Assembly: GCA_964354545.1 (NCBI GenBank)
Contig: CAYHAE010000005.1
Span: forward strand, 12,414 to 76,413
Source: an uncultured Planctomycetia bacterium
GTDB lineage: Bacteria > Omnitrophota > Gorgyraeia > 2-01-FULL-45-10 > JAHFGN01
Direction of reading: 5' to 3'
DNA length: 64,000 nt
The notes beneath the pieces were generated by a model that saw only the letters and a list, made by a program, of their open reading frames with translations, was not told the DNA's origin and ran no database searches. The first letter of the stretch is position 1. Each line of letters begins with the position of its first letter. Position numbers and translations under genes: made by a program. Below, piece after piece: positions 1-64,000 of this stretch.

Positions 1-1
1 T

Positions 2-301
2 CCATACGTCCTCGTCATACCATCGAAATACAATAACCTATTCGGCGCATATATGCTTTTCTACATGTACGCATTCATGGTCATCGGAGGCATCAGGCTG
101 TTCTTCGCGCGTTTGGCGAGGGGTTCCGCGTATCTCTTGATCTTCTTATTTGTCTATTACCTTGCATCGCACCCCTTATTCTTCAAGATCATCATAGCGC
201 GGCATAGGGCGCCGCTGCACCCGTTCTTCATCATCCTGTTCGCGTTGGGTTTCTTTTACATATGGGATTGGATCAAAAAGAATTCTTACCAGGCACTATG
301 A
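2..301 (+). CDS. Partial CDS (5' end outside window): C-terminal part of a hydrophobic integral membrane protein
   Basis: The reading frame is open from base 2 with no upstream stop and continues into the listed 53..301 ORF. The translation is very hydrophobic (FYMYAFMVIGGIRLFF, LLIFLFVYYLA, FFIILFALGFFYIW). Function is not assignable. Confidence 0.35.
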   Translation, partial: PYVLVIPSKYNNLFGAYMLFYMYAFMVIGGIRLFFARLARGSAYLLIFLFVYYLASHPLFFKIIIARHRAPLHPFFIILFALGFFYIWDWIKKNSYQAL

Positions 302-1761
302 ACGATAGTAGAAAAAAAGCAGTCCTCATATATCCTCCCACCGGCCTCTACGACAGAAGCGACCGTTGTCAGTCGTATCTCGAGAGCGAAACGGGTCAGC
401 TCATCTCTCCTCCCATGGATCTCGCGTACATGGCTGCCGTGCTCGAAAAGGCAGGATACCATTGTTTCGTGAGAGACTACCCGGTTGAAAAGAAAGGGTG
501 GCCGGACCTCGAACGCGACCTCGAGAGGGAGCGGCCCTCCCTGCTCGCGGTAAGCACGACCCTGTCGACCCTGAGCGATGACCTGAGGGCATGCGACATC
601 GCGAAGAGGATCGACAGCGGCTGTCTTACGGTAGGGAAGGGTGGATATGTGGGAGATGAGAGCGAATCGATACTGAGGATGAACCCCCGCCTCGACATCT
701 TCATAAATTACGAGCCGGAATTCGTCATGGATGATATCGCCCGCTCCCGTCCTCTCGATTCCATCAAGGGGATAAGCTTCAGGAGAGGCGAGGAGATCGT
801 CAACAATCCCCCGAGGCCGTTCGACGGCGACCTCGACACCCTTCCGATGCCTGCGCGGCACCTCATAAAAAACGAGTTCTACAAGATGCCGGATACGAGG
901 GAGACTTTTACCACGATCTTCACAGGCAGGGGATGCCCGTTCCGTTGTATCTTTTGTCTCGCGGGAAAAGTGGGCGGGAAGGCCTTGAGGCTTCGTTCGC
1001 CCTCACACGTGATAGCGGAACTCGAAGAGTGCATACGTTCGTTCCGCATAAGGAATTTCTGGATAAGGGCGGATACGTTCACATTCAACAAAAAGTGGGT
1101 CCTCGAGATATGCCGTCTCATGATAGAGAAGAAGTTTTCCATACGGTGGATGACGAATAGCCGCGTCGATATGGTCGACGACGAGATGCTGGGGCTCATG
1201 AAGCGCTCCGGCTGCACGGTGATCGGATTCGGAGTGGAGAGCGGCAGCCAGGACCTCCTTGACAAGATGAAAAAGGGCATTACGCTCTCGCAGACCAAGG
1301 ATGCGGTCGCGATGTGCCGGAGGCACGGAATCAAGACGTACCTGAACTTCGTCATCGGGCTGCCGTGGGAAAGCGAGGATACTTTTCACGAGACGATCCG
1401 GTTCGCAAAGTCCTTGCCTGCCGATATGTATAATTTCAGCCTCTCCTACCCATTCCCGGGGACGGAGCTCTATGAGTACGCGAAGCAGAACGGGCTTTTG
1501 AGGTCTGACGACGCCCTCGCGCGCGTGTACGGGTTTTTCGAGCCCGTCGCGGACACCCTCTATATGAAAAAGGACAGGCTCGCCCAATTGAAGGCGATCG
1601 CATTCAGAAGCGTCATGCTCGATCCGCGGTTCATACTGAGGACCATTTCCGCGACGCGGTCCCCGGCGCTTTTGGTGTCGTATCTGCAGGAGGCGATCAG
1701 GCTCTTCAGGGTGACGCACGGGGTGAGCAGGATGCAGGAGGCCTCACGGGGTCGACGATGA
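298..1761 (+). CDS. Cobalamin (B12)-binding radical SAM enzyme (class B radical SAM)
   Basis: The N-terminus has a B12-binding-like Rossmann segment (KAVLIYPPTGLYD...DLAYMAAVLEKAGYHC). The radical SAM cysteine motif is GRGCPFRCIFC (CxxxCxxC). The ATG at 298 overlaps the upstream stop as ATGA. It is paralogous to four other ORFs in the window. Confidence 0.85.
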   Translation: MNDSRKKAVLIYPPTGLYDRSDRCQSYLESETGQLISPPMDLAYMAAVLEKAGYHCFVRDYPVEKKGWPDLERDLERERPSLLAVSTTLSTLSDDLRACDIAKRIDSGCLTVGKGGYVGDESESILRMNPRLDIFINYEPEFVMDDIARSRPLDSIKGISFRRGEEIVNNPPRPFDGDLDTLPMPARHLIKNEFYKMPDTRETFTTIFTGRGCPFRCIFCLAGKVGGKALRLRSPSHVIAELEECIRSFRIRNFWIRADTFTFNKKWVLEICRLMIEKKFSIRWMTNSRVDMVDDEMLGLMKRSGCTVIGFGVESGSQDLLDKMKKGITLSQTKDAVAMCRRHGIKTYLNFVIGLPWESEDTFHETIRFAKSLPADMYNFSLSYPFPGTELYEYAKQNGLLRSDDALARVYGFFEPVADTLYMKKDRLAQLKAIAFRSVMLDPRFILRTISATRSPALLVSYLQEAIRLFRVTHGVSRMQEASRGRR

Positions 1762-2528
1762 GCGCGCATGCAGTATCAGAGGTATGGGTCGATAAATTGG
1801 AGAGCGAGCACGAGTACTTCCCGCCCTACGTGTGCAGGGAGTTCTTCACCCGGCTGGTCTCCACGCGATGGATATCATCTCTCATAAAGGACCCCTCCGC
1901 GGCAGCTTTTCTGGAGGCGGGATGCGGCATAGGACGGTTTGGCATCGCCATTGCGACCGCAGGGCGGAAGGTTACCCTCATGGACTGCTCCGAGAAGAGC
2001 CTCCAGGCAGCACGCCGCCTCAAGGAACTCGCTGAGGGCTATTTTGGCCCTCTTGATGTGGAGTGCCTCAAGGGCGAGCTTGAGCGCACGCGGTTCAAAG
2101 ACGGGATATTCGACGCGACTTTCAATGAAGGCGTGTTGGAGCACTGGAGCGATCGCTGCGAGCGGATAGGCATGCTGTCGGAGATGGCAAGGGTCACGAA
2201 GGCCGGCGGGCTCGTATCGGTGAGGGTCGTGAATACAAGAAATGCGTTGTATAATTTTCTTTTCCTGGCGTCGCTGAAGAAGACGATACCATTTTGCCAC
2301 AGGTACGACCTCAAGGGTCTCAGGCGCGAAATGGAAGACGCGGGCCTCGATGTCGTGTACTGTGACGGCGAAGTCATCAACGACCCCGGCGTGTGGACGA
2401 GGCGCGGGTGGCTCATCGGGCTATTGAAGGCGGCGGGCTTCGTGATAAACCGCCTGCCAAAGCGTTTCAGAGAGGTCTTGTGCCCGTCCATCTTCTGCAT
2501 CGGCGTAGTGAAGAGGTCGCAGCGATGA
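1758..2528 (+). CDS. Class I SAM-dependent methyltransferase
   Basis: Motif I LEAGCGIGRFG is followed by a typical acidic-residue strand (VTLMDCSE). There is a 4-bp ATGA overlap with the upstream gene. Confidence 0.75.
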   Translation: MSAHAVSEVWVDKLESEHEYFPPYVCREFFTRLVSTRWISSLIKDPSAAAFLEAGCGIGRFGIAIATAGRKVTLMDCSEKSLQAARRLKELAEGYFGPLDVECLKGELERTRFKDGIFDATFNEGVLEHWSDRCERIGMLSEMARVTKAGGLVSVRVVNTRNALYNFLFLASLKKTIPFCHRYDLKGLRREMEDAGLDVVYCDGEVINDPGVWTRRGWLIGLLKAAGFVINRLPKRFREVLCPSIFCIGVVKRSQR

Positions 2529-3940
2529 AGGTCCTACTGGTCAATCCGTCTCAGGAGAAGGTATACGGGGTAAAGATGTCTCCGATATATCCTCCGCTCG
2601 GCGTGCTCTATATAGGCGCGGCTCTCAAGAAACGCGGCCATGACGTGAGGCTGCTCGATGTCGACGTCGACGGGGTCACGCCGCAGACGTTCAGAGGGAC
2701 GCTTGAGTCGTTCAACCCAAGGGCCGTCGGCATCACGAGCGTCACGCCGACGGTCAAAGACGGGCTCAGGTGGGCATCCGAGACAAAAAAATTCGATCCG
2801 TCTATCCGCGTCATTTTCGGAGGGATACACGCGACCATAGCCCCTTTGGAACTGATCCGCGAGACGTGCGTGGATTTCGTGGCCTTTGGCGAAGGCGAGA
2901 AGACCGTCGTAGAGCTCGCGGAAAGGATCGAGGACGGCACGGGGTCCTATTCCGACATACGCGGCATCCTCTATAAAGTGGGAAGCGACGTTATCCGGAA
3001 CAGCCCCCGGGAGCTCATCGAGGACCTCGACGAAATAGAGTTCCCCGACACCGGCCTTCTCAGATCCCTCGCATGCTATGCCCCGCCCGATGCCGTCCGC
3101 ACCCCCGTCGCCACCATCATGACGTCCCGCGGATGCCCGGGGGATTGCACCTTCTGCTGCAGCAAATACATGTTCACGCGGCGCGTCAGGCTGCGGAGCG
3201 TTGACAATATTGTCCGTGAGATAGACCGCCTCGTCGATTCGTACCATGCGAAAGAGATCCACATCGCGGACGATACGTTCACGGTCAACAAGAAAAGGGT
3301 CGTCGATTTCTGCGAACGGGTCCGGGAAAGGGGATACGATCTGCAGTTTGAATTCATGAACGGCCTCAGGGCCGATTTTGTCGACGAAGATATCTTGAGG
3401 GCGCTCAGATCAATACGCGTGAGGAACCTCGGGTTCGGAGTAGAGTCGGGGAGCGATGAGGTGCTGAGGCTCGCGAAGAAGAACATCGATCTAAAGAAGG
3501 TGAAGAGCGCATTCTCCCTCGCCAAGAAGTTCGGCTTTGAGACCTGGGCGTTCTTCATCATAGGCCTCCCGGGAGAGACGGCCAGGTCCGTAGAGCAGTC
3601 GATACGGCTCGCCATCGAGCTTGATCCGGACTTCGCCAAATTCCTCATCCTGAAGCCTTATCCGGGAAGCGAGGTATTTGACTACCTCTCCGAGCGCAAC
3701 CTCATCGACAGCTACGATTACGACAACTACGGTGTCTACACACAACCGGTCCACCATCTGCCTGAGATGTCCAAGGAGGATATGGTGAGATGGCAGAAGA
3801 GGGCATTCGTACAATTCTATTTGCGCCCTCGAAAATTGTTAGGGCATGCGCTTCGGATAAGGTCATTTACCCAGCTGAAACTTGCTCTGAGAGGCCTGCA
3901 ATTTATAGCATTCAATATTTTTAGAGGGCGCGAGAGATGA
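2525..3940 (+). CDS. Cobalamin (B12)-binding radical SAM enzyme
   Basis: The ORF-track start at 2393 was trimmed to the ATG at 2525 (MKVLLVNPS), which overlaps the upstream stop. The B12-binding N-domain is VLYIGAALKKRGHDV. The radical SAM motif is SRGCPGDCTFCCS. Confidence 0.85.
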   Translation: MKVLLVNPSQEKVYGVKMSPIYPPLGVLYIGAALKKRGHDVRLLDVDVDGVTPQTFRGTLESFNPRAVGITSVTPTVKDGLRWASETKKFDPSIRVIFGGIHATIAPLELIRETCVDFVAFGEGEKTVVELAERIEDGTGSYSDIRGILYKVGSDVIRNSPRELIEDLDEIEFPDTGLLRSLACYAPPDAVRTPVATIMTSRGCPGDCTFCCSKYMFTRRVRLRSVDNIVREIDRLVDSYHAKEIHIADDTFTVNKKRVVDFCERVRERGYDLQFEFMNGLRADFVDEDILRALRSIRVRNLGFGVESGSDEVLRLAKKNIDLKKVKSAFSLAKKFGFETWAFFIIGLPGETARSVEQSIRLAIELDPDFAKFLILKPYPGSEVFDYLSERNLIDSYDYDNYGVYTQPVHHLPEMSKEDMVRWQKRAFVQFYLRPRKLLGHALRIRSFTQLKLALRGLQFIAFNIFRGRER

Positions 3941-4000
3941 CATTTTCATTTTTTCATCAGATAGCGTCAAAAACTGTGCTGACTTTAATCTCTATTTTAA

Positions 4001-4076
4001 CGCAGATATTCGCAAATCAAACGCGGATTTACGCAGATATCTGCGACGATCTGCGTTCGATCTGCGCAGATCTGCG
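4001..4076. promoter_or_regulatory. Array of overlapping palindromes built from a CGCAGAT half-site
   Basis: CGCAGATATCTGCG (4032-4045) and GATCTGCGCAGATCTGCG (4059-4076) are perfect palindromes. Extra half-sites lie at 4001-4013 and 4048-4055. The array sits 50-120 bp upstream of the -35 element of the regulator/transporter promoter. Confidence 0.4.
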
Positions 4077-4123
4077 TTAAGAATGTCAACAGGGTTTATT
4101 GCGGCATCTTTCATCATATATGC

Positions 4124-4152
4124 TTGACAACGCATTATGAATAATATATAAT
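4124..4152 (+). promoter_or_regulatory. Sigma70-like promoter (TTGACA, 17 bp spacer, TATAAT)
   Basis: TTGACA lies at 4124-4129. An exact 17-bp spacer follows, then TATAAT at 4147-4152. This is about 40 bp upstream of the ATG at 4193, in an AT-rich intergenic region. Confidence 0.55.
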
Positions 4153-4153
4153 C

Positions 4154-4171
4154 GTTTAGAATGTTCTAAAC
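4154..4171. promoter_or_regulatory. Perfect 18-bp palindrome (operator-like) immediately after the -10 element
   Basis: GTTTAGAATGTTCTAAAC reads as GTTTAGAA-TG-TTCTAAAC and overlaps the predicted transcription start. This position is typical of an autoregulatory repressor operator. The adjacent gene encodes a winged-helix repressor-like protein. Confidence 0.5.
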
Positions 4172-4192
4172 GTAATAAAAGAAGGGAAAGCC

Positions 4193-4687
4193 ATGAATAC
4201 CAAATTAGAGAACGCCCAGCACAGGTTTATGGAAGGAATAGGCACGCTGTGTGACAGCTTCGGCCTGAACAAATTCATCGCCCAACTCTACGCCCTCCTC
4301 TACTTAAGCGAGAGACCCCTCTCCCTCGATGACATGGCGAGCAAGCTCAAGGTGAGCAAGGGCAACATAAGCCTCAATATACGGGAGCTCGAGAAGTGGG
4401 GGGCCGTACGGAACATATGGGTGAAGGGCTCCAGAAAAGACTACTATGAAGCGAACCTGGATGTGAAGAAGGTGATGGCAGGCAAGCTGAAATCCGGCGT
4501 TCAGAGGAGGATGGCCGAAGTCTCTGACATGATCTCGGAGTTCAAGCGCATTATCCAGTCCGCATCGTCTGAACTCACGGACGAGGAGAAGGGTATCGTG
4601 AAGATATACGAGGAGAGGTTGAAGAAGATAGAAGAGCTCGAGGCGCTCGTATCGAATGCGATGAGCCTCGCGGATAAGCTATTATAA
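4193..4687 (+). CDS. GbsR/MarR-family winged-helix transcriptional regulator
   Basis: The segment FIAQLYALLYLSERPLSLDDMASKLKVSKGNISLNIRELEKWGAVR matches the GbsR/OpcR subfamily pattern (LS.EPLSLDE.A..L.VSK..VS.N.R.LE..G.V). The RBS is GAAGGGAAAG. A C-terminal coiled-coil-like tail is present. Confidence 0.6.
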   Translation: MNTKLENAQHRFMEGIGTLCDSFGLNKFIAQLYALLYLSERPLSLDDMASKLKVSKGNISLNIRELEKWGAVRNIWVKGSRKDYYEANLDVKKVMAGKLKSGVQRRMAEVSDMISEFKRIIQSASSELTDEEKGIVKIYEERLKKIEELEALVSNAMSLADKLL

Positions 4688-4696
4688 GGGGTCCTC

Positions 4697-5737
4697 ATGA
4701 AATATAGTCCGATCATGCTTCGGATCATTACAGGGGCGCACTTCTTATTCTTACCCTTGGTGCCGGGTCCCGCCCATGCGGAAGAGAAGGTGATCAGGGT
4801 CGGATATTTCCCGAACATAACCCATTCGCAGGCGGTCATCGGCATCGCGAACGGCGCATTTCAGAAAGAATTGGGTAACGACGTTAAGATAGACGTCAAG
4901 ATATTCAACGCAGGCCCCTCGGCGATAGAAGCGATGTTCGCGGGAGAGCTCGACCTTACGTATATAGGGCCAAATCCCGCCATCAACGGATACGTTAAGT
5001 CCAAAGGGAGCGCCCTGAAGATCGTCGCAGGAGCCACGAGCGGGGGAGCAGGCCTCGTGGTCCGTGAGGATTCCGGAATTCAGAAGATAGGGGATTTCCA
5101 CAACAGGAAGATCGCATCGCCCCAGCTGGGCAATACCCAGGATGTCGCTCTCAGAGGATGGCTTAAAACGAATGGATTCACCCTGCGAGAAAGGGGCGGG
5201 GATGTTCAGGTCATCCCTATCGCCAATCCGGATCAGCTTACTCTTTTTCTCAAAAAGGAGATAGACGGAGCCTGGACGGTGGAGCCGTGGGTGAGCCGCT
5301 TGATCAAGGAAGGTCACGGGAGACTGTACCTGAATGAGCGGTCGATCTGGCCGAACGGAGAATTCGTGACCGCTCATATAATCGTGAGCCAAAAATTCAT
5401 GCGCGAGCACCGGGATCTCGTCAAAAAGTGGGTCGCATGCCACGTCGATCTCACGGGATGGATCAATCAGAATTTGCCCGAGGCGAAAGGTATCTTGAAT
5501 GAAGAGCTGAAGAGGATCACGGGGAAGGCTTTGCCCGCGGATGTCCTCGACGAGGCGTTCGCCCGCCTGAAGGTGACGTATGACCCTATCCAGAATTCGC
5601 TCTTCACATCCGCCCGGTGGGCCTTCGAGCAGGGATTCCTCGGTAAAGAATTTCCGGATCTTTCCGGGATCTACGATCTCACTGTGTTGAACGAAGTTTT
5701 GCGCGAGAAGGGCTTGGAGAATATCGAGAATAAATAG
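4697..5737 (+). CDS. ABC transporter periplasmic substrate-binding protein, NMT1/SsuA/TauA-like (sulfonate/nitrate/bicarbonate class)
   Basis: There is an N-terminal signal peptide (MKYSPIMLRIITGAHFLFLPLVPGPAHA). The NMT1-like fold signature is VGYFPNITHSQAVIGIANG. The gene is followed by the cognate ATPase and permease. Confidence 0.7.
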   Translation: MKYSPIMLRIITGAHFLFLPLVPGPAHAEEKVIRVGYFPNITHSQAVIGIANGAFQKELGNDVKIDVKIFNAGPSAIEAMFAGELDLTYIGPNPAINGYVKSKGSALKIVAGATSGGAGLVVREDSGIQKIGDFHNRKIASPQLGNTQDVALRGWLKTNGFTLRERGGDVQVIPIANPDQLTLFLKKEIDGAWTVEPWVSRLIKEGHGRLYLNERSIWPNGEFVTAHIIVSQKFMREHRDLVKKWVACHVDLTGWINQNLPEAKGILNEELKRITGKALPADVLDEAFARLKVTYDPIQNSLFTSARWAFEQGFLGKEFPDLSGIYDLTVLNEVLREKGLENIENK

Positions 5738-5739
5738 GC

Positions 5740-6531
5740 ATGGCAAAGCTGAAACTACACGATGTCTCAAAACGTTTTAGGACCCGGCATGGATTCCTGA
5801 CGGTATTGAAGGATATCGATCTGGAGGTTGAGGACGGAGAATTTCTTTGCATTGTCGGGCCATCGGGGTGCGGGAAGACAACGCTTCTGAATATTATTGC
5901 CGGGTTAGAAAATCCGTCAAAAGGCCAGGCGCTGTACAAGGGCACACCGATCTCCGGGCCCAGCCCGAACAGGTTGATCATCTTCCAGGAATTGGGGTTG
6001 TTTCCATGGTTGACGGCGCAGAAGAATGTGGAGTTTGGGCTAAAGATGAAGAGGATCCCGCAGCGCAAAAGACAAGAAATAGCCCTCGAGTATCTCGATA
6101 TGATGAATCTCATCAAGTTTAAGGATTCGTATATCCATGAGTTGTCCGGAGGCATGAAGCAACGGGTTGCCCTCGCGAGGGCATGGGCCATGGATCCGGA
6201 GATCCTGCTCATGGACGAGCCCTTTGCTTCGCTGGATGCTCAGACGAGAGATATGCTTCATGATGAACTCCAGAGAATTTGGGAGAGGACGAAAAAGACC
6301 GTTATTTTCGTCACGCACAATGTAAGAGAGGCAGTATGTCTTGGGGACAGGGTGATCGTCCTTTCTGCGCTCCCCGCGGAGATCAAGGCGTGCTTCCAGA
6401 TCGATTTGAAGCGTCCACGGCACATCGAAGACCTCGGCCTGATGGAGATCGTGAGGTCGGTTTTGACGGAGTTGCGAAGCGAGATCGAGAAAACCTTCAG
6501 AGAGGAATTAAGTGCGGCAGAAAATACTTAA
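5740..6531 (+). CDS. ABC transporter ATP-binding protein (SsuB/TauB/NrtD-like)
   Basis: Walker A is GPSGCGKTT. The ABC signature is LSGGMKQRVALARA. Walker B is ILLMDEPFASLD. Confidence 0.85.
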   Translation: MAKLKLHDVSKRFRTRHGFLTVLKDIDLEVEDGEFLCIVGPSGCGKTTLLNIIAGLENPSKGQALYKGTPISGPSPNRLIIFQELGLFPWLTAQKNVEFGLKMKRIPQRKRQEIALEYLDMMNLIKFKDSYIHELSGGMKQRVALARAWAMDPEILLMDEPFASLDAQTRDMLHDELQRIWERTKKTVIFVTHNVREAVCLGDRVIVLSALPAEIKACFQIDLKRPRHIEDLGLMEIVRSVLTELRSEIEKTFREELSAAENT

Positions 6532-7267
6532 GCAGATATCGTTCTATGTGGCGCTTATTTTGTTATGGGAGTTTTTGGTGCGGTTGAAACTGTGGCCGGA
6601 TTATCTTTTCCCTTCGCCCTTGGCCGTCCTCGGCACCCTGATAGAGGGTTTTCGAAACTCGACATTTTTAATTGCCATTGGAATCAGCCTCCGGCGTATC
6701 GCGTTAGGATACGGCATCTCGATAGTGTTCGGGGGGTGTCTCGGGCTTCTGATAAGCAAATTTAGGATTTTGGACGAGACTATCGGGGAACTCATATTAG
6801 GTTTGCAAACTCTGCCGAGCATCTGCTGGTTGCCGCTTGCCCTTCTCTGGTTCGGACTGAATGAGCGGGCGATACTTTTTGTGGTCATCATGGGGGCCCT
6901 GTTTTCCATTACGATCGCAACCGAGTCCGGGATCAAGAATGTCCCGCCTCTTTATCTCCGCGCGGGGAGGAGCATGGGGGCCAGAAGCTGGCGGCTCTTC
7001 TGGGAGGTGATAGTGCCCGCTGCGACACCGTCTTTTATCTCCGGTTTAAAACAAGGATGGTCTTTTGCATGGAGGTCGCTCATGGCAGGGGAACTGCTCT
7101 TCGTGAGCTTGGGGCTGGGCCACCTCCTGATGATGGGAAGAGAGCTCAATGATATGAGCCAGGTGATCGCAGTGATGTTCGTGATCGCTTTCATCAGCAT
7201 ACTCGTCGGCAAATTTGTGTTCGGAAAGATCGAGTCGGATATGAGGAGGAAGTGGGGGGTCGGCTAG
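6512..7267 (+). CDS. ABC transporter permease (SsuC/TauC-like, BPD_transp_1)
   Basis: The protein is polytopic and hydrophobic. An EAA-like loop (MGARSWRLFWEVIVPAATPSFISGL) is present. The start is GTG at 6512, overlapping the ATPase gene; an alternative GTG is at 6548. Confidence 0.75.
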   Translation: MRQKILKQISFYVALILLWEFLVRLKLWPDYLFPSPLAVLGTLIEGFRNSTFLIAIGISLRRIALGYGISIVFGGCLGLLISKFRILDETIGELILGLQTLPSICWLPLALLWFGLNERAILFVVIMGALFSITIATESGIKNVPPLYLRAGRSMGARSWRLFWEVIVPAATPSFISGLKQGWSFAWRSLMAGELLFVSLGLGHLLMMGRELNDMSQVIAVMFVIAFISILVGKFVFGKIESDMRRKWGVG

Positions 7268-7291
7268 GGCGCCTGACTGAAGTGCGGGGCT

Positions 7292-7470
7292 AATCCCCTC
7301 CGCAAAATCCCCGGCTTTTGGTTCGACGAGCTCACCATCCCTCGAACCATCCCGAGCCGTTCGACAGGCTCACGATGCCTCGAATGGTGCCGAGCAGAGT
7401 CGAGGCACGAAGTCGAGGGGCAAGCCGGGGATGGGAAGTTGCGGAATAGGATTTTGCTTCGGGGAGGGAG
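7292..7470. repeat. MITE/REP-like intergenic element, copy A (long variant) with terminal inverted repeats
   Basis: The 5' end is AATCCCCTCCGCAAAATCCCCGG. The 3' end is GGATTTTGCTTCGGGGAGGGAG, an imperfect reverse complement of the 5' end. The interior holds nested inverted repeats (GGTTCGA...TCGAACC, CCTCGA...TCGAGG). The same termini occur at 27258-27346 and 61629-61706. Confidence 0.5.
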
Positions 7471-7533
7471 TCTCGGCCCTGCCAGCGGAGCTGGCGAGGC
7501 CGAGGGGCTCCACAAAAGAGAAGGAGACGATCG

Positions 7534-8148
7534 GTGCAAAAAAATGTGGTGTGGCATGCGCATAAGGTAACGAGACCGGAGAGGGGCGCCATCAAGGGCC
7601 ACCGCCCGTGTGTCCTCTGGTTCACGGGGTTGCCGTCATCGGGTAAATCCACGATCGCGAATGAGCTTGAGTCCGTCCTCAATCAACGAGGGGTGCATAC
7701 CTATGTCCTCGACGGGGATAACGTACGGCATGGGCTGAATAGGAACCTCGGCTTCACGAAAGAGGACCGCAAGGAGAACATACGCAGGATCGGTGAAGTC
7801 GCGAAACTCTTCGTCGACGCAGGTGTCGTGACGATCGCGGCGTTCATCTCTCCCTTCGCGGAGGACCGTCGATGCGCGCGGGATCTTATGAAAGAGGGGG
7901 AGTTCATAGAGATATATGCGAAATGCCCCCTCGAGACGTGCATGGAACGCGACCCGAAGGGGCTCTATAAGAAGGCGATCGCAGGCGAGATAAAGGATTT
8001 TACCGGTATAAACCAACCCTATGAGGAACCGCTTAAGCCTGAGATCGTGCTCGATACGGGCAAGCTGTCGGTAGAGGAGGGGGTCAACACGATCGTCGAA
8101 TATCTTGTCCGCAATGAGACCATCGGCGAGAAAGGAAAGGAGTTATGA
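7534..8148 (+). CDS. cysC: Adenylyl-sulfate (APS) kinase
   Basis: The P-loop [20 protein letters not shown] sits in the canonical APS kinase context. The size is about 200 aa. The start is GTG at 7534, 7 nt after the AAGGAG RBS. Confidence 0.9.
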
Positions 8149-9317
8149 ACTGCCCTTACGGAAGAAAGGAGCTCGTCAATGCCGTCGCCGCGGCCGGCGA
8201 AAGGGAGAGGCTCCTTAAGAAGGCAAAGACGCTTCATACGATAACGCTCGCGGACAGATTCCTTTCCGATTGCGAGATGCTCGCGATCGGCGCCTTCACG
8301 CCGCTCGATGGCTTTATGGGCCGCGACGAAGTCGATTCCGTCGTAAAACATTCCCGTCTTCCGAACGGGCTCATGTGGGGGATACCGATCGTCTTATTGG
8401 TCCGAGCGGACGAGGCCTCTTCCGTCAAAGTGAACGACGATGTGGCGCTCTGTGACCAGGGCGGGAGGACGATCGCCGTCATGCGTGTCGCCGAAAAGTT
8501 CACATATCCGAAAGAATCCTTCTGTAAAGAGGTCTTCAAGACCGTTGATCCGAACCACCCGGGCGTCAAGACGATACTCGAGAGCCCCGATGTCTTCCTC
8601 GGCGGGCCCGTGACGCTTATCGAACGCCCCTTGAGGAATGAAGTGGCGCCCTCATACTATCTCGATCCGGGCCAGACGCGCGCGGAGTTCAAAAAACGCG
8701 GATGGTCAACGATCGTCGCGTTCCAGACACGCAACCCTATCCATCGCGCTCACGAATATCTCATCAAGTGCGCCCTCGAATCGGTTGACGGCGCGCTCAT
8801 CCATCCTCTCGTAGGTGAGACGAAACCTGACGATATCCCCGCCGGGGTGCGGATGACGTGTTACAAGGCATTGATCGAGAACTACTTTAACCGCGAGAGG
8901 GTCGTCCTCTCGGTCCTGCCGACCTTCATGCGCTACGCCGGCCCCCGGGAAGCGCTCAACCACGCGATCATGCGGAAGAACTACGGATGCACCCACTTCA
9001 TCATCGGCCGCGACCACGCGGGCGTCGGGAATTACTACGGCCCGTTCGAGGCGCAGGAGCTTCTCCTTTCGTGCGCGGATAAGATCGGTATCACGCCGGT
9101 AAAATTCGATAATGCGTATTTTTGTAAAAAATGCGGGAACATGGCGTCGTCAAAGACATGCGGCCATGACCCGTCACATCATCTCCAGCTAAGCGGCACG
9201 AAGGTGCGCTCGATGCTTAAAGAAGGGGTGCGGCCGCCGGAGGAGTTCTCAAGGGCGGATGTGGTGGATATCCTTATCGCGTGGATGGCGGGGCAGGAGA
9301 AGGAACTGGTCAAATGA
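8145..9317 (+). CDS. sat: Sulfate adenylyltransferase (homo-oligomeric ATP sulfurylase)
   Basis: The diagnostic ATP sulfurylase motifs [13 protein letters not shown] and GRDHAGVG are present. A PUA-like N-domain is present. An AAGGAG RBS precedes the start. Confidence 0.9.
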
Positions 9318-10156
9318 GGGAACGTGACGGCGCGATGCTGTTTCGGATCGTGATGATCGCCGCAGAGGCCGGGGACGCTATAGCGGATGTGTACAATTCT
9401 GACTTTACGAGCGAGGAGAAGGCCGACGGATCGCCCATAACGCGTGCGGACAAGAGGGCATCCGAGATCATTTCGTCGGGATTGTCGGCCTGGTGTCCGG
9501 ATGTCCCGGTCCTATCCGAAGAAGGGGCAGATATTCCCTACGCCGTAAGGAAAACGTGGCGCCGTTTCTGGATGGTCGACCCTCTCGACGGGACCAAGGA
9601 GTTCGTGAAGCGCAACGGCCAGTTTACCGTGAACATAGCCCTCATCGACTGCGGAAAGCCCGTCCTCGGCGTTATCTACGCCCCCTCTCTCGATCTCTTC
9701 TACTTTGCGCAGGAAGGCGCAGGCTCATATAGGATGAAGGGACGGAAGGCCCTGGCGGGCTTGAAGAGCGTCGATGACCTGCGGTCGCGTGCGGAGAAGA
9801 TGCCCTTGCCGCGCGCCGACAGGCCTTTCACCGTAGTCGCGAGCCGTTCGCATCTTTCGAAAGAGACGCAGGATTGCATAGATGAGATCCGCCGCACGCA
9901 TGCCGACCTCGCCTTGGTGAACGTGGGGAGTTCGCTCAAATTCTGCATGGTCGCCGAAGGCGTCGCCGAGTTCTATCCGCGTTTCGGCCCTACAATGGAA
10001 TGGGATATCGCGGCGGGGCAGGTCATCGCCCAGGAAGCAGGAGCGACGGTGGCGGGGGGCGATGGCATGCCGTTACGGTACAACAAGGAAGACCTGCATA
10101 ATCCATGGTTCATCGTTAAAGCCGAATATGAGAGGGCGTATGAAGTTAAAAAATAA
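9314..10156 (+). CDS. cysQ: 3'(2'),5'-bisphosphate nucleotidase (PAP phosphatase, inositol monophosphatase family)
   Basis: The IMPase-family metal-binding motif WMVDPLDGTKEFV is present, with SEE upstream. The ATGA overlap with sat and the position beside cysC/sat support a CysQ role. Confidence 0.75.
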   Translation: MRERDGAMLFRIVMIAAEAGDAIADVYNSDFTSEEKADGSPITRADKRASEIISSGLSAWCPDVPVLSEEGADIPYAVRKTWRRFWMVDPLDGTKEFVKRNGQFTVNIALIDCGKPVLGVIYAPSLDLFYFAQEGAGSYRMKGRKALAGLKSVDDLRSRAEKMPLPRADRPFTVVASRSHLSKETQDCIDEIRRTHADLALVNVGSSLKFCMVAEGVAEFYPRFGPTMEWDIAAGQVIAQEAGATVAGGDGMPLRYNKEDLHNPWFIVKAEYERAYEVKK

Positions 10157-11138
10157 GAAGGTTCTCGTGACGGGCGCCTGCGGATTCATAGGGAGTCATC
10201 TCGTTGAGCGCCTGCTCGACGAAGGGTGTGCGGTGCGGGCGTTCGTATTCTATAATTCTTTCAATTCATGGGGTTGGCTTGATACGTTTCCGAAAGATAA
10301 ACTAAAAGAGATCGATGTCTTCCCGGGGGATGTAAGGGATCCCCATGGCGTCGCAGCGGCTGCGCGTGGAGCTGATATCGTCTTCCACCTTGCCGCATTG
10401 ATCGGCATACCATATTCATACCACTCCCCCGATTCCTGTATTGAAACGAATATCAAAGGAACGCTCAATATCCTCACTGCATGCAGGGATCTTGACGTAG
10501 AAAGGGTCGTCATCACTTCGACGTCCGAAGTTTATGGGACCGCTCGGTATACACCGATAGACGAGCGGCACCCTCTGCAGGGGCAATCTCCTTATTCAGC
10601 GACGAAGATAGGAGCCGATGCCATCGCAGAGTCATTCTATCGCAGTTTCGGCATGCCTGTCACGGTCGCACGGCCGTTCAACACATACGGTCCGAGGCAA
10701 TCCGCACGAGCGGTCATACCGACCGTCATTACTCAGCTTCTCTCGGGTGCCTCATCGATAAAACTCGGTTCTCTCCATCCCACGAGAGACTTTGTCTTCG
10801 TGGAAGATACCGTTGAGGGATTTGTGAAGATTGCGAAAGCGGACGCCGCCGTCGGTGAAGTGGTGAACATTGCCTCGCAGTCCGAAATATCGATAGGCGC
10901 GCTGGCGAAAAAGATCATATCAAAATTGAATCCGGACGCTAAAGTGATTGCTGACCCGGGAAGGGTGAGGCCCGAAAAGAGCGAGGTCGAGCGCCTGCTC
11001 GGGAGCAATAAGAAGATACGAAAGATCACAGGTTGGCGGCCCAGATATTCTATTGATGAAGGCCTTGACGAGACGATCGCGTGGTTTAAGGCCAGAGAAA
11101 ATTCAAAGTCATATAAGAGCGATATATACAATGTATAA
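10140..11138 (+). CDS. NAD-dependent sugar nucleotide 4,6-dehydratase/epimerase (SDR family; LegB/PseB-like candidate)
   Basis: The N-terminal Rossmann motif is VLVTGACGFIGSHLVERLL. The catalytic YxxxK is SPYSATKIGAD. The ORF-track start at 10062 was trimmed to the ATG at 10140. Confidence 0.8.
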   Translation: MKLKNKKVLVTGACGFIGSHLVERLLDEGCAVRAFVFYNSFNSWGWLDTFPKDKLKEIDVFPGDVRDPHGVAAAARGADIVFHLAALIGIPYSYHSPDSCIETNIKGTLNILTACRDLDVERVVITSTSEVYGTARYTPIDERHPLQGQSPYSATKIGADAIAESFYRSFGMPVTVARPFNTYGPRQSARAVIPTVITQLLSGASSIKLGSLHPTRDFVFVEDTVEGFVKIAKADAAVGEVVNIASQSEISIGALAKKIISKLNPDAKVIADPGRVRPEKSEVERLLGSNKKIRKITGWRPRYSIDEGLDETIAWFKARENSKSYKSDIYNV

Positions 11139-12237
11139 AGAGATATACCTAGACGCCCCGAGCGTCGGCGACCTGGAAAAACGGTACCTCAATAAGGCGA
11201 TAGACATGGGATACGTCTCGACCATAGGCCCGTTCGTCCGGGAATTTGAAGAGAAGTTTGCCAGATACCTGAACATAAACAGCGCCGTTTCGACGCAGAG
11301 CGGAACGGCGGCGCTCCATATGGCTTTATATGAGCTCGGTATAGGGCCGGGCGACGAAGTTATCGTGCCGGCGCTTACCTTCGTGGCGACGGTCAATCCC
11401 GTCATGTACGTCGGCGCGAAGCCGGTTTTCGCGGATGTCGATCTACGGACCTGGAACATCGCGCCGGAAGAGATAGAGAAGACCTTCACCAAAAGGACCA
11501 GAGCGATAATCCCGGTCCATTTTTACGGTAATCCGTGCGCCATGGATGTGATCAAAAAGATCGCGCGCAGGCACGGCCTCTATGTCATAGAAGACGCCAC
11601 CGAGAGCATCGGGGCGACGTACAAAGGCAGGCTCACAGGCACATTCGGGGATCTCGGGTGTTTCAGCTTTAACGGGAACAAGGTCATCACCGCGGGCGGC
11701 GGAGGCATGGTGGTCGGTAATGACAGGAAAAGGATTTGCCATATAAAATTCCTGGTCAATCAGGCCAGGGTCGAATCGAAGGGGTATTTCCACCCCGAGA
11801 TCGGCTTCAATTACAGGATGACGAACATAGAAGCGGCTCTCGCTCTCGCACAGATGAAACGACTGGAAGCGTTCTTATCGAGAAAGCGCAGGTTCAGGAA
11901 GATATATGAGGACGCGATCCGAGGTCTCGGATCCATCGAATTTCAGGAAGCGTATGAGGGTGGGGCAAGCTCTTTTTGGTTTACGTGCATTACGACCGGT
12001 GCGAAGTCCCATGTCGCCCTCCTTCAGAAGAGAATGAAGGAGAAGGGGATGCCGTCAAGAAGGGTCTTTATGCCCGTGACGGAATTTCCGCCGTACAGGA
12101 TATATAAAGATGATGACTACAAAAATTCGTATCATATTTACGAACACGGCCTCTGCCTGCCGGGTTCTACCCTGAACTCCGACGATGATATATACAGGGT
12201 ATGCGATGTGCTGAGGAAGGCGCTGAAGAAGATATGA
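11131..12237 (+). CDS. DegT/DnrJ/EryC1/StrS-family PLP-dependent sugar aminotransferase
   Basis: The protein has the family architecture (GPFVREFEEKFA...HMALYELGIGPGDEVIVPALTFVATVNPV). The PLP-lysine region is FSFNGNKVITAGGGG. The start was trimmed to the ATG at 11131. Confidence 0.85.
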   Translation: MYKEIYLDAPSVGDLEKRYLNKAIDMGYVSTIGPFVREFEEKFARYLNINSAVSTQSGTAALHMALYELGIGPGDEVIVPALTFVATVNPVMYVGAKPVFADVDLRTWNIAPEEIEKTFTKRTRAIIPVHFYGNPCAMDVIKKIARRHGLYVIEDATESIGATYKGRLTGTFGDLGCFSFNGNKVITAGGGGMVVGNDRKRICHIKFLVNQARVESKGYFHPEIGFNYRMTNIEAALALAQMKRLEAFLSRKRRFRKIYEDAIRGLGSIEFQEAYEGGASSFWFTCITTGAKSHVALLQKRMKEKGMPSRRVFMPVTEFPPYRIYKDDDYKNSYHIYEHGLCLPGSTLNSDDDIYRVCDVLRKALKKI

Positions 12238-12878
12238 AAAAAAAGATTATTCTGGCGGGTGGCGGCGGCCACGCAAAGGTCGTCATAGATGCCATCAATA
12301 AAATGGGAACGTATACGATATGTGGTATCGTCGATATCCGTATGAAAAAAGGGGAACGCGTTTCGGGTGTTCCGGTGGTTGGGGATGACGATGCCTTCAA
12401 GACAATTTTTAAAAAGAAGGTACGTCACGCCTTTATTGGTATCGGCTCGATCGGTAATTGCGACGCGAGGAAGAAGGTATACGGTAATTTGAGGAGTATA
12501 GGTTTTCAGTTGCCCATCATTGCCCATCCGAGCGCGGTGGTCGCTCATGATGTCGAGATAGGTGAAGGGACGTTCATCGCCGCGGGCGCAGTGATAAACC
12601 CGGGCGCAAAAATAGGAAAGAATGCGATAATCAATACCTCGGCATCGATAGATCACGACTGCGTGATCGGGAACTTCGTCCATGTGGCCCCGGGCGCGGT
12701 ATTGAGCGGGGGTGTCACGGTCGGTGATGAAACTCATATCGGAACCGGTGCGAGCGTGATCCAGGGGACCAGCATAGGGAAAAAGTGTTTTATCTCAGCC
12801 GGCATGACCGTATGCGAAGATATGTCGGACGGCGCCAAGCTGTCTCGTCGTTTTAGGCAACCAGATGACAAAGAATAA
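12234..12878 (+). CDS. NeuD/PglD-family sugar N-acetyltransferase (left-handed beta-helix)
   Basis: The N-terminal Rossmann-like segment MKKKIILAGGGGHAKVVID precedes hexapeptide repeats (IGKNAIINTSASIDHDCVIGNFVHVAPGAVLSGGVTVGD). There is an ATGA overlap with the upstream gene. Confidence 0.75.
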   Translation: MKKKIILAGGGGHAKVVIDAINKMGTYTICGIVDIRMKKGERVSGVPVVGDDDAFKTIFKKKVRHAFIGIGSIGNCDARKKVYGNLRSIGFQLPIIAHPSAVVAHDVEIGEGTFIAAGAVINPGAKIGKNAIINTSASIDHDCVIGNFVHVAPGAVLSGGVTVGDETHIGTGASVIQGTSIGKKCFISAGMTVCEDMSDGAKLSRRFRQPDDKE

Positions 12879-13887
12879 AAGAATATTTATCATAGCCGAG
12901 GCGGGTGTCAACCACAACGGAAGCGTCGGCGTCGCCAAAAAGATGATCGATGTCGCGGCGAAGGCAGGGGCCGACGCGGTGAAATTCCAGGCCTTTAAGG
13001 CGGAGAAGCTCGTGACGAGGGCAGCGCCGAAAGCGCGATATCAGATAGAGAATACGGGCAAGGGCGAGTCGCAGCTTGAGATGCTGAAGCGGCTTGAGCT
13101 GTCTGAGGCAGATCACAGAGAGTTGATGCGGCATTGCAGGAAGCGCGGCATCGCCTTCATGTCGACGCCGTTCGATGCGGAGAGCGTCGACTTCCTGGAC
13201 TCACTCGGCATGGGCATCTTCAAGATACCGTCCGGCGAGCTCACCAATAAAGGCCTCGTCGAGCGTGTCGCCTCAAAACGCACACCGATCATCCTCTCTA
13301 CGGGGATGTCGTACCTCGATGAGGTGGCGAAGGCGATCGACTGGATCTACGGGGTATGGGGCAGGGCGCGTACGAGGATCGGGCTTACGCTCCTCCACTG
13401 CGTTGCGAACTACCCCGCGCGCATAGAGGACACGAACTTGAAGGCAATGGCGACGCTCAAAGCCGCGTTCGGCCTTCCCGCGGGGCTCTCTGACCACACG
13501 GTGGGGATAGAGATACCGATCGCCGCAGCAGCGCTGGGGGCGACAGTGATCGAGAAACACTTCACGCTCGACAGGGCCATGGAAGGCCCGGACCATAAGG
13601 CCTCGCTCGAACCGCATGAGCTAACGGCGATGGTCCGAGCGGTCAGGAACATAGAAGCCGCCCTCGGGTCCGGGGTCAAGCGGCCATCGGCCTCCGAGCG
13701 CAAGAACATATGTGCGGTACGGAAGAGTATCGTCGCGGCGATGGCGATCAGGAGGGGACAGCGTTTCTCCGAAAGGAACATTACGACAAAGAGGCCGGGG
13801 AATGGCCTGAGCCCGATGCGATGGGATTCGGTCATCGGAGAGACGGCGAGGCGGGACTTTGCGAAGGATGAATTGATCGAGATATGA
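12865..13887 (+). CDS. neuB: NeuB-family nonulosonic acid synthase (N-acetylneuraminate/legionaminate/pseudaminate synthase-like)
   Basis: The NeuB TIM-barrel signature is IFIIAEAGVNHNGSVGVAKKMIDVAAKAGADAVKFQ. A C-terminal SAF/antifreeze-like domain is present. Sugar substrate specificity cannot be read from sequence. Confidence 0.9.
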   Translation: MTKNKRIFIIAEAGVNHNGSVGVAKKMIDVAAKAGADAVKFQAFKAEKLVTRAAPKARYQIENTGKGESQLEMLKRLELSEADHRELMRHCRKRGIAFMSTPFDAESVDFLDSLGMGIFKIPSGELTNKGLVERVASKRTPIILSTGMSYLDEVAKAIDWIYGVWGRARTRIGLTLLHCVANYPARIEDTNLKAMATLKAAFGLPAGLSDHTVGIEIPIAAAALGATVIEKHFTLDRAMEGPDHKASLEPHELTAMVRAVRNIEAALGSGVKRPSASERKNICAVRKSIVAAMAIRRGQRFSERNITTKRPGNGLSPMRWDSVIGETARRDFAKDELIEI

Positions 13888-15053
13888 AGAGAAAGATATG
13901 CGTCGTGACAGGCACGCGGGCCGAGTACGGGCTCCTCTACTGGATAATCAAGAGCATTCATGAGGACCCGAAGCTCGAACTGCAACTGGTCGTTACGGGA
14001 ATGCATCTCGTGCCCGAATTCGGTCTGACGGTCAGGGAGATCGAACGGGACGGTTTCCCGATCGCAGAACGCCTTGACCTTAGGCTCGTATCGGATACGC
14101 CTGCGGGGATCGCGACGTCGATGGGCGTCGGCGTGATGGGGTTCGCCAGAGCGTACAATCGCGTGAAGCCGGATATCCTGCTCGTGCTGGGGGATAGGTT
14201 CGAGATCCTGTCCGCCGCCGCAGCCGCCATACCGTTCAGGTTGCCGATCGCGCACATTCACGGCGGAGAAACGAGCGAAGGGGTAATTGACGAGGCGATC
14301 AGGCACGCGATTACTAAAATGAGCCACATCCATTTCACTTCTACCGAACTGTACAGGAAGCGGGTTGTGCAGATGGGCGAGGCGCCCGAGCGTGTTTTCT
14401 GCGTAGGCGCGCCCGGTCTTGATAATATTCATAAGTGCAGGATCCTGAGCAGAAAGAGATTATTTGAGGTGTTACATATTCCTCGATACACACGGATCGG
14501 CATCGCTACGTACCATCCGGTTACCCTTGATAGGAATAGTGCCGGGAGACATATTGGTATCGTGTTGGAGGCGATCAAGAGCACCTCGGGCCTATATTGG
14601 ATATTTTCCCTGCCGAACGCCGATACCGATAGAAAAGTTATCGCAGAAAAAATCAAAGATTTTTTTGCGCGATATCCGCAAAAAGGCAAGGTGGTCGCTT
14701 CGCTCGGACGAATTGCTTACCCGTCTATGCTGAGATATGCCGAGGTAATGATCGGCAATTCCTCTAGCGGCTTGATCGAGGCCCCGTCCTTCGGTCTTCC
14801 TGTCGTAAATATAGGAGATAGGCAAGCAGGCCGTCTACGCGCCGAAAACGTTATCGATGTCTCATCTTACAGTAGAGACCTGATCGCGCGTGCGTTACGA
14901 AAAGCGCTTTCCGGGAGATTCCGAAGTTCGTTACATGGAATGAAAAATCCATACGAAGGAAAGGATACGGATACGAGCAAAAGGATCGTCCACGTGTTGA
15001 AGACGATCCGCCTGGGGGAATCGTTAATCAAGAAAAGATTTTACGATCTTTAG
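13884..15053 (+). CDS. neuC: UDP-N-acetylglucosamine 2-epimerase, hydrolysing type (NeuC/LegG family)
   Basis: The N-terminus KICVVTGTRAEYGLLYWIIK and the motifs HIHGGETSEGVIDEAIRHAITKMSHIHF are typical of hydrolysing 2-epimerases. Confidence 0.85.
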   Translation: MKRKICVVTGTRAEYGLLYWIIKSIHEDPKLELQLVVTGMHLVPEFGLTVREIERDGFPIAERLDLRLVSDTPAGIATSMGVGVMGFARAYNRVKPDILLVLGDRFEILSAAAAAIPFRLPIAHIHGGETSEGVIDEAIRHAITKMSHIHFTSTELYRKRVVQMGEAPERVFCVGAPGLDNIHKCRILSRKRLFEVLHIPRYTRIGIATYHPVTLDRNSAGRHIGIVLEAIKSTSGLYWIFSLPNADTDRKVIAEKIKDFFARYPQKGKVVASLGRIAYPSMLRYAEVMIGNSSSGLIEAPSFGLPVVNIGDRQAGRLRAENVIDVSSYSRDLIARALRKALSGRFRSSLHGMKNPYEGKDTDTSKRIVHVLKTIRLGESLIKKRFYDL

Positions 15054-15060
15054 GCACAAT

Positions 15061-15150
15061 CGCTGTCTATAGGACAGAACAGCGTTTCGATAAAATCAGG
15101 CTCTTTTTCAAAGACGAAAACGAGCAGCTGCTTTTTCAAAGGCGAAAAAG
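15061..15150. promoter_or_regulatory. Intergenic hairpin plus duplicated internally palindromic motif TTTTTCAAAGRCGAAAA
   Basis: A hairpin CGCTGTC-TATAG-GACAG..ACAGCG lies at 15061-15084, right after the neuC stop. Two copies of CTTTTTCAAAG(A/G)CGAAAA lie at 15103-15120 and 15131-15150. This is the 200-bp gap before the amidotransferase gene. Confidence 0.3.
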
Positions 15151-15251
15151 CTGATCAATTCAAGGAAGAAGATCGTTGCCGGCAGCACGCTTCGACAGGA
15201 GAGGAAGATCTCGAATGACACGCAGGTGTACATCAACAAAGGAAGGCTAAG

Positions 15252-16388
15252 ATGAGATACTGCAAGAAATGTGTAATGCCCGATACACGGCCCGGCATCA
15301 AATTTGATGAGCAAGGGGTGTGTTATCCGTGTCGCGTAGCGGAACAAAAGAAGAAGGTCGATTGGGATAAGCGTTTTCACGAACTGGAAAAACTATGTGA
15401 TAAATACCGAGGGAAGAAAGGCGACTATTATGATTGCATAGTTACCGTGAGCGGCGGAAAGGATAGCCATTTCCAGGTACATGTGATGAAGGAGCTTATG
15501 AAAATGAACCCGCTCCTCATCAATGTTTCTAATTTCAGCTGGACCGACACGGGTCGCCATAATTTCAACAACTTAAGCGACGTATTTGGGTGCGACATAA
15601 TCTCGGTCAACCTGAACAGAAAGCTTGCAAGGAAGCTTCTGTGGAAGGCCCTCGTAAAGTTAGGATCTCCGACATGGTACTGGGACAAAGCAGTGTATGC
15701 CTTTCCGCTGAGGATGGGGATCGATCTCAAAATCCCGCTCATCGTCTACGGCGAGAATGTCTCATACGAGTACGGCGGTTACCAGATCGAAGAGACTTAC
15801 AGCGCGAAGGACCAGATACATAATGATGTGGTAAAGAAAGTCGACTGGGACTTCTGGCTCGATGAGGACATAACGATGAAGGGCCTCAATGCCGCGGTCT
15901 ATCCGGAAGCAGAAGAGATCGAGAGGGCAGGCCTCGATCCGATGTATCTGGGTTACTTTATGTCATGGGACGGCTACAAGAACATGCAGCTCGCCAAGAA
16001 ATACGGGTTCAAGTCCCTCAACGATACCGGTGAGTGGGATAGAGAAGGATATGTAGAGGACTATGACCAGATAGACTCGATGGGCTACCTTGTCCACCCA
16101 TGGCTGAAATATCCAAAATATGGCCATGCGCGCGCTACAGACGTTGCATGTTATTGGATCAGGACAGGCCGGCTTACGAGGGAAGAGGGTATCAGGCTCG
16201 TTAAAGCGCACGACCATAAGCTTGACAAAAAGGCACTGAAAGACTTCCTGGAGTTCGTTGGCCACAGCGAAAAAGAATTCTGGAAGGTCGTGGATAAGTG
16301 GTATAACAGGGATCTCTTTGAAAAGGTCGATGGTCAGTGGAAGCTGAAAGACCCTATCTATAAGGATCTCGAACAGATATGCGCGTAG
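15252..16388 (+). CDS. N-acetyl sugar amidotransferase (PtmG/WbpG/PseA-like; PP-loop ATPase with N-terminal zinc ribbon)
   Basis: A CxxC...CxxC zinc ribbon (CKKCVMPDTRPGIKFDEQGVCYPC) is present. The PP-loop is TVSGGKDS. The gene is adjacent to nonulosonic acid genes, as in acetamidino-sugar pathways. Confidence 0.8.
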   Translation: MRYCKKCVMPDTRPGIKFDEQGVCYPCRVAEQKKKVDWDKRFHELEKLCDKYRGKKGDYYDCIVTVSGGKDSHFQVHVMKELMKMNPLLINVSNFSWTDTGRHNFNNLSDVFGCDIISVNLNRKLARKLLWKALVKLGSPTWYWDKAVYAFPLRMGIDLKIPLIVYGENVSYEYGGYQIEETYSAKDQIHNDVVKKVDWDFWLDEDITMKGLNAAVYPEAEEIERAGLDPMYLGYFMSWDGYKNMQLAKKYGFKSLNDTGEWDREGYVEDYDQIDSMGYLVHPWLKYPKYGHARATDVACYWIRTGRLTREEGIRLVKAHDHKLDKKALKDFLEFVGHSEKEFWKVVDKWYNRDLFEKVDGQWKLKDPIYKDLEQICA

Positions 16389-16479
16389 AAGTTGTGTATC
16401 GCGGCAGTGCGCGGAGCCGCCAGGACCCGAGAACGAGTATGGTTTCGTATGTGTACTTTTCAGTTCCGGGCGACCCTGA

Positions 16480-17550
16480 ATGGAAAAGATGAAAAAATAT
16501 AGAGTCGGGATCATCGGATGCGGCAGGATGGGCTGGCTATTCAACGAAGATAATCTAGCCGCGCAGCCTATAAGTCATATAGCCGCGTACATGGCCAATG
16601 AGCGATTCGAGGTCGTATCGGTCTGCGATATCGATAGCGCGCGGCTGCGCAGGGTATCGATGAAATACGCCATAAGAAGGGCCTACGCCGATTATACGGA
16701 GATGCTCGCGCGCGAATCGCTTGATATCGTGAGCATTTGTACGCCCACGGCGACCCATTCAACGATCTGTGCGGATGCCGCACGCTCCGGGCTGCGGCTG
16801 ATATTCTGTGAAAAACCGATATCCTCCTCGTTAGAAGAAGCGGATAAGATGATCTCCGTGTGCAAAAGAAATAATGTGCGGCTTGTTATCAACCACACGA
16901 GAAGATGGGATACGAGTTTTTGCGCGGCCAAGAAGCTTCTTGAAAAGGGTGTGATCGGAGCGCCGTCTTTTGCCGCTTCATTTTCACAAGTGGGCCTGCT
17001 TAACGGGGGCACGCATCTTTTCGACTTGCTGAGGAGTTACTTCGGCGATGTCGAGTCGGTTTCCGGCACGATAATCCCTGACGAAAGCACCGATCCGGGC
17101 GGCAGGGGACTTCTTGATTTTGCAGAAGGCCCCGCCTGCTTTGTAGATGCATGTTGGCGCGAGTATGTACTTTTCGGAGTTGATATCTATGGCGACAAGG
17201 GGGTTATACGGGTGGGAGGTCGCGTGAGAAGCCGTGATGTGGTCGGATTGTTTATAGGTAAAAAGAGTAAAAACGAAAGCGGTATAAAAGAATTGGAAGC
17301 AGTGAGCTGTAAAATGCCAAAATGGAAAACGCCGATCCTGTGCGCCGTCGACAATATAGCGGGTAGCCTGCGCCGCAATGAAAAGATCGCGTGTACCGGC
17401 GAGGACGGCAGGGCTGCGCTGGAGATTGCGATGGCTTTTCATGAGTCCTCGCGGCGCAATGGGATCAAAGTTGCGCTACCGTTGAAGCGCAAAAACGTGA
17501 GTATTATACCACGCTACACTTCTTTTACTAGGGATGGCATGCTGAAATGA
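16480..17550 (+). CDS. Gfo/Idh/MocA-family NAD(P)-dependent oxidoreductase
   Basis: The Rossmann motif is YRVGIIGCGRMG. The family motif CEKPISSSLEEADKMISVCKRNNVRLVINHTRRW is present. The likely start is the ATG at 16480 or 16489. Confidence 0.75.
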   Translation: MEKMKKYRVGIIGCGRMGWLFNEDNLAAQPISHIAAYMANERFEVVSVCDIDSARLRRVSMKYAIRRAYADYTEMLARESLDIVSICTPTATHSTICADAARSGLRLIFCEKPISSSLEEADKMISVCKRNNVRLVINHTRRWDTSFCAAKKLLEKGVIGAPSFAASFSQVGLLNGGTHLFDLLRSYFGDVESVSGTIIPDESTDPGGRGLLDFAEGPACFVDACWREYVLFGVDIYGDKGVIRVGGRVRSRDVVGLFIGKKSKNESGIKELEAVSCKMPKWKTPILCAVDNIAGSLRRNEKIACTGEDGRAALEIAMAFHESSRRNGIKVALPLKRKNVSIIPRYTSFTRDGMLK

Positions 17551-18803
17551 GAGAAAAGCTCTTCATTCATGGCGGGCGGAAGGTCCGGTACGAAAATTTC
17601 GATTACCGTGCTCCGATCGGACAGGCCGAGATAAGTTCGGTTACAAGGCTCCTGAGGAAGAAAACGCTTTCGGGATTTTACAAGGATTTCTTAGGCGGTG
17701 AAAATGTGCAGAAGTTCGAGAGTCTTTTTGCAGAATATATCGGAGTAAAAAACGCGATCGCGGTCAATTCGGGGACCTCGGCGCTTCACGTTGCCCTTGC
17801 CGCGGCAGGAGTGGGCCCGGGCGACGAAGTAATAGTGCCGCCGTTTACATTTACTGCGACGGCGTCAGCTGTCTTGATGAATAACGCGATCCCTATTTTT
17901 GTCGACATCGATCCCGATACGTGGTGTATCGATCCCCGCAAGATTAAGCGTGCGCTCAGTAAGAGGACAAAGGCGATAATCCCCGTGCATATCTACGGGA
18001 AGGTCGCCGGGATCGAGGCGATAAAAAGTATCATTGCGGGGCGAGAGATCTCAGTAATAGAAGATGCATGTCAGGCGCCCGGGTGTACTTACCGCGGAAA
18101 GAAGGTCGGATCCATAGGTGACGTCGGGTGCTTCAGTTTTGTTGAAACAAAGAATATGGTGATCGGTGAAGGCGGAATGATCACCACCGATAATGATGAG
18201 ATCGCCTGCAGGTGCCGGCTGATCAGAAACCACGGCGAGGTTTGGACGAAGGACGCGCCGAGAGAATACCTCGCAAATATCCTGGGGTATAACTTCAGGA
18301 TGACTGAGATCGAGGCCGTGATCGGGATCGCGCAGTTGAAGAAACTCGATCGTTTGAATTCCATACGTAAAAGAAACGCCTCTTACCTCGAGGAGGGATT
18401 GAGCGCGTTCGAGGGGATCAGCGCCATGCATTTCGGGAAGAATGAGATCTGTCACCTGTTCCCGCTTTTGTACGACGAGGGGGCGGTCGGCATTTCGAAA
18501 GAAAGATTCATGGAGGTTATGCGGCTTGAGGGAGTTCCTCTTTCGGCAGGCTATCCGCACCCGCTGTACAAAAATCCGATATTTCAAGAGAAGATCGCAT
18601 ACGGTAAGCAAGGCTGCCCCTATACGTGCCATTTTTATGATACTGCTATTGATTATAAAAGAGTAAGGTGCGATGTCGCTGAGGAGGTGTGCCGAAAGCT
18701 CATATGTATAAGGCAGATCCATTATCCATACAGCGTGAAGGATATGGCCGATATCGTGGCGGGGTTCAAAAAAGTGTTCCATAATAGGGGGATGTTCCAA
18801 TGA
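17547..18803 (+). CDS. DegT/DnrJ/EryC1/StrS-family PLP-dependent sugar aminotransferase (second copy)
   Basis: The family signature NSGTSALHVALAAAGVGPGDEVIVPPFTFTATASAV is present. The lysine region is FSFVETKNMVIGEGG. There is an ATGA overlap with the upstream gene. Confidence 0.85.
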   Translation: MREKLFIHGGRKVRYENFDYRAPIGQAEISSVTRLLRKKTLSGFYKDFLGGENVQKFESLFAEYIGVKNAIAVNSGTSALHVALAAAGVGPGDEVIVPPFTFTATASAVLMNNAIPIFVDIDPDTWCIDPRKIKRALSKRTKAIIPVHIYGKVAGIEAIKSIIAGREISVIEDACQAPGCTYRGKKVGSIGDVGCFSFVETKNMVIGEGGMITTDNDEIACRCRLIRNHGEVWTKDAPREYLANILGYNFRMTEIEAVIGIAQLKKLDRLNSIRKRNASYLEEGLSAFEGISAMHFGKNEICHLFPLLYDEGAVGISKERFMEVMRLEGVPLSAGYPHPLYKNPIFQEKIAYGKQGCPYTCHFYDTAIDYKRVRCDVAEEVCRKLICIRQIHYPYSVKDMADIVAGFKKVFHNRGMFQ

Positions 18804-19567
18804 TCCGTTCATTGAATGTTGTTGCAGTGATCCCGGCACGCGGCGGGTCCAAAGGCCTGCCGGGAAAGAACGTGATCGATCTATGCGGTAAGCCCCTGAT
18901 CGCATATACGATAGAGGCGGCGCTCCAAAGCAAGTACATAGACAGGGTGGTCGTATCCACCGATGCGCCTCACATCGCGAAGATCGCCAGGAGATATGGC
19001 GCTGAGGTCCCGTTCTTGAGACCGCGCTCGCTCGCTCTCGATACCGCACATACGCCGCCTGTGATCATTCACGCGATCCGATTCCTTGAAAAACATTCTT
19101 ACGGCGTAGACATCGTCGTTACCTTACAGCCGACCTCTCCCTTAAGAGAATCGAGACAGATCGATCAGGCGATCGAAAGGTTAGTCACGTCAAGGTGCGG
19201 CTCTGTCGCAAGCGCAAAGCCTGCGGAATATCCTCCGTATTGGCTCGTGAAGATCAGGGGCCATAAGGCGATCCCGTTTGTAAACGACGGGGTTAATTAT
19301 TTCAATAAAGAACGTCAACAGTTGCCCAAGACCTATCAGCTTAATGGCGCAATCTATGTTACAAGAAAGAATCGCCTTCTCGAAAGCGGGAATATTATAA
19401 CCGAGCGTTGCGGGATCGTGCTCATGGATGACATAACATCATCGGATATCGACACCTATAGTGATCTTGAAAAGATAGCGGGTATCGTAAAGAAAAGGAG
19501 AAGCCGATATCGCGGGTGTCTGTCCAGAAGATCGGGAACCGGAGGGAAAAGCGCATGGGGAAAATAA
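18800..19567 (+). CDS. neuA: Acylneuraminate cytidylyltransferase-family CMP-nonulosonic acid synthetase (NeuA/LegF-like)
   Basis: The CTP_transf_3 signature VAVIPARGGSKGLPGKNV is present, along with QPTSPLR and YQLNGAIYV motifs. Confidence 0.8.
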   Translation: MIRSLNVVAVIPARGGSKGLPGKNVIDLCGKPLIAYTIEAALQSKYIDRVVVSTDAPHIAKIARRYGAEVPFLRPRSLALDTAHTPPVIIHAIRFLEKHSYGVDIVVTLQPTSPLRESRQIDQAIERLVTSRCGSVASAKPAEYPPYWLVKIRGHKAIPFVNDGVNYFNKERQQLPKTYQLNGAIYVTRKNRLLESGNIITERCGIVLMDDITSSDIDTYSDLEKIAGIVKKRRSRYRGCLSRRSGTGGKSAWGK

Positions 19568-20130
19568 GGAATCCAGGGTACTGCTATTTTTACACCGGAA
19601 AACGTGTCTGTCTGCGCGGCATTGAAAGAGAGGACTACACCGAACGTATGTACAGATGGGCGAACGATCCCGATTTTAATCGTTATCTGAGCTATGGCTC
19701 AAGGCCCCAGACCGCGAGAACGATGGAAAAGCTTTTTGACGACCTTGTGAACAAAGAAAATACGATCTTCGCGATCGACGATAAAAGAACAAGGAAGACA
19801 ATAGGGTTGGTGGGCCTTCATCAGATCAATTGGCCGGCCCGATCAGCAGAATATACGATCCATCTTGGAGAGAAGAGATTCTGGGGGAAAGGCGCGGCCG
19901 CAGAGGCAACCGACCGCATACTTTACTATGCCTTCCACACGCTTAATCTCCATAAGGTCTGGCTAGGTGTCAATGAGGCAAATCGAAGGGCGGTCGCGTT
20001 CTATAAGAAAAAAGGATTCGTGACCGAAGGAAAACTGCGGGATGAGATCTTTCGGGAAAATAGCTACTTTGACTCCATACGGATGAGCATGCTCAAAAAT
20101 GAATATGAGATGCGATACATGAGAAAGTAA
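19555..20130 (+). CDS. GNAT-family N-acetyltransferase (RimL/PseH-like)
   Basis: The GNAT core is LVGLHQINWPARSAEYTIHLGEKRFWGKGAAAEATDRILYYAFHTLNLHKVWLGVNEANRRAVAFYKKKGF. The start was trimmed to the ATG at 19555, after a GGAGGG RBS. Confidence 0.7.
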   Translation: MGKIRNPGYCYFYTGKRVCLRGIEREDYTERMYRWANDPDFNRYLSYGSRPQTARTMEKLFDDLVNKENTIFAIDDKRTRKTIGLVGLHQINWPARSAEYTIHLGEKRFWGKGAAAEATDRILYYAFHTLNLHKVWLGVNEANRRAVAFYKKKGFVTEGKLRDEIFRENSYFDSIRMSMLKNEYEMRYMRK

Positions 20131-20148
20131 CTGCCGGGGGTTTATCCG

Positions 20149-21252
20149 ATGCAAAAAGAGCTCTTGTCACAGATACAGATCCAGCCTACGTTCTCGATAA
20201 AAGAGGCGTTGAAAAGGATTGACGCAACGGGCTTGCGGATATTATTTGTATGCGATAAGGATGGATGCCTAATCGGTTCTCTGAGCGATGGAGATATACG
20301 CCGACGGGTCTTGAAAAAAGGCAGTATGCGTGAAAAAGTCATAAGCTGTTTCAACAGGGACCCTGTCTGCGTCGCGAAGGGCCCCCAGATCCGCGAGGCC
20401 GCTCGAAAAATAATGCTCGAAAAGACCATCGATGTGATCCCGGTCGTGGATACCGGTAAAAGGATCGCGGATGTCATATTATGGCAAGATGTGTTTCAGG
20501 AAGAATGCCGGCATACGAATGAACTCAATGTGCCCGTGGTCATTATGGCGGGCGGGAAGGGCGAGAGGCTCGATCCGTTCACAAGGATCCTGCCAAAACC
20601 CCTCATCCCGGTAGGCGAAAGGCCTATCATAGAAATAATAATCGATAAATTCAGGCAAAAAGGCGTAAACGTTTTCTATATCACGTTAAATTACAAAGGC
20701 AAGATGGTCAAGACGTATTTCGACAGTATAGGAAAGCCTTATATAGTGCGCTACCTCTGGGAAAAGGAGTTTTTGGGGACTGCGGGAAGCCTGAAGCTAT
20801 TGCCGTCGAGTATCGGAGACCCGTTCATCGTCTCCAACTGTGATATTATCGTGAGCGCGGATTATATGGATCTAGTGCGTTTTCATCAAAAACAGAATAA
20901 TATGCTGACCGTCGTAGGCTCTCTTCAGCACTACAAGATACCTTATGGCCTCGTTTATTTTGAAAGGAATGGAAGAATGAGAAGGATCAGAGAAAAACCG
21001 GAATTTGATTTTACGGTAAATACCGGCATGTACGTGGTTTCCAGCAAGGCCTTAGCGTATATCCCCAAGAACAGAAAGTTCGATATGACGGACTTTATAC
21101 AGGACCTCTTGCGCCATAAGCAGAACGTGGGGGTCTACCCCGTGAGCCAGAAATCGTACATCGATGTCGGGCAGTGGGAAGAGTACAGGAATAATACGGG
21201 AGATTGCTTAAAAAATTCCGGCAATGACAACTTCGTCTACAGAACGGGTTAA
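20149..21252 (+). CDS. CBS-domain pair fused to a sugar-phosphate nucleotidyltransferase (PtmE-like GlcN-1-P guanylyltransferase candidate)
   Basis: The N-terminal CBS pair is LFVCDKDGCLIGSLSDGDIRR...DVIPVVD. The NTP_transferase motif is VVIMAGGKGERLDPFTRILPKPLIPVGERPIIE. This architecture matches PtmE of the legionaminic acid pathway. Confidence 0.75.
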   Translation: MQKELLSQIQIQPTFSIKEALKRIDATGLRILFVCDKDGCLIGSLSDGDIRRRVLKKGSMREKVISCFNRDPVCVAKGPQIREAARKIMLEKTIDVIPVVDTGKRIADVILWQDVFQEECRHTNELNVPVVIMAGGKGERLDPFTRILPKPLIPVGERPIIEIIIDKFRQKGVNVFYITLNYKGKMVKTYFDSIGKPYIVRYLWEKEFLGTAGSLKLLPSSIGDPFIVSNCDIIVSADYMDLVRFHQKQNNMLTVVGSLQHYKIPYGLVYFERNGRMRRIREKPEFDFTVNTGMYVVSSKALAYIPKNRKFDMTDFIQDLLRHKQNVGVYPVSQKSYIDVGQWEEYRNNTGDCLKNSGNDNFVYRTG

Positions 21253-21262
21253 AGGGGAGGAT

Positions 21263-22219
21263 ATGGCTAAAACGTGGAATAAGCTGCACCAGATAGTCTG
21301 CTCACGCGATATCGCGGAGGATGCGCGCTATAAGGAATACAGGAAAGCGTGGAGCCACTACTCAGCTGCCCCGGAACTGAGCCCGCGTCCTCTCCACGTG
21401 GATATAGAAATTACCAATGCGTGCAATCTGCGCTGCATCATGTGCGAGAGAAACATCATGAAGCGCGAAGTGGGCTACATGGAGCGCGATCTGTTTTGTT
21501 CGATCATCGACCAATGTGCGCACTATGGTATCTATTCCGTTAAGCTTGGCCTCTGGGGAGAGTCGCTTCTCCACAAGGACTTTTTTGATATGATAAAGTA
21601 CGCAAAAAGCAGGAATATCCATACTCAATTCAATACAAACGCCACTCTCATTACACGTGAAGTCGTCGAGCGGCTCATTGAATCCGGTTTGGATAGAATA
21701 ACCGTTTCCATCGAAAGCGCCTTAAAGGATTCCTACGAAGGCATACGGTGCGGCGCTGAGTTTGATGCGGTCATGAACAATATCAGCGACTTCATTCGCA
21801 TGAAGCCCCTTGGCCGCAAGCCTCTTCTTACGGTCCAGTTCATCAAAATGAAGAAGAATATGGCGCGCATACCCGAATTCGTTGAGATGTTCAAAGACAA
21901 GGTGGATTTCGTATCGGTCACGAATGTAAGCTCTACGTGCGGCGATCCCAAAATATTGAAAGAGTCAACGATTGACTACTCGACTCTCGAAAAGATTCCG
22001 TGCAGCGAAATACGGCTTCGCCTATCCGTTCTGTGGAATGGCGATGTGACGGTCTGCTGCAATGATTTCGATGGTTTTTTGAAGATCGGGAACGTAAAGA
22101 CCGAATCGCTGATGGACTTATGGCATGGCGAAAAGGCGAATGCGATCAGAGAAAAACACACAAGGCGCGATTTCAGCGGGTTGATATGCGATGTCTGCTC
22201 AATAAACCGTAAATTTTAG
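21263..22219 (+). CDS. Radical SAM enzyme with C-terminal Cys-rich SPASM/twitch-like domain
   Basis: The CxxxCxxC motif is ITNACNLRCIMCERN. A C-terminal cysteine cluster (CSEIRL...VCCNDFDG...CDVCS) is present. The start was trimmed to the ATG at 21263, after a GGGGAGG RBS. Confidence 0.7.
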   Translation: MAKTWNKLHQIVCSRDIAEDARYKEYRKAWSHYSAAPELSPRPLHVDIEITNACNLRCIMCERNIMKREVGYMERDLFCSIIDQCAHYGIYSVKLGLWGESLLHKDFFDMIKYAKSRNIHTQFNTNATLITREVVERLIESGLDRITVSIESALKDSYEGIRCGAEFDAVMNNISDFIRMKPLGRKPLLTVQFIKMKKNMARIPEFVEMFKDKVDFVSVTNVSSTCGDPKILKESTIDYSTLEKIPCSEIRLRLSVLWNGDVTVCCNDFDGFLKIGNVKTESLMDLWHGEKANAIREKHTRRDFSGLICDVCSINRKF

Positions 22220-22239
22220 CAAAAGAAAGTCGAAAAAAG

Positions 22240-23298
22240 GTGCTACCTATCACTATGAGAGAATATAATTTCACGCGCGTCGATAATGCCTATAAAGAGT
22301 CGCGCAAGTACAACAAGCCCGGGGCCGTAGCGCCATTCCCGCCTTACTGTACCATACAATTACTGAATACGTGTAATTTCAACTGCGTTATGTGCCACGT
22401 TCCGTATTTCAGAAACGATAAGAAAGAACTGGATTTCGAGCTCTTCAAAAAATGCATCGATGAAATAGCGCGACATGGAAGCCTGGTGCGATTGATCGGA
22501 TACTGCGAACCCCTGCTTTACTCGAGAATAAAAGATGCGGTCCGATATATAAAAAGGAAAAACCTTTTATTGCAGGTCACTACTAACGGCGTTCTTTTAG
22601 ATAGTAAAATGGCGGAAGCGTTTGTCGAGGCGGAAGTCGACAGCGTCATTTTTTCGTTCCAGGGCTTATCGATGGAAGAATACTGTTTTATGAGAAAAGT
22701 TCCCGAGCGCGTCTATGCCAAAGTGCTCGGTAATATCCGGTCTTTGTATAAAAATCGGAAAAAACGCAAGCCTCATATTAAAATAACAACCACTATCACG
22801 AACAGGGACGAACCTTCAGATTCAAAAAAAGATGCGTTTTCAAAAGCGCATAAGGAACATGCGGATGAGATTCAGGTTACCGGCGTCACGAATTTTGCAT
22901 TTCTTGAACAATTGCCCGGCGGAAACAGGATAAGCCGCCGGCTGGGGATCTCGCAGCCAAGAAAGAGAGAAGGGGCGCGGTGCTTTCTTCCTAATTACGA
23001 AATGATCATTAGGCACGAGGGCGATGTATATAGTTGCTGCGGAGCCATTACACGCGACCTCTTATTAGGGAACGCGGCAGAAGAGACCCTGTTAAATCTA
23101 TGGAATAATGAAAAGGCGGCAAGGATAAGAAGAGCTGTTTCGGGCGGCGTACTCGACAACTTTGAAGACTGCAAGGTATGCGCCGTTCGGTATGAAGACG
23201 AGAACATCTCCAGCACGGCGGATATATCCAAATATGATAGGATCTTCTTAAGGGACAGGTCGCTATGCAGGGCATACTGCCAGACGACGAAGGTCTAA
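22240..23298 (+). CDS. Radical SAM enzyme with C-terminal Cys-rich SPASM/twitch-like domain (paralog of 21263..22219)
   Basis: The CxxxCxxC motif is LLNTCNFNCVMCHV. A C-terminal cysteine cluster (CFLPNYEM...YSCCGAITRD...CKVCA) is present. The start is GTG at 22240, or the ATG at 22255. Confidence 0.7.
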   Translation: MLPITMREYNFTRVDNAYKESRKYNKPGAVAPFPPYCTIQLLNTCNFNCVMCHVPYFRNDKKELDFELFKKCIDEIARHGSLVRLIGYCEPLLYSRIKDAVRYIKRKNLLLQVTTNGVLLDSKMAEAFVEAEVDSVIFSFQGLSMEEYCFMRKVPERVYAKVLGNIRSLYKNRKKRKPHIKITTTITNRDEPSDSKKDAFSKAHKEHADEIQVTGVTNFAFLEQLPGGNRISRRLGISQPRKREGARCFLPNYEMIIRHEGDVYSCCGAITRDLLLGNAAEETLLNLWNNEKAARIRRAVSGGVLDNFEDCKVCAVRYEDENISSTADISKYDRIFLRDRSLCRAYCQTTKV

Positions 23299-23308
23299 AG
23301 GGGGACCG

Positions 23309-23845
23309 ATGTTCATCAAGGTGATCCGACGGATTCGTTTCTGGGCCCTGGCCGACAGGATAGGACCCGATATCCCGTGGACCCACTGGAGGCTCCATTT
23401 TAAATCGACGATGCTCGATCTATGCGCATCGAAGTTCAAGCAATTCGATGCGACCGCTGAATTCAGACCGGGCGCCTACGCGATCTTCTGTTCTAAGATC
23501 AGTATCGGGAAGCGTGTGGTCATACGGCCGGGTACTATGCTTTTCGCGGATGATCACGGGGACATTACCGTAGAAGATGACGTCATGATCGGGAGCGCGG
23601 TGCATATGTACACGACGAATCACCGCTTTGACAACGTCAGCATCCCGATCATAGACCAGGGCCATTATGAAGCCGAACCGATAGTTCTCAAGAAAGGGTG
23701 CTGGGTGGGGGCGTGCTGTGTTATTCTGCCGGGCGTAACGGTGGGGGAGAATGCGGTGGTCGGTGCCGGAAGCGTTGTCACGAAAGATGTGCCGCCACGG
23801 GTCCTTGCGGCGGGAAACCCTGCGCGGGTGATACGGAATTTGTGA
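23309..23845 (+). CDS. Hexapeptide-repeat (LbH) acetyltransferase, WbbJ/MAT-like
   Basis: Hexapeptide repeats (ILPGVTVGENAVVGAGSVVTKDVPPRVLAAGNPARVI) and a catalytic His region (HMYTTNHRFD) are present. Confidence 0.75.
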   Translation: MFIKVIRRIRFWALADRIGPDIPWTHWRLHFKSTMLDLCASKFKQFDATAEFRPGAYAIFCSKISIGKRVVIRPGTMLFADDHGDITVEDDVMIGSAVHMYTTNHRFDNVSIPIIDQGHYEAEPIVLKKGCWVGACCVILPGVTVGENAVVGAGSVVTKDVPPRVLAAGNPARVIRNL

Positions 23846-23859
23846 TCTTTAGGAGGGAC

Positions 23860-25716
23860 ATGCTCAGTTTCGATCTGTCGGAAATGAGGCGAGCGGACGG
23901 CTCGGTCTTGTATTGGGAAGCCGAGGCCGAAGCATCCCGGCACGCCCTGAAGGTGGCGGATCGGGTTGCCGTGACGGCGCCGTTCAGGGAGCTGTTGAGG
24001 AGGCTCCCGAGCAAGCGCCTGCTCCTCTATTGTCAGTATGCGGTCAAAGAGGAGATCTACCCATTCGTGCGCCAGGCATGCGTCATCCGCTGGTACCGCG
24101 ATAACGGCAGGGCGATCCCTTCAGGCGATGATGTGGTCCCTGTCCCGCGAAAGGGCTTGTGCGCCGCTCTTGAGGACTGCTGGGAGTTCGATGGCATCCC
24201 GCTCAGGAAGATGAGCCCCTTCGAGTTCGTCTTTAGGCGGGAGGCGCGTTCGCCCGGGCAGGCGATACGTCAGGCCTTGAAACCTCCCGTCAAGGCGTTC
24301 CTGCGGTTTATCCAAGAACTGCGCAGAGACCAGGTTCCGGGGGAGGCGCAGGGGCACAGCGGAACGATCGCATGTCATTACGTCGAAGGTGTCGACCCCT
24401 CCCGTCGGAACGATCTCAGTTGGTTTGCGGGTAGCGGTCTCGAGCCCGAGCAGGTTCTCATCTATTTCGACAGCCGTGACAACAAGACCGGCCGCCCCAT
24501 ACCACGAAAAATCATTCGTGATATAGAGGAACGCGGGTTTCGCTGGGTCGCGCTGCTTCCAGGGGTTGTCGAGGAGCAAGGCATGCGATATTGGAACGCT
24601 CCCCGGGTGCCCGCACACGAGTTCCTCTCGAAACGACTCGCCGGGAGCGATGTGGAGCGGTGGGCCGTTGAGATGGGAAACCATGCGATCGAACAGGTAT
24701 TCTATTGGCGATCATTCCACAGGGCGTTTGGCGTGAAGGTGCACTATATCCCCGAAGAAGGGTTTGCGAAGAACATTGCCCAGGCCATCGCGTTCGATGC
24801 GGAGGGCACCCGCGCGGGGGTCCTTGTCGGAAGACAGAGGTCGGAGATCTCGGCTCCTCTTGGATGCTGCATCGGCTTCCAACCGAAGCATGTCTACTTC
24901 GTCTGGAGCAGGAGGTATGATCTCAAACTCCTACACGACGACCACGACCGGATCGAGGCGCTCGTCGTCTCAGGGTATCCGTATTGCACCTCGCTTTCAT
25001 ACGAGGACAGGGTCGGCGCATTGCGTCGCAAAGGGGTTACATTTGTGGTCGCGCTCTTCGATGAGGGGCATGGTCCGCACACCTTTTCATCCTCGAAGAA
25101 TATCGAGCGGCTCTACCGGGCGTTCCTTCAGTGGGTCGTTGATGATCCGGAGGTCGGGCTCATTATCAAATCTAAGAAACCTTCGGTGATCAAGGGGCTA
25201 CCCGCGCTACATCCGCTTCTCGATCGCGCGGTCGCGACCGGCCGCTGCGTGAGGCCTGCCAGAGAATGGGGGATGTTTCCCGCCGAGGCATCGAAAGGTG
25301 CCGACATGGCGGTCGGCGTCGATATTGCGACCGCAGTGGTAGAAGCGGTCCTCAATGGCTGCCGGGGGGTCTGCTTCGATGCGGCAGCCGCGCCCGATCA
25401 TCAGTTTTATCAGTGGGGCCGGGTCATATATGCCTCGCTTGAGGAGATGGTCGCGGCGATGAAACGTTTCAAGGCGGACACCTCGAGCGAGCCCTCGCTC
25501 GGTGATTGGTCGGCGCATCTCAATGAGCTCGACCCGTTCCGCGATGGACAGGGAGGGGCGCGGATGGGAAGCTACATGCGATGGCTGCTCGAGTCGTTCA
25601 ATGACGGGAAATCACGCGAAGAAGCTATCCGTTTCGCGAACGGATCGTACGCCGCGCAGTGGGGCGCGGATAAGGTGATCATGATGGATGATGAATGCGT
25701 GCGCAATGCGCTTTAG
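23860..25716 (+). CDS. Large hypothetical protein (618 aa), no confident family assignment
   Basis: The long ORF was trimmed from 23698 to the ATG at 23860, which is preceded by AGGAGG and separated from the upstream stop by 14 bp. There are no motifs I can assign. It may be distantly related to the other two large unknowns (35946, 46166). Confidence 0.5.
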   Translation: MLSFDLSEMRRADGSVLYWEAEAEASRHALKVADRVAVTAPFRELLRRLPSKRLLLYCQYAVKEEIYPFVRQACVIRWYRDNGRAIPSGDDVVPVPRKGLCAALEDCWEFDGIPLRKMSPFEFVFRREARSPGQAIRQALKPPVKAFLRFIQELRRDQVPGEAQGHSGTIACHYVEGVDPSRRNDLSWFAGSGLEPEQVLIYFDSRDNKTGRPIPRKIIRDIEERGFRWVALLPGVVEEQGMRYWNAPRVPAHEFLSKRLAGSDVERWAVEMGNHAIEQVFYWRSFHRAFGVKVHYIPEEGFAKNIAQAIAFDAEGTRAGVLVGRQRSEISAPLGCCIGFQPKHVYFVWSRRYDLKLLHDDHDRIEALVVSGYPYCTSLSYEDRVGALRRKGVTFVVALFDEGHGPHTFSSSKNIERLYRAFLQWVVDDPEVGLIIKSKKPSVIKGLPALHPLLDRAVATGRCVRPAREWGMFPAEASKGADMAVGVDIATAVVEAVLNGCRGVCFDAAAAPDHQFYQWGRVIYASLEEMVAAMKRFKADTSSEPSLGDWSAHLNELDPFRDGQGGARMGSYMRWLLESFNDGKSREEAIRFANGSYAAQWGADKVIMMDDECVRNAL

Positions 25717-25795
25717 AAGCGCACTTGTGCAGTGAGCATAGCGTTTAGGGGATGCCAGGCACCGGCGGACCCCGCGATATGAGGGATAGGACGAA

Positions 25796-27220
25796 ATGAA
25801 ACAGTATGACAGCAAGAAGTTTACGGTCTTTTGTCTGATGATATTCGGCCGGTCAGGCTCGAAGTTCTTTCAGGGGATCCTGGATTGGCATCCTCAGATA
25901 ATATCGTTTCCCAGGAACCTCCACTTCAATAGTTTCTGGCAGAAGGTGGAGAGGCGCAAAGACGATGTCGCCTACGTGGTCGACACCTTTATCGAAGATC
26001 ATCCGCGCGCATTTTCAGGCGCGCTCTGGTATCTCTTCAATAAATATGACAGGGCAGATGAGCTTGGCACCAAGAGAGACGAGACCTTTTCGGTCGACAT
26101 GAACGCGTTCCGGCGGAATGCGCTCGAACTCCTGCAGGGTAAAGAGATGAACAGGAGAGAGGCGTTCGTCGGGCTTCACCTTGCGTACCATGCGGCGAGC
26201 GGAAGGGAACTCGCCGATAACTCGATCATCTTCTGCCACATCCACGCGATCCGGCATATAGACGAATTGAGAGCGGTCGCAGAGGATTTTCCCGACACGA
26301 GGGTCTTGATACGGACGCGGCATCCGATCGAACGCCTAAAATCCTGCGCGGCGTGGATGAAGATGCAGAACGTCTATTCCTGCGGCCAGCCGTACGAAGA
26401 GGAGATCGAAGACCTCGAGGGGACCGAGCCGATCAGGGTCCTCTTTCCCGCGCTTGATATGCGCGTCCTCACCTTTGAGCAGCTCCACTGGCATCATCGG
26501 GAGGCGATGGAGGCGTTCGTGCGCTGGGTGGGTATAGAGTGGAACGAGAGCTTGATGGTGAGCACGATCCACGGAAAGCTCTGGTGGGGGGATAGCAAAG
26601 TGTTGCGCCACGGGTCCAATCCAAAGTGGAGGCTCTATAAGCCGAAAGGATTTCTGGAGAAGAAGGATTGGCGCGTCCTCCTTGCCCTTAACGGCGAGCG
26701 GCTGAAGCAGTATGGTTATGCGAGCGCGGAAGAGGTGCGCATGGCGAGGCTGGGGCGGCTCACGCTCCTCGGGGCCCTGCTTCTTCCCACGAAATATGAA
26801 TGGACGACGCTGAAGACGATGTTCAGTCTGAGCCATTGGTGGACGGCAGTCCGCACCATCATCGACGATACCACCTCCGAGAGGAGAAGAGGTTTTGACT
26901 TTTATACCAAGAAACGGGTGAAACATCGCGATGAGGTGCTTTTGGGTATACCGGTATCGGGGATCGCGGCCGGCTATCGCGTAGCGCGGCAATTAGTGCG
27001 GCACATCTGGCTGCTCAATCCTCTCAAATGGGTCTGGTTCTGTATGAAGCGCGTCGTCATGTATTGGCAGTACGCCGAAGGGCATAGGAAGAGAAGAGAG
27101 ATCTTGCTGCCTCTGCTTCTGGAGAAGACCGCTCCTCCGGCGGCGGGCAGCGCTCCCTGCGAGAACCGGACGGGAGATCTCACAAGAGATGTTCAGCGTC
27201 TCTTAAGCGGTCGAACGTGA
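25796..27220 (+). CDS. Candidate PAPS-dependent sulfotransferase (Sulfotransfer_3-like N-domain) with C-terminal extension
   Basis: A 5'-PSB-like P-loop (FTVFCLMIFGRSGSKFFQGILDWHPQIISFP) is present. A 3'-PB-like R-x(n)-S motif (LIRTRHPIERLKS) is present. The gene sits about 16 kb downstream of cysC-sat-cysQ in the same cluster. Confidence 0.6.
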   Translation: MKQYDSKKFTVFCLMIFGRSGSKFFQGILDWHPQIISFPRNLHFNSFWQKVERRKDDVAYVVDTFIEDHPRAFSGALWYLFNKYDRADELGTKRDETFSVDMNAFRRNALELLQGKEMNRREAFVGLHLAYHAASGRELADNSIIFCHIHAIRHIDELRAVAEDFPDTRVLIRTRHPIERLKSCAAWMKMQNVYSCGQPYEEEIEDLEGTEPIRVLFPALDMRVLTFEQLHWHHREAMEAFVRWVGIEWNESLMVSTIHGKLWWGDSKVLRHGSNPKWRLYKPKGFLEKKDWRVLLALNGERLKQYGYASAEEVRMARLGRLTLLGALLLPTKYEWTTLKTMFSLSHWWTAVRTIIDDTTSERRRGFDFYTKKRVKHRDEVLLGIPVSGIAAGYRVARQLVRHIWLLNPLKWVWFCMKRVVMYWQYAEGHRKRREILLPLLLEKTAPPAAGSAPCENRTGDLTRDVQRLLSGRT

Positions 27221-27257
27221 TACGTAAAATCAAGAAGGATATCGCCGGCCACGAGCT

Positions 27258-27346
27258 TAGTCCCCTCCGCAGAAACCATCGGGCTTTAGCCCGAGGATTG
27301 GATTCCGTTATAACGGAATCCATGCGTTTCTGCTTCGGGGAGGGAG
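27258..27346. repeat. MITE/REP-like intergenic element, copy B
   Basis: TAGTCCCCTCCGCAGAAA is followed by the hairpin ATCGGGCTTTAGCCCGAGGAT and an internal palindrome GGATTCCGTTATAACGGAATCC. The element ends in the inverted terminus TTTCTGCTTCGGGGAGGGAG. The termini are shared with copies at 7292 and 61629. Confidence 0.5.
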
Positions 27347-27524
27347 CCTTAATGAAAAGCTCGCATGCTGATGGGGATATTTCCCCAAAGAAAAAAGGTG
27401 CCCCGGCCTTTAGGCCGGGGGGCTCCACAGATAGTGATTATTATTCAAATGCTCCTTTTCTATCGGTATTCGAGTGAGGAGCATCGCGGGGTTAAGACCG
27501 TACGGTTATGAACGAGGTATACCA

Positions 27525-28739
27525 ATGGCACACAGGACCACACGACGTCGGAAGCAGGCGCCCTTAAACATCCTCGTCATCGGCATGGGGATGTACGTAT
27601 GCGGCAGAGGAACGGAAACCCATGGAACGATCATGCCGGCCATTTACGAGTGGAGGAAGAAGAATGAGTTGGGAGAAGTATATGTTGCCGGGACGGGCCC
27701 TGAGGGAATAAGTATTGCGAAAGCAAAAATAGACGAGATTGAGCGCAATACGGGAGTTCATGTTCCGCTCACGTTTTATCCCGAAGGGGAGCTCTACGAT
27801 CTTCAGTGTTATAGAAGGGCTATCCGCACGATACCGAAACCGGCGTGCGCGATCGTCGTGGTGCCCGATAATTACCACAGAGAGGTAGCAGGTGAAGCGA
27901 TTGAGGGCGGGCTCCACACGCTTGTGGTGAAGCCTCTTGCGCCGACCCTCAAAGAGGTGTACGAATTGATCGAGTTGCAGCGAAAGAAGCGCGTATACTG
28001 CGCGGTTGAATTTCACAAACGTTTCGACCACGCGAATCTGAAGCTCAAGGATTCTCTGCGTGAGGGGGTTATCGGAGATCCCCTCTACTTTCTCGTGGAG
28101 TTCAGTCAGCGGAAGAGTGTCCCCGCTGAACGTTTCAGAAAATGGGTCGAGGCAACAAATATCTTTCAGTATCTCGGAATTCACTATGTCGATATTATCT
28201 ATTTTGCAACAGGTGCGAGGCCGGTCCGCGCAATGGCATTGGGGCAACGGGGGTGGCTCTATTCAAGGGGCATCGATACCTATGATTCGATAGAGGCCAT
28301 CATTGAATGGGAGATGCCCGGCGGTCAAAGATTCACTTCTTCGATCCTTACTAACTGGATCGATCCGGAGTCAACTTCTGCGATGTCCGATCAGAAGATA
28401 AAGGTAATAGGGACGAAAGGGAGGTTTGAGTCCGACCAGAAGCGGCGCGGGGTCATGATCGTGAGCGACGAGAGGGGGATAAAAGAGCCAAATCCGTATT
28501 TTTCGGCTTCATACGGCACTCCCCCTATGGTTTCATATCATGGGTATGGGATCGAAAGCATACACCAGTTCCTGAAAGACGTTATCGATATCGAGTCGGG
28601 GATTGTGACGATAGATGCGCTCGAAGATAAAAGGCCTACGTTTGCGCAGTCGATCGTGCCCACCGCAGTTATCGAGAGCGTCAATAAGAGTCTCAAGGAC
28701 GGAGGGCAATGGATAGCCATTCAAGAAGTGGAAAAGTGA
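27525..28739 (+). CDS. Gfo/Idh/MocA-like oxidoreductase (predicted dehydrogenase)
   Basis: The N-terminal dinucleotide-binding-like segment is NILVIGMGMYVCGRG. The family motif EGGLHTLVVKPLAPTLKEVYELIELQRKKRVYCAVEFHKRFD is present. The start was trimmed to the ATG at 27525, after a GAGG RBS. Confidence 0.55.
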   Translation: MAHRTTRRRKQAPLNILVIGMGMYVCGRGTETHGTIMPAIYEWRKKNELGEVYVAGTGPEGISIAKAKIDEIERNTGVHVPLTFYPEGELYDLQCYRRAIRTIPKPACAIVVVPDNYHREVAGEAIEGGLHTLVVKPLAPTLKEVYELIELQRKKRVYCAVEFHKRFDHANLKLKDSLREGVIGDPLYFLVEFSQRKSVPAERFRKWVEATNIFQYLGIHYVDIIYFATGARPVRAMALGQRGWLYSRGIDTYDSIEAIIEWEMPGGQRFTSSILTNWIDPESTSAMSDQKIKVIGTKGRFESDQKRRGVMIVSDERGIKEPNPYFSASYGTPPMVSYHGYGIESIHQFLKDVIDIESGIVTIDALEDKRPTFAQSIVPTAVIESVNKSLKDGGQWIAIQEVEK

Positions 28740-29935
28740 CGGCGAAGGAGCTTCGCGTAGAGGCCGGGGTCCTCGAGCGCTTCATAACGCGCGTGCTGCG
28801 AAAAGAGGGCGTTCGTGCTGACGTCGCGAGATATGTCGAAGAAGGGCTCGTGCAGACTTCGTTGAGAGGCGTCGATTCGCACGGCGTGCGTCTTTTTCCC
28901 CATTATATTGCCGAACTCAAGGGCGGACGGGTCAACCCTGATCCGGAATATAGGTTCCGTAAAACATCATATTCAACCGGAATACTTGATGCTGATCATA
29001 CCTTTGGGCATGCGGCAGGCATGGAGGCCGCGAAGCGCGCGATCGGCCTCGCACGTAAGGCAGGGACAGGTCACGTTGCGGTATGCAACTCAAATCACTT
29101 TGGCGCAGCTGCCTGCTATGCGCTGGAGATCGCGCGGCATGACATGATCGGCATGAGTTTCACGAACACCGATGCCCTGGTAAAGACCTACGCGGGGAAA
29201 AGGCCGTTTATGGGGAATAACCCGATATGTTTCGCCGCACCCTGCAAAGGCGAGGAACCTTTTTGTCTCGATATGGCAACGAGCGTCACCACCTTCAACA
29301 GGATCAGGCAGCTGAGGGATGAGAGACGGCCTGCGCCGGAAGGGGTCGGGGCAAATCGGGAAGGCATTGAAACAACCAACCCGGATGATATCACCATGCT
29401 TTTGCCGATCGGAGGCTATAAGGGGTACGGCCTCAGCATGGCCGTTGAGGTCCTGTGCAGTCTTCTCACCGGGATGCCCTATGGACCGCATATCCCCAAG
29501 ATGTTCGAGGCGCCCATGAGCGCACATAGATTTCTCGGGCATTTCGTCATTGCGATGAGGATCGACCGGTTCCACGATAAAGAGGCGTTCAAGGAGCGGC
29601 TTTCGCAGATGGTGCATGAATTGAGGAGTGAGCCGCGCCTGGATAAGAGGACACCCGTACAGGTAGCGGGTGATCCTGAAAAGAGGAGCGCTGTCGAGAG
29701 GAAGAAAAAAGGGATCCCTTTTACCCTGCGGGAGTTCAAGGCATTCAAGGAGTTGAGCCGTGAATACGGAGTCGGATTTGACCTGCGCCCCGGACCCGCG
29801 TTGCGTTCCGCTTCACGGGATGGCGTGGGTTCCCTGCCTGGACGCCGGGGGAGGCGCTCTATGGAGCCCGAAGAGGGAAATCGCGGCCGTAAGATCACGG
29901 AGCTTCATCTTATGCGCGCGAGAGGTAATCGATGA
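28709..29935 (+). CDS. Ldh_2-family (malate/L-lactate/sulfolactate dehydrogenase family 2) NAD(P)H-dependent oxidoreductase
   Basis: The Ldh_2 signature is RGVDSHGVRLFPHYIAELKGGRVNP...HFGAAACYA. A GGAGGG RBS precedes the ATG at 28709; an alternative GTG is at 28736. The C-terminal 50 aa are an Arg/Gly-rich low-complexity tail. Confidence 0.65.
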   Translation: MDSHSRSGKVTAKELRVEAGVLERFITRVLRKEGVRADVARYVEEGLVQTSLRGVDSHGVRLFPHYIAELKGGRVNPDPEYRFRKTSYSTGILDADHTFGHAAGMEAAKRAIGLARKAGTGHVAVCNSNHFGAAACYALEIARHDMIGMSFTNTDALVKTYAGKRPFMGNNPICFAAPCKGEEPFCLDMATSVTTFNRIRQLRDERRPAPEGVGANREGIETTNPDDITMLLPIGGYKGYGLSMAVEVLCSLLTGMPYGPHIPKMFEAPMSAHRFLGHFVIAMRIDRFHDKEAFKERLSQMVHELRSEPRLDKRTPVQVAGDPEKRSAVERKKKGIPFTLREFKAFKELSREYGVGFDLRPGPALRSASRDGVGSLPGRRGRRSMEPEEGNRGRKITELHLMRARGNR

Positions 29936-31635
29936 AGGATGATGGGCGCACCGACATACTGATAATCATTCCGCCGGCAGGGACGACAAATACCGTCTTT
30001 CCTCCCTATGGCGCGATGTATGTAGCGAGCGCCCTGCGGGAAAAGGGTTATTGCCCGAAAATATTGAATGTCGATACCGGGCGGATCGCTGATCACGAGG
30101 TGATCGAGCGGATCAGGAGGGAAAATCCCCGCTACATCGGTTTCAGCGGTATAGTCGCCCCCTCCTATAGGTACATCAAAGAGCTGAGCCTGGAGCTGAA
30201 GGATGCCTTTCCCGATCGGATCCAGATCCTTGGCGGCGGTCTCTCAAGTGCTGCGGAAACGGTGCTTGCGAATACGGCTGTCGATATTGTCGTATACGGC
30301 GAAGGCGACCTGACCGCCGGAGAGCTCATGGATTGCCTGGAACGCAAGGGGGACTTGAGCAGCGTCCCCGGAATATATTACAGGTCCGGCACCGATATCT
30401 GTTACACCGGCGAGAGGGAATTAGTGCGGGACCTCGATGCCCTGCCGTATCCGGCGTTCGACCTTGTCGATATGGACCGGTATCTCCCCAACGGCGTGGA
30501 GTTGATCCACCGCCACACCAGGAACGTCAACGACAGGCGGATATACGATAGAAGACGGAAGCGAAAGATGATGACGCTCCTCGCGGGCAGGGGGTGTTTC
30601 GGAAGATGCAGTTTTTGCTTCAGGGCATATCCCGGGATACGCTTTCACTCGATGCGGTATGTCTTCGACCTCATCGAATACTGCGCGGATAGATTCGACG
30701 CCGGATTCTTCTCGTTCGGAGATGAGTGTTTCACGGCGAATAAGGCGCGCCATTGGGAGTTCATCAATGAGTACAGGCGCCGGAAGATGGACTTTGTCTT
30801 TCGGATCCAGGGCGCACGGGTCGACACGTTCGACAGGGATATTCTGCGCGCGTACAAGGAGATCGGGTGCTGGATGATAGAGTACGGGTTCGAATCGGGA
30901 AGCCAAAAGATGCTTAACATCATTGATAAGCGCGTTACGGTCGAACAAAATCGGCGCGTTGCCCTCTGGACACGCGAGGCGGGCATTCATACGTCGCCGA
31001 CGCTGGTGCTCGCGATGCCCGGCGAGGACGATAAGACGATACAGGAGTCGATAGAGTTCCTGAAGTCCCTCGATTTCTGTTTCAAGCAGTACCAGTGGAC
31101 GTTTGCGCTCCCCATAGCAGGATCGCCGCTCTACGAATACGCGCGCCTGGTCGGGGCGATCATCGATGAGGATGAATACCTTTCGTCGATCGCGGGCGAG
31201 GTCGGTGCCGCCGGCGTATTTCACGTGAACCTGACCTCGTGCTCGGATGAGGCGGTGGTTTCGTGGCCCGAGAGGATAACGCGCGAAGTCGACGCGCATT
31301 ATTTTCGCACACACTATCGTCACGCGTGGCATGCGCGATGCGCGAAGATCGCAGCGCTTATCGACATTCATATAAAGCGACGGGATCTCCTCACGGTCCT
31401 CGCGAAGAAGGCGGGTTCGCTCCTCGCTCGCGCAGGCGCATCGTCTCCAAAGACGCGTGTCGTCCGGTATAGGGCGCGGGACGAATATAGGACCGGGGAA
31501 CTCTTCAAGCCTCACTGCTCGGCATCGGTTGACCCTGCGGGGGCGCTTGCCCTCGTCAATAAGCGCCTCCGGGAAGGATCGCTCGTTCGCGTTTCCGGTC
31601 ATCCGTACGGCGGGCCCGCCGGAAAGGATATATGA
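29932..31635 (+). CDS. Cobalamin (B12)-binding radical SAM enzyme
   Basis: The B12-binding N-domain is ILIIIPPAGTTNTVFPPYGAMYVASALREKGY. The radical SAM motif is LLAGRGCFGRCSFCFR. There is an ATGA overlap with the upstream gene. Confidence 0.85.
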   Translation: MKDDGRTDILIIIPPAGTTNTVFPPYGAMYVASALREKGYCPKILNVDTGRIADHEVIERIRRENPRYIGFSGIVAPSYRYIKELSLELKDAFPDRIQILGGGLSSAAETVLANTAVDIVVYGEGDLTAGELMDCLERKGDLSSVPGIYYRSGTDICYTGERELVRDLDALPYPAFDLVDMDRYLPNGVELIHRHTRNVNDRRIYDRRRKRKMMTLLAGRGCFGRCSFCFRAYPGIRFHSMRYVFDLIEYCADRFDAGFFSFGDECFTANKARHWEFINEYRRRKMDFVFRIQGARVDTFDRDILRAYKEIGCWMIEYGFESGSQKMLNIIDKRVTVEQNRRVALWTREAGIHTSPTLVLAMPGEDDKTIQESIEFLKSLDFCFKQYQWTFALPIAGSPLYEYARLVGAIIDEDEYLSSIAGEVGAAGVFHVNLTSCSDEAVVSWPERITREVDAHYFRTHYRHAWHARCAKIAALIDIHIKRRDLLTVLAKKAGSLLARAGASSPKTRVVRYRARDEYRTGELFKPHCSASVDPAGALALVNKRLREGSLVRVSGHPYGGPAGKDI

Positions 31636-32771
31636 TAGCATGGATCGTGCTCATACTCATCGTGCTCTGCGCGGTCATTGAATCGCTCTCATATGCGATC
31701 TACCGTACGAACAGGAATGTGCGGGAGATCGCGAGGGATATGCTTGGCAAAAAGAGGCCCCCCAGCAGCGACATCGAGACCTTCATGCTCAGATACGCGG
31801 AACATCCTTTTCTCGGCTATGCGCTTAACCCCGAATTCAGGAATTCGTTCGGAGAGGCGATCCACAACACATGCGGGTTCCGGTTCGAAGGGGATCTCTA
31901 CAACCTTGACGGAACGGTGGTCTATTGCGCCGGAGACAGTTCGACCTATTGCAACGGGATCGAGAGAAATAAGGATACGTGGCCGGCACTTCTCCAGAAC
32001 GCCCTGCGTACCCACCCTTCTTACAAAGAAGCGGTGGTGGTAAACGGCGGATGCGGGGCATGGACGAGTTTTCAGAGCCTCATTCGTTTCTTGACATGGG
32101 TCGATGTCATCAGGCCCCAGCTCGTCATCGTGTATCATGGAAAGACCGATTTCATACCATTCATGGCGGGCGATGCATCTGTCCGGAAGATATTCCCCGA
32201 CTACAGCAATATCATGTGTTCGCTGAGGATGGGTGCCCTCGCGCGCGCGTGGGGGGCGCTGGCGAGGTTCTCATATGCCGGGAAGATCGCCTACGGTGCC
32301 TACGTGAACACTGCGTACGAGAACATCCATTGGAAAGTGCTTCGGCAGAAGAAGGCAAAGCTTCCCAATGAGATCCGCAAGGGGTTGCGGCGCGTGACGC
32401 CGGAAGCGTTTGATTTTATCTTCTCGAGGTACCGTTCGTTCGTGGATGCATGCGTTGCGCGGAAGATACCCATCCTGCTGGTCACTCAAAGAGTGGCGAG
32501 CGTCCTCTATCGGCCCTATATGAGCGAGCTCAATGACCGGATCAGGTCGCTTGCCTGTGCACCGGAAGGGGTCTACGTGTACGATTTCGACCGCGAGGCC
32601 TCGGGCGCAGATAGGTTCCTTTTCGACAGTGTCCACTTCACGCACGAAGGTGTGCGTTTCTTCAGCGAACGGCTGAGGGATTTCATATGTTCTCAGATCA
32701 TCCCTCCCTTACGCGGAAAGGCGCGAGAGACATCCGAGGTGCTCGCGCAGGGGAGAGGAGGGACGGTGTGA
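31632..32771 (+). CDS. Membrane-anchored SGNH/GDSL-family hydrolase (candidate glycan O-acyl esterase/transferase)
   Basis: An N-terminal transmembrane helix (MIAWIVLILIVLCAVIESL) is present. SGNH block I is VVYCAGDSSTY. Block V is the DxxH in FDSVHFTHEG. Confidence 0.5.
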   Translation: MIAWIVLILIVLCAVIESLSYAIYRTNRNVREIARDMLGKKRPPSSDIETFMLRYAEHPFLGYALNPEFRNSFGEAIHNTCGFRFEGDLYNLDGTVVYCAGDSSTYCNGIERNKDTWPALLQNALRTHPSYKEAVVVNGGCGAWTSFQSLIRFLTWVDVIRPQLVIVYHGKTDFIPFMAGDASVRKIFPDYSNIMCSLRMGALARAWGALARFSYAGKIAYGAYVNTAYENIHWKVLRQKKAKLPNEIRKGLRRVTPEAFDFIFSRYRSFVDACVARKIPILLVTQRVASVLYRPYMSELNDRIRSLACAPEGVYVYDFDREASGADRFLFDSVHFTHEGVRFFSERLRDFICSQIIPPLRGKARETSEVLAQGRGGTV

Positions 32772-33577
32772 TGAGCAGGCTGCGGCGCGCATGGCGCATG
32801 ATCGCAATGGTACCCGCGCGTATGGGGTCGACAAGGCTTACGATAAAGAACCTCGCCCTCCTCAACGGGAAGCCGCTCATCTATTACGCGATAAAGGCAT
32901 CGAAGGATTCGGGCGTATTCGAACGCATCGTGATCAATTCGGAGCATCCGCTCTTCGCAAAGATCGCGAGGCGTTACGGGGTCGAGTTCTACAGGAGGCC
33001 GGACGAGTGGGCGACGTCGGACGCGAAGTCGGATTCCGTCGTATACGATTTTCTCACGAAGAACCCTTGCGATATCGTCGCGTGGGTGAACCCGACCTCG
33101 CCCCTCCAGACAGGCGAAGAGGTGAGGCGCGTCGTGGAGTACTTCCGGGAGGAAAAACTCGATTCTCTCATCACGGTGAAGGACGAACAGGTCCACTGCA
33201 TGTATAGGGGGAGGCCCGTGAACTTCCGCATGGATGAGGAGTTCGCGAAGACCCAGGACCTGAGCCCCGTCCACCCGTTCGTCTACTCGGTGATGATGTG
33301 GCGGTCCCGGCCCTTCATGCGGGAATTCGAGAAGAAGGGCCGCGCGCTCTTCTGCGGGAAGTTCGGCGTATACTCTGTGAGCAGGCTCACGGGCATCATC
33401 ATCAAGCGCGAAGAGGACCTTATGCTGGCGGATTATATCATGCGGGCCGCGGCGCGGGGAAAGAGATATAAGGTGCGCTATGACAGGCTCGTGAAAGACT
33501 ATAGACCACAGACTATAGACCATAGACCGAAGACCATAGACCAGAGACAAACGGCTGGCGCGAAGGGACAGCGATGA
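32771..33577 (+). CDS. Acylneuraminate cytidylyltransferase-family protein (second CMP-sugar synthetase-like gene)
   Basis: The CTP_transf_3 signature MIAMVPARMGSTRLTIKNLALLNGKPLIYYAI is present. The ATG at 32771 overlaps the upstream TGA, after a GGAGG RBS. The C-terminus is encoded by a short tandem DNA repeat. Confidence 0.7.
   Translation: MSRLRRAWRMIAMVPARMGSTRLTIKNLALLNGKPLIYYAIKASKDSGVFERIVINSEHPLFAKIARRYGVEFYRRPDEWATSDAKSDSVVYDFLTKNPCDIVAWVNPTSPLQTGEEVRRVVEYFREEKLDSLITVKDEQVHCMYRGRPVNFRMDEEFAKTQDLSPVHPFVYSVMMWRSRPFMREFEKKGRALFCGKFGVYSVSRLTGIIIKREEDLMLADYIMRAAARGKRYKVRYDRLVKDYRPQTIDHRPKTIDQRQTAGAKGQR
33495..33550. repeat. Short tandem repeat (ATAGACC[A] x4-5) inside the 3' end of a CDS and upstream of the next start
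   Basis: The sequence GACTATAGACCACAGACTATAGACCATAGACCGAAGACCATAGACCAGAGAC encodes a DYRPQTIDHRPKTIDQRQT tail. It lies 25-80 bp upstream of the ATG at 33574. Confidence 0.5.
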
Positions 33578-34941
33578 AAGATCTTGTATCGATTATCATC
33601 CGCACCAAGAACGAAGAGCGATGGATCGCCCAGTGCCTCCAGAGCGTCCTCGGCCAGGAGTATAAGAAGTTCGAGGTGATCATCGTCGATAATCAATCGA
33701 CGGACAAGACCGTTGAGAAGGCGAAGACGTTCCCTATCTCGAAGGTCGTGACGTGCGGCGAGTACTTGCCCGGGAAGGCGCTCAATATGGGGATAAGGGA
33801 GTCGAGAGGGGACTACATCGCGATACTCTCGGGCCACTGTATCCCTGTCAATAAGCTGTGGCTCACCAATCTGCTCAGGAACTTCAATGGGGGCAGCGTT
33901 GCAGGGGTCTATGGCCGACAGGAGCCGATGGAATTCACCTCAGACGCAGACAAGCGGGACCTCGCGCTCGTCTTCAGCCTTGACAGGAAGGTCCAGCTGA
34001 AGGACAGTTTTTTTCACAATGCCAACAGCATGATCCGCAGGGACATTTGGCAGGAGACACCGTTCAATGAGACTGTCACGAACATCGAGGACAGGGTGTG
34101 GGCCAAAGAGGTGCTCGAGAAAGGGGCCCAGATCGTCTATGAACCCGAGGCGAGCGTTTACCACTACCACGGCATACACCAGAACGGCGATGAGGAGAGG
34201 TGCAGGAACGTGGTGAGGATCCTCGAGAGCCTCCACGCCGACTATCAATATAAGACCATCGACGCCGAAAAATTGAATACGGTCGCCTTCATTCCTGTAA
34301 AGGGGCCTATCAGGTACCTGAACGAGAAGCCGCTCGTCGCGTACACGATCGAGACCGCCCGCGAGTCGAAGTACATCAAGAAGATAATCGTCTCGACCGA
34401 CAACGCGGAACTCGCCGCGCTCGCGAGAGAGCTCGGGGCAGAGGCCCCGTTCATCCGGGAGCCCGCTCTTTCCAGTGAGAAGGTAAATCTCGCTCAGGTG
34501 CTCCAGTACTCGCTTCATAGGATCGAGGAGCTCAAGGTGTTCCCGGACCTCGTCGTATCGCTTGAGGTCACGTTCCCGTTCAGGCCGAAGGGGCTTTTGG
34601 ACAGGATGATCGCGCACCTCGCGGAAGGAGGCTTCGACAGCGTCGTCGCGGCGCGGTTGGAGAACAGGGCCATATGGAAAGAGAGGGAAGGGGCTATCGT
34701 CCAGATCGACGAAGGCCTCACGCCTCGCCAGTTCAAAGAGCCGACCTACATCGAGCTGAAAGGGGTCGGTTGCGTGACACATCCCGAATTCCTCCGGCAG
34801 GGGACGCTCCTCGGGGAGAAGATAGGGCTCTACGAGGTGGACGATCCCTATTCGCACCTCGAGGTGAGGAGCAAAGAGGATTTTTCGATGGCGTCGTTTT
34901 TGATGAAGGAGTGGGCACAAGAGCGATGGATGTCTTTATAG
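33574..34941 (+). CDS. Bifunctional fusion: GT2 glycosyltransferase N-domain plus acylneuraminate cytidylyltransferase-like C-domain
   Basis: The N-terminal GT2 signature is VSIIIRTKNEERWIAQCLQSVLGQEYKKFEVIIVDNQSTDKT. A DxD-like region is present. The C-terminal CTP_transf_3 region is VAFIPVKGPIRYLNEKPLVAYTIETARESKYIKKIIVSTDNAE. Confidence 0.7.
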   Translation: MKDLVSIIIRTKNEERWIAQCLQSVLGQEYKKFEVIIVDNQSTDKTVEKAKTFPISKVVTCGEYLPGKALNMGIRESRGDYIAILSGHCIPVNKLWLTNLLRNFNGGSVAGVYGRQEPMEFTSDADKRDLALVFSLDRKVQLKDSFFHNANSMIRRDIWQETPFNETVTNIEDRVWAKEVLEKGAQIVYEPEASVYHYHGIHQNGDEERCRNVVRILESLHADYQYKTIDAEKLNTVAFIPVKGPIRYLNEKPLVAYTIETARESKYIKKIIVSTDNAELAALARELGAEAPFIREPALSSEKVNLAQVLQYSLHRIEELKVFPDLVVSLEVTFPFRPKGLLDRMIAHLAEGGFDSVVAARLENRAIWKEREGAIVQIDEGLTPRQFKEPTYIELKGVGCVTHPEFLRQGTLLGEKIGLYEVDDPYSHLEVRSKEDFSMASFLMKEWAQERWMSL

Positions 34942-35927
34942 GCCGAGAGTTTTCACGCTATTACGAGAAAGCGCCTCTTACGCTCGTCGACATAGGGGCG
35001 CGAGGCGGCATAGAGAAGAATTGGAGGAGGGCGCGGCAGAACCTCTGCGTGATAGGTTTTGAGCCCGACACGCAGGAGTGTGAGAAGCTTGCTCTCGCAG
35101 CCGGCAGAGGCGCGAGGCGCTATCTGAACTCAGCGCTCTATAAAAGTAAGGGGACCGTCGAATTTCACCATACGAGAGCCGGCGGCGCCTCATCGATATT
35201 CAGGCCGAACAGGGATTTTGTCGATCGATTTCCCGAGTCGAGCCGCCTCGATATTGTCGGGACGGTCGCCGTCGAGGCCGATACGTTGGACAACCAGCTT
35301 CGCTCTCACGGCATCAGGGACGTCGATTTCGTCAAAGTAGATACCCAGGGCAGCGAGCTGTACGTACTGCAGGGCGGGCGCGATATCATATGCGGCTCCG
35401 TATTCGGAATGGAGATCGAGGTCGAATTTGCCCCTGTCTACGAAGGGCAGCCTTTATTCTCTGACGTCGATGCCCTCGTGAGGGGGTGCGGGTTTTCGCT
35501 CTTTGACCTCAAACCATATTATTGGAAGAGAGGCGCGGGGCAGTCGTACGGCAGGCCTAAAGGGCAGATCATCTTCGCGGACGCCCTCTATCTGAGGGAT
35601 ACGGACAGCCTGCACCGCATGCTCGGCCCTCTCCAGGGAGACAGTTCGAAAAAAGCGAAGATCGCAAGGGCGATCTCGATATGCGCTATCTATGGGTATC
35701 TGGATTATGCGCTCGAGATCTTTACGTCGGAGAAAGACCTTTTTACCCGCGAAGAGCAGAGTTCGTTCATGAAGGCGCTCGAGAAGGACGTTTCGCTCTC
35801 GCGGAAGATCCCGGATTTTCGCGGAAGAGGGCATATCGCGAACTGCATCCATTCATTGTACAGGCTCATACATCCCTCCGGGAGGAGCTGGCATTCGAGC
35901 GGAAGGGCTCTCGGTAATGTGGAATAG
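34926..35927 (+). CDS. FkbM-family SAM-dependent methyltransferase
   Basis: The FkbM motif LVDIGARGGIEKNW is present. The ORF-track start at 34674, in a frame overlapping the upstream gene, was trimmed to the ATG at 34926. Confidence 0.7.
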   Translation: MDVFIGREFSRYYEKAPLTLVDIGARGGIEKNWRRARQNLCVIGFEPDTQECEKLALAAGRGARRYLNSALYKSKGTVEFHHTRAGGASSIFRPNRDFVDRFPESSRLDIVGTVAVEADTLDNQLRSHGIRDVDFVKVDTQGSELYVLQGGRDIICGSVFGMEIEVEFAPVYEGQPLFSDVDALVRGCGFSLFDLKPYYWKRGAGQSYGRPKGQIIFADALYLRDTDSLHRMLGPLQGDSSKKAKIARAISICAIYGYLDYALEIFTSEKDLFTREEQSSFMKALEKDVSLSRKIPDFRGRGHIANCIHSLYRLIHPSGRSWHSSGRALGNVE

Positions 35928-35945
35928 GGCCCAAGGGATACCGGT

Positions 35946-37850
35946 ATGAAGGTAAATAAGATAGTCTTTTTCAACACGATACAGGATGCGGACGCATACC
36001 TCATGAAGGTAGGCTCTCGTGTTCCTGAGGACTGCCTCCTCGTTGCGTTGACGCCATCTGTACGGGCGCACCTGAAGAAGAAGGGAATCGCTGCGCAGGA
36101 CACCGCGTCTTATTTCACGAATGACTCGCACAAGGAGCTTTTGGAAAAGACGAAGAACGCGGTGGACTGGATGAGGACCAAGGCCGCGTTCGCCGACCTT
36201 GGCCTCGGTGTCCGGCGCGCGTATGGCGATGCGTTCGTCTATTGCACGCGGCGCGTCATTACCTATTGCCTGTGGGTGACGGAGGTCGTTTCACACGCGG
36301 TCGCGGCGCACCGCGCCGACGTGCTCGTCGCGGCCCGTTCCGGCGCGAGGCCCGTCGCGAGCCTCTACGTGGAGCCTGACGAGCGCTATGTGGGCGAGAT
36401 CGTGTACGAGATCGCGCTCGCAAAGGGTCTCGGATTTGAGGAGATCTCCGAAGGAGGCGGCCGACGCGCAATGCGGCCGTGGACAAGGGCTCTCGGCCGG
36501 CTCCGGTTCCGTTCGTGCGCGTCATTCATTGTACGGTATGTGAGATTCCGGCTGTGGGCGCTTGGGATACAGGCGCAGAGCGCATTCACGCGAAAGAGGC
36601 CCGCGTTCTATACCACACGTCTCTACCAGATGGACAGGCTCGCAGGAAGGATCCAGGGTGAATATGAGGGGGGACGGCTGCGCCTTTTGAGAAGTTCCGC
36701 CATACCCTCTTTTCCGATCCCCCACGGCCTGTTGCGGGCCCTGTTTCCAAAGTTTGCGGAGGCGATCATCTCGCAGAAAAAAGTCCTCGAACTCATCGAA
36801 CGTGAGATGTGCGGGAATGCGGAGCTCTTCTCCCACAAGGGCATTTCTTACGGGCGCCTCGTCTCACAGAAGATACGCAATAACCTTGCGGACCACGTGA
36901 TCGGGATGAATGTGTGGACGATCGCACTCGGCCGTTTCATCGATGCGATACGTCCGCGCTCTATCCTCTCGAACGGGACGAGGGACGACGACGTCATCAT
37001 CGCCGAGCTCTGCCGCGAGAAGAAGATCCCCGCCGTCCTCATCAGCCACGGGTCTCATATCCGGCCGAAGAACGAATATGAGACGATAGAGTGGGGTGAG
37101 CACGGGAGGCTGCTCCTGAGAGGCCCCTTTTCGCACTTTGTATTGCAGACCCCCGTTTCAGAAGGGTATCTCGAGACATTTCCCACGTCCGGTTCAATTG
37201 TAAAGACCGGCCCTCTCATTTGGGGTAAACCCATCAACCGGGAAAGGAGCAAGGCGCTCTTTACGACGATGTTCGGCACTTACAAAGAAGTGAAGATCAT
37301 CGTTCACGCAGGCACGCCGAAACCGAATAACGCTCTCCGTTTCTATGTCTACGAGACGTCGGACGAGTATATCCGCGCGGTGTGTGACCTCGCCGATGTC
37401 GCTGCGAAGGTCCCTAACACCATTCTTATAGTCAAATTCAGGCCAACGGCCGACATCTCCGTAGAGGGAATGCAGGCGCTCGTTCCTTTTCGAGACAACG
37501 TGAGGCTGAGCGTGGGAGAGCCGTTCCTCGACGTCCTTGGGATGGCAGACCTGCTCGTGAGCTTCTCATCAACGACGATCGAGGAGGCGCTCCAAAACCG
37601 GATCCCCGTATTGCTCTATGGCGGAGACGGGAGGTATCAACACATATCTGCTCAGGTGATCGAACCTGGAAGCGATGTGCGGCCGTCTGCGGTGTACCAG
37701 AGCAGAAAGAAAGAAGATCTCGAGTATGCGCTGCGCAGTATCGTGCAGTTGAATATCGACGGCAGGAACAGGGATAGACACCTCTTCGAGCCGTATATCT
37801 ACCCCGAGAGCGCGCGCAGGCCGTTGGCAGACGCTTTGACCCGCGCGTGA
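35946..37850 (+). CDS. Large hypothetical protein (634 aa); C-terminal motif reminiscent of TagB/TagF-type (CDP-alcohol) glycero/glycosylphosphotransferases
   Basis: The C-terminal segment is VLGMADLLVSFSSTTIEEALQNRIPVLLYG (compare LITDYSS in TagF-like enzymes). No other family is assignable. The start has an AAGGGA RBS. Confidence 0.45.
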   Translation: MKVNKIVFFNTIQDADAYLMKVGSRVPEDCLLVALTPSVRAHLKKKGIAAQDTASYFTNDSHKELLEKTKNAVDWMRTKAAFADLGLGVRRAYGDAFVYCTRRVITYCLWVTEVVSHAVAAHRADVLVAARSGARPVASLYVEPDERYVGEIVYEIALAKGLGFEEISEGGGRRAMRPWTRALGRLRFRSCASFIVRYVRFRLWALGIQAQSAFTRKRPAFYTTRLYQMDRLAGRIQGEYEGGRLRLLRSSAIPSFPIPHGLLRALFPKFAEAIISQKKVLELIEREMCGNAELFSHKGISYGRLVSQKIRNNLADHVIGMNVWTIALGRFIDAIRPRSILSNGTRDDDVIIAELCREKKIPAVLISHGSHIRPKNEYETIEWGEHGRLLLRGPFSHFVLQTPVSEGYLETFPTSGSIVKTGPLIWGKPINRERSKALFTTMFGTYKEVKIIVHAGTPKPNNALRFYVYETSDEYIRAVCDLADVAAKVPNTILIVKFRPTADISVEGMQALVPFRDNVRLSVGEPFLDVLGMADLLVSFSSTTIEEALQNRIPVLLYGGDGRYQHISAQVIEPGSDVRPSAVYQSRKKEDLEYALRSIVQLNIDGRNRDRHLFEPYIYPESARRPLADALTRA

Positions 37851-37869
37851 ACAGGAAAGAGCGGATACT

Positions 37870-39687
37870 ATGAAAAAAAATACGACATTTCCCACAGTGT
37901 GGTTCTTCCTGAAACAGTACCGGGCCATGTACGCCATCATCCTCTTCGTACTGCTCGCAGACGCGCTCTTTGAGAACATGACCATCGCGGTGCTCCTGCC
38001 GCTCCTGCAGTCGTTCCTCGGCCAGACGAGCGGTCTCACGCGGGGAGGCCTCTTCGCGTTTATCGCGAACCTCATCGGGCGCCTCCCCTTCGGCGACCCC
38101 GTCATCAGCACATGTATCCTCGCCCTCGTGCTCGTGGCCGCGAAGGAGGCGCTCGCGTTCATCCGCGAGGTCCTCGTGTCCGGGTACAGCGTGGCGAAGG
38201 TGATGAGCGATGCGAAATTGAAGGTCTTCGAGAAGTATGCCCGTTCCGATTACCAGTTCTTCCTCGACAGTAAACAGGGCGCGCTTGTCTACAATGCGCT
38301 CGTCGCGACCGCGCGGCTCGGGAACTGCCTGCTCTACATACCGCAGCTGGCGACCGCGCTATTGCTGATACTGTCGATCGGCATCGTGCTCATGGCCATA
38401 TCGGTGCGTCTCACGCTCATGCTGCTTGTCGTGGGACTTGTCTATAGCGTGGCCACCCACGTGCTTGCGAAGAAGGTGTCATACGGCATGGGCAAAGAGA
38501 AGACAGAGGCGAGCACTGACTCGCAGGTGATCACCAACGAGTTTATCGACGGGATCAAGCAGATCAGGACCTCCGGGACATCGAATTTCTGGCTTGCCCG
38601 TTTCAGAGGGCCTGTCAAGAGGTTAGAGAGGGTCTTTATCAGGAATGCGGCCTTGGTGGCCGCTCCCGGAAGGGTGATGGAGCTCATGCCGGTCGTATTC
38701 CTGGTGGGCATCACGCTCGTCCTGAGATACTGGAGCAAGGTATCCTCCGAAGGGATCCTGTCCAATCTCGCGGTCATCGGCGTGTACGCATTCGCCCTCT
38801 ACAGGCTCGTGCCGCACCTTACCTCCCTCGGACGGTTGAGGATGCAGATTATGGAGACCTTGCCTGACGTCGAGCTCCTCCATGTCCTTCTTCAGAAGAA
38901 GACCGCCAGTATCGCATACGGCGAAAGAGAGCTGCGTAACCTTGAAAGGGAGATACGATTCGAAGGCGTGACCTTCGGTTATAAGGGGAAGAAGGATGTC
39001 TTAAAAGACGTGAGTTTCGCGATCGAAAAAGGTGCCACCGCAGCGCTCGTGGGAGAGTCCGGGGTCGGGAAATCCACGATCGTGAACCTCCTTATGAGAT
39101 TGTTTGACCCTGACAGCGGGAGGATCACCATCGACGGCACAGACTTAAAGGACCTCACGTACGACACGCTCACGAGGATGATCGCGGTCGTGAGCCAGGA
39201 GACGTTCATATTCAACGGTACCGTCAGGGAGAACATCGCCTTCGGGGCGCACGACGTGCCGCCAGGCGACGTCGTTGCCGCGGCCACGCTCGCGTACGCG
39301 GATGAGTTCATAAGGCTCCTTCCTCAAGGGTACGAAACGATCGTTGGCGACAAGGGGTTGAAGCTTTCCGGAGGCCAGAGGCAGCGCATCGCGATCGCCC
39401 GTGCAATACTTCGCGATCCGCAGGTGCTCATCCTCGACGAGGCGACGAGCTCCCTGGACCACAACTCGGAACTCATCGTCCAGAGCGCGATCAACAATAT
39501 ATCGAGAGACAGGACGACGCTCGTGATCGCCCACAGGCTTTCGACAGTGATGAGCGCCGACAAGATCGTCGTGCTCCACGGCGGCCGGATCGTCGAAGAA
39601 GGGACGCACGGTGAACTGATGGGAAAGAGCAGTGTCTATAAGGGCCTCTACGAAGATCAGACGGTCGGGGCGGGGAGAGAGGGTTAA
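37870..39687 (+). CDS. ABC exporter, fused transmembrane and ATP-binding domains (MsbA-like lipid/glycan exporter type)
   Basis: A six-helix N-terminal transmembrane domain is present. Walker A is GESGVGKST. The signature is LSGGQRQRIAIARAIL. Walker B is ILILDEATSSLD. Confidence 0.85.
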   Translation: MKKNTTFPTVWFFLKQYRAMYAIILFVLLADALFENMTIAVLLPLLQSFLGQTSGLTRGGLFAFIANLIGRLPFGDPVISTCILALVLVAAKEALAFIREVLVSGYSVAKVMSDAKLKVFEKYARSDYQFFLDSKQGALVYNALVATARLGNCLLYIPQLATALLLILSIGIVLMAISVRLTLMLLVVGLVYSVATHVLAKKVSYGMGKEKTEASTDSQVITNEFIDGIKQIRTSGTSNFWLARFRGPVKRLERVFIRNAALVAAPGRVMELMPVVFLVGITLVLRYWSKVSSEGILSNLAVIGVYAFALYRLVPHLTSLGRLRMQIMETLPDVELLHVLLQKKTASIAYGERELRNLEREIRFEGVTFGYKGKKDVLKDVSFAIEKGATAALVGESGVGKSTIVNLLMRLFDPDSGRITIDGTDLKDLTYDTLTRMIAVVSQETFIFNGTVRENIAFGAHDVPPGDVVAAATLAYADEFIRLLPQGYETIVGDKGLKLSGGQRQRIAIARAILRDPQVLILDEATSSLDHNSELIVQSAINNISRDRTTLVIAHRLSTVMSADKIVVLHGGRIVEEGTHGELMGKSSVYKGLYEDQTVGAGREG

Positions 39688-39786
39688 GGTAGGGTTATGG
39701 AAGGTTATGGGAGGTTACGAGTCCGGCATGCGCACTGCAACCTTACGTAACCTTAAGTAACATTCCGTAACCTTATGTAACCTCAG
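39682..39786. repeat. Palindromic array of tandem 10-bp repeats (4x RRGGTTAYGR, spacer, 5x GTAACCTTAN)
   Basis: The left arm at 39682-39720 is GGGTTAAGGT AGGGTTATGG AAGGTTATGG GAGGTTACGA. The right arm at 39738-39786 is CAACCTTAC GTAACCTTAA GTAACATTCC GTAACCTTAT GTAACCTCAG. The arms are reverse complements, have a 10-bp period, and lie immediately upstream of the RBS of the 39806 gene. Confidence 0.55.
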
Positions 39787-39805
39787 ATAGAGGAGACTGG
39801 ACAAG

Positions 39806-40573
39806 ATGGATCTAAAGACAAGGCTCAAGGCAGGCGGGGTGACGATAGGTTCCTGGGTCACGCTTTACCATACATCCATCGCGGAGATAATGGCAAAGGC
39901 AGGATTTGATTGGCTCACGGTGGATATGGAGCACTCCTCGATAACGCTCGATCAGGCCCAGCATCTCATACAGGTGATAGAGCTTTCAGGCATCGCGCCC
40001 CTGGTGCGCGTTGGCGAGAATGACGCCGCGCTCATAAAGAGGGTGATGGACTCGGGCGCACACGGCGTCATCGTCCCTATGGTGAATACGAAGGACGATG
40101 CCCTGAGGGCCGTCTCTTCGGTGAGGTACCCTCCGCGGGGCACGCGGGGGGTAGGGCTTGCGAGGGCCCAGGGCTATGGGTTCGAGTTCCAGAAGTACAA
40201 GACATGGGCGAATAAGGGAACCATCCTCATCGTCCAAATAGAACACATCAACGCGGTGGAGAACCTCGATGAAATACTGGCGGTTGACGGCGTCGATGGC
40301 TTTATCGTGGGACCCTACGACCTCTCGGGTTCCATGGGAGTCCCGGGAGAGCTGGGGCACCCAAAAGTAAGGAGCGCTCTCAAAAGGATAATGACGGTCG
40401 CGAGACGCCATAAGGCGGTGCCGGGATTTCACATCGTCCCTCCCGATCCCGCACTCGCGGCGGAGAAGATAAGGGAAGGTTACCGTTTCCTCGGGCTTAG
40501 CTTCGACGCGTACTTTTTGGGAACGATGTGCAGGGAAGGGCTCTCCATGATAAGGAAGAAGGTGAGGAGATGA
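39806..40573 (+). CDS. HpcH/HpaI-family class II pyruvate aldolase
   Basis: The family N-terminus LKAGGVTIGSWVTLYHTSIAEIMAKAGFDWLTVDMEHS is present, with the catalytic Arg context RYPPRGTRGVG. An AGGAGA RBS precedes the start. Confidence 0.8.
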   Translation: MDLKTRLKAGGVTIGSWVTLYHTSIAEIMAKAGFDWLTVDMEHSSITLDQAQHLIQVIELSGIAPLVRVGENDAALIKRVMDSGAHGVIVPMVNTKDDALRAVSSVRYPPRGTRGVGLARAQGYGFEFQKYKTWANKGTILIVQIEHINAVENLDEILAVDGVDGFIVGPYDLSGSMGVPGELGHPKVRSALKRIMTVARRHKAVPGFHIVPPDPALAAEKIREGYRFLGLSFDAYFLGTMCREGLSMIRKKVRR

Positions 40574-41355
40574 GGACCGTAGGGATCATACCGGCGCGCA
40601 TGGCATCGACTCGCTTTCCCGGAAAGCCGCTCGCGAGGATATGCGGCATCCCCATGATAGGCCATGTCTACGCGAGGAGCGCGATGTCACGGAACCTCGA
40701 CGCGGCCTACATTGCGACGTGCGACAAGGAGATCGCGGACTACGCCTCTTCAATAGGCTGCACGCCGATCATGACAGCCGTGACGCACGAACGGGCATCC
40801 GACAGGGCAGCGGAGGCCATGCTCGCCATAGAGCGCATGACGGGGACGAGGGTGGACATCGCGGTGATGGTCCAGGGCGATGAACCCCTGCTCTATCCCG
40901 AGATGATCGACGAAGCGATAAGGCCGATGCGGGAGGATCGTTCGGTCCGGGTGGTGAACCTGATGTCTGCGCTGCGGTCGAAAGAGGAGCAAGGCGACCC
41001 CAACATCGTGAAGGTAGTCGCCGACCTCAAGGGCGATGCGCTCTATTTTTCGAGAGAGCCCATCCCTTCTGGAAAGAAGGTGAAGGGCGAGGCCGGGTGC
41101 GCATATAAACAAGTGGCCATCATACCGTTCAGGCGCGATTCTCTTTTAAGTTTCTATGAGCTGGAGCCCACGCCGCTCGAGGCCGTCGAATCCGTCGATA
41201 TGCTGCGGTTCTTAGAGCACGGACATAGGGTAAGGATGGTGGTGACGAAATTCGAGACCTGCGGCGTCGATACGCCGGAGGACCTGAAGAAGGTAGAGAA
41301 GTTGATGGAGCGCGATCCGCTCTTTTTGAAGTACAGGGAGACCGTGTTGAAATGA
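40570..41355 (+). CDS. KdsB-family cytidylyltransferase (CMP-3-deoxy-ulosonate synthetase-like)
   Basis: The CTP_transf_3/KdsB signature is [33 protein letters not shown], with ...VQGDEPL. The start was trimmed to the ATG at 40570, which overlaps the upstream TGA. Confidence 0.8.
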
Positions 41356-41963
41356 GAAGCCGAATCCGCACGATCATAAAGATCCTCATAGGGGAGATCG
41401 AAGAATGGTGGGTGCACCTCTTTATTCAGAATATACCGGGGAGAGCGGGCCTTGTGATAAGGAGGTTCTGGTGGCGCGGCAGACTACGCGAATCTTCCGT
41501 ATTCTCCCTGTATCCGGAGTGCGTGATCACGGGCGCCGAGAGGATCTCCATGGGGAAGGACGTGATCGTATCCCGCCGCACGTGTCTCTATGCGCACGAT
41601 GACGGCGTGATCGCGATCGGGAACAGGGCCAGTTTCAATAGCGGCGTTATCGTGAGCGCGGCAGACGGCGGCCGGGTCACCATCGGCAGCAACGTCCTTG
41701 TCGGGCCCAATGTCGTGATGCGTTCGCGCAATCACGTCCACTCGAGAAAGGACATCCCCATTCGCGACCAGGGGCACATGGGAGGCCCGATCGTAATAGG
41801 CGACGATGTGTGGATCGGCGCGAACGCCGTCATACTGCCTGACGTGACTATAGGCAGCGGCGCCGTGATAGGAGCAGGGGCGGTGGTGACGAAAGACGTG
41901 CCGGGGTATGCGCTCGCGGGCGGAGTGCCCGCGAAGGTCATACGTGAGGATTGTAGAAAGTAA
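41352..41963 (+). CDS. Hexapeptide-repeat (LbH) acetyltransferase
   Basis: Hexapeptide repeats ([43 protein letters not shown]) are present. There is an ATGA overlap with the upstream gene. Confidence 0.75.
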
Positions 41964-41979
41964 ACGATCGAGGTCATGT

Positions 41980-43047
41980 ATGAAGAAAGAGATCTATAAT
42001 GTGGGGATTGCCGGGTACGGTGTTGTGGGGAAGAGGCGGAGGGAGTTCATAGACAGGCATCCGAACCTGAAGACGACAGCCGTCTGTGACCAGTATTTCA
42101 AGACGTCCGGTGTCCTGCCCGACGGCGTGCGCTTTCATCCGCACTATAGCTCGCTCCTCAAAGAAGACATCGACGTATTGTTCGTGAGCCTCCCGAACTA
42201 TCTTGCCAGCGAGGTGACGATCGCCGGCCTCGAACGAGGAATACACGTATTCTGTGAAAAGCCGCCGGGACGAGATCTCCGGGATATCGAGCAGGTCATC
42301 GAGGCGGAGAAGCGCCATCCGGGTATCCTTCTCAAGTATGGATTCAATCACCGATATCACGATTCCGTGCGCGAGGCGCTTCGTATCGTGAGGTCCGGCG
42401 AACTCGGCGAGATCGTGAATTTGCGTGGCGTGTACGGCAAGAGCAAGATCATCCCGTTCTCGGGAGGCTGGCGCGCGGAGAGGAAGTACTCAGGAGGCGG
42501 GATCCTCCTCGACCAGGGTATCCACATGGTGGACCTCATGCGCCTCTTCTGCGGGGATTTTGTGGAGGTGAAGAGCTATGTCTCCAACAACTATTGGAAG
42601 CACGATGTCGAAGACAACGCCTATGCGCTCATGAAAGACGCGAAGGGCAGGATCGCATTCCTCCATTCAAGCGCCACGCAGTGGCAGCACCGTTTTGCCC
42701 TGGAGATCGCGTTCACCGAAGGTTATGTGGAATTACAGGGCATCCTGTCGGGCTCCAAGAGTTATGGCGAGGAGAAGCTGGTCAAGGGGAGACGGGATGA
42801 GTCAGAAACGGGCACTGCCAAGGAAGAGGCGATTACGTACCTCGAGGACAACTCATGGCGCGACGAGATAAACGAATTTGCCGACGCGATCGTGAGCGGC
42901 ACCCCGATCGAGTTCGGCACGAGCCGGGAGGCGCTCGACACGATGAGGCTCGTCTACACGATCTACTGGTCAGATCCTGAATGGCGCAAGAAGTTCGCCA
43001 TCGAAAACCCCGGCCGCGCCATGGTCGGGGACACAGCGAGGGTATAG
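41980..43047 (+). CDS. Gfo/Idh/MocA-family oxidoreductase
   Basis: The Rossmann motif is YNVGIAGYGVVGKRRREF. The family motif CEKPPGRDLRDIEQVIEAEKRHPGILLKYGFNHRYH is present. The start was trimmed to the ATG at 41980, after a GAGG RBS. Confidence 0.75.
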   Translation: MKKEIYNVGIAGYGVVGKRRREFIDRHPNLKTTAVCDQYFKTSGVLPDGVRFHPHYSSLLKEDIDVLFVSLPNYLASEVTIAGLERGIHVFCEKPPGRDLRDIEQVIEAEKRHPGILLKYGFNHRYHDSVREALRIVRSGELGEIVNLRGVYGKSKIIPFSGGWRAERKYSGGGILLDQGIHMVDLMRLFCGDFVEVKSYVSNNYWKHDVEDNAYALMKDAKGRIAFLHSSATQWQHRFALEIAFTEGYVELQGILSGSKSYGEEKLVKGRRDESETGTAKEEAITYLEDNSWRDEINEFADAIVSGTPIEFGTSREALDTMRLVYTIYWSDPEWRKKFAIENPGRAMVGDTARV

Positions 43048-43048
43048 A

Positions 43049-43717
43049 ATGGAGAAGAGACTGCTTTCGAATAAACTCACGGCCCTTTTTAACGAGAACA
43101 AGGACCGGAACGGGTACCTCAAGGGCTACTGCCGCTATCTTTCGGATTTGCTGGAAAAGATCGATTACGCATCGATCGAAGCGGTGATGGACTGCCTTGA
43201 AGATGCGCGCACGCGCTCCTCGATCATATTCTTCGCGGGCAACGGCGGCAGCGCTGCGACCGCGTCGCACTTTGCGCAGGACCTGGCGGAAGTAGGGAGG
43301 AAGACCGGGAAGGCCTGTTTCAAGACGATGAGCCTGGCCGACGGCGTCCCTGCCATGACCGCGATTGCGAACGATTACGGATACGACGCCGTCTTCACGG
43401 GGCAGATGTCGGGGCTCTTCAAGGAGCGCGATGTCCTCGTTGCGATCTCGGCGAGCGGGAACAGTCCCAACGTGGTCAAGGCGGTAGAGTATGCGAAGAC
43501 CCTGGGAGGGATCACGATAGGTATGGTGGGGTTCGACGGCGGAAAGCTCGCGCGGATGTGCGACCACGTGATCCACGTCAAGACCCAGTGGGGCGAATAC
43601 GGTCCCGTCGAGGACATCCACCTCGTCTTGGATCATATGATCACGTCCTATTTCGTATTGCAGGGATCCCGCCGGGGCAAGGAGAAGAAGCCGGCCGGCA
43701 CTACGGGGGTCAGATGA
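43049..43717 (+). CDS. SIS-domain sugar-phosphate isomerase, GmhA-like (sedoheptulose-7-phosphate isomerase family)
   Basis: The GmhA-type motif FFAGNGGSAATASHFAQDL is present. It is a single SIS domain of about 220 aa, with SASGNSPNV. Confidence 0.75.
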   Translation: MEKRLLSNKLTALFNENKDRNGYLKGYCRYLSDLLEKIDYASIEAVMDCLEDARTRSSIIFFAGNGGSAATASHFAQDLAEVGRKTGKACFKTMSLADGVPAMTAIANDYGYDAVFTGQMSGLFKERDVLVAISASGNSPNVVKAVEYAKTLGGITIGMVGFDGGKLARMCDHVIHVKTQWGEYGPVEDIHLVLDHMITSYFVLQGSRRGKEKKPAGTTGVR

Positions 43718-44478
43718 ACCAAAATGAGCGGCGCTACTTCAGCGAGAAAGAACTCGAGCTCTATGATGCCACGTCGCTGCCGCTTTCGTATCTTGTGAAG
43801 TCACTGTGGGTCAAGATGCGCAGGCAGACATGGGGCCGGTTCACCGATCGGGGCGCGAGGTTCGTGTGGACTGCAAGCGCGGTGAGCGATGCGACAGGGC
43901 CGGCCGATAATGTCAGGAATTACGTCGAGCGGGAGAATGTCCGCTCGATGCTAAAAAAGGTTGTCCGGAACTATCCCGTTAATTCCGCATGCGAAGTGGG
44001 ATGCGGATACGGCCGGCTCACCATGGTCTTGAAAGAGTTTACGCAAAAGGTTGCAGGTTTTGAGCGAGAAAAGATCTTGGTTGATATTGCCAAACCCCTC
44101 TTGCCCGCGATAGAGTTTTACCACGTCGAGTCTCTCGACAAGATCTCCGAGCTTGGTATGCAGCCCTTTGATTTTGTGATGATGTGCACGGTCCTGCAGC
44201 ACCTTACTGACGATTTTTGTCAGAAGGTCATCGAGGATATTAAACGGCTTGCCCCCATGGGGCACGTCTTATTAATTGAAAAGACCGAGCCGATCGCAAT
44301 TACAGCAAATACAAAGGACGACACGTCGTTCATCAGCCGGGACCGTTCCGTCGAGACATATACCATGTTGATGAACCCGTTTAAATTAGCCGCGACGGCA
44401 AAACGCATGGCGGAACCAACGTATTTCAATCCCCATCCCGGAACATGTATGTTGTTTAAGAGCCCTTTATTAAAATGA
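43714..44478 (+). CDS. Class I SAM-dependent methyltransferase
   Basis: Motif I is EVGCGYGRLTMVLKEF. The start was trimmed to the ATG at 43714 (ATGA overlap). Confidence 0.65.
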   Translation: MNQNERRYFSEKELELYDATSLPLSYLVKSLWVKMRRQTWGRFTDRGARFVWTASAVSDATGPADNVRNYVERENVRSMLKKVVRNYPVNSACEVGCGYGRLTMVLKEFTQKVAGFEREKILVDIAKPLLPAIEFYHVESLDKISELGMQPFDFVMMCTVLQHLTDDFCQKVIEDIKRLAPMGHVLLIEKTEPIAITANTKDDTSFISRDRSVETYTMLMNPFKLAATAKRMAEPTYFNPHPGTCMLFKSPLLK

Positions 44479-45398
44479 AGATCATGGACGGGAAAAAGAT
44501 AGTGATAGGGCCGTCTACCTTCGGCGAGACGGACCGTAGGCCTCTCGAGAGATTATGCGATGCGGGTTATGATGTCGTCGAAAATCCGTTTAAACGGAAG
44601 TTGACAAAAGAAGAATTGATCGGCCTGCTCAGCGATAAAGTGGTCGGGCTGATAGCCGGGCTGGAGACCGTTGACCGGGAGGTGATGGAAAAATCAAAAT
44701 TGAAGGTTGTCTCCCGCTGCGGTTCAGGCATGTCCAATGTTGATGCACAGGCGGCGAGGGAGCTGGGCATCAGAGTTTATTCCACGCCCGATTCCCCCAC
44801 CGCGGCCGTCGCAGAGCTCACGATGTGCGCGCTCCTCTCGCTCGTGCGTTCATTCCCTCACATGAACTACTCAATGCATCAACGTAAGTGGGGGAAACGT
44901 ATAGGTGTTCAGCTAAGCGGCAAAAACATCGCGATCATAGGATTCGGCAGAATAGGCCGAAAGGTGGCCCAGCTCGTGAGGGCATTCGGTGCGCATGTAG
45001 TCGCTGTTGACCCCGCGCTTTCAGGCACAATAGACGGTGTAACGGTTGTCGATTGTGACACTGCCCTGAAGAAAGCCGATATCGTTGCCCTCCACGCAAG
45101 CGGAGACCGGCCCCTGCTCGGTGAACGCGAATTTAAACTATTGAAAAAGGGAGCGTATGTGCTCAATGCGGCACGAGGCGGGTTGATCGACGAGAAGGAG
45201 CTCGCGAAGGCTATTGACAGGGGACAGGTGGCCGGTGCATGGCTGGATACGTTTGCCGAAGAACCCTATACGGGGCCTCTGTGCGACTACGAGAACGTTA
45301 TTCTGACCCCACATGTCGGTTCTTATACTCTGGAGTGCAGGCGGCAGATGGAATTGGAATCGGTGAAAAATCTCCTCGCGGGGCTTCACAATGAATAA
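44475..45398 (+). CDS. D-isomer-specific 2-hydroxyacid dehydrogenase (PGDH-like)
   Basis: The NAD-binding motif is IAIIGFGRIGRKVAQLVRAFGAHVVAVDP. The catalytic RGGLIDE...H region is present. Confidence 0.8.
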   Translation: MKIMDGKKIVIGPSTFGETDRRPLERLCDAGYDVVENPFKRKLTKEELIGLLSDKVVGLIAGLETVDREVMEKSKLKVVSRCGSGMSNVDAQAARELGIRVYSTPDSPTAAVAELTMCALLSLVRSFPHMNYSMHQRKWGKRIGVQLSGKNIAIIGFGRIGRKVAQLVRAFGAHVVAVDPALSGTIDGVTVVDCDTALKKADIVALHASGDRPLLGEREFKLLKKGAYVLNAARGGLIDEKELAKAIDRGQVAGAWLDTFAEEPYTGPLCDYENVILTPHVGSYTLECRRQMELESVKNLLAGLHNE

Positions 45399-46176
45399 AA
45401 GACAGATATCTCCACGAGGGCTTGAGGATCTTCTGGGCCTGGCACAAAAGACGGCAAAGGAGGCGTTTAGAGCGATCGCGGGCGATCTCGCTATGACGAG
45501 GGCGATCGAGAGCGAAGCGAGGCGCGATATTAAAGTCGTGGCGGATAAGAAGCTCGAGGGGCTTATTATTCAAAGACTGAGAAAGGCGTCCGGCTTTTCT
45601 ATTTTTTCAGAGGAAAGCGGTGCGTTTTCCGGCGCGTCAGGCTGCGGGGATTTCAGGTGGATCATCGACCCTCTGGACGGGAGTTTCAATTTTTCCCGAG
45701 GCATCCCCATGTGCTGTATTTCCATCGCCCTCTGGCGCGGCATGCACCCATTTCTCGGCGTGGTCTATGATTTCAATCGAGATGAAACCTTCGCCGGTAT
45801 AGACGGTAAAGGCGCGTGGCTCAACGGCAGGCCGATCAGGGTAAGCGACGTCGCCAAGACATCGAAGGCTGTCGTATGCACAGGCTTTCCGATAAGTACG
45901 GATTTCTCCAAAGAAGGCCTCGAGCATTTTGTCCGGACTGTAAAAAGATTCAAGAAAATCCGTATGCTCGGCTCCGCGGCCCTTTCACTGGCATACGTCT
46001 CCTGCGGCAAGGCGGATTGTTACCAGGAAGATGATATAAGGATATGGGACGTTGCCGCCGGCATAGTTTTGGTAAAGGCGGCAGGCGGTACGATTAAGAT
46101 GAGGCCTTCCGGCAAGGAAAACGCATTTCATGTAAGGGCGGCGGGCAACCGCTCCCTCTTTACTGATGGTGAATAA
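45391..46176 (+). CDS. Inositol monophosphatase-family phosphatase (second IMPase/CysQ-like gene)
   Basis: The metal-binding motif IIDPLDGSFNFSRGIPMCCISIAL is present, with SEE upstream. Confidence 0.75.
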   Translation: MNKRQISPRGLEDLLGLAQKTAKEAFRAIAGDLAMTRAIESEARRDIKVVADKKLEGLIIQRLRKASGFSIFSEESGAFSGASGCGDFRWIIDPLDGSFNFSRGIPMCCISIALWRGMHPFLGVVYDFNRDETFAGIDGKGAWLNGRPIRVSDVAKTSKAVVCTGFPISTDFSKEGLEHFVRTVKRFKKIRMLGSAALSLAYVSCGKADCYQEDDIRIWDVAAGIVLVKAAGGTIKMRPSGKENAFHVRAAGNRSLFTDGE

Positions 46177-48163
46177 TATGAAATCGAACTCACATACAGA
46201 AAGGCCTCGCGCAGATAACGCCCTATGGGTGTGCTGGGAAGAACCGACACCGTTGCCGGATGAGAACGCGACCATAGTAAGCTTTTTGCGGCCGGGCAGG
46301 GAAGACGCGTTGAGGAAGAATTTCAAGGGAACTTTGATCTCGGCACGCGAGAATGCGCCTCGCGTGAAAGAAAAGGCTCGCGCGATCTACATAAACCTCA
46401 TCGCCAGGATCGGCGCGACTGCCCTTGGAGACGGGGGTACATTACGAAAGGTGCTTGAAAACGATGACGGTGTCAGCCTCTGGTGGTTTCACAAGGTCTC
46501 CGAGAGGGATTGCGAGAGCGACGCGACCTTCAGGCTGATCACGGAGATATTGATCATACGCTCTGTGGCTGATTCGATGAAGTGCAAAGACATGTTTTTG
46601 TGCGGCGGCTGCAAAGAGGTAGCGCAGGTCCTAGGCGATCTCTATCTCATAAAGGAGATCCACTGTAAGCGGATGTATCCATCCGGCTGCTATATCGCGA
46701 AAGGAGCGCTGTCGAGAATAAAGTATTTTTGGCAGTTCCTATCAAAGTGGATGGCCGTGAAGCGCGCGGTCAAAAGCCTGCCCAGGAACCATTTCGACGC
46801 GGTATTTTCCGGATTCTGGGATTGGAGCGTGAGGGAGGAAAAAGAGACGGGCAGGCTGAATGACCGCTTTTTTAAATCGTTGCCGCAGAAACTGGCCGAA
46901 AAGGGTCTTGTGACAGGGTGGTTTCTATGGTTTGACCCTCACCGCGAGCCCGGCTCCGCGACCCGGAGCATGCGCGATGTTTTGATGCCGGTCGGCCGCC
47001 ACGACACTATGGTCATACTGCAGCGATTTATCACGTTCACCGATGTGGTGCAGGCGCTCATTAACCTTAAGGGCCTGTGCGTATTTTTACGTTTTTTGAG
47101 AGATAAGAATTTCCGCGGCGCTTTTCGTGAGGAGGGAATAAATTTTTTGCCCATCTTAAAAGTTCCTCTCGTGCACGGCTTTCTCAATTCAAGCATACCG
47201 CACCAGGAGCTGGTTTACCGCGCGTCTAAAAGGGCTTTTATGGCGTACAGGCCGGAGGTATCGATAAGCTTTTTGGAGCTGTTTTTACATTCGAGGGCGT
47301 TCTATTGCGGAGGGAGGAAGGGGTCTGCCGGCACGGTGCATTGCGCCGTTCAACATGCGAGCTACAGCCGCGAGAAGACATTTGCGGTGCTTCATCCCGA
47401 TAGCGAATACAGGGGGGAGCCGGATAGCTGCCCGGTGCCCGCCCCGGATTATGTATTTGCGATGGGGGACCTGGGCAGGGAGATCTTTATCGAAAGCGGT
47501 TTTCCGAAAGAGAAGGTTTTTCTCACGGGCTCACCGCGGTACGAGCACATTACGCAGGCCGGGAGATACCACCGCGACAAATGGGGAGATGTAAAAAACA
47601 TCCTCATGGTGACCACCCTCAATGTCGATCTAGAGATGGAGATGGTCGATGCCGTGTACGCTGCGACGGAGGGACTTTCCGGTGTAAAGCTATTTCTCAG
47701 GAGCCACCCCTTTGCGAGGATGGATGAGCATCCGGGCTTCCGCATCTATAAGGACAGGGTCCGCCACACTCAGGGGACGCTCGATGAAAACCTGAAAGAC
47801 GCCGACCTCATCATATTTTCTTACTCAACGGTTGCCGAGGAGGCCATAATAGCGGGCCTCCCTGCGTGGCAATGGTGTTCGACCTCCTACAACGGTTCCG
47901 TCTTCCGCGATATCAAGGTCGTCCCCTCGTTCTGCTCGGTTCGCGATCTGAGGGAATCGCTGAAGAAGTTCATCGAAGAACCGCGTTCGTTTATGCCCGA
48001 TATGGAAACAGGACAGGGTGTGGCGCGAAAATGTTTTTACGCAGCCGACGGAAAGGCGAGCGATAGGATCGCGGATATTGTGCACGGTTCAATGGGGCTA
48101 TTTTTCAATTCTCACACGGCCTCCGTCCGGGCTGGCAGCAAAGAAGAGGTGTATAGCCCGTGA
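46166..48163 (+). CDS. Large hypothetical protein (665 aa) with TagB/TagF-like C-terminal motif
   Basis: The C-terminal segment is LKDADLIIFSYSTVAEEAIIAGLPAWQW, similar to the 35946 protein. The start is the ATG at 46166, or at 46178. Confidence 0.45.
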   Translation: MVNNMKSNSHTERPRADNALWVCWEEPTPLPDENATIVSFLRPGREDALRKNFKGTLISARENAPRVKEKARAIYINLIARIGATALGDGGTLRKVLENDDGVSLWWFHKVSERDCESDATFRLITEILIIRSVADSMKCKDMFLCGGCKEVAQVLGDLYLIKEIHCKRMYPSGCYIAKGALSRIKYFWQFLSKWMAVKRAVKSLPRNHFDAVFSGFWDWSVREEKETGRLNDRFFKSLPQKLAEKGLVTGWFLWFDPHREPGSATRSMRDVLMPVGRHDTMVILQRFITFTDVVQALINLKGLCVFLRFLRDKNFRGAFREEGINFLPILKVPLVHGFLNSSIPHQELVYRASKRAFMAYRPEVSISFLELFLHSRAFYCGGRKGSAGTVHCAVQHASYSREKTFAVLHPDSEYRGEPDSCPVPAPDYVFAMGDLGREIFIESGFPKEKVFLTGSPRYEHITQAGRYHRDKWGDVKNILMVTTLNVDLEMEMVDAVYAATEGLSGVKLFLRSHPFARMDEHPGFRIYKDRVRHTQGTLDENLKDADLIIFSYSTVAEEAIIAGLPAWQWCSTSYNGSVFRDIKVVPSFCSVRDLRESLKKFIEEPRSFMPDMETGQGVARKCFYAADGKASDRIADIVHGSMGLFFNSHTASVRAGSKEEVYSP

Positions 48164-48197
48164 ACTTTTCCGATCGAACGGCCTTAAGGACACACGA

Positions 48198-49706
48198 ATG
48201 AGAGTGCTTTTCATAAATTTCAACCTTGGCTCTACCGCGGGGATAAACAATGGTATCGCGATCCTATCCGCGGTGTTAAAAGCAAAAGGACATCGGGTAG
48301 GGCTTCTTTTTCTGTGCGAAGAGCTCGGGTACAACTTTGATCTCTCCCGTATGCAGGGGGACGTAGAGGATTTCAAGCCGGATATCATAGGGATTTCTCT
48401 CATGGAGCCTCAGAGCAAATATATGGAGGAGTTCTGCAAGGATGCACGGCGTTATTATAAGGGATTCATAGTATGCGGCGGCCCGTATCCCACAATGGCG
48501 CCGGACGATGTCCTTTCTGTCAAAGACGTTGACGCCGTATGTGTCGGTGAAGGGGAGGGGGCTCTCGTCGATCTCGCCGAGGCGCTGGAGAGAGGCGAGG
48601 ACTATCGCCATATCAGGAATATATGGTCGAGGTCTGCCGAGGGCACGATCGTCAAGAACAGGCTCCGTCCCTTTGTCGATCTCGCGACATTGCCGCCTGA
48701 GGATAAAGAGCTCTTCGATATCGAAACGATCGTACGTGTGAAGAATTACCAGCTTGAGATGATGCTCGGCAGGGGTTGTATTTATCAATGCGCATACTGC
48801 ATCAACAAATCATATATCACGCGGTATCAAGACCTATGCGAAAGGCCCGTGGGACTCCGCGATTACGTGCGGGTAAAGGACGTTGATACGGTGATACAGG
48901 AGATCAAGGGAACAACGCGGCGCCATCCGACGATCAGGAAACTCGCTTTTATCGACGATAACTTCCTGATGTACGAGGGATTTCTCGAGGATTTCTGTCT
49001 TCACTACAAGGAAGAGGTGCGAGTGCCTTTCATGTGCAATGTGAATCCCATGTCGTTCACACAAAAGAAGGGTGCGCTTCTCAAGGAGGCGGGATGCGAT
49101 GACATACGTTTTGGGGTCGAAAGCGGGAGCGCGAGGATCAAGCGGGATATCATGAAACGGCACATTACAAACAGGAGCGTGGTGGAGGCGTTCAAGGCAG
49201 CCCGGGACCTCGGCCTCATGACGAGCTCTTTTAACATGATCGGCCTCCCCGGGGAGACGAAGGACGAGGTCTTCGAAACCATCCGGCTGAATGCAGCGAT
49301 CTTGCCTGACACGGTGAAGGTGATGACCTTCTATCCGTTCAAGAACACCCCCCTCTACGACAGGTGCGAGGAGCTCGGGCTGATAGATTACGAAAAGAAA
49401 CACGGGCTCGATAACTATGACACGGTAACGTGTTTGAAATTTCCTCCCGCACACCGGCTTTTTTTGAAGAAGATCCAGATCGTATTTAACGTATACCTTA
49501 ATCTGTTTCTCGGCGGCGAAACGGCGTCAGAATACGCGCCGCATGCACGAGAGATCGAGGAGATGGACGAGGAAAGGTGGGGTTCGTACGATTTCGATTC
49601 AGTCGACCGGGCACTCTCCGAAAAACTACGCAGGCGCGGGGTGGTGCATTATTCAAAATTCATGAACAGGAGCCTCGCGGTAAAATTTCCAAGCAAGCAC
49701 GTGTAG
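48198..49706 (+). CDS. Cobalamin (B12)-binding radical SAM enzyme
   Basis: The start was trimmed to the ATG at 48198 (MRVLFINFNLGSTAGINNGIAILSAVLKAKGH). The radical SAM motif is MLGRGCIYQCAYCIN. Confidence 0.85.
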   Translation: MRVLFINFNLGSTAGINNGIAILSAVLKAKGHRVGLLFLCEELGYNFDLSRMQGDVEDFKPDIIGISLMEPQSKYMEEFCKDARRYYKGFIVCGGPYPTMAPDDVLSVKDVDAVCVGEGEGALVDLAEALERGEDYRHIRNIWSRSAEGTIVKNRLRPFVDLATLPPEDKELFDIETIVRVKNYQLEMMLGRGCIYQCAYCINKSYITRYQDLCERPVGLRDYVRVKDVDTVIQEIKGTTRRHPTIRKLAFIDDNFLMYEGFLEDFCLHYKEEVRVPFMCNVNPMSFTQKKGALLKEAGCDDIRFGVESGSARIKRDIMKRHITNRSVVEAFKAARDLGLMTSSFNMIGLPGETKDEVFETIRLNAAILPDTVKVMTFYPFKNTPLYDRCEELGLIDYEKKHGLDNYDTVTCLKFPPAHRLFLKKIQIVFNVYLNLFLGGETASEYAPHAREIEEMDEERWGSYDFDSVDRALSEKLRRRGVVHYSKFMNRSLAVKFPSKHV

Positions 49707-49722
49707 GCGCCCGAGGTGAAAT

Positions 49723-50673
49723 ATGCCGAATAAGGGTCCGAATATTTCTGTGGTCTTTCCCGTGTACAATGAAGAAGGAAACCTGCACGTTCTCTACCAG
49801 AGGGTAAAGGAGGCGTGCGCCAAGTCAGGCGTGGATTATGAGATGGTATTTGTTGATAATGGAAGTACCGATCGTTCTTTGGACGTGATCAAGGGATTAA
49901 GGAATCACGATAGCAAGGTGCGGTTCATGTCCCTCTCCCGCAATTTCGGCCACCAGAATGCCCTTTTTGCGGGCATGTCGCACGCTACCGGCGACGCGGT
50001 CATCACCATGGACGCCGACCTGCAGCATCCGCCGTCCCTGATACCTGCGATGGTCGATGCGTGGAAGAAGGGCGCCGAGGTCGTATATACGATAAAAGAG
50101 GATTACCGCCTCGCGCTCAAGAAGCACTTCCTGATCAAGTCTTTCTACTGGCTCATGTCGAGGATATCGGGCGTACAGTTGTCGTTCGGTCAGTCCGACT
50201 TCAGGCTTCTCGATAGACGAGCGCTTGAGGCCGTTATCAGGATACCGGAATATCATAAGTTCCTGCGGGGGCAGGTGAGCTGGATCGGTTTTCGGCAGCA
50301 GGGTATATCGTATAACGTAGAGAAGCGCTTGAGCGGAGAATCGAAATTTTCGTACAGGAACCTCTTTTCATTTGCCCTGGACGGGATATTCGCATTCTCC
50401 AGATATCCGCTTCACCTGATAATGCTCGCGGGGCTCGTCATATCCTCGGTTTCCGCTCTTTATATAATGTGTGTACTGCTTGTATGGGCCCTCAAGGCCC
50501 TCGGTATCGAAATGAGCGTGCCGCTGCCGCCGGGGTGGGTCGCGCTCGTGGTCTCGATTTATTTCCTCGGAAGCATTCAGCTTATCGCGATCGGCATTTT
50601 AGGCGAATATATCGGGCGCATCTACGACCAGACCAAGGGGCGCCCGGTCTTCATCGTGAGGGAGATGTCGTAG
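49723..50673 (+). CDS. GT2 polyprenol-phosphate glycosyltransferase (ArnC/GtrB/DPM1-like)
   Basis: The GT2 signature is ISVVFPVYNEEGNL...VDNGSTDRS...TMDADLQHPP. Two C-terminal transmembrane helices are present, typical of undecaprenyl-phosphate sugar synthases. Confidence 0.8.
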   Translation: MPNKGPNISVVFPVYNEEGNLHVLYQRVKEACAKSGVDYEMVFVDNGSTDRSLDVIKGLRNHDSKVRFMSLSRNFGHQNALFAGMSHATGDAVITMDADLQHPPSLIPAMVDAWKKGAEVVYTIKEDYRLALKKHFLIKSFYWLMSRISGVQLSFGQSDFRLLDRRALEAVIRIPEYHKFLRGQVSWIGFRQQGISYNVEKRLSGESKFSYRNLFSFALDGIFAFSRYPLHLIMLAGLVISSVSALYIMCVLLVWALKALGIEMSVPLPPGWVALVVSIYFLGSIQLIAIGILGEYIGRIYDQTKGRPVFIVREMS

Positions 50674-50687
50674 AAAGAGGAGTGCGC

Positions 50688-51395
50688 ATGGTAAAAGTCG
50701 TTATCCTGTGCGGAGGCCGCGGCCATCGGCTCAAGCCGCTGACGTCAAAGGTGCCGAAACCGCTCGTGACATTGAACGGCAAACCTGTCATCCGGCATAT
50801 CATAGAGTTTTATATACGCAAGGGCTTTCGCCATTTCGTCCTCTGCGTGGGATACCGCGCCGATGCCATCAGGCGGTTCGTCGCCGCCCATTCGTTCGAT
50901 GCCGAGATCGAGATCTCCGACGCAGGTCCGGATGCGGGCATACTCAAGCGCCTGTACCTCGCGCGCCATCTTATCGCCGGGAAGGCCATCGTAACATACG
51001 GAGATACCTTCATCGATATCGCCCCGCATCGCATGCTACGAGAGCATGAGAAGGCAGGGTCCCTCGCGACCATCACCATTGCGGACATACGAAGCCCGTT
51101 CGGGCTCGTGCAGTGCAGAGGCAAGAGCGGCGTGACCTCATTTGAAGAGAAACCCCTGCTCCAATACTATATAGGCCATATGATACTGGAGGCCGCGGCG
51201 CTCGATAGCCTCGACCGTGACCTCATATCGATGCCGGACGGCGAAGGGCTCGTGCAGCTCTTCAAGCGATTGATCAAGAAGAAGAGGCTGAATGCGTATA
51301 AGCACTCGGGGCTCAGGATCACGTTCAACACGCCGCTTGAACATCAGAAGGCGGAGGAAGAGTTCGTACAATTCTTTACAGAACAGGAAGGGTGA
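50688..51395 (+). CDS. Sugar-1-phosphate nucleotidyltransferase (RfbF/RmlA-like)
   Basis: The NTP_transferase motif is KVVILCGGRGHRLKPLTSKVPKPLVTLNGKPVI. The start was trimmed to the ATG at 50688, after an AAGAGGAG RBS. Confidence 0.7.
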   Translation: MVKVVILCGGRGHRLKPLTSKVPKPLVTLNGKPVIRHIIEFYIRKGFRHFVLCVGYRADAIRRFVAAHSFDAEIEISDAGPDAGILKRLYLARHLIAGKAIVTYGDTFIDIAPHRMLREHEKAGSLATITIADIRSPFGLVQCRGKSGVTSFEEKPLLQYYIGHMILEAAALDSLDRDLISMPDGEGLVQLFKRLIKKKRLNAYKHSGLRITFNTPLEHQKAEEEFVQFFTEQEG

Positions 51396-51397
51396 CG

Positions 51398-52384
51398 ATG
51401 GAGAATCTTAAAGGAAAGAAGGTCCTTGTGACAGGCGGGAGCGGTTTCATCGCCTCACACCTCTCGAGACGGCTGGTGCAGGAGGGCGCGCACGTGTTTG
51501 TCCTCACCCGCTATAACAGTATCATAGACAATGTGCGCCTCACCGACATATGGGATGAGATAGTCCCGGTCGAGGCAGACCTGCGCAACCTCGACGCACT
51601 CGAGAAGATACGGTCCTTCGCGCCGGAGATCGTCTACCATTTTGCGGCCTATAACCATGTAGGAGACAGCTTTTCGAATGTCTCTGAGGCGATCGACGTA
51701 AATTGCAAAGGCACCGTGAATCTCCTGGATGCCTATGAAGATTATAAAAAGTTCGTATACATCTCTTCTTCGGAGATCTACGGATTCCAGAATGCTGTCC
51801 CGTTTGCCGAGGATGCAGCCCCATTTCCGATCTCGCCTTATGCGGTCGGGAAGTATGCCGGCGAGCTCTATGCGCGGATGAAGTGGAAGGTCTTCAACAA
51901 ACCCATCGCGGTCCTGAGGCCGTTCAACGCCTTCGGGCCTTTCCAGAGCCCCCGCGCCGTTATCGCGGAGCTCATCATCAAATGTCTCAACGGTGAGGAC
52001 GTGGTCACGACCAAGGGCGTACAGACGAGGGATTTTAATTATATCGAAAACCTGGTCGACGGTTTTATCCGGGCCGGCACGAATGACGATGCCGTAGGCG
52101 AGATCATCAATATAGGGTCAGGCGTGGAGATATCCATCGCAGATCTTGTAAAGAAGATCCATCTGCTCACGGATTCGAAGTCGAGGTTGCGGATAGGAGA
52201 ATTGCAGTATCGGCCTACTGAGATCTGGCGCATGGCAGCCGACAACAGGAAGGCGTCGAAGATCTTCGGGTGGTCGCCGCGAATCGACCTGGAGAAGGGA
52301 TTGATAAAGACGATCGAGTGGTACCGGAAATTTAACGCTCTCTTCGCCGATGCCGCCTCGACGCTCTACGAGTTGTGCGAATGA
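51398..52384 (+). CDS. NAD-dependent sugar nucleotide epimerase/dehydratase (SDR)
   Basis: The Rossmann motif is KVLVTGGSGFIASHLSRRL. The YxxxK is SPYAVGKYAGE. The start is the ATG at 51398. Confidence 0.8.
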   Translation: MENLKGKKVLVTGGSGFIASHLSRRLVQEGAHVFVLTRYNSIIDNVRLTDIWDEIVPVEADLRNLDALEKIRSFAPEIVYHFAAYNHVGDSFSNVSEAIDVNCKGTVNLLDAYEDYKKFVYISSSEIYGFQNAVPFAEDAAPFPISPYAVGKYAGELYARMKWKVFNKPIAVLRPFNAFGPFQSPRAVIAELIIKCLNGEDVVTTKGVQTRDFNYIENLVDGFIRAGTNDDAVGEIINIGSGVEISIADLVKKIHLLTDSKSRLRIGELQYRPTEIWRMAADNRKASKIFGWSPRIDLEKGLIKTIEWYRKFNALFADAASTLYELCE

Positions 52385-53253
52385 GGAAGGCAGCGGCGCT
52401 TTGCAATAAAACCGTCTTGGTAACCGGAGGTAAGGGCTTTCTCGGCACACATCTGGCGAGCGCTCTCGTGCCGCTCTGCAGGAAGCTCGATTGTTACGGC
52501 GGCGACGTGAGGGATATCTGGCGTTTCGCCAGGCCCTACGATATCGTGTGCCACCTCGCCGCGCTCAATAAGGCGGGCCCCGGTGGCAGTACCGATGCGC
52601 TCTTCGACGTGAATGTGAACGGCACCCTGGCTGTGATGCGCTATTGCGCCACGTCAGGCGCCCGGTGTGTATTCGCGTCTTCATCCGCAGTATACGCCCC
52701 GAGCCCCGTTCGCAGGCCCCTTGGCGAGGGCGCGCGCATTGCGCCCGCATCACCTTACGGGATGAGCAAGATGCTCGCGGAAGATGTGTGCCGGCATTAT
52801 GCTCACGATCATGGCGTTCGGGTAGCGGTGCTCCGTATTTTCAATATCTACGGTAACGGCCAAGAGGAGCCGTTCCTTGTTCCGTATGCGATGCGGCAGT
52901 TATCGCAGGGCAAACCGGTCGTCCTGAAGACACCGGAGGCAGTGAGGGACTTTATACACGTCAGGGACGTGGCGAGGGCATACATTGCCGCATGCCGGCA
53001 TGAGCATAAAGGGTTCAGGGTGTTCAATGTGGGGACCGGCCGCGGCATGCGTGTGGCGGATATGGTCGAACAGATCGCCCTCGCGCTGAGCGCGAACCCC
53101 CGGAAGGCAATAAGGCGCGAGCGGCACGATAAAAAGGAGGATTTTGTGATCGCAGAGCCGCGTCTCATCCGGAAGGTCCTGCGCTGGCACCCCACGCTGT
53201 CAATAGACGATGGCGTTGCGCTTGTGTGCGGCGGAGGGGAAGGGCTCGGATGA
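52381..53253 (+). CDS. NAD-dependent epimerase/reductase (SDR; GDP-fucose synthase/4-reductase-like)
   Basis: The Rossmann motif is KTVLVTGGKGFLGTHLASAL. The YxxxK is SPYGMSKMLAE. There is an ATGA overlap with the upstream gene. Confidence 0.7.
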   Translation: MRKAAALCNKTVLVTGGKGFLGTHLASALVPLCRKLDCYGGDVRDIWRFARPYDIVCHLAALNKAGPGGSTDALFDVNVNGTLAVMRYCATSGARCVFASSSAVYAPSPVRRPLGEGARIAPASPYGMSKMLAEDVCRHYAHDHGVRVAVLRIFNIYGNGQEEPFLVPYAMRQLSQGKPVVLKTPEAVRDFIHVRDVARAYIAACRHEHKGFRVFNVGTGRGMRVADMVEQIALALSANPRKAIRRERHDKKEDFVIAEPRLIRKVLRWHPTLSIDDGVALVCGGGEGLG

Positions 53254-53283
53254 GGATGAGCGCTCACGCATCTTAAGAGCGAA

Positions 53284-53550
53284 TTGAAGAAACAGATAGA
53301 AGATGCCGTTGGACGGTATAATTCGCTCACCCGCAGCCCCTCGTTCCAATACTGCCTCAGGCGCCGAAAGGACTGCCTCGAGGGGTTATCTCGGGGTATC
53401 GGCGAGGAGAAGACCATGCTGGATCTCGCTGCAGGCACGGGTAGCTATTCCGCAATCCTCGCGAAGCATGGCGACGTGGTAAACATGGATCCATCGTTCA
53501 ATGCCGTAAACCTATGCATGCCGATCCGAATTCTTCAAAAATCACAGTAA
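53284..53550 (+). pseudogene. Truncated methyltransferase fragment at a GC-content junction
   Basis: The 88-aa ORF carries only a motif-I-like segment (MLDLAAGTGSYSAILAKHG). It ends where composition drops to low GC, and it overlaps the next gene start. Confidence 0.3.
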
Positions 53551-54584
53551 TTGTTCCTGTCCATAACGCCGCGGGCACATTGCGACAATGTGTGCACGCA
53601 TTGAAGGAGCAAACGGATTCAAACTATGAAGTGATAGTTGTGGATGATCATAGTAATGATGATTCTCCCCACATCTGTAAGGAATCGGGTTTTAAAGTAT
53701 TAAGGCTTGCCGTGAATAAGGGACAGGCGGTGGCCAGGAACGCAGGAGTCAAGGAGGCAACCGGACAGATCATTGCATTTGTTGATTCCGATGTAGTGGT
53801 CCCTCCCGATTGGCTTGCACGGTACAGGCAGCTGCTTAATAAATATCAAGATGCGGATATGATCTGCAGCGGTTATAGCGAAAATGTCGGTAATGATAAA
53901 CCGGCGATGTTCGCGTTTTATGAATCCGTATACCGACGGATGAAAATTCCTATGTATATATCTTCAAGCACCTCTTCAAATTGTATCATCTATAAGGAGG
54001 CATTTGACGAGGTTGGCGGTTATCCGGAATATTATATCAAGCCTAAGAAAAATGTGGCTGAACAAAAAGCGGTAGCTACCACAGAAGATTCAGAATTAGG
54101 ATTTTTACTTAGCGTCAAAGGAAAGAAAATAGTATGGAGTCACGACAATCCTGTGCGGCATTATTTTCGAAAAACATGGGGAGGATATATAAAGCAACAA
54201 GCAGGGTTTTCGAGATATGCAGTATTAAGTCTTTTTAAATTTCCCAAGAAAATTTACAGCATACCCATTTATGGCGGGGAAAAGATAACTCCTAATTTGG
54301 CCATTGCATCTGTGATGGTATCGGCATTATTTATCCCATTTTTTGGCGTATCAGCTATATCGGTAGCGTGTTCTGTTATTATAGAGATAGTGTGCATTCT
54401 CTCGGTCTATATTCTGAATAGGGGATTTATCGGTTATCTCAAGGTGAATATGAAAGATTGCTCGTATCCCCAACTGCTTTTTTGGATAGCAGTTTCTCGT
54501 ATAGCCTGGCTCTACGGCGTGATATTAGGCGTAAAGGACGGTTGTGTGATGTGGTGGTATAACCGCACCAAGGGAATAGCGTGA
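53514..54584 (+). CDS. GT2 glycosyltransferase with C-terminal transmembrane region
   Basis: The GT2 signature is ITVIVPVHNAAGTLRQCVHALKEQTDSNYEVIVVDDHSNDDS...DSDVVV. A hydrophobic C-terminus is present. GC content is markedly lower than in flanking genes. Confidence 0.7.
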   Translation: MHADPNSSKITVIVPVHNAAGTLRQCVHALKEQTDSNYEVIVVDDHSNDDSPHICKESGFKVLRLAVNKGQAVARNAGVKEATGQIIAFVDSDVVVPPDWLARYRQLLNKYQDADMICSGYSENVGNDKPAMFAFYESVYRRMKIPMYISSSTSSNCIIYKEAFDEVGGYPEYYIKPKKNVAEQKAVATTEDSELGFLLSVKGKKIVWSHDNPVRHYFRKTWGGYIKQQAGFSRYAVLSLFKFPKKIYSIPIYGGEKITPNLAIASVMVSALFIPFFGVSAISVACSVIIEIVCILSVYILNRGFIGYLKVNMKDCSYPQLLFWIAVSRIAWLYGVILGVKDGCVMWWYNRTKGIA

Positions 54585-54592
54585 GATAAAAG

Positions 54593-56011
54593 ATGAAGAT
54601 TTTATTGACAACCCCGCCCCAACCGGCATATTCTATTTTACCACATAGATATATGGAGCTGCACAAGTTTCTAAAATGGCTGGGCGGGAATAGGCCAATT
54701 TTAGGCATTCAACCGCCCTATGGCCTTATGTATCTATCGGCATATTTAAAGCGGAGTGGTCACCAGGTATTTGTTGTAGACGGCTTATTGTCTTCGCAGC
54801 AATATATTCTGGAGATGATCAAGAAGGAAAAGATCGATATGGTAGGCATTTCCAGCGTCTCATGGAATTGGAGCGAATCAAAAAAACTGGCGCATGTGCT
54901 GCGCAAGGAATACCCCTATCTGAAATTGGCAGTCGGCGGCGCGCACGTTAACAGCGAGCAAGGAAAGGTCTTGGAAGAATGCCGTTATTTCGACTACGCA
55001 TTTTATGGAGACGGGGAAGAGGTCTTAAGCAGGGTTGTATCGGCGCTATCATCGGGCAAGAAACCAGAGCTTAGCGATGGATTTGCGTTGAGAGAGGGAG
55101 ACAGGGTCATAGTTTCGGAGAAGAAAGCCTTTATCGAAGACATAAGCGGGATGTTACTGCCGGATAGAGAATCGCTGGGTTTTGATAATTATCGGCCTTC
55201 GCCTCTTTCTTATAGGCGAATTCCAGCGACAGCGATGTTTGGTTCGCGAGGCTGCCCCTATACATGCACTTTTTGTCATACCGAAAAGCGTGTGCGTATG
55301 AGAAAGGCCGAGAACCTTATCGAAGAGATCGAGCTGCTTCAAAAGAAATATGGGATTAAAGAGATACTATTTTTTGATGACACATTTACCCTTGACAAGA
55401 AACGCATTTTCGAATTCTGCGAGCTGATAGTCAAGAAGGGGATCGATCTGAGCTGGTGTGCCAGTGTTCGTTCCGATACCGTTGACCCAGAGATGCTCAA
55501 GGCGATGAAAAGGGCGGGGTGCTGGCGACTGCTTATGGGTATTGAAAGTGGCTCGCAGCGCATATTGGATCTGATGAAAAAAAGGACAACGTTGCAGCAG
55601 ATAGAGTGCGCCGTTGATATGATCAATGCCGCAGGAATTCAAGTTTATGGTATGTTTATATTCGGCTTTCCTACGGAAACCTTCGAAGAAGGGCTGGAGA
55701 CCATCAGGTTTATGAAGAAGCTTAAACTTGACTACGCCAGCGTATGCGGGTTGACGCCTTTTCCCGGGACGGAAATATACACGCAAGTAGCTCACGAGCC
55801 CGGCTTCAAGGGTTTTGATTATATGAACATGTTTGATATATCTTATGTGCCTACGACAATGAGAGAGGAGCAGGTGAGGGATCTATTAAAGCGAAGTCTT
55901 CGCGAGTTCTATCTTCGTCCTTCTTATATAGCGCGGCAGATACGCACTATACGTTCCATGGAGGACCTCATGAGGTATGTAAGGGGTTTTATATTGATTT
56001 TTCTTAGGTAA
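54593..56011 (+). CDS. Cobalamin (B12)-binding radical SAM enzyme (low-GC copy)
   Basis: The B12-domain is LGIQPPYGLMYLSAYLKRSGHQV. The radical SAM motif is MFGSRGCPYTCTFCHT. Confidence 0.85.
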   Translation: MKILLTTPPQPAYSILPHRYMELHKFLKWLGGNRPILGIQPPYGLMYLSAYLKRSGHQVFVVDGLLSSQQYILEMIKKEKIDMVGISSVSWNWSESKKLAHVLRKEYPYLKLAVGGAHVNSEQGKVLEECRYFDYAFYGDGEEVLSRVVSALSSGKKPELSDGFALREGDRVIVSEKKAFIEDISGMLLPDRESLGFDNYRPSPLSYRRIPATAMFGSRGCPYTCTFCHTEKRVRMRKAENLIEEIELLQKKYGIKEILFFDDTFTLDKKRIFEFCELIVKKGIDLSWCASVRSDTVDPEMLKAMKRAGCWRLLMGIESGSQRILDLMKKRTTLQQIECAVDMINAAGIQVYGMFIFGFPTETFEEGLETIRFMKKLKLDYASVCGLTPFPGTEIYTQVAHEPGFKGFDYMNMFDISYVPTTMREEQVRDLLKRSLREFYLRPSYIARQIRTIRSMEDLMRYVRGFILIFLR

Positions 56012-56066
56012 ATCTTTGCGAGGTATGTGCTCGTGCTCGAGAAATAGCGCAACCGCAGGCATTGTT

Positions 56067-57938
56067 ATGGAACAGAGTATTCACGTCAAACCGATATCGC
56101 TCCTCGTGCTCCTCGGCATGTGTATCGTAAGCGTCTCGTGGCTGCTGCCGACGATAGGCAACAACACGGACGATCCGAACATGATCATCTATTTTAACGG
56201 GGATGAGGGCGGACAGATGGACCTCCTCTGGCATTATTTCAGCGGCGAGAAGAGGGCCAGCTTCCAATGGGATTTCGATTACGGGCTCGAATTGCGCTAT
56301 GCGGCGGATATCATCCGGATCGTGTGCGCGCCCTTTTTCCATTTCACTCCGGGAACGCTCGTCCTCGTGATGAGGTGGTTCCACCTGATCGCCTGGGTCG
56401 GCGCTTTGATCGCGGTGTGGTGTTTTATGGCGTATCACTTCAGGGATCTCTGGCTTGCCGCACTCGCGGTCCTCCTGGTGGGCACGAGGCCCGCATTTTC
56501 CTATTTTGCGGTCAATCTGAAGCCGGAGCCGCTTGTGTTATTGTGTATGATCGCGGGGTTGCATTGTACGTTGCTGATCCTGGAGAAGCCTTCTGTCTTA
56601 AGGGTAGCCGGCGCAGTTGCCATGGCGAGCCTCGCGTTTATCGTGAAATTTGCCGGCGTATTCCTCCTGCCGGCCATTGTCGCCGCCATGTACTTTGCTC
56701 TGCATCCTGTCGCGCATCGCGGAGGCAGGAGCGCTCAGGAAAACTTCCCGCGCGTTAAGAGCGCGTGGGCCCTCCCGTCCGCATGCGGCTCACTACTTAT
56801 CGGGCTTCTCTGCGTGGTCATCATCTTCTATGTGCGCAAATCGACCGGCCATACATGGTATGAGCAGTATGGGTTCTGGGGAAGCCTTGCCAAAAGCGCG
56901 TCTATGCGCTCCTTGTTCCTGGCCGGCCTCGCGCTCGTATGCCTGTCAGGCGCGCTATGGGCCCTGAATAGGCGGGCGAGGGGATCTTTAAGGACGATCG
57001 CGGATTTTGTGGACGCCGTTAATTCATATGCATGCATCGTGTGCGCATTATTTGCGCTCTCGACATTGGCCTTCGGCTTTAGGTGGCTGATCTCTCCGAA
57101 GGATTTCATACTCACGTATTCCCAGATCGCGCCCAATGCTTCAGGGACGCAGGCGTTACAATTGGCGAAGGCCGGCAGCGTCGCGAGCGCGGTCTTACAT
57201 TATATCGTCTCACGCGTTATGGCATGTGACCCGCTCATCCTCGGCCTCTTTTTCTTTTATGCGGTTGTTGAACTGCGCGCATTTGATAAGAATAGGGACA
57301 AGGATCCGGTGCCTCTATTCAAAAGGCTGACGCTCCTCGTTTTTCTTCTACCGTACGCGCTGTTTATGTTTTCCGGATTGCGGCTGGAGCAGCACCATAT
57401 GCTTCCGTTCTTCGTTGCGATGTCCGCGCTCGGCCTGGGAGGCATCAGGATGTGGTTGGACGAATTTCGCGGCCAGGCGGGAATGAGGCGTATCACGGTC
57501 GCATGTGCGGCGCTGGTCCTCAGCCTTGATATAGTCGGCAATGGGACTAGATTGGTACAGGCGAGGGCGCATCAGTTCGAACAGCGGGAGGATGTTGCAT
57601 TTGAGTTTTCGAGATGGTGGCACAAAAATATCCCGCGCGATGCCGTAGTCGTCGCCGATCATTATACCAGGGTCTACATCCCGCCGGAATACAGGAACGT
57701 GACGGCATTTAAGGGGTATCAGGCTGACAGGGCAGAACAGCTGCGCGCGCTTGTCCGCACGCTCAAACCCCGGTTTATCTATTATAACGCGGGCCCTGCG
57801 GGTTCGGAGCCCATGCCTCACGTCGACTGGATGTTGCCGGGGGTGCGGCTGGAACTGGTCAAGGTTTTCCCGAGCGAAGGCCGCCGTTACCAGAGGATAA
57901 CAGGTGACAGGCTTGTCATCTATAAGGTGCTGTATTAA
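56067..57938 (+). CDS. Polytopic integral membrane protein, GT-C/ArnT/PMT-like glycosyltransferase candidate
   Basis: At least ten predicted transmembrane helices occupy the N-terminal two-thirds. A soluble C-terminal domain follows. The gene is near a polyprenol-phosphate GT2. The start was trimmed to the ATG at 56067. Confidence 0.5.
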   Translation: MEQSIHVKPISLLVLLGMCIVSVSWLLPTIGNNTDDPNMIIYFNGDEGGQMDLLWHYFSGEKRASFQWDFDYGLELRYAADIIRIVCAPFFHFTPGTLVLVMRWFHLIAWVGALIAVWCFMAYHFRDLWLAALAVLLVGTRPAFSYFAVNLKPEPLVLLCMIAGLHCTLLILEKPSVLRVAGAVAMASLAFIVKFAGVFLLPAIVAAMYFALHPVAHRGGRSAQENFPRVKSAWALPSACGSLLIGLLCVVIIFYVRKSTGHTWYEQYGFWGSLAKSASMRSLFLAGLALVCLSGALWALNRRARGSLRTIADFVDAVNSYACIVCALFALSTLAFGFRWLISPKDFILTYSQIAPNASGTQALQLAKAGSVASAVLHYIVSRVMACDPLILGLFFFYAVVELRAFDKNRDKDPVPLFKRLTLLVFLLPYALFMFSGLRLEQHHMLPFFVAMSALGLGGIRMWLDEFRGQAGMRRITVACAALVLSLDIVGNGTRLVQARAHQFEQREDVAFEFSRWWHKNIPRDAVVVADHYTRVYIPPEYRNVTAFKGYQADRAEQLRALVRTLKPRFIYYNAGPAGSEPMPHVDWMLPGVRLELVKVFPSEGRRYQRITGDRLVIYKVLY

Positions 57939-57956
57939 AAAAGAGGGTATCCGACA

Positions 57957-58772
57957 ATGAAACATGCACATGAAAAGAAAGTCAGTATAATGGATGTGGT
58001 GATCCTGTGCGGGGGGATGGGGACACGCCTCAGGGAAGAGACTGAGATAAAACCGAAACCGATGGTCGAGATCGGGGGGAAGCCCATCCTGTGGCACATC
58101 ATGAAATTCTACTCGCACTACGGCTTTAACAAGTTTATCCTTGCCCTCGGATACAAGGGCGAATATATAAAGAAGTATTTTTACGATTACGGGTACCTCT
58201 CGAGCGACCTCACGATCATCCTAGATCCGAAGATACCCCCGAAGGTCCACTCGCTCTCTCGCGAGAACCATTGGGAGATCACCTGTGTTGACACGGGGCT
58301 CGCCACGTTAAAGGGAGGGAGGATCAAGCGGCTCGAGGGATACATAAAGAGCGACACTTTCCACCTCACGTACGGCGATGGCTTGAGCGACGTGGACCTG
58401 ACGAGGCTCATCGCCTTCCACCGGAAGTCGAAGGGGATAGGAACGGTGACCGCGGTCCGGCCGCCTTCACGTTTCGGGGAGATCCTCATCAAGGGCGATC
58501 TCGTGAAGGAGTTCGAGGAGAAACCCCAGCTCACGACCGGGTACATCAACGGAGGTTTCTTTGTGTTCACGAGGAAGCTCCTCGATTACCTTACGCCCGA
58601 CGAGAATTGCGACCTTGAATTCGGCGCACTCCAGCGGCTGTCTCGCGAAGGGCAGCTCTCGGCGTACAGGCATGAGGGCTACTGGCAGTGCATGGATACG
58701 GTGAGGGACACGCAGTACCTCAACAAGCTCTGGGAATCGGGAAATCCGCCCTGGAAGGTGTGGGAGAAATGA
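57957..58772 (+). CDS. rfbF: Glucose-1-phosphate cytidylyltransferase
   Basis: The canonical RfbF N-terminus MDVVILCGGMGTRLREETEIKPKPMVEIGGKPILWHIMKFYSHYGFNKFILALGYKG is present. An AAGAGGG RBS precedes the start. Confidence 0.8.
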   Translation: MKHAHEKKVSIMDVVILCGGMGTRLREETEIKPKPMVEIGGKPILWHIMKFYSHYGFNKFILALGYKGEYIKKYFYDYGYLSSDLTIILDPKIPPKVHSLSRENHWEITCVDTGLATLKGGRIKRLEGYIKSDTFHLTYGDGLSDVDLTRLIAFHRKSKGIGTVTAVRPPSRFGEILIKGDLVKEFEEKPQLTTGYINGGFFVFTRKLLDYLTPDENCDLEFGALQRLSREGQLSAYRHEGYWQCMDTVRDTQYLNKLWESGNPPWKVWEK

Positions 58773-59899
58773 AAGGACACAGGACAAAGGACACAAAGTC
58801 ACTAGGTCACCAAGTCACCACGTCACCAGGAGACAGGACACGACGAACATCCACCGTCCTCCTCACCGGCAACACGGGCTATATAGGGACCGTGATGACG
58901 GGGTGCTTACGGGAAGCGGGGTATAAGGTCGTGGGCCTCGACAGCGACTGGTTCAAAAGGAATACCCTTTTTCCGGTCCCTGAGGACTCGCGGCCAGATA
59001 CACAGATCGTATGCGATATCCGCGACGTGCGTGCCGAAGACCTCGATGGGATCGATTCCGTGATCCATCTCGCAGGGCTCTCCAATGACCCCCTCGGCGA
59101 GATCAACCCGCGGCTCACCGATGATATCAACCACAAGGCGACCATGAGGCTCGCGGAACTGTGCAGGGCACAAGGCATCGGGCGATTTTTGTTTGCGTCG
59201 TCATGCAGCATCTACGGAATAGCGCCTAAGGACGCACCGATAGACGAGAGCGGTGCGGTTAACCCTCTCACGGCATATGCGAAGGCGAAGGTCGACGCGG
59301 AGCGTGGTCTCGCACAGATGGCAGATGACGGTTTTCATCCCGTATTCATGCGTAACGCCACCGTCTATGGGCTCTCTCCGAGGCTCAGGCTCGACCTCGT
59401 CGTCAACAACCTCCTCGCGTGGGCGTACCTCATGGGCGAGATCGCGATCATGAGCGACGGCACGCCCTGGCGTCCGATCATCCACATTCAGGACTTCTGC
59501 GCGGCATTTATCGCGGCACTCGGGGCGCCGGTGGAGAAGGTCCAGGGCCAGGCATTCAACGTAGGCGTTGACGGCGAGAACTATCGGGTGAGGGAGATTG
59601 CCGAAGAGGTGAACAGGGCCCTGCCTCAGTCGACGATAAAGATATTGAATAAGACAGGGCCGGACGAAAGGACGTACAGGGTCGATTTCTCAAAGATCAA
59701 GACCGCGTTGCCCGGGTTCACACCACAGTGGGATCTCAAGAAGGGTATTGCTGAGCTCCTCGAGGCGTATCGACGGTATGGACTCACGCGCGAAGACTTC
59801 GAATCGGACAAGTACTTCCGCATCAAGGCGGTGAAGGCGCTGCGTGCGTCAGGAGAGCTGGATGAGGAGCTGGCGTGGACACACAAGGACACAAGGTAG
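58769..59899 (+). CDS. NAD-dependent sugar nucleotide epimerase/dehydratase with repeat-encoded low-complexity N-terminus
   Basis: The Rossmann motif is VLLTGNTGYIGTVMTGCL. The YxxxK is TAYAKAKVDAE. The first 30 codons are built from GGACACA/GTCACCA heptad-like DNA repeats. There is an ATGA overlap with rfbF. Confidence 0.75.
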   Translation: MKGHRTKDTKSLGHQVTTSPGDRTRRTSTVLLTGNTGYIGTVMTGCLREAGYKVVGLDSDWFKRNTLFPVPEDSRPDTQIVCDIRDVRAEDLDGIDSVIHLAGLSNDPLGEINPRLTDDINHKATMRLAELCRAQGIGRFLFASSCSIYGIAPKDAPIDESGAVNPLTAYAKAKVDAERGLAQMADDGFHPVFMRNATVYGLSPRLRLDLVVNNLLAWAYLMGEIAIMSDGTPWRPIIHIQDFCAAFIAALGAPVEKVQGQAFNVGVDGENYRVREIAEEVNRALPQSTIKILNKTGPDERTYRVDFSKIKTALPGFTPQWDLKKGIAELLEAYRRYGLTREDFESDKYFRIKAVKALRASGELDEELAWTHKDTR

Positions 59900-59989
59900 A
59901 TCCTTCGCCCGCTAAAATGCTTCCATAAGGTCGCATTTTTTAACGCGGGCGCAGGATCACATTTGCTTCGCAAATGTGAGGAGGTTCAC

Positions 59990-60439
59990 ATGATAGACGG
60001 CGTAAAGGTGATACCGCTCAAAAAGATCTGCGACGAACGGGGGATGATCATGCATATGCTCAAGAGCTCCGACCCCCACTTCGAACAGTTCGGGGAGGTC
60101 TATTTTGCTACCGCCTATCCAGGCGTCGTGAAGGCGTGGCATGAGCACACGAAACAGGTCCAATTCTACGCGTGCATCGACGGCATGATCAAACTGGTCC
60201 TTTACGATGCCCGTGGCCACTCGCCGACAAAGGGTGAGCTTATGGAGCTCTTCATCGGCGATGACAATTACCAACTCGTCCGGATACCCACGGGGGTCAT
60301 CAATGGGTGGAAGAATATAGGGACGGAGACCGCGATCCTCGCGAACTGTACGACGCAACCTCATGATCCCGACGAGATGCAAAGATGTGACCCTCACAGC
60401 GATAAGGTGCCCTACGACTGGGCGAGGGTGGATAGATAA
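59990..60439 (+). CDS. RmlC-like cupin sugar-nucleotide 3,5-epimerase/ketoisomerase
   Basis: The cupin signature is FGEVYFATAYPGVVKAWHEHTKQVQFYACIDGMIKLVLYDAR...LVRIPTGVINGW. The start was trimmed to the ATG at 59990, 6 nt after a GAGGAGG RBS. Confidence 0.6.
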   Translation: MIDGVKVIPLKKICDERGMIMHMLKSSDPHFEQFGEVYFATAYPGVVKAWHEHTKQVQFYACIDGMIKLVLYDARGHSPTKGELMELFIGDDNYQLVRIPTGVINGWKNIGTETAILANCTTQPHDPDEMQRCDPHSDKVPYDWARVDR

Positions 60440-60469
60440 TAAAATTCGTCCGCGAAGCGGATCCGCCTT

Positions 60470-60600
60470 CGACGGAAAATCCGAATATCGAAATCCGAAT
60501 ATTGAAACCTCAGAAATCGTTGCTACAAAAGCGCGGTTTCGAATTTAGGATTTCGAATTTAGGATTTGTTTAGGATTTCGGATTTCGAGTTTAGAATTTA
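60470..60600. repeat. Palindromic tandem-repeat array (AATCCGAATATYGAAA x2 ... TTCGAATTTAGGATT x2, GGATTTCGGATTTCGAG)
   Basis: The forward half-array lies at 60477-60507 and the reverse-complement-type half-array at 60536-60598. The array ends 10 bp before the RBS of the 60618 gene. Confidence 0.5.
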
Positions 60601-60617
60601 TATTTAAAGGAGGCTCT

Positions 60618-61529
60618 GTGGCTCAAAATTCTACGAACGATGTGCTGGTGATTGGCGCGCAGGGCCTTATAGGCCGGCAGGTCGCGAATATCCTCACCGA
60701 ACACGGCGTGAGCTGGAAGGGCACGTTCTTCACGAGGCCCGCGGAAGGGCTCCTGAAATTGGATATCACCGATCCTGCCTCCGTGACGAAGGTCTTTACG
60801 GAAGTCCGGCCGAGGGCGGTGTTCCACTGCGCAAACCTTGCAGGTGGCGTCGATTTCTGCGAGACGAACCCGAAGAGGGCCACCGCATTCCACCTGAGCG
60901 CGACGAAGGAGATAGGGGCATGGTGCGTAAAGATTGGAGCGCCGCTCGTGTTCCTGTCGACCGATTACATATTTGACGGCATGCGGGGTCCCTATAAGGA
61001 AGACGACGCGACGAATCCCCTCAATTCGTACGGGGTCCTGAAATTCGAGGCCGAGAGGTTGATCCAGGCCAGCCTTACGTCGTTCATCATTGTGCGGACC
61101 ACGAACGTGTACGGATGGGACCCCGATACGAAGACGCCGAACTACATCATGGCGCTCTACAGGGCCCTCAAAGAAGGTAAACCCTTCAACGCCCCCTCGT
61201 ACCTGTGGGGGAATCCTACATACGTCGACGACCTCGCTCGCGCCGTTGTCGAGCTGTGGGAAGGCGGAGCGAACGGGATCTTTCATGTCGTGGGAGGCAG
61301 CTTCGTGAACAGGCACGAATGGGTGCTCGAGGCGTGCAGGGTTCTGGGGTTAGACGCCTCCCTCGCGAAAGAGATAAAATTCCCCTCGCCTAATATGGTC
61401 CAGCGGCCGATGAGGTCCTGGCTCAACCCCGAAAAATTCACATCGTCGTACAGGACCGTGCTGCATTCCATGGCCGAGGGCCTGGAACTCATGAAGGCGG
61501 ACATGCAAAACTCACAATATCCGGTTTGA
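60618..61529 (+). CDS. rfbD: dTDP-4-dehydrorhamnose reductase-like (RmlD family)
   Basis: The N-terminal motif is VLVIGAQGLIGRQVANIL. The RmlD motifs LSTDYIFDG and NSYGVLKFEAE are present. The start is GTG at 60618, after an AAAGGAGG RBS. Confidence 0.7.
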   Translation: MAQNSTNDVLVIGAQGLIGRQVANILTEHGVSWKGTFFTRPAEGLLKLDITDPASVTKVFTEVRPRAVFHCANLAGGVDFCETNPKRATAFHLSATKEIGAWCVKIGAPLVFLSTDYIFDGMRGPYKEDDATNPLNSYGVLKFEAERLIQASLTSFIIVRTTNVYGWDPDTKTPNYIMALYRALKEGKPFNAPSYLWGNPTYVDDLARAVVELWEGGANGIFHVVGGSFVNRHEWVLEACRVLGLDASLAKEIKFPSPNMVQRPMRSWLNPEKFTSSYRTVLHSMAEGLELMKADMQNSQYPV

Positions 61530-61536
61530 TTATATG

Positions 61537-61625
61537 TTAAATCCGAAATCCGAATATCGAATTTGTATCGAGTTTCGGATTTAGAATTTCGGATTTGTTT
61601 CGTATTTCGGATTTCGTGTTTCGAA
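61537..61625. repeat. Second copy of the AATCCGAA/TTCGGATT palindromic tandem-repeat array
   Basis: TAAATCCGAAATCCGAATATCGAA is followed by TCGAGTTTCGGATTTAGAATTTCGGATTTGTTTCGTATTTCGGATTTCGTGTTTCGAATTT. The array has the same unit family and architecture as 60470-60600. It abuts MITE-like copy C. Confidence 0.5.
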
Positions 61626-61628
61626 TTT

Positions 61629-61706
61629 AATCCCCTCCGCAGAAATCCCCGGGCTTTAAACCGGGGATGAATGCGAGCGATAATATTTCTTCTTCGGGGA
61701 GGGAGC
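61629..61706. repeat. MITE/REP-like intergenic element, copy C
   Basis: AATCCCCTCCGCAGAAA is followed by the perfect hairpin ATCCCCGGGCTTTAAACCGGGGAT. The element ends in the inverted terminus TTTCTTCTTCGGGGAGGGAG. The termini are shared with copies A and B. Confidence 0.5.
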
Positions 61707-61738
61707 TCTCGGGCCTAAAGGTCGGAGGGGCTCCACAT

Positions 61739-62641
61739 ATGAATATGCCGCTATTTACCGTTATAATCTCGACCTATAACCGCCGGGACCTCCTCCCCCG
61801 CGCGATACGGAGCGTGCTCGGCCAGACGCTCGGGGACTTTGAGCTCCTCGTGATCGACAATGGGTCGACGGACGATACGCGCTCGGTCGTAGAGGATATC
61901 AAAGACCCGCGGATAAAGTACGTCCTCAGCCCGCACCCCACAGAATCGTGCGATGGGCCCAGGAACCTCGGCATCCAGACGGCGAGAGGGGCCTTCGTCG
62001 CGTTTCTCGATGACGATGATATCTGGTATCCGGAGAGGCTCGCGAAGGTCAAGAAGGCGTTCGACGAACATCCTGATGCGTCGTGCGTGTGCCACAACGA
62101 GATGAAGAACGTGAACGGCCGCATAGACGGCGTATTCCGGTACGGCCCCTGGACGGACGATCTCTACGACCGGCTGCTCTACGAGGGGAACTGCCTCTCT
62201 TCGTGCGGAACGACTATCAAGACCGACGTAGTGAGGCGGTTTGGCGGATTCGATACGAGGCGCGACTATACTGAGGTGGCAGATTTTGACCTCTGGATAC
62301 GTATGGCGGAGAAGGGCGTGAAGACCTTTTTTCTCGATGAGCCGCTTGGTGAATTTTTCCTCACAGAGAGGAATTGGAGCGTCGTGAGCCCCCGTTTCTG
62401 GGCAAAGCAGGCTCTCATGGTCCGGACGCACATCCTTCGCAGCGAGAAGAAGCCTTTTTTCATGGTCTCGAAGAAGGGCATGAGGAAGCTGTTCCAGCTC
62501 TATTTTATCACCGCGAGAGCATACATGCGCTCGAAACAGTATCTGGATGCCTTCCTGTGGTTTCTCAAGGCATCTCTCTTTCTCGTGAGGCGGCCGAGCC
62601 TCATCTTTAGTCCGCGTCCGAGGCCACGATATCATGCATAA
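61739..62641 (+). CDS. GT2 glycosyltransferase
   Basis: The GT2 signature is FTVIISTYNRRDLLPRAIRSVLGQTLGDFELLVIDNGSTDDT...LDDDD. The start was trimmed to the ATG at 61739, 8 nt after a GGAGGGG RBS. Confidence 0.8.
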   Translation: MNMPLFTVIISTYNRRDLLPRAIRSVLGQTLGDFELLVIDNGSTDDTRSVVEDIKDPRIKYVLSPHPTESCDGPRNLGIQTARGAFVAFLDDDDIWYPERLAKVKKAFDEHPDASCVCHNEMKNVNGRIDGVFRYGPWTDDLYDRLLYEGNCLSSCGTTIKTDVVRRFGGFDTRRDYTEVADFDLWIRMAEKGVKTFFLDEPLGEFFLTERNWSVVSPRFWAKQALMVRTHILRSEKKPFFMVSKKGMRKLFQLYFITARAYMRSKQYLDAFLWFLKASLFLVRRPSLIFSPRPRPRYHA

Positions 62642-63797
62642 GAACTACCTCCCTATATACGATGACGGGCGATGTGTCCTCTTTGCCCTCGGCAGGAACG
62701 CGATGTATGCCGCCTGCCTCATGATGAAGCTCGGACAGGGCGACGAGGTCCTCACGCCCGCCTTCGATTGCGACGGCGCGTTACAGCCTTTCAGGGTCCT
62801 CGGCTGCGAGCTCCGCTTTTACCGCTCAGATCCGCATACCTTTTCTGTCGATATCGGGGATATCAAGAGGCGGATCACGCCGAGGACGAAACTGCTCCAC
62901 ATCGTCAACCACTTCGGGATGCCCCAGCCGTGGAATGACCTCGCGTGCCTGCGGAGGGAGACCGGCATCCCGATCCTGGAGGACAACGCATACTCTCTCT
63001 TTTCAAGGTTCCAAGACAAGGCGTTCGGGACGTTCGGGGACATGTCGATATTCTCGATTCGGAAGAATCTCCCCGTCATAGACGGCGGGCTCTTGCGCAT
63101 CAATAATCCCCGCTACGCGAACGAGGTACCGCGGAAGGACCCGAAGTGGATCTATCCGACGGAATGGGGTGCCGCCTTGAGAAGCGTGAAGTCGGTGTTC
63201 GGGGAGGGCTCCTTCGCGGCGCTGCTCAAGCGCGCAGCGCGGAGGTGTGACCCCGCGAGCGCGCCCCCGCCGCCGCTCTATTCTGACTCAAAGGACGGAT
63301 ATCCTGTCTGGCCTGCGCGCGACCGTGTCGGCAGGGACTTCTCGTGCGATTACGTGAGGCCCATGTCGAGATGGGCGAGGATGCAGCTGGAAAAGTTCTC
63401 GGAGAGCGATTACAGCGAAATAGCGGAGAAGAAGAGATGCTACTACGCGTTCTTCTCGAACCGGCTTAAAGATATAAAAGGGATACGTATCCTGTGGCCT
63501 GAACTCCCGGACGGCATCGTACCTTTTTGCCTGTCATGCATGGTCTCCCGCAAGAGGGACGTCCTGCTCGAGCAGCTCCGCCTGAGGTATGATGTCATGG
63601 CCTGGCCCACGCTCTCGAAACTTGTGCTCGACAGGCGTGAGGAGTTCCCCGAGGTAGGGCTTCTGGGGCGCACGCTCCTGCAGATCAATCTGCCCGTTGA
63701 CAGGGTCCGGTCGCCTGAGTTTGCGCGCCATGCGGGGCGCCTCGTCAGCGATATATATGCGTTCTCGGAGAAGCACCTTTCCCACTCATCCTCATGA
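62634..63797 (+). CDS. DegT/DnrJ/EryC1-like PLP-dependent enzyme (aminotransferase/dehydratase family, divergent)
   Basis: The family-like core is LFALGRNAMYAACLMMKLGQGDEVLTPAFDC...ILEDNAYSL...SIFSIRKNLPVIDGGLL, with a Lys in the expected region. The ATG at 62634 overlaps the upstream stop. Confidence 0.6.
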   Translation: MHKNYLPIYDDGRCVLFALGRNAMYAACLMMKLGQGDEVLTPAFDCDGALQPFRVLGCELRFYRSDPHTFSVDIGDIKRRITPRTKLLHIVNHFGMPQPWNDLACLRRETGIPILEDNAYSLFSRFQDKAFGTFGDMSIFSIRKNLPVIDGGLLRINNPRYANEVPRKDPKWIYPTEWGAALRSVKSVFGEGSFAALLKRAARRCDPASAPPPPLYSDSKDGYPVWPARDRVGRDFSCDYVRPMSRWARMQLEKFSESDYSEIAEKKRCYYAFFSNRLKDIKGIRILWPELPDGIVPFCLSCMVSRKRDVLLEQLRLRYDVMAWPTLSKLVLDRREEFPEVGLLGRTLLQINLPVDRVRSPEFARHAGRLVSDIYAFSEKHLSHSSS

Positions 63798-63810
63798 GGG
63801 GCATACGCTC

Positions 63811-63999
63811 ATGGAATCACGTTGGATAGAAGAGATCCGGTCCTTTAAGGATATCGCGCGCGAATGGGACGAGGCGGTCTTCCGCGCATGGGACGAAAAC
63901 CCTTTTTTGCTCTCGGATTTTATCATTACGTGGTGGGGCCGTTTTTACGAGAAGGCCGAACTGCGGATACTGGTCGTCTATGATGAAGGGAAGATCGCG
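63811..63999 (+). CDS. Partial CDS (3' end outside window): FemAB/CelD-like GNAT acetyltransferase N-terminus
   Basis: The N-terminal pattern MESRWIEEIRSFKDIAREWDEAVFRAWDENPFLLSDFIITWWGRF resembles the Acetyltransf_6 (BioF2/CelD-like) N-terminus (WDALV...SPF.S..W...WW.HF). Confidence 0.4.
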   Translation, partial: MESRWIEEIRSFKDIAREWDEAVFRAWDENPFLLSDFIITWWGRFYEKAELRILVVYDEGKIA

Positions 64000-64000
64000 G

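Follow-up and report, generated by a model that had tools for sequence, protein, structure and literature searches.

A widespread aldolase-cytidylyltransferase cassette that may supply a CMP-activated 2-ulosonic acid sugar other than Kdo

Which sugar is activated where a class II pyruvate-type aldolase adjoins a KdsB-like cytidylyltransferase (CT)? The question arises in a 64-kb window (the whole stretch of 64,000 nucleotides that was analysed), for which a preliminary description had proposed an eight-gene module making a second acidic CMP-sugar by a non-canonical route. Our analyses suggest that the block represents one form of an uncharacterised cassette of wide occurrence, which would make a CMP-activated 2-ulosonic (alpha-keto) acid sugar different from Kdo and hand it to surface-glycan assembly; we assign this reading a probability of about 0.55.

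The preliminary gene calls held. All eight open reading frames were recovered in the same direction on the plus strand, at or near the positions first called, and Pfam and NCBIfam confirmed the families named (Table 1). Packing is tight, with overlaps of 4–11 nt or gaps of 1–16 nt at the junctions, and terminator-like sites within the block were not enriched (8 versus 7.4 expected from shuffled sequence). Translation of the CT most likely begins at 40570, because an ATGA overlap joins the gene to the aldolase stop codon and because this start matches the 261-aa NCBI version. For the Gfo/Idh/MocA oxidoreductase (Gfo), the ATG at 41980 is the most likely start, since eight orthologues align only from residues 22–32 and a GAGG lies upstream. 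A ninth gene, encoding a GT-B-fold protein, overlaps the phosphatase stop codon by 11 nt, is translationally coupled and belongs to the block.

Table 1. Genes of the block and its downstream neighbours (window coordinates)
Gene product	Position	Strand	Domain or model evidence
Aldolase	39806-40573	+	HpcH_HpaI PF03328, 141 bits
Cytidylyltransferase (CT), KdsB-like	40570-41355 (longest ORF from 40528)	+	CTP_transf_3 PF02348, 147 bits
Acetyltransferase	41352-41963	+	Hexapep; LacA/WbbJ/Maa-like, left-handed beta-helix
Oxidoreductase Gfo/Idh/MocA, NAD(P)	41980-43047 (longest ORF from 41908)	+	Pfam
Isomerase, GmhA-like SIS	43049-43717	+	SIS_2/SIS; GmhA model 110 bits, cut-off 209
SAM-dependent methyltransferase	43588-44478 (start 43558, 43588 or 43714)	+	Methyltransf_25/11/23
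D-2-hydroxyacid dehydrogenase, PGDH-like	44475-45398	+	2-Hacid_dh_C, 155 bits
Phosphatase, IMPase/FBPase family	45391-46176	+	Inositol_P, 166 bits
GT-B-fold protein, ninth gene	46166-48163	+	No Pfam match; TIGR04326 89 bits, below cut-off
B12-binding radical SAM enzyme	48018-49706	+	B12-binding and Radical_SAM

The aldolase stays below every NCBIfam equivalog cut-off (HpaI, 199 against 369; RhmA, 178 against 441; GarL, 175 against 393), and its closest solved structure is YfaU (167 bits). Catalytic H43, R68, E146 and D172 are kept in 101/101 clade members. The preliminary description had proposed to place the enzyme phylogenetically; in a neighbour-joining tree its clade was monophyletic and did not group with HpaI, RhmA or GarL, to which it shows 31–41% identity (45–60% among those three). 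By sequence, it qualifies as a catalytically intact class II (HpcH/HpaI-fold) 2-oxoacid aldolase of its own clade. A degradative HpaI/RhmA/GarL-type enzyme that landed in a glycan cluster by chance would explain the family-level similarity, but neither the scores far under all three cut-offs and the separate branch nor the lack of catabolic partners and the translational coupling to the CT in most loci; we disfavour this explanation as hardly conceivable.

The aldolase has the fold, the metal-binding E146 and D172 and the catalytic His and Arg in common with HpaI, RhmA (YfaU), GarL and SwHKA (PMC10099721), a family whose members produce 2-keto-3-deoxy sugar acids and accept hydroxypyruvate. 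The context here is biosynthetic, whereas that of HpaI, RhmA and GarL is catabolic. Its pocket residues are polar (S16, S44, N72, R79, H147, Y171, H209). Y171, equivalent to HpaI A174, occurs in 101/101 clade members, and H209, equivalent to HpaI L212 beside the donor site, in 100/101. In SwHKA, a hydroxypyruvate-using aldolase, an aromatic residue in place of a conserved leucine touches C3 of the donor (PMC10099721); equating His209 with that leucine rests on the alignment to HpaI L212 and YfaU L216. Because His209 replaces Leu212 beside the donor site, the donor may be other than plain pyruvate, possibly hydroxypyruvate, and the product may not be a 3-deoxy sugar.

The CT retains R10, R15, K19, QGDEP and D235, and with them, as judged from the alignment, the chemistry of nucleotide and metal handling. 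The residues that bind the sugar, in contrast, have changed throughout the clade: the exchanges D50C, S74R, T125N, R164K, H181Q, Y185I, Y187F, E210D, Q211M and W216E are found in 52–65 of the 65 clade members, each except R164K in at least 60. RH.G.Y.YR, named as the substrate-binding, Kdo-binding motif (PMC7717453), has become KQ.C.I.FR and the conserved EQLR motif has become DMLR in nearly all 65. An ordinary CMP-Kdo supply, with the CT as a normal KdsB/KpsU for LPS or capsule, kdsA elsewhere and the aldolase as a bystander, would agree with the best solved relatives, KpsU (1GQ9 being the closest structure) and KdsB. It would also agree with the NCBIfam scores: the CT passes two 'subfamily' models that bear the name 3-deoxy-manno-octulosonate cytidylyltransferase, and it reaches 292 bits on the KdsB 'subfamily' model NF009905 (cut-off 255). 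However, apart from the replaced motifs, the CT falls short of the kdsB equivalog TIGR00466 (150.2, cut-off 155.2), and its clade is present in archaea, CPR/Patescibacteria and a Syntrophomonas species. Furthermore, Pfam or NCBIfam scans of nearly all large plus-strand open reading frames revealed no kdsA, kdsC or kdsD-type gene in the 64 kb, and canonical-signature KdsBs lack the aldolase as a neighbour (see below). This scenario is thus disfavoured as scarcely plausible, and the sequence data argue that the CT is a KdsB-like CTP:ulosonic-acid cytidylyltransferase of a separate clade, not an ordinary CMP-Kdo synthetase.

How general is the pairing? A scan seeded with the aldolase, covering 185,579 species genomes, confirmed at least 556 relatives. 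The best 80 of these, which were kept, span more than 12 bacterial phyla and also include Hadarchaeum, Methanoperedens, Thermoplasmatales, Methanoregula, Woesearchaeota, Patescibacteria and Syntrophomonas wolfei. Among the 45 well-flanked aldolase loci (bacteria, archaea and CPR; at least 6 kb on either side), 43 had a CT gene of the CTP_transf_3 family, which in most cases belonged to this CT clade. A PGDH-like 2-hydroxyacid dehydrogenase was found in 40/45, a second oxidoreductase (SDR or Gfo) in 40/45, and a phosphatase or DHQS-like phospholyase in 38/45. In the CT-seeded reverse test, the aldolase was nearby in 28/44 clade-type CTs versus 0/31 canonical KdsBs (p = 2.5e-9), or 11/14 versus 0/9 where at least 3 kb of flank was available. 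The other 16 of the 44 clade-type CT loci had no aldolase in their available flanks, which for L094 and L165 amount to about 10 kb on each side. On a plasmid of a cultured Acuticoccus strain, aldolase, CT, 'PGDH', HAD and oxidoreductase genes are consecutive and form a minimal operon. Cultured carriers include Acuticoccus sp. I52.16.1 and Nitrosomonas mobilis; in certain sister loci a NeuA-like CT replaces the KdsB-like CT beside the aldolase.

These gene neighbourhoods support the aldolase and the KdsB-like CT as a conserved functional pair, genetically coupled and outside the Kdo pathway, as the preliminary description had suspected; we found no literature on this pairing. Since the aldolase lies outside HpaI, RhmA and GarL, the CT motifs are changed and the pairing is conserved, ordinary CMP-Kdo synthesis would not account for the block, and aromatic catabolism would not do so either. 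The two objections to the earlier proposal that sequence can address, an HpaI-type catabolic aldolase and a CT of CMP-Kdo type, hence fail to refute it. The notion of all eight genes as one module stood only in part. The recurring core is the aldolase, the CT, the PGDH-like dehydrogenase, one more oxidoreductase and one phosphate-removing enzyme, whereas Gfo, SIS and IMPase are marks of one sub-architecture and the acetyl- and methyltransferases are accessory.

Among the core enzymes, the dehydrogenase scores 211 against 454 for the PGDH model TIGR01327 and has the short PGDH 1WWK as its closest structure. It retains the equivalents of R240, E269, H292 and K141, with SerA R60/S61/R62 exchanged for I/A/G; its residues assign it to the PGDH-like D-2-hydroxyacid dehydrogenases, not to the SerA type. 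The nearest structures to Gfo are inositol dehydrogenase, anhydrofructose reductase, DgpA and GFOR, and orthologues with 60–76% identity adjoin the CT in L007, L051, L040, L058, L057 and further loci. The SIS protein matches GmhA structures with 75–100 bits and keeps GmhA S55, S119, S121, S124, D94, H61 and H180, with E65D and Q172E exchanges and R69 lost. SuhB/IMPase structures are nearest to the phosphatase, in place of which related loci have an HAD_2 phosphatase or a DHQS-like phospholyase. In 11 related loci, the DHQS-like enzyme (TIGR04425), which reaches 262 bits against the aroB model, takes the place of the phosphatase. It is mutually exclusive with phosphatases (0/8 versus 47/74, p = 7e-4), again so in CT-seeded loci, which points to a phosphorylated, DAHP-like intermediate.

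This homologue of 3-dehydroquinate synthase and other sugar phosphate cyclases could also speak for a cyclitol pathway, in which Gfo, IMPase and SIS would make an inositol-like or carbocyclic unit for activation by the CT, with the aldolase peripheral. The IMPase family of the phosphatase and an inositol 2-dehydrogenase as the best solved relative of Gfo would fit as well. However, the cyclase homologue occurs in sister loci only, the window holds neither a DHQS-like gene nor an inositol-phosphate synthase, and the aldolase-CT coupling would be ignored. To our knowledge, moreover, the characterised CTP_transf_3 enzymes all act on ulosonic acids, and we consider a cyclitol product quite improbable.

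The route that we favour assigns inferred roles to Gfo, the GmhA-like isomerase, the PGDH-like dehydrogenase and the IMPase; its product may be 3-deoxy or 3-hydroxy and may bear one or two carboxylates. The GmhA-like isomerase would supply a sugar-phosphate aldehyde to the aldolase, which would join it to the enolate of a 2-oxoacid (pyruvate or, because of His209 at the HpaI Leu212 position, possibly hydroxypyruvate) to give the alpha-keto-acid head group. The IMPase would strip the terminal phosphate in a KdsC-like step, performed in sister loci by an HAD phosphatase or a DHQS-like cyclising phospholyase, and the CT would form the CMP-sugar. Gfo and the 2-hydroxyacid dehydrogenase may serve redox tailoring or donor supply, the methyl- and acetyltransferases may decorate the sugar, and the GT-B protein may transfer it once activated.

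Some observations count against this route, among them the 16 clade-type CT loci with no aldolase in their available flanks. The D-2-hydroxyacid dehydrogenase has no obvious substrate under a plain 'pyruvate + aldose-P' scheme, and the preliminary scheme of pyruvate plus a GmhA-made heptose phosphate, then oxidation, likewise leaves it unexplained. The contiguous Gfo-SIS-dehydrogenase trio plus IMPase is more economically explained by an oxidation-first sequence, unlikely on balance but a serious rival, in which two dehydrogenations and not C–C bond formation create the alpha-keto acid. SIS would convert sedoheptulose-7-P to heptose-7-P, Gfo would oxidise C1 to heptonate-7-P and the dehydrogenase C2 to hept-2-ulosonate-7-P, IMPase would release the free ulosonic acid and the CT would activate it. 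The four genes would be used nearly in gene order and explained at least equally well, no aldolase being needed, and the contiguity of the trio in many phyla would be accounted for. The other architecture would fit too (SDR, a PF04199 metal-hydrolase-like or Pgl-like protein, dehydrogenase, HAD phosphatase), as would aldolase-less L084 and L165, with PF04199, CT, dehydrogenase and a glucose-dehydrogenase-like Zn-ADH. This route would provide the DHQS-like enzyme, found in sister loci in place of the phosphatase, with a DAHP/S7P-like substrate, and the aldolase His209 would suit a 3-hydroxy-2-oxoacid.

Yet oxidation first leaves no necessary role for the aldolase, the CT's most tightly linked partner, which could only edit stereochemistry (retro-aldol/aldol at C3–C4) or exchange the aldehyde part. 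It fails for L033, L043, L044, L098, L102 and L106, which have no dehydrogenase and retain aldolase, CT and SDR, most of them also an HAD phosphatase; the keto acid there must therefore come from the aldolase. The SDR of the common architecture is most like LegB, RmlB and GalE, i.e., nucleotide-sugar enzymes, not aldose-phosphate dehydrogenases, and we know of no glycan ulosonic acid made by such a route. Head-group formation by the aldolase is our favoured reading. Overall, the interpretation of the preliminary description is partly supported.

The acetyltransferase, with galactoside and LPS O-acetyltransferases as best NCBIfam matches and homologues in about 9–12 of 81 aldolase loci, is probably an accessory O-acetyltransferase. 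The methyltransferase is 53% identical to the gene at the same position in L007, and several other methyltransferase families are represented in related loci. For the GT-B protein, an AlphaFold2 model (pLDDT 92, pTM 0.91) gave UDP-GlcNAc 2-epimerases, TagF and GT4 enzymes as top Foldseek matches (E = 4e-10), and in both L007 and L058 the gene sits at the equivalent place. The model makes it a candidate transferase for the activated sugar, although homologues also occur outside the cassette, e.g., in L164, which counts against a cassette role. The B12-binding radical SAM enzyme, with weak homologues (22–32% identity) in 12/81 aldolase loci, is a possible accessory (C-)methylase.

The proposed pathway shares the logic of the Kdo pathway (KdsD, KdsA, KdsC, KdsB/KpsU), i.e., an SIS isomerase, a C–C-forming 2-keto-acid step, a phosphatase and a KdsB-fold CT with the same catalytic residues. 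In contrast to that pathway, a metal-dependent HpcH-fold 2-oxoacid aldolase takes the place of PEP-dependent KdsA, the isomerase is GmhA-like and not KdsD-like, and the phosphatase is IMPase or HAD_2 instead of KdsC. The sugar pocket of the CT has been remodelled, two dehydrogenases are added, and the cassette also occurs in organisms without LPS. Nonulosonic acid pathways (NeuB/LegI/PseI with NeuA/LegF/PseF), which are also represented in the window at 10062-15053, likewise yield an alpha-keto acid sugar in CMP-activated form for use in surface glycans. Their synthases, however, depend on PEP and on a free 2-acetamido sugar that is liberated from a nucleotide sugar, and the aldolase module is without the NeuB/NeuC/aminotransferase set. 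ElaABC, which makes CMP-8-epi-legionaminic acid, unites a CT with a Gfo enzyme and another reductase, and these two redox enzymes work on the CMP-ulosonic acid (PMC13656337). By analogy, this clustering of Gfo/Idh/MocA, a second NAD(P)H enzyme and CT may be a precedent for the cassette, although the second enzyme is a classical SDR in ElaABC and a D-2-hydroxyacid dehydrogenase here. The uncharacterised pairing of aldolase and CT recurs across many phyla of bacteria, candidate phyla among them, and across archaea.

The block comprises all eight genes that the preliminary description had grouped into one module, each with the domain assigned to it there (Pfam, NCBIfam), together with a ninth gene that overlaps the stop codon of the IMPase gene. 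For the cytidylyltransferase (CT) we take position 40570 as the start, because the NCBI version of the protein has 261 amino acids; the start codon then overlaps the aldolase stop as ATGA. Homology to orthologues places the start of the Gfo/Idh/MocA oxidoreductase (Gfo) at 41980. Homology of the methyltransferase to its orthologue in the related locus L007 begins upstream of the stop codon of the SIS isomerase gene (43588-43717). Unless the ATG at 43714 is the methyltransferase start, the two genes may thus share 55-160 nt, read in different frames. Terminator-like sites occur within the block at chance level. The 118 nt that separate the ABC exporter gene from the aldolase gene contain a long imperfect hairpin (39681-39783). 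Each arm of the hairpin consists of three ~10-nt repeats (AAGGTTAYGG / CGTAACCTTA); its dG is -46.9 kcal/mol with a z-score of -4.4, and it has neither a T-run nor an Rfam match. A role in processing, stability or regulation within the operon is conceivable.

Features of the gene block and of its surroundings in the window
Feature	Position	Strand	Domain, family or content
Aldolase	39806-40573	+	HpcH_HpaI
Cytidylyltransferase (CT)	40528/40570-41355	+	CTP_transf_3; passes NCBIfam KdsB 'subfamily' models, not kdsB equivalog
Acetyltransferase	41352-41963	+	hexapeptide; O-acetyltransferases nearest
Oxidoreductase	41908/41980-43047	+	Gfo/Idh/MocA
Isomerase	43049-43717	+	GmhA-like SIS
Methyltransferase	43558-44478	+	SAM methyltransferase
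Dehydrogenase	44475-45398	+	PGDH-like D-2-hydroxyacid dehydrogenase
Phosphatase	45391-46176	+	IMPase family
Ninth gene	46166-48163	+	overlaps IMPase stop
Sulfate activation	7534-10156		APS kinase 7534, sulfate adenylyltransferase 8145, second IMPase-family gene 9281 (CysQ-like position)
Legionaminic-type module, upstream of block	10062-15053		LegB 10062, LegC 11053, NeuD 12201, NeuB 12865, NeuC 13884
CTP_transf_3 gene of legionaminic-type module	18800-19567		CTP_transf_3
Sulfotransferase	25796-27220		
Further CTP_transf_3 genes	32687 and 33574		CTP_transf_3
ABC exporter	37870		MsbA/PglK-like
B12-binding radical SAM enzymes (five)	262, 2393, 29932, 48018, 54593		
SPASM radical SAM enzymes (two)	21224, 22240		

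The block is embedded in a near-continuous run of plus-strand surface-glycan synthesis genes of ~60 kb, which is also rich in glycosyltransferases and nucleotide-sugar enzymes. LegB, LegC, NeuD, NeuB and NeuC of the legionaminic-type module all passed or nearly passed their equivalog cut-offs. As this canonical PEP-dependent module has a CTP_transf_3 gene of its own, the cluster would encode both a PEP-dependent and an aldolase-linked route to acidic sugars, and the block is, as had been claimed, a separate module for a second CMP-activated acidic sugar. The block (39806-48163) holds no gene with a DAHP_synth_1 or NeuB domain; the sole NeuB of the window (12865-13887) belongs to the legionaminic-type module. 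Pfam or NCBIfam scans of nearly all large plus-strand ORFs revealed no KdsA, KdsC or KdsD-type gene in the 64-kb window. From the sulfate-activation genes and the sulfotransferase it follows that the glycan of this cluster is probably sulfated, and the density of radical SAM enzymes, unusual for one glycan cluster, suggests that sugars are C-methylated or otherwise modified by radical chemistry. Between 27474 and 34941, genes for a Gfo/Idh/MocA protein, an Ldh_2 protein (malate/L-lactate dehydrogenase family), a B12-binding radical SAM enzyme, a GDSL esterase, a PseF-like CTP_transf_3 protein and a GT2 fused to a CTP_transf_3 domain form a possible third activated-sugar module.

The aldolase has the HpcH_HpaI fold, with YfaU/RhmA as its best solved relative. 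Its metal ligands and catalytic Arg and His (H43, R68, E146, D172) are invariant in 101/101 cassette aldolases from both of the scans described below. At the same time, it scored far under the equivalog cut-offs for HpaI (199/369), RhmA (178/441) and GarL (175/393). Cassette aldolases share 31-41% identity with RhmA, an HpaI and GarL, as compared with 45-60% among those three, and in a neighbour-joining tree all 101 form a clade that excludes the three references. The protein is thus predicted to be a competent aldolase, yet one distinct from HpaI, RhmA and GarL. Its pocket is polar (S16, S44, N72, R79, H147). At the pyruvate-donor site, the position of HpaI A174 is Tyr in all 101 cassette aldolases and that of L212 is His in 100 of them. 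In SwHKA, use of hydroxypyruvate was ascribed to an aromatic residue that replaces a conserved leucine and touches donor C3 (PMC10099721). We infer that this leucine corresponds to HpaI L212. If this is right, the donor of the aldolase may have a polar group at C3, and the ulosonic acid formed may carry a hydroxyl at C3 instead of being 3-deoxy.

The CT, a CTP_transf_3 protein (Pfam, 147 bits), departs from its canonical relatives at the sugar site. We compared 65 aldolase-linked CTs with E. coli KdsB, KpsU and Coxiella KdsB, and judged the Kdo site by conservation in this clade versus canonical sequences and by published motifs, namely FSR and RH(I/V)G(I/V)YAYR, of which the latter was termed substrate-binding (PMC7717453). 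Catalytic R10, R15 and K19, QGDEP (D100) and D235 are kept in 65/65 clade CTs, and FSR is intact. In contrast to canonical KdsB, 60-64 of the 65 have KQ.C.I.FR in place of RH.G.Y.YR and DMLR in place of the conserved EQLR, and the changes D50C, S74R, T125N, R164K, H181Q, Y185I, Y187F, E210D, Q211M and W216E are almost invariant. A conserved C-terminal extension is common to the aldolase-linked CTs. The CT stays below the equivalog cut-offs of TIGR00466 (150.2 vs 155.2) and NF003948 (193 vs 281) and is accepted by the looser 'subfamily' models NF009905 and NF003952. Because of the altered Kdo motifs and the occurrence of such CTs in archaea, CPR bacteria and Syntrophomonas, together with the sub-equivalog score, we excluded an ordinary CMP-Kdo synthetase.

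The non-canonical route of the preliminary description is hence supported in part. Judged by sequence, the aldolase falls outside aromatic-catabolic HpaI (tree, equivalog scores) and the CT is no ordinary KdsB (motifs, equivalog scores, carriers), which contradicts both of the refuting conditions set there; the particular chemistry proposed would be one possibility.

The pairing of the two genes was borne out by scans from either side. An alignment of the aldolase and its close relatives was searched against one genome per GTDB species and found relatives in at least 556 stretches, of which the best 80 were retained. Among the matches listed were Planctomycetota, Chloroflexota, Nitrospirota, Desulfobacterota, Omnitrophota, Acidobacteriota, Bacteroidota, Campylobacterota, Bdellovibrionota, Ignavibacteria, many Nitrosomonas, Syntrophomonas wolfei and Patescibacteria, and, from the archaea, Hadarchaeum, Methanoperedens, Thermoplasmatales, Methanoregula, Methanomicrobiales and Woesearchaeota. 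Partners were counted by tblastn with the window proteins and all-vs-all ORF clustering at those 45 loci that had 6 kb or more of flank on either side. Here, a cytidylyltransferase (any CTP_transf_3 gene) accompanied the aldolase at 43/45 loci, the PGDH-like dehydrogenase at 40/45, an extended SDR or Gfo enzyme likewise at 40/45, and a phosphatase (HAD_2 or IMPase) or DHQS-like enzyme at 38/45. In the reverse scan, which was seeded with the CT clade and run against metagenome contigs, 28 of 44 clade-signature CTs had an aldolase on their contig and 16 had none, whereas all 31 canonical-signature KdsBs lacked one (0/31; Fisher p = 2.5e-9). With flanks of at least 3 kb only, aldolase presence/absence was 11/3 for clade CTs versus 0/9 for canonical KdsBs. 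Gene neighbourhoods thus show the aldolase and the apparently re-specified CT to be coupled. A cultured marine alphaproteobacterium, Acuticoccus sp. I52.16.1, carries a bare five-gene operon on a plasmid (NZ_CP094833.1, 40686-45138) with aldolase, NeuA-like CT, 'phosphoglycerate dehydrogenase', HAD hydrolase and oxidoreductase. Cultured carriers, among them Nitrosomonas mobilis and Syntrophomonas wolfei subsp. methylbutyratica, and this minimal operon open the cassette to direct testing, for which Acuticoccus is a handy entry point.

Three architectures were seen. In type A, the most frequent, CT and aldolase occur with the dehydrogenase, an SDR, a HAD_2 phosphatase and often a PF04199 metal-hydrolase-like protein; Nitrosomonas loci have a Pgl-like gene in addition. 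Type B comprises the window and loci L007, L036, L040, L046, L051, L053, L057, L058, L067, L093, L112, L113, L116, L120 and L128. It contains aldolase, CT, often a methyltransferase, Gfo, GmhA-like SIS and dehydrogenase, after which comes either an IMPase or an SDR together with a DHQS-like protein above the cut-off of TIGR04425, 'AroB-related putative sugar phosphate phospholyase (cyclizing)'. Type C (L098, L102, L106) combines a divergent aldolase with SDR, CT, acetyltransferase and HAD phosphatase and is devoid of the 2-hydroxyacid dehydrogenase. No HAD, PF04199, SDR-c11 or DHQS-like gene was found in the window. At L004, L006, L028, L031, L040, L045, L052, L058, L093, L113 and L120, the TIGR04425 protein and a classical SDR replace the phosphatase of the cassette. 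Phospholyase and phosphatase never occurred together (0/8 vs 47/74, p = 7e-4), in agreement with the CT-seeded set; the two thus seem to be alternative ways to remove the phosphate from a single intermediate. As the DHQS-like enzyme reaches 262 bits on the aroB model, this shared phosphorylated intermediate is suggested to resemble DAHP. The replacement of the phosphatase hints that some variants turn it into a carbocyclic product. Two aldolase-less loci, L084 (7022-8836) and L165 (7042-8978), encode a GT2 fused to a Zn-ADH/glucose-dehydrogenase-like domain, next to a clade-type cytidylyltransferase and a 2-hydroxyacid dehydrogenase.

Of the remaining enzymes, the dehydrogenase resembles short PGDHs and keeps the catalytic Arg, Glu and His; on TIGR01327 it scores 211 vs a cut-off of 454. 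Since the phosphate-binding R60/S61/R62 of SerA are replaced by I/A/G in most of 63 clade dehydrogenases, it is probably not a 3-phosphoglycerate dehydrogenase, and a true PGDH making 3-phosphohydroxypyruvate was ruled out on the same grounds. The SIS protein keeps S55, S119, S121, S124, D94, H61 and H180 of GmhA, a set that covers phosphate-binding serines as well as catalytic and metal residues, with E65D and Q172E changed and R69 lost (TIGR00441, 110 vs cut-off 209). We take it to be a ketose/aldose-phosphate isomerase, as judged from these residues, with sedoheptulose-7-P as a plausible substrate. Gfo is nearest to inositol dehydrogenase, anhydrofructose reductase, C-glycoside 3-oxidases and GFOR, and the IMPase to SuhB/IMPase/FBPase rather than to CysQ. 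The main rival to an aldolase that builds the sugar puts oxidation first and would use SIS, Gfo, dehydrogenase and IMPase in order, leading from sedoheptulose-7-P via heptose-7-P, heptonate-7-P and hept-2-ulosonate-7-P to the free acid and its CMP-sugar. It accounts for the contiguity of these four genes, provides a DAHP/S7P-like substrate for the DHQS-like enzyme and suits the aldolase-less L084 and L165; however, it reduces the aldolase to an editing role.

The aldolase as builder is favoured because aldolase, CT and SDR persist, in most cases along with a HAD phosphatase, at some loci that lack the dehydrogenase. Furthermore, the type A SDR is like a nucleotide-sugar enzyme and would therefore act after activation, in analogy to ElaA and ElaC, which act on CMP-legionaminic acid (PMC13656337); we count this for the same reading. 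On this favoured route, the aldolase would make an alpha-keto-acid head group on a sugar-phosphate aldehyde, and the phosphatase would then free the sugar, a step at which sister loci would use the cyclising phospholyase instead. The CT would activate the sugar, Gfo and dehydrogenase would tailor it or supply the donor, and the methyl- and acetyltransferases would decorate it. Transfer might fall to the ninth protein as a candidate glycosyltransferase. This protein has no Pfam domain and ~100 homologues, some of them also at loci without the cassette. Its AlphaFold2 model (pLDDT 92) has two Rossmann-like domains, and Foldseek matched it to UDP-GlcNAc 2-epimerase, TagF and GT4 (E = 4e-10, probability 1.0), which predicts a GT-B fold. 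Of two further Pfam-less ORFs of 630-670 aa, 23698-25716 showed no relation to the GT-B protein family in profile comparison, and 35946-37850 matched its C-terminal half weakly (hhalign probability 70%). Phosphonate, teichoic-type CDP-polyol and inositol readings were put aside, as no PEP mutase, IspD/TagD-type enzyme or inositol-phosphate synthase was found.

To our knowledge, every CMP-activated ulosonic acid of known pathway (Kdo, Kdn, sialic, legionaminic and pseudaminic acid and relatives) uses a PEP-dependent synthase. Compared with the Kdo and nonulosonic acid pathways, its closest known counterparts, the cassette has another condensing enzyme, a rebuilt CT pocket and additional dehydrogenases. 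We tentatively propose, at a probability of roughly 0.3, that its product is an undescribed class of CMP-activated sugar acid whose condensing enzyme is an aldolase. It might be a non-3-deoxy hept-2-ulosonic acid ('sedoheptulosonic' type) or a dicarboxylic or branched one that arises from a 2-oxoacid enolate and a sugar-derived carbonyl; the latter would suit the invariant Arg newly present in the CT. At the sister loci with a DHQS-like enzyme, it might be a carbocyclic analogue. We found no literature on HpcH aldolases linked to glycan synthesis or paired with a cytidylyltransferase, and nothing relevant on heptulosonic acid with a cytidylyltransferase or on TIGR04425/TIGR04326. Public names are generic or misleading and should be corrected: the two NCBIfam subfamily models that accept the CT are named '3-deoxy-manno-octulosonate cytidylyltransferase', JGI calls aldolase homologues '2-dehydro-3-deoxyglucarate aldolase', and PGAP names the Acuticoccus dehydrogenase 'phosphoglycerate dehydrogenase'.

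The cassette could also bear on two acidic sugars for which we found no route: a hexulosonic acid in the K3 capsule of E. coli, and Dha, which occurs in algae and plants and for which an activated form had yet to be identified in 2012. With its reach across many bacterial phyla, archaea and CPR, a cassette that relies on an aldolase and on a CT clade of its own would give microbial glycobiology a second logic of biosynthesis and probably also a new monosaccharide. If this holds true, the sugar would be a common, overlooked surface-glycan component in anaerobic bacteria, nitrifiers, CPR bacteria and archaea.
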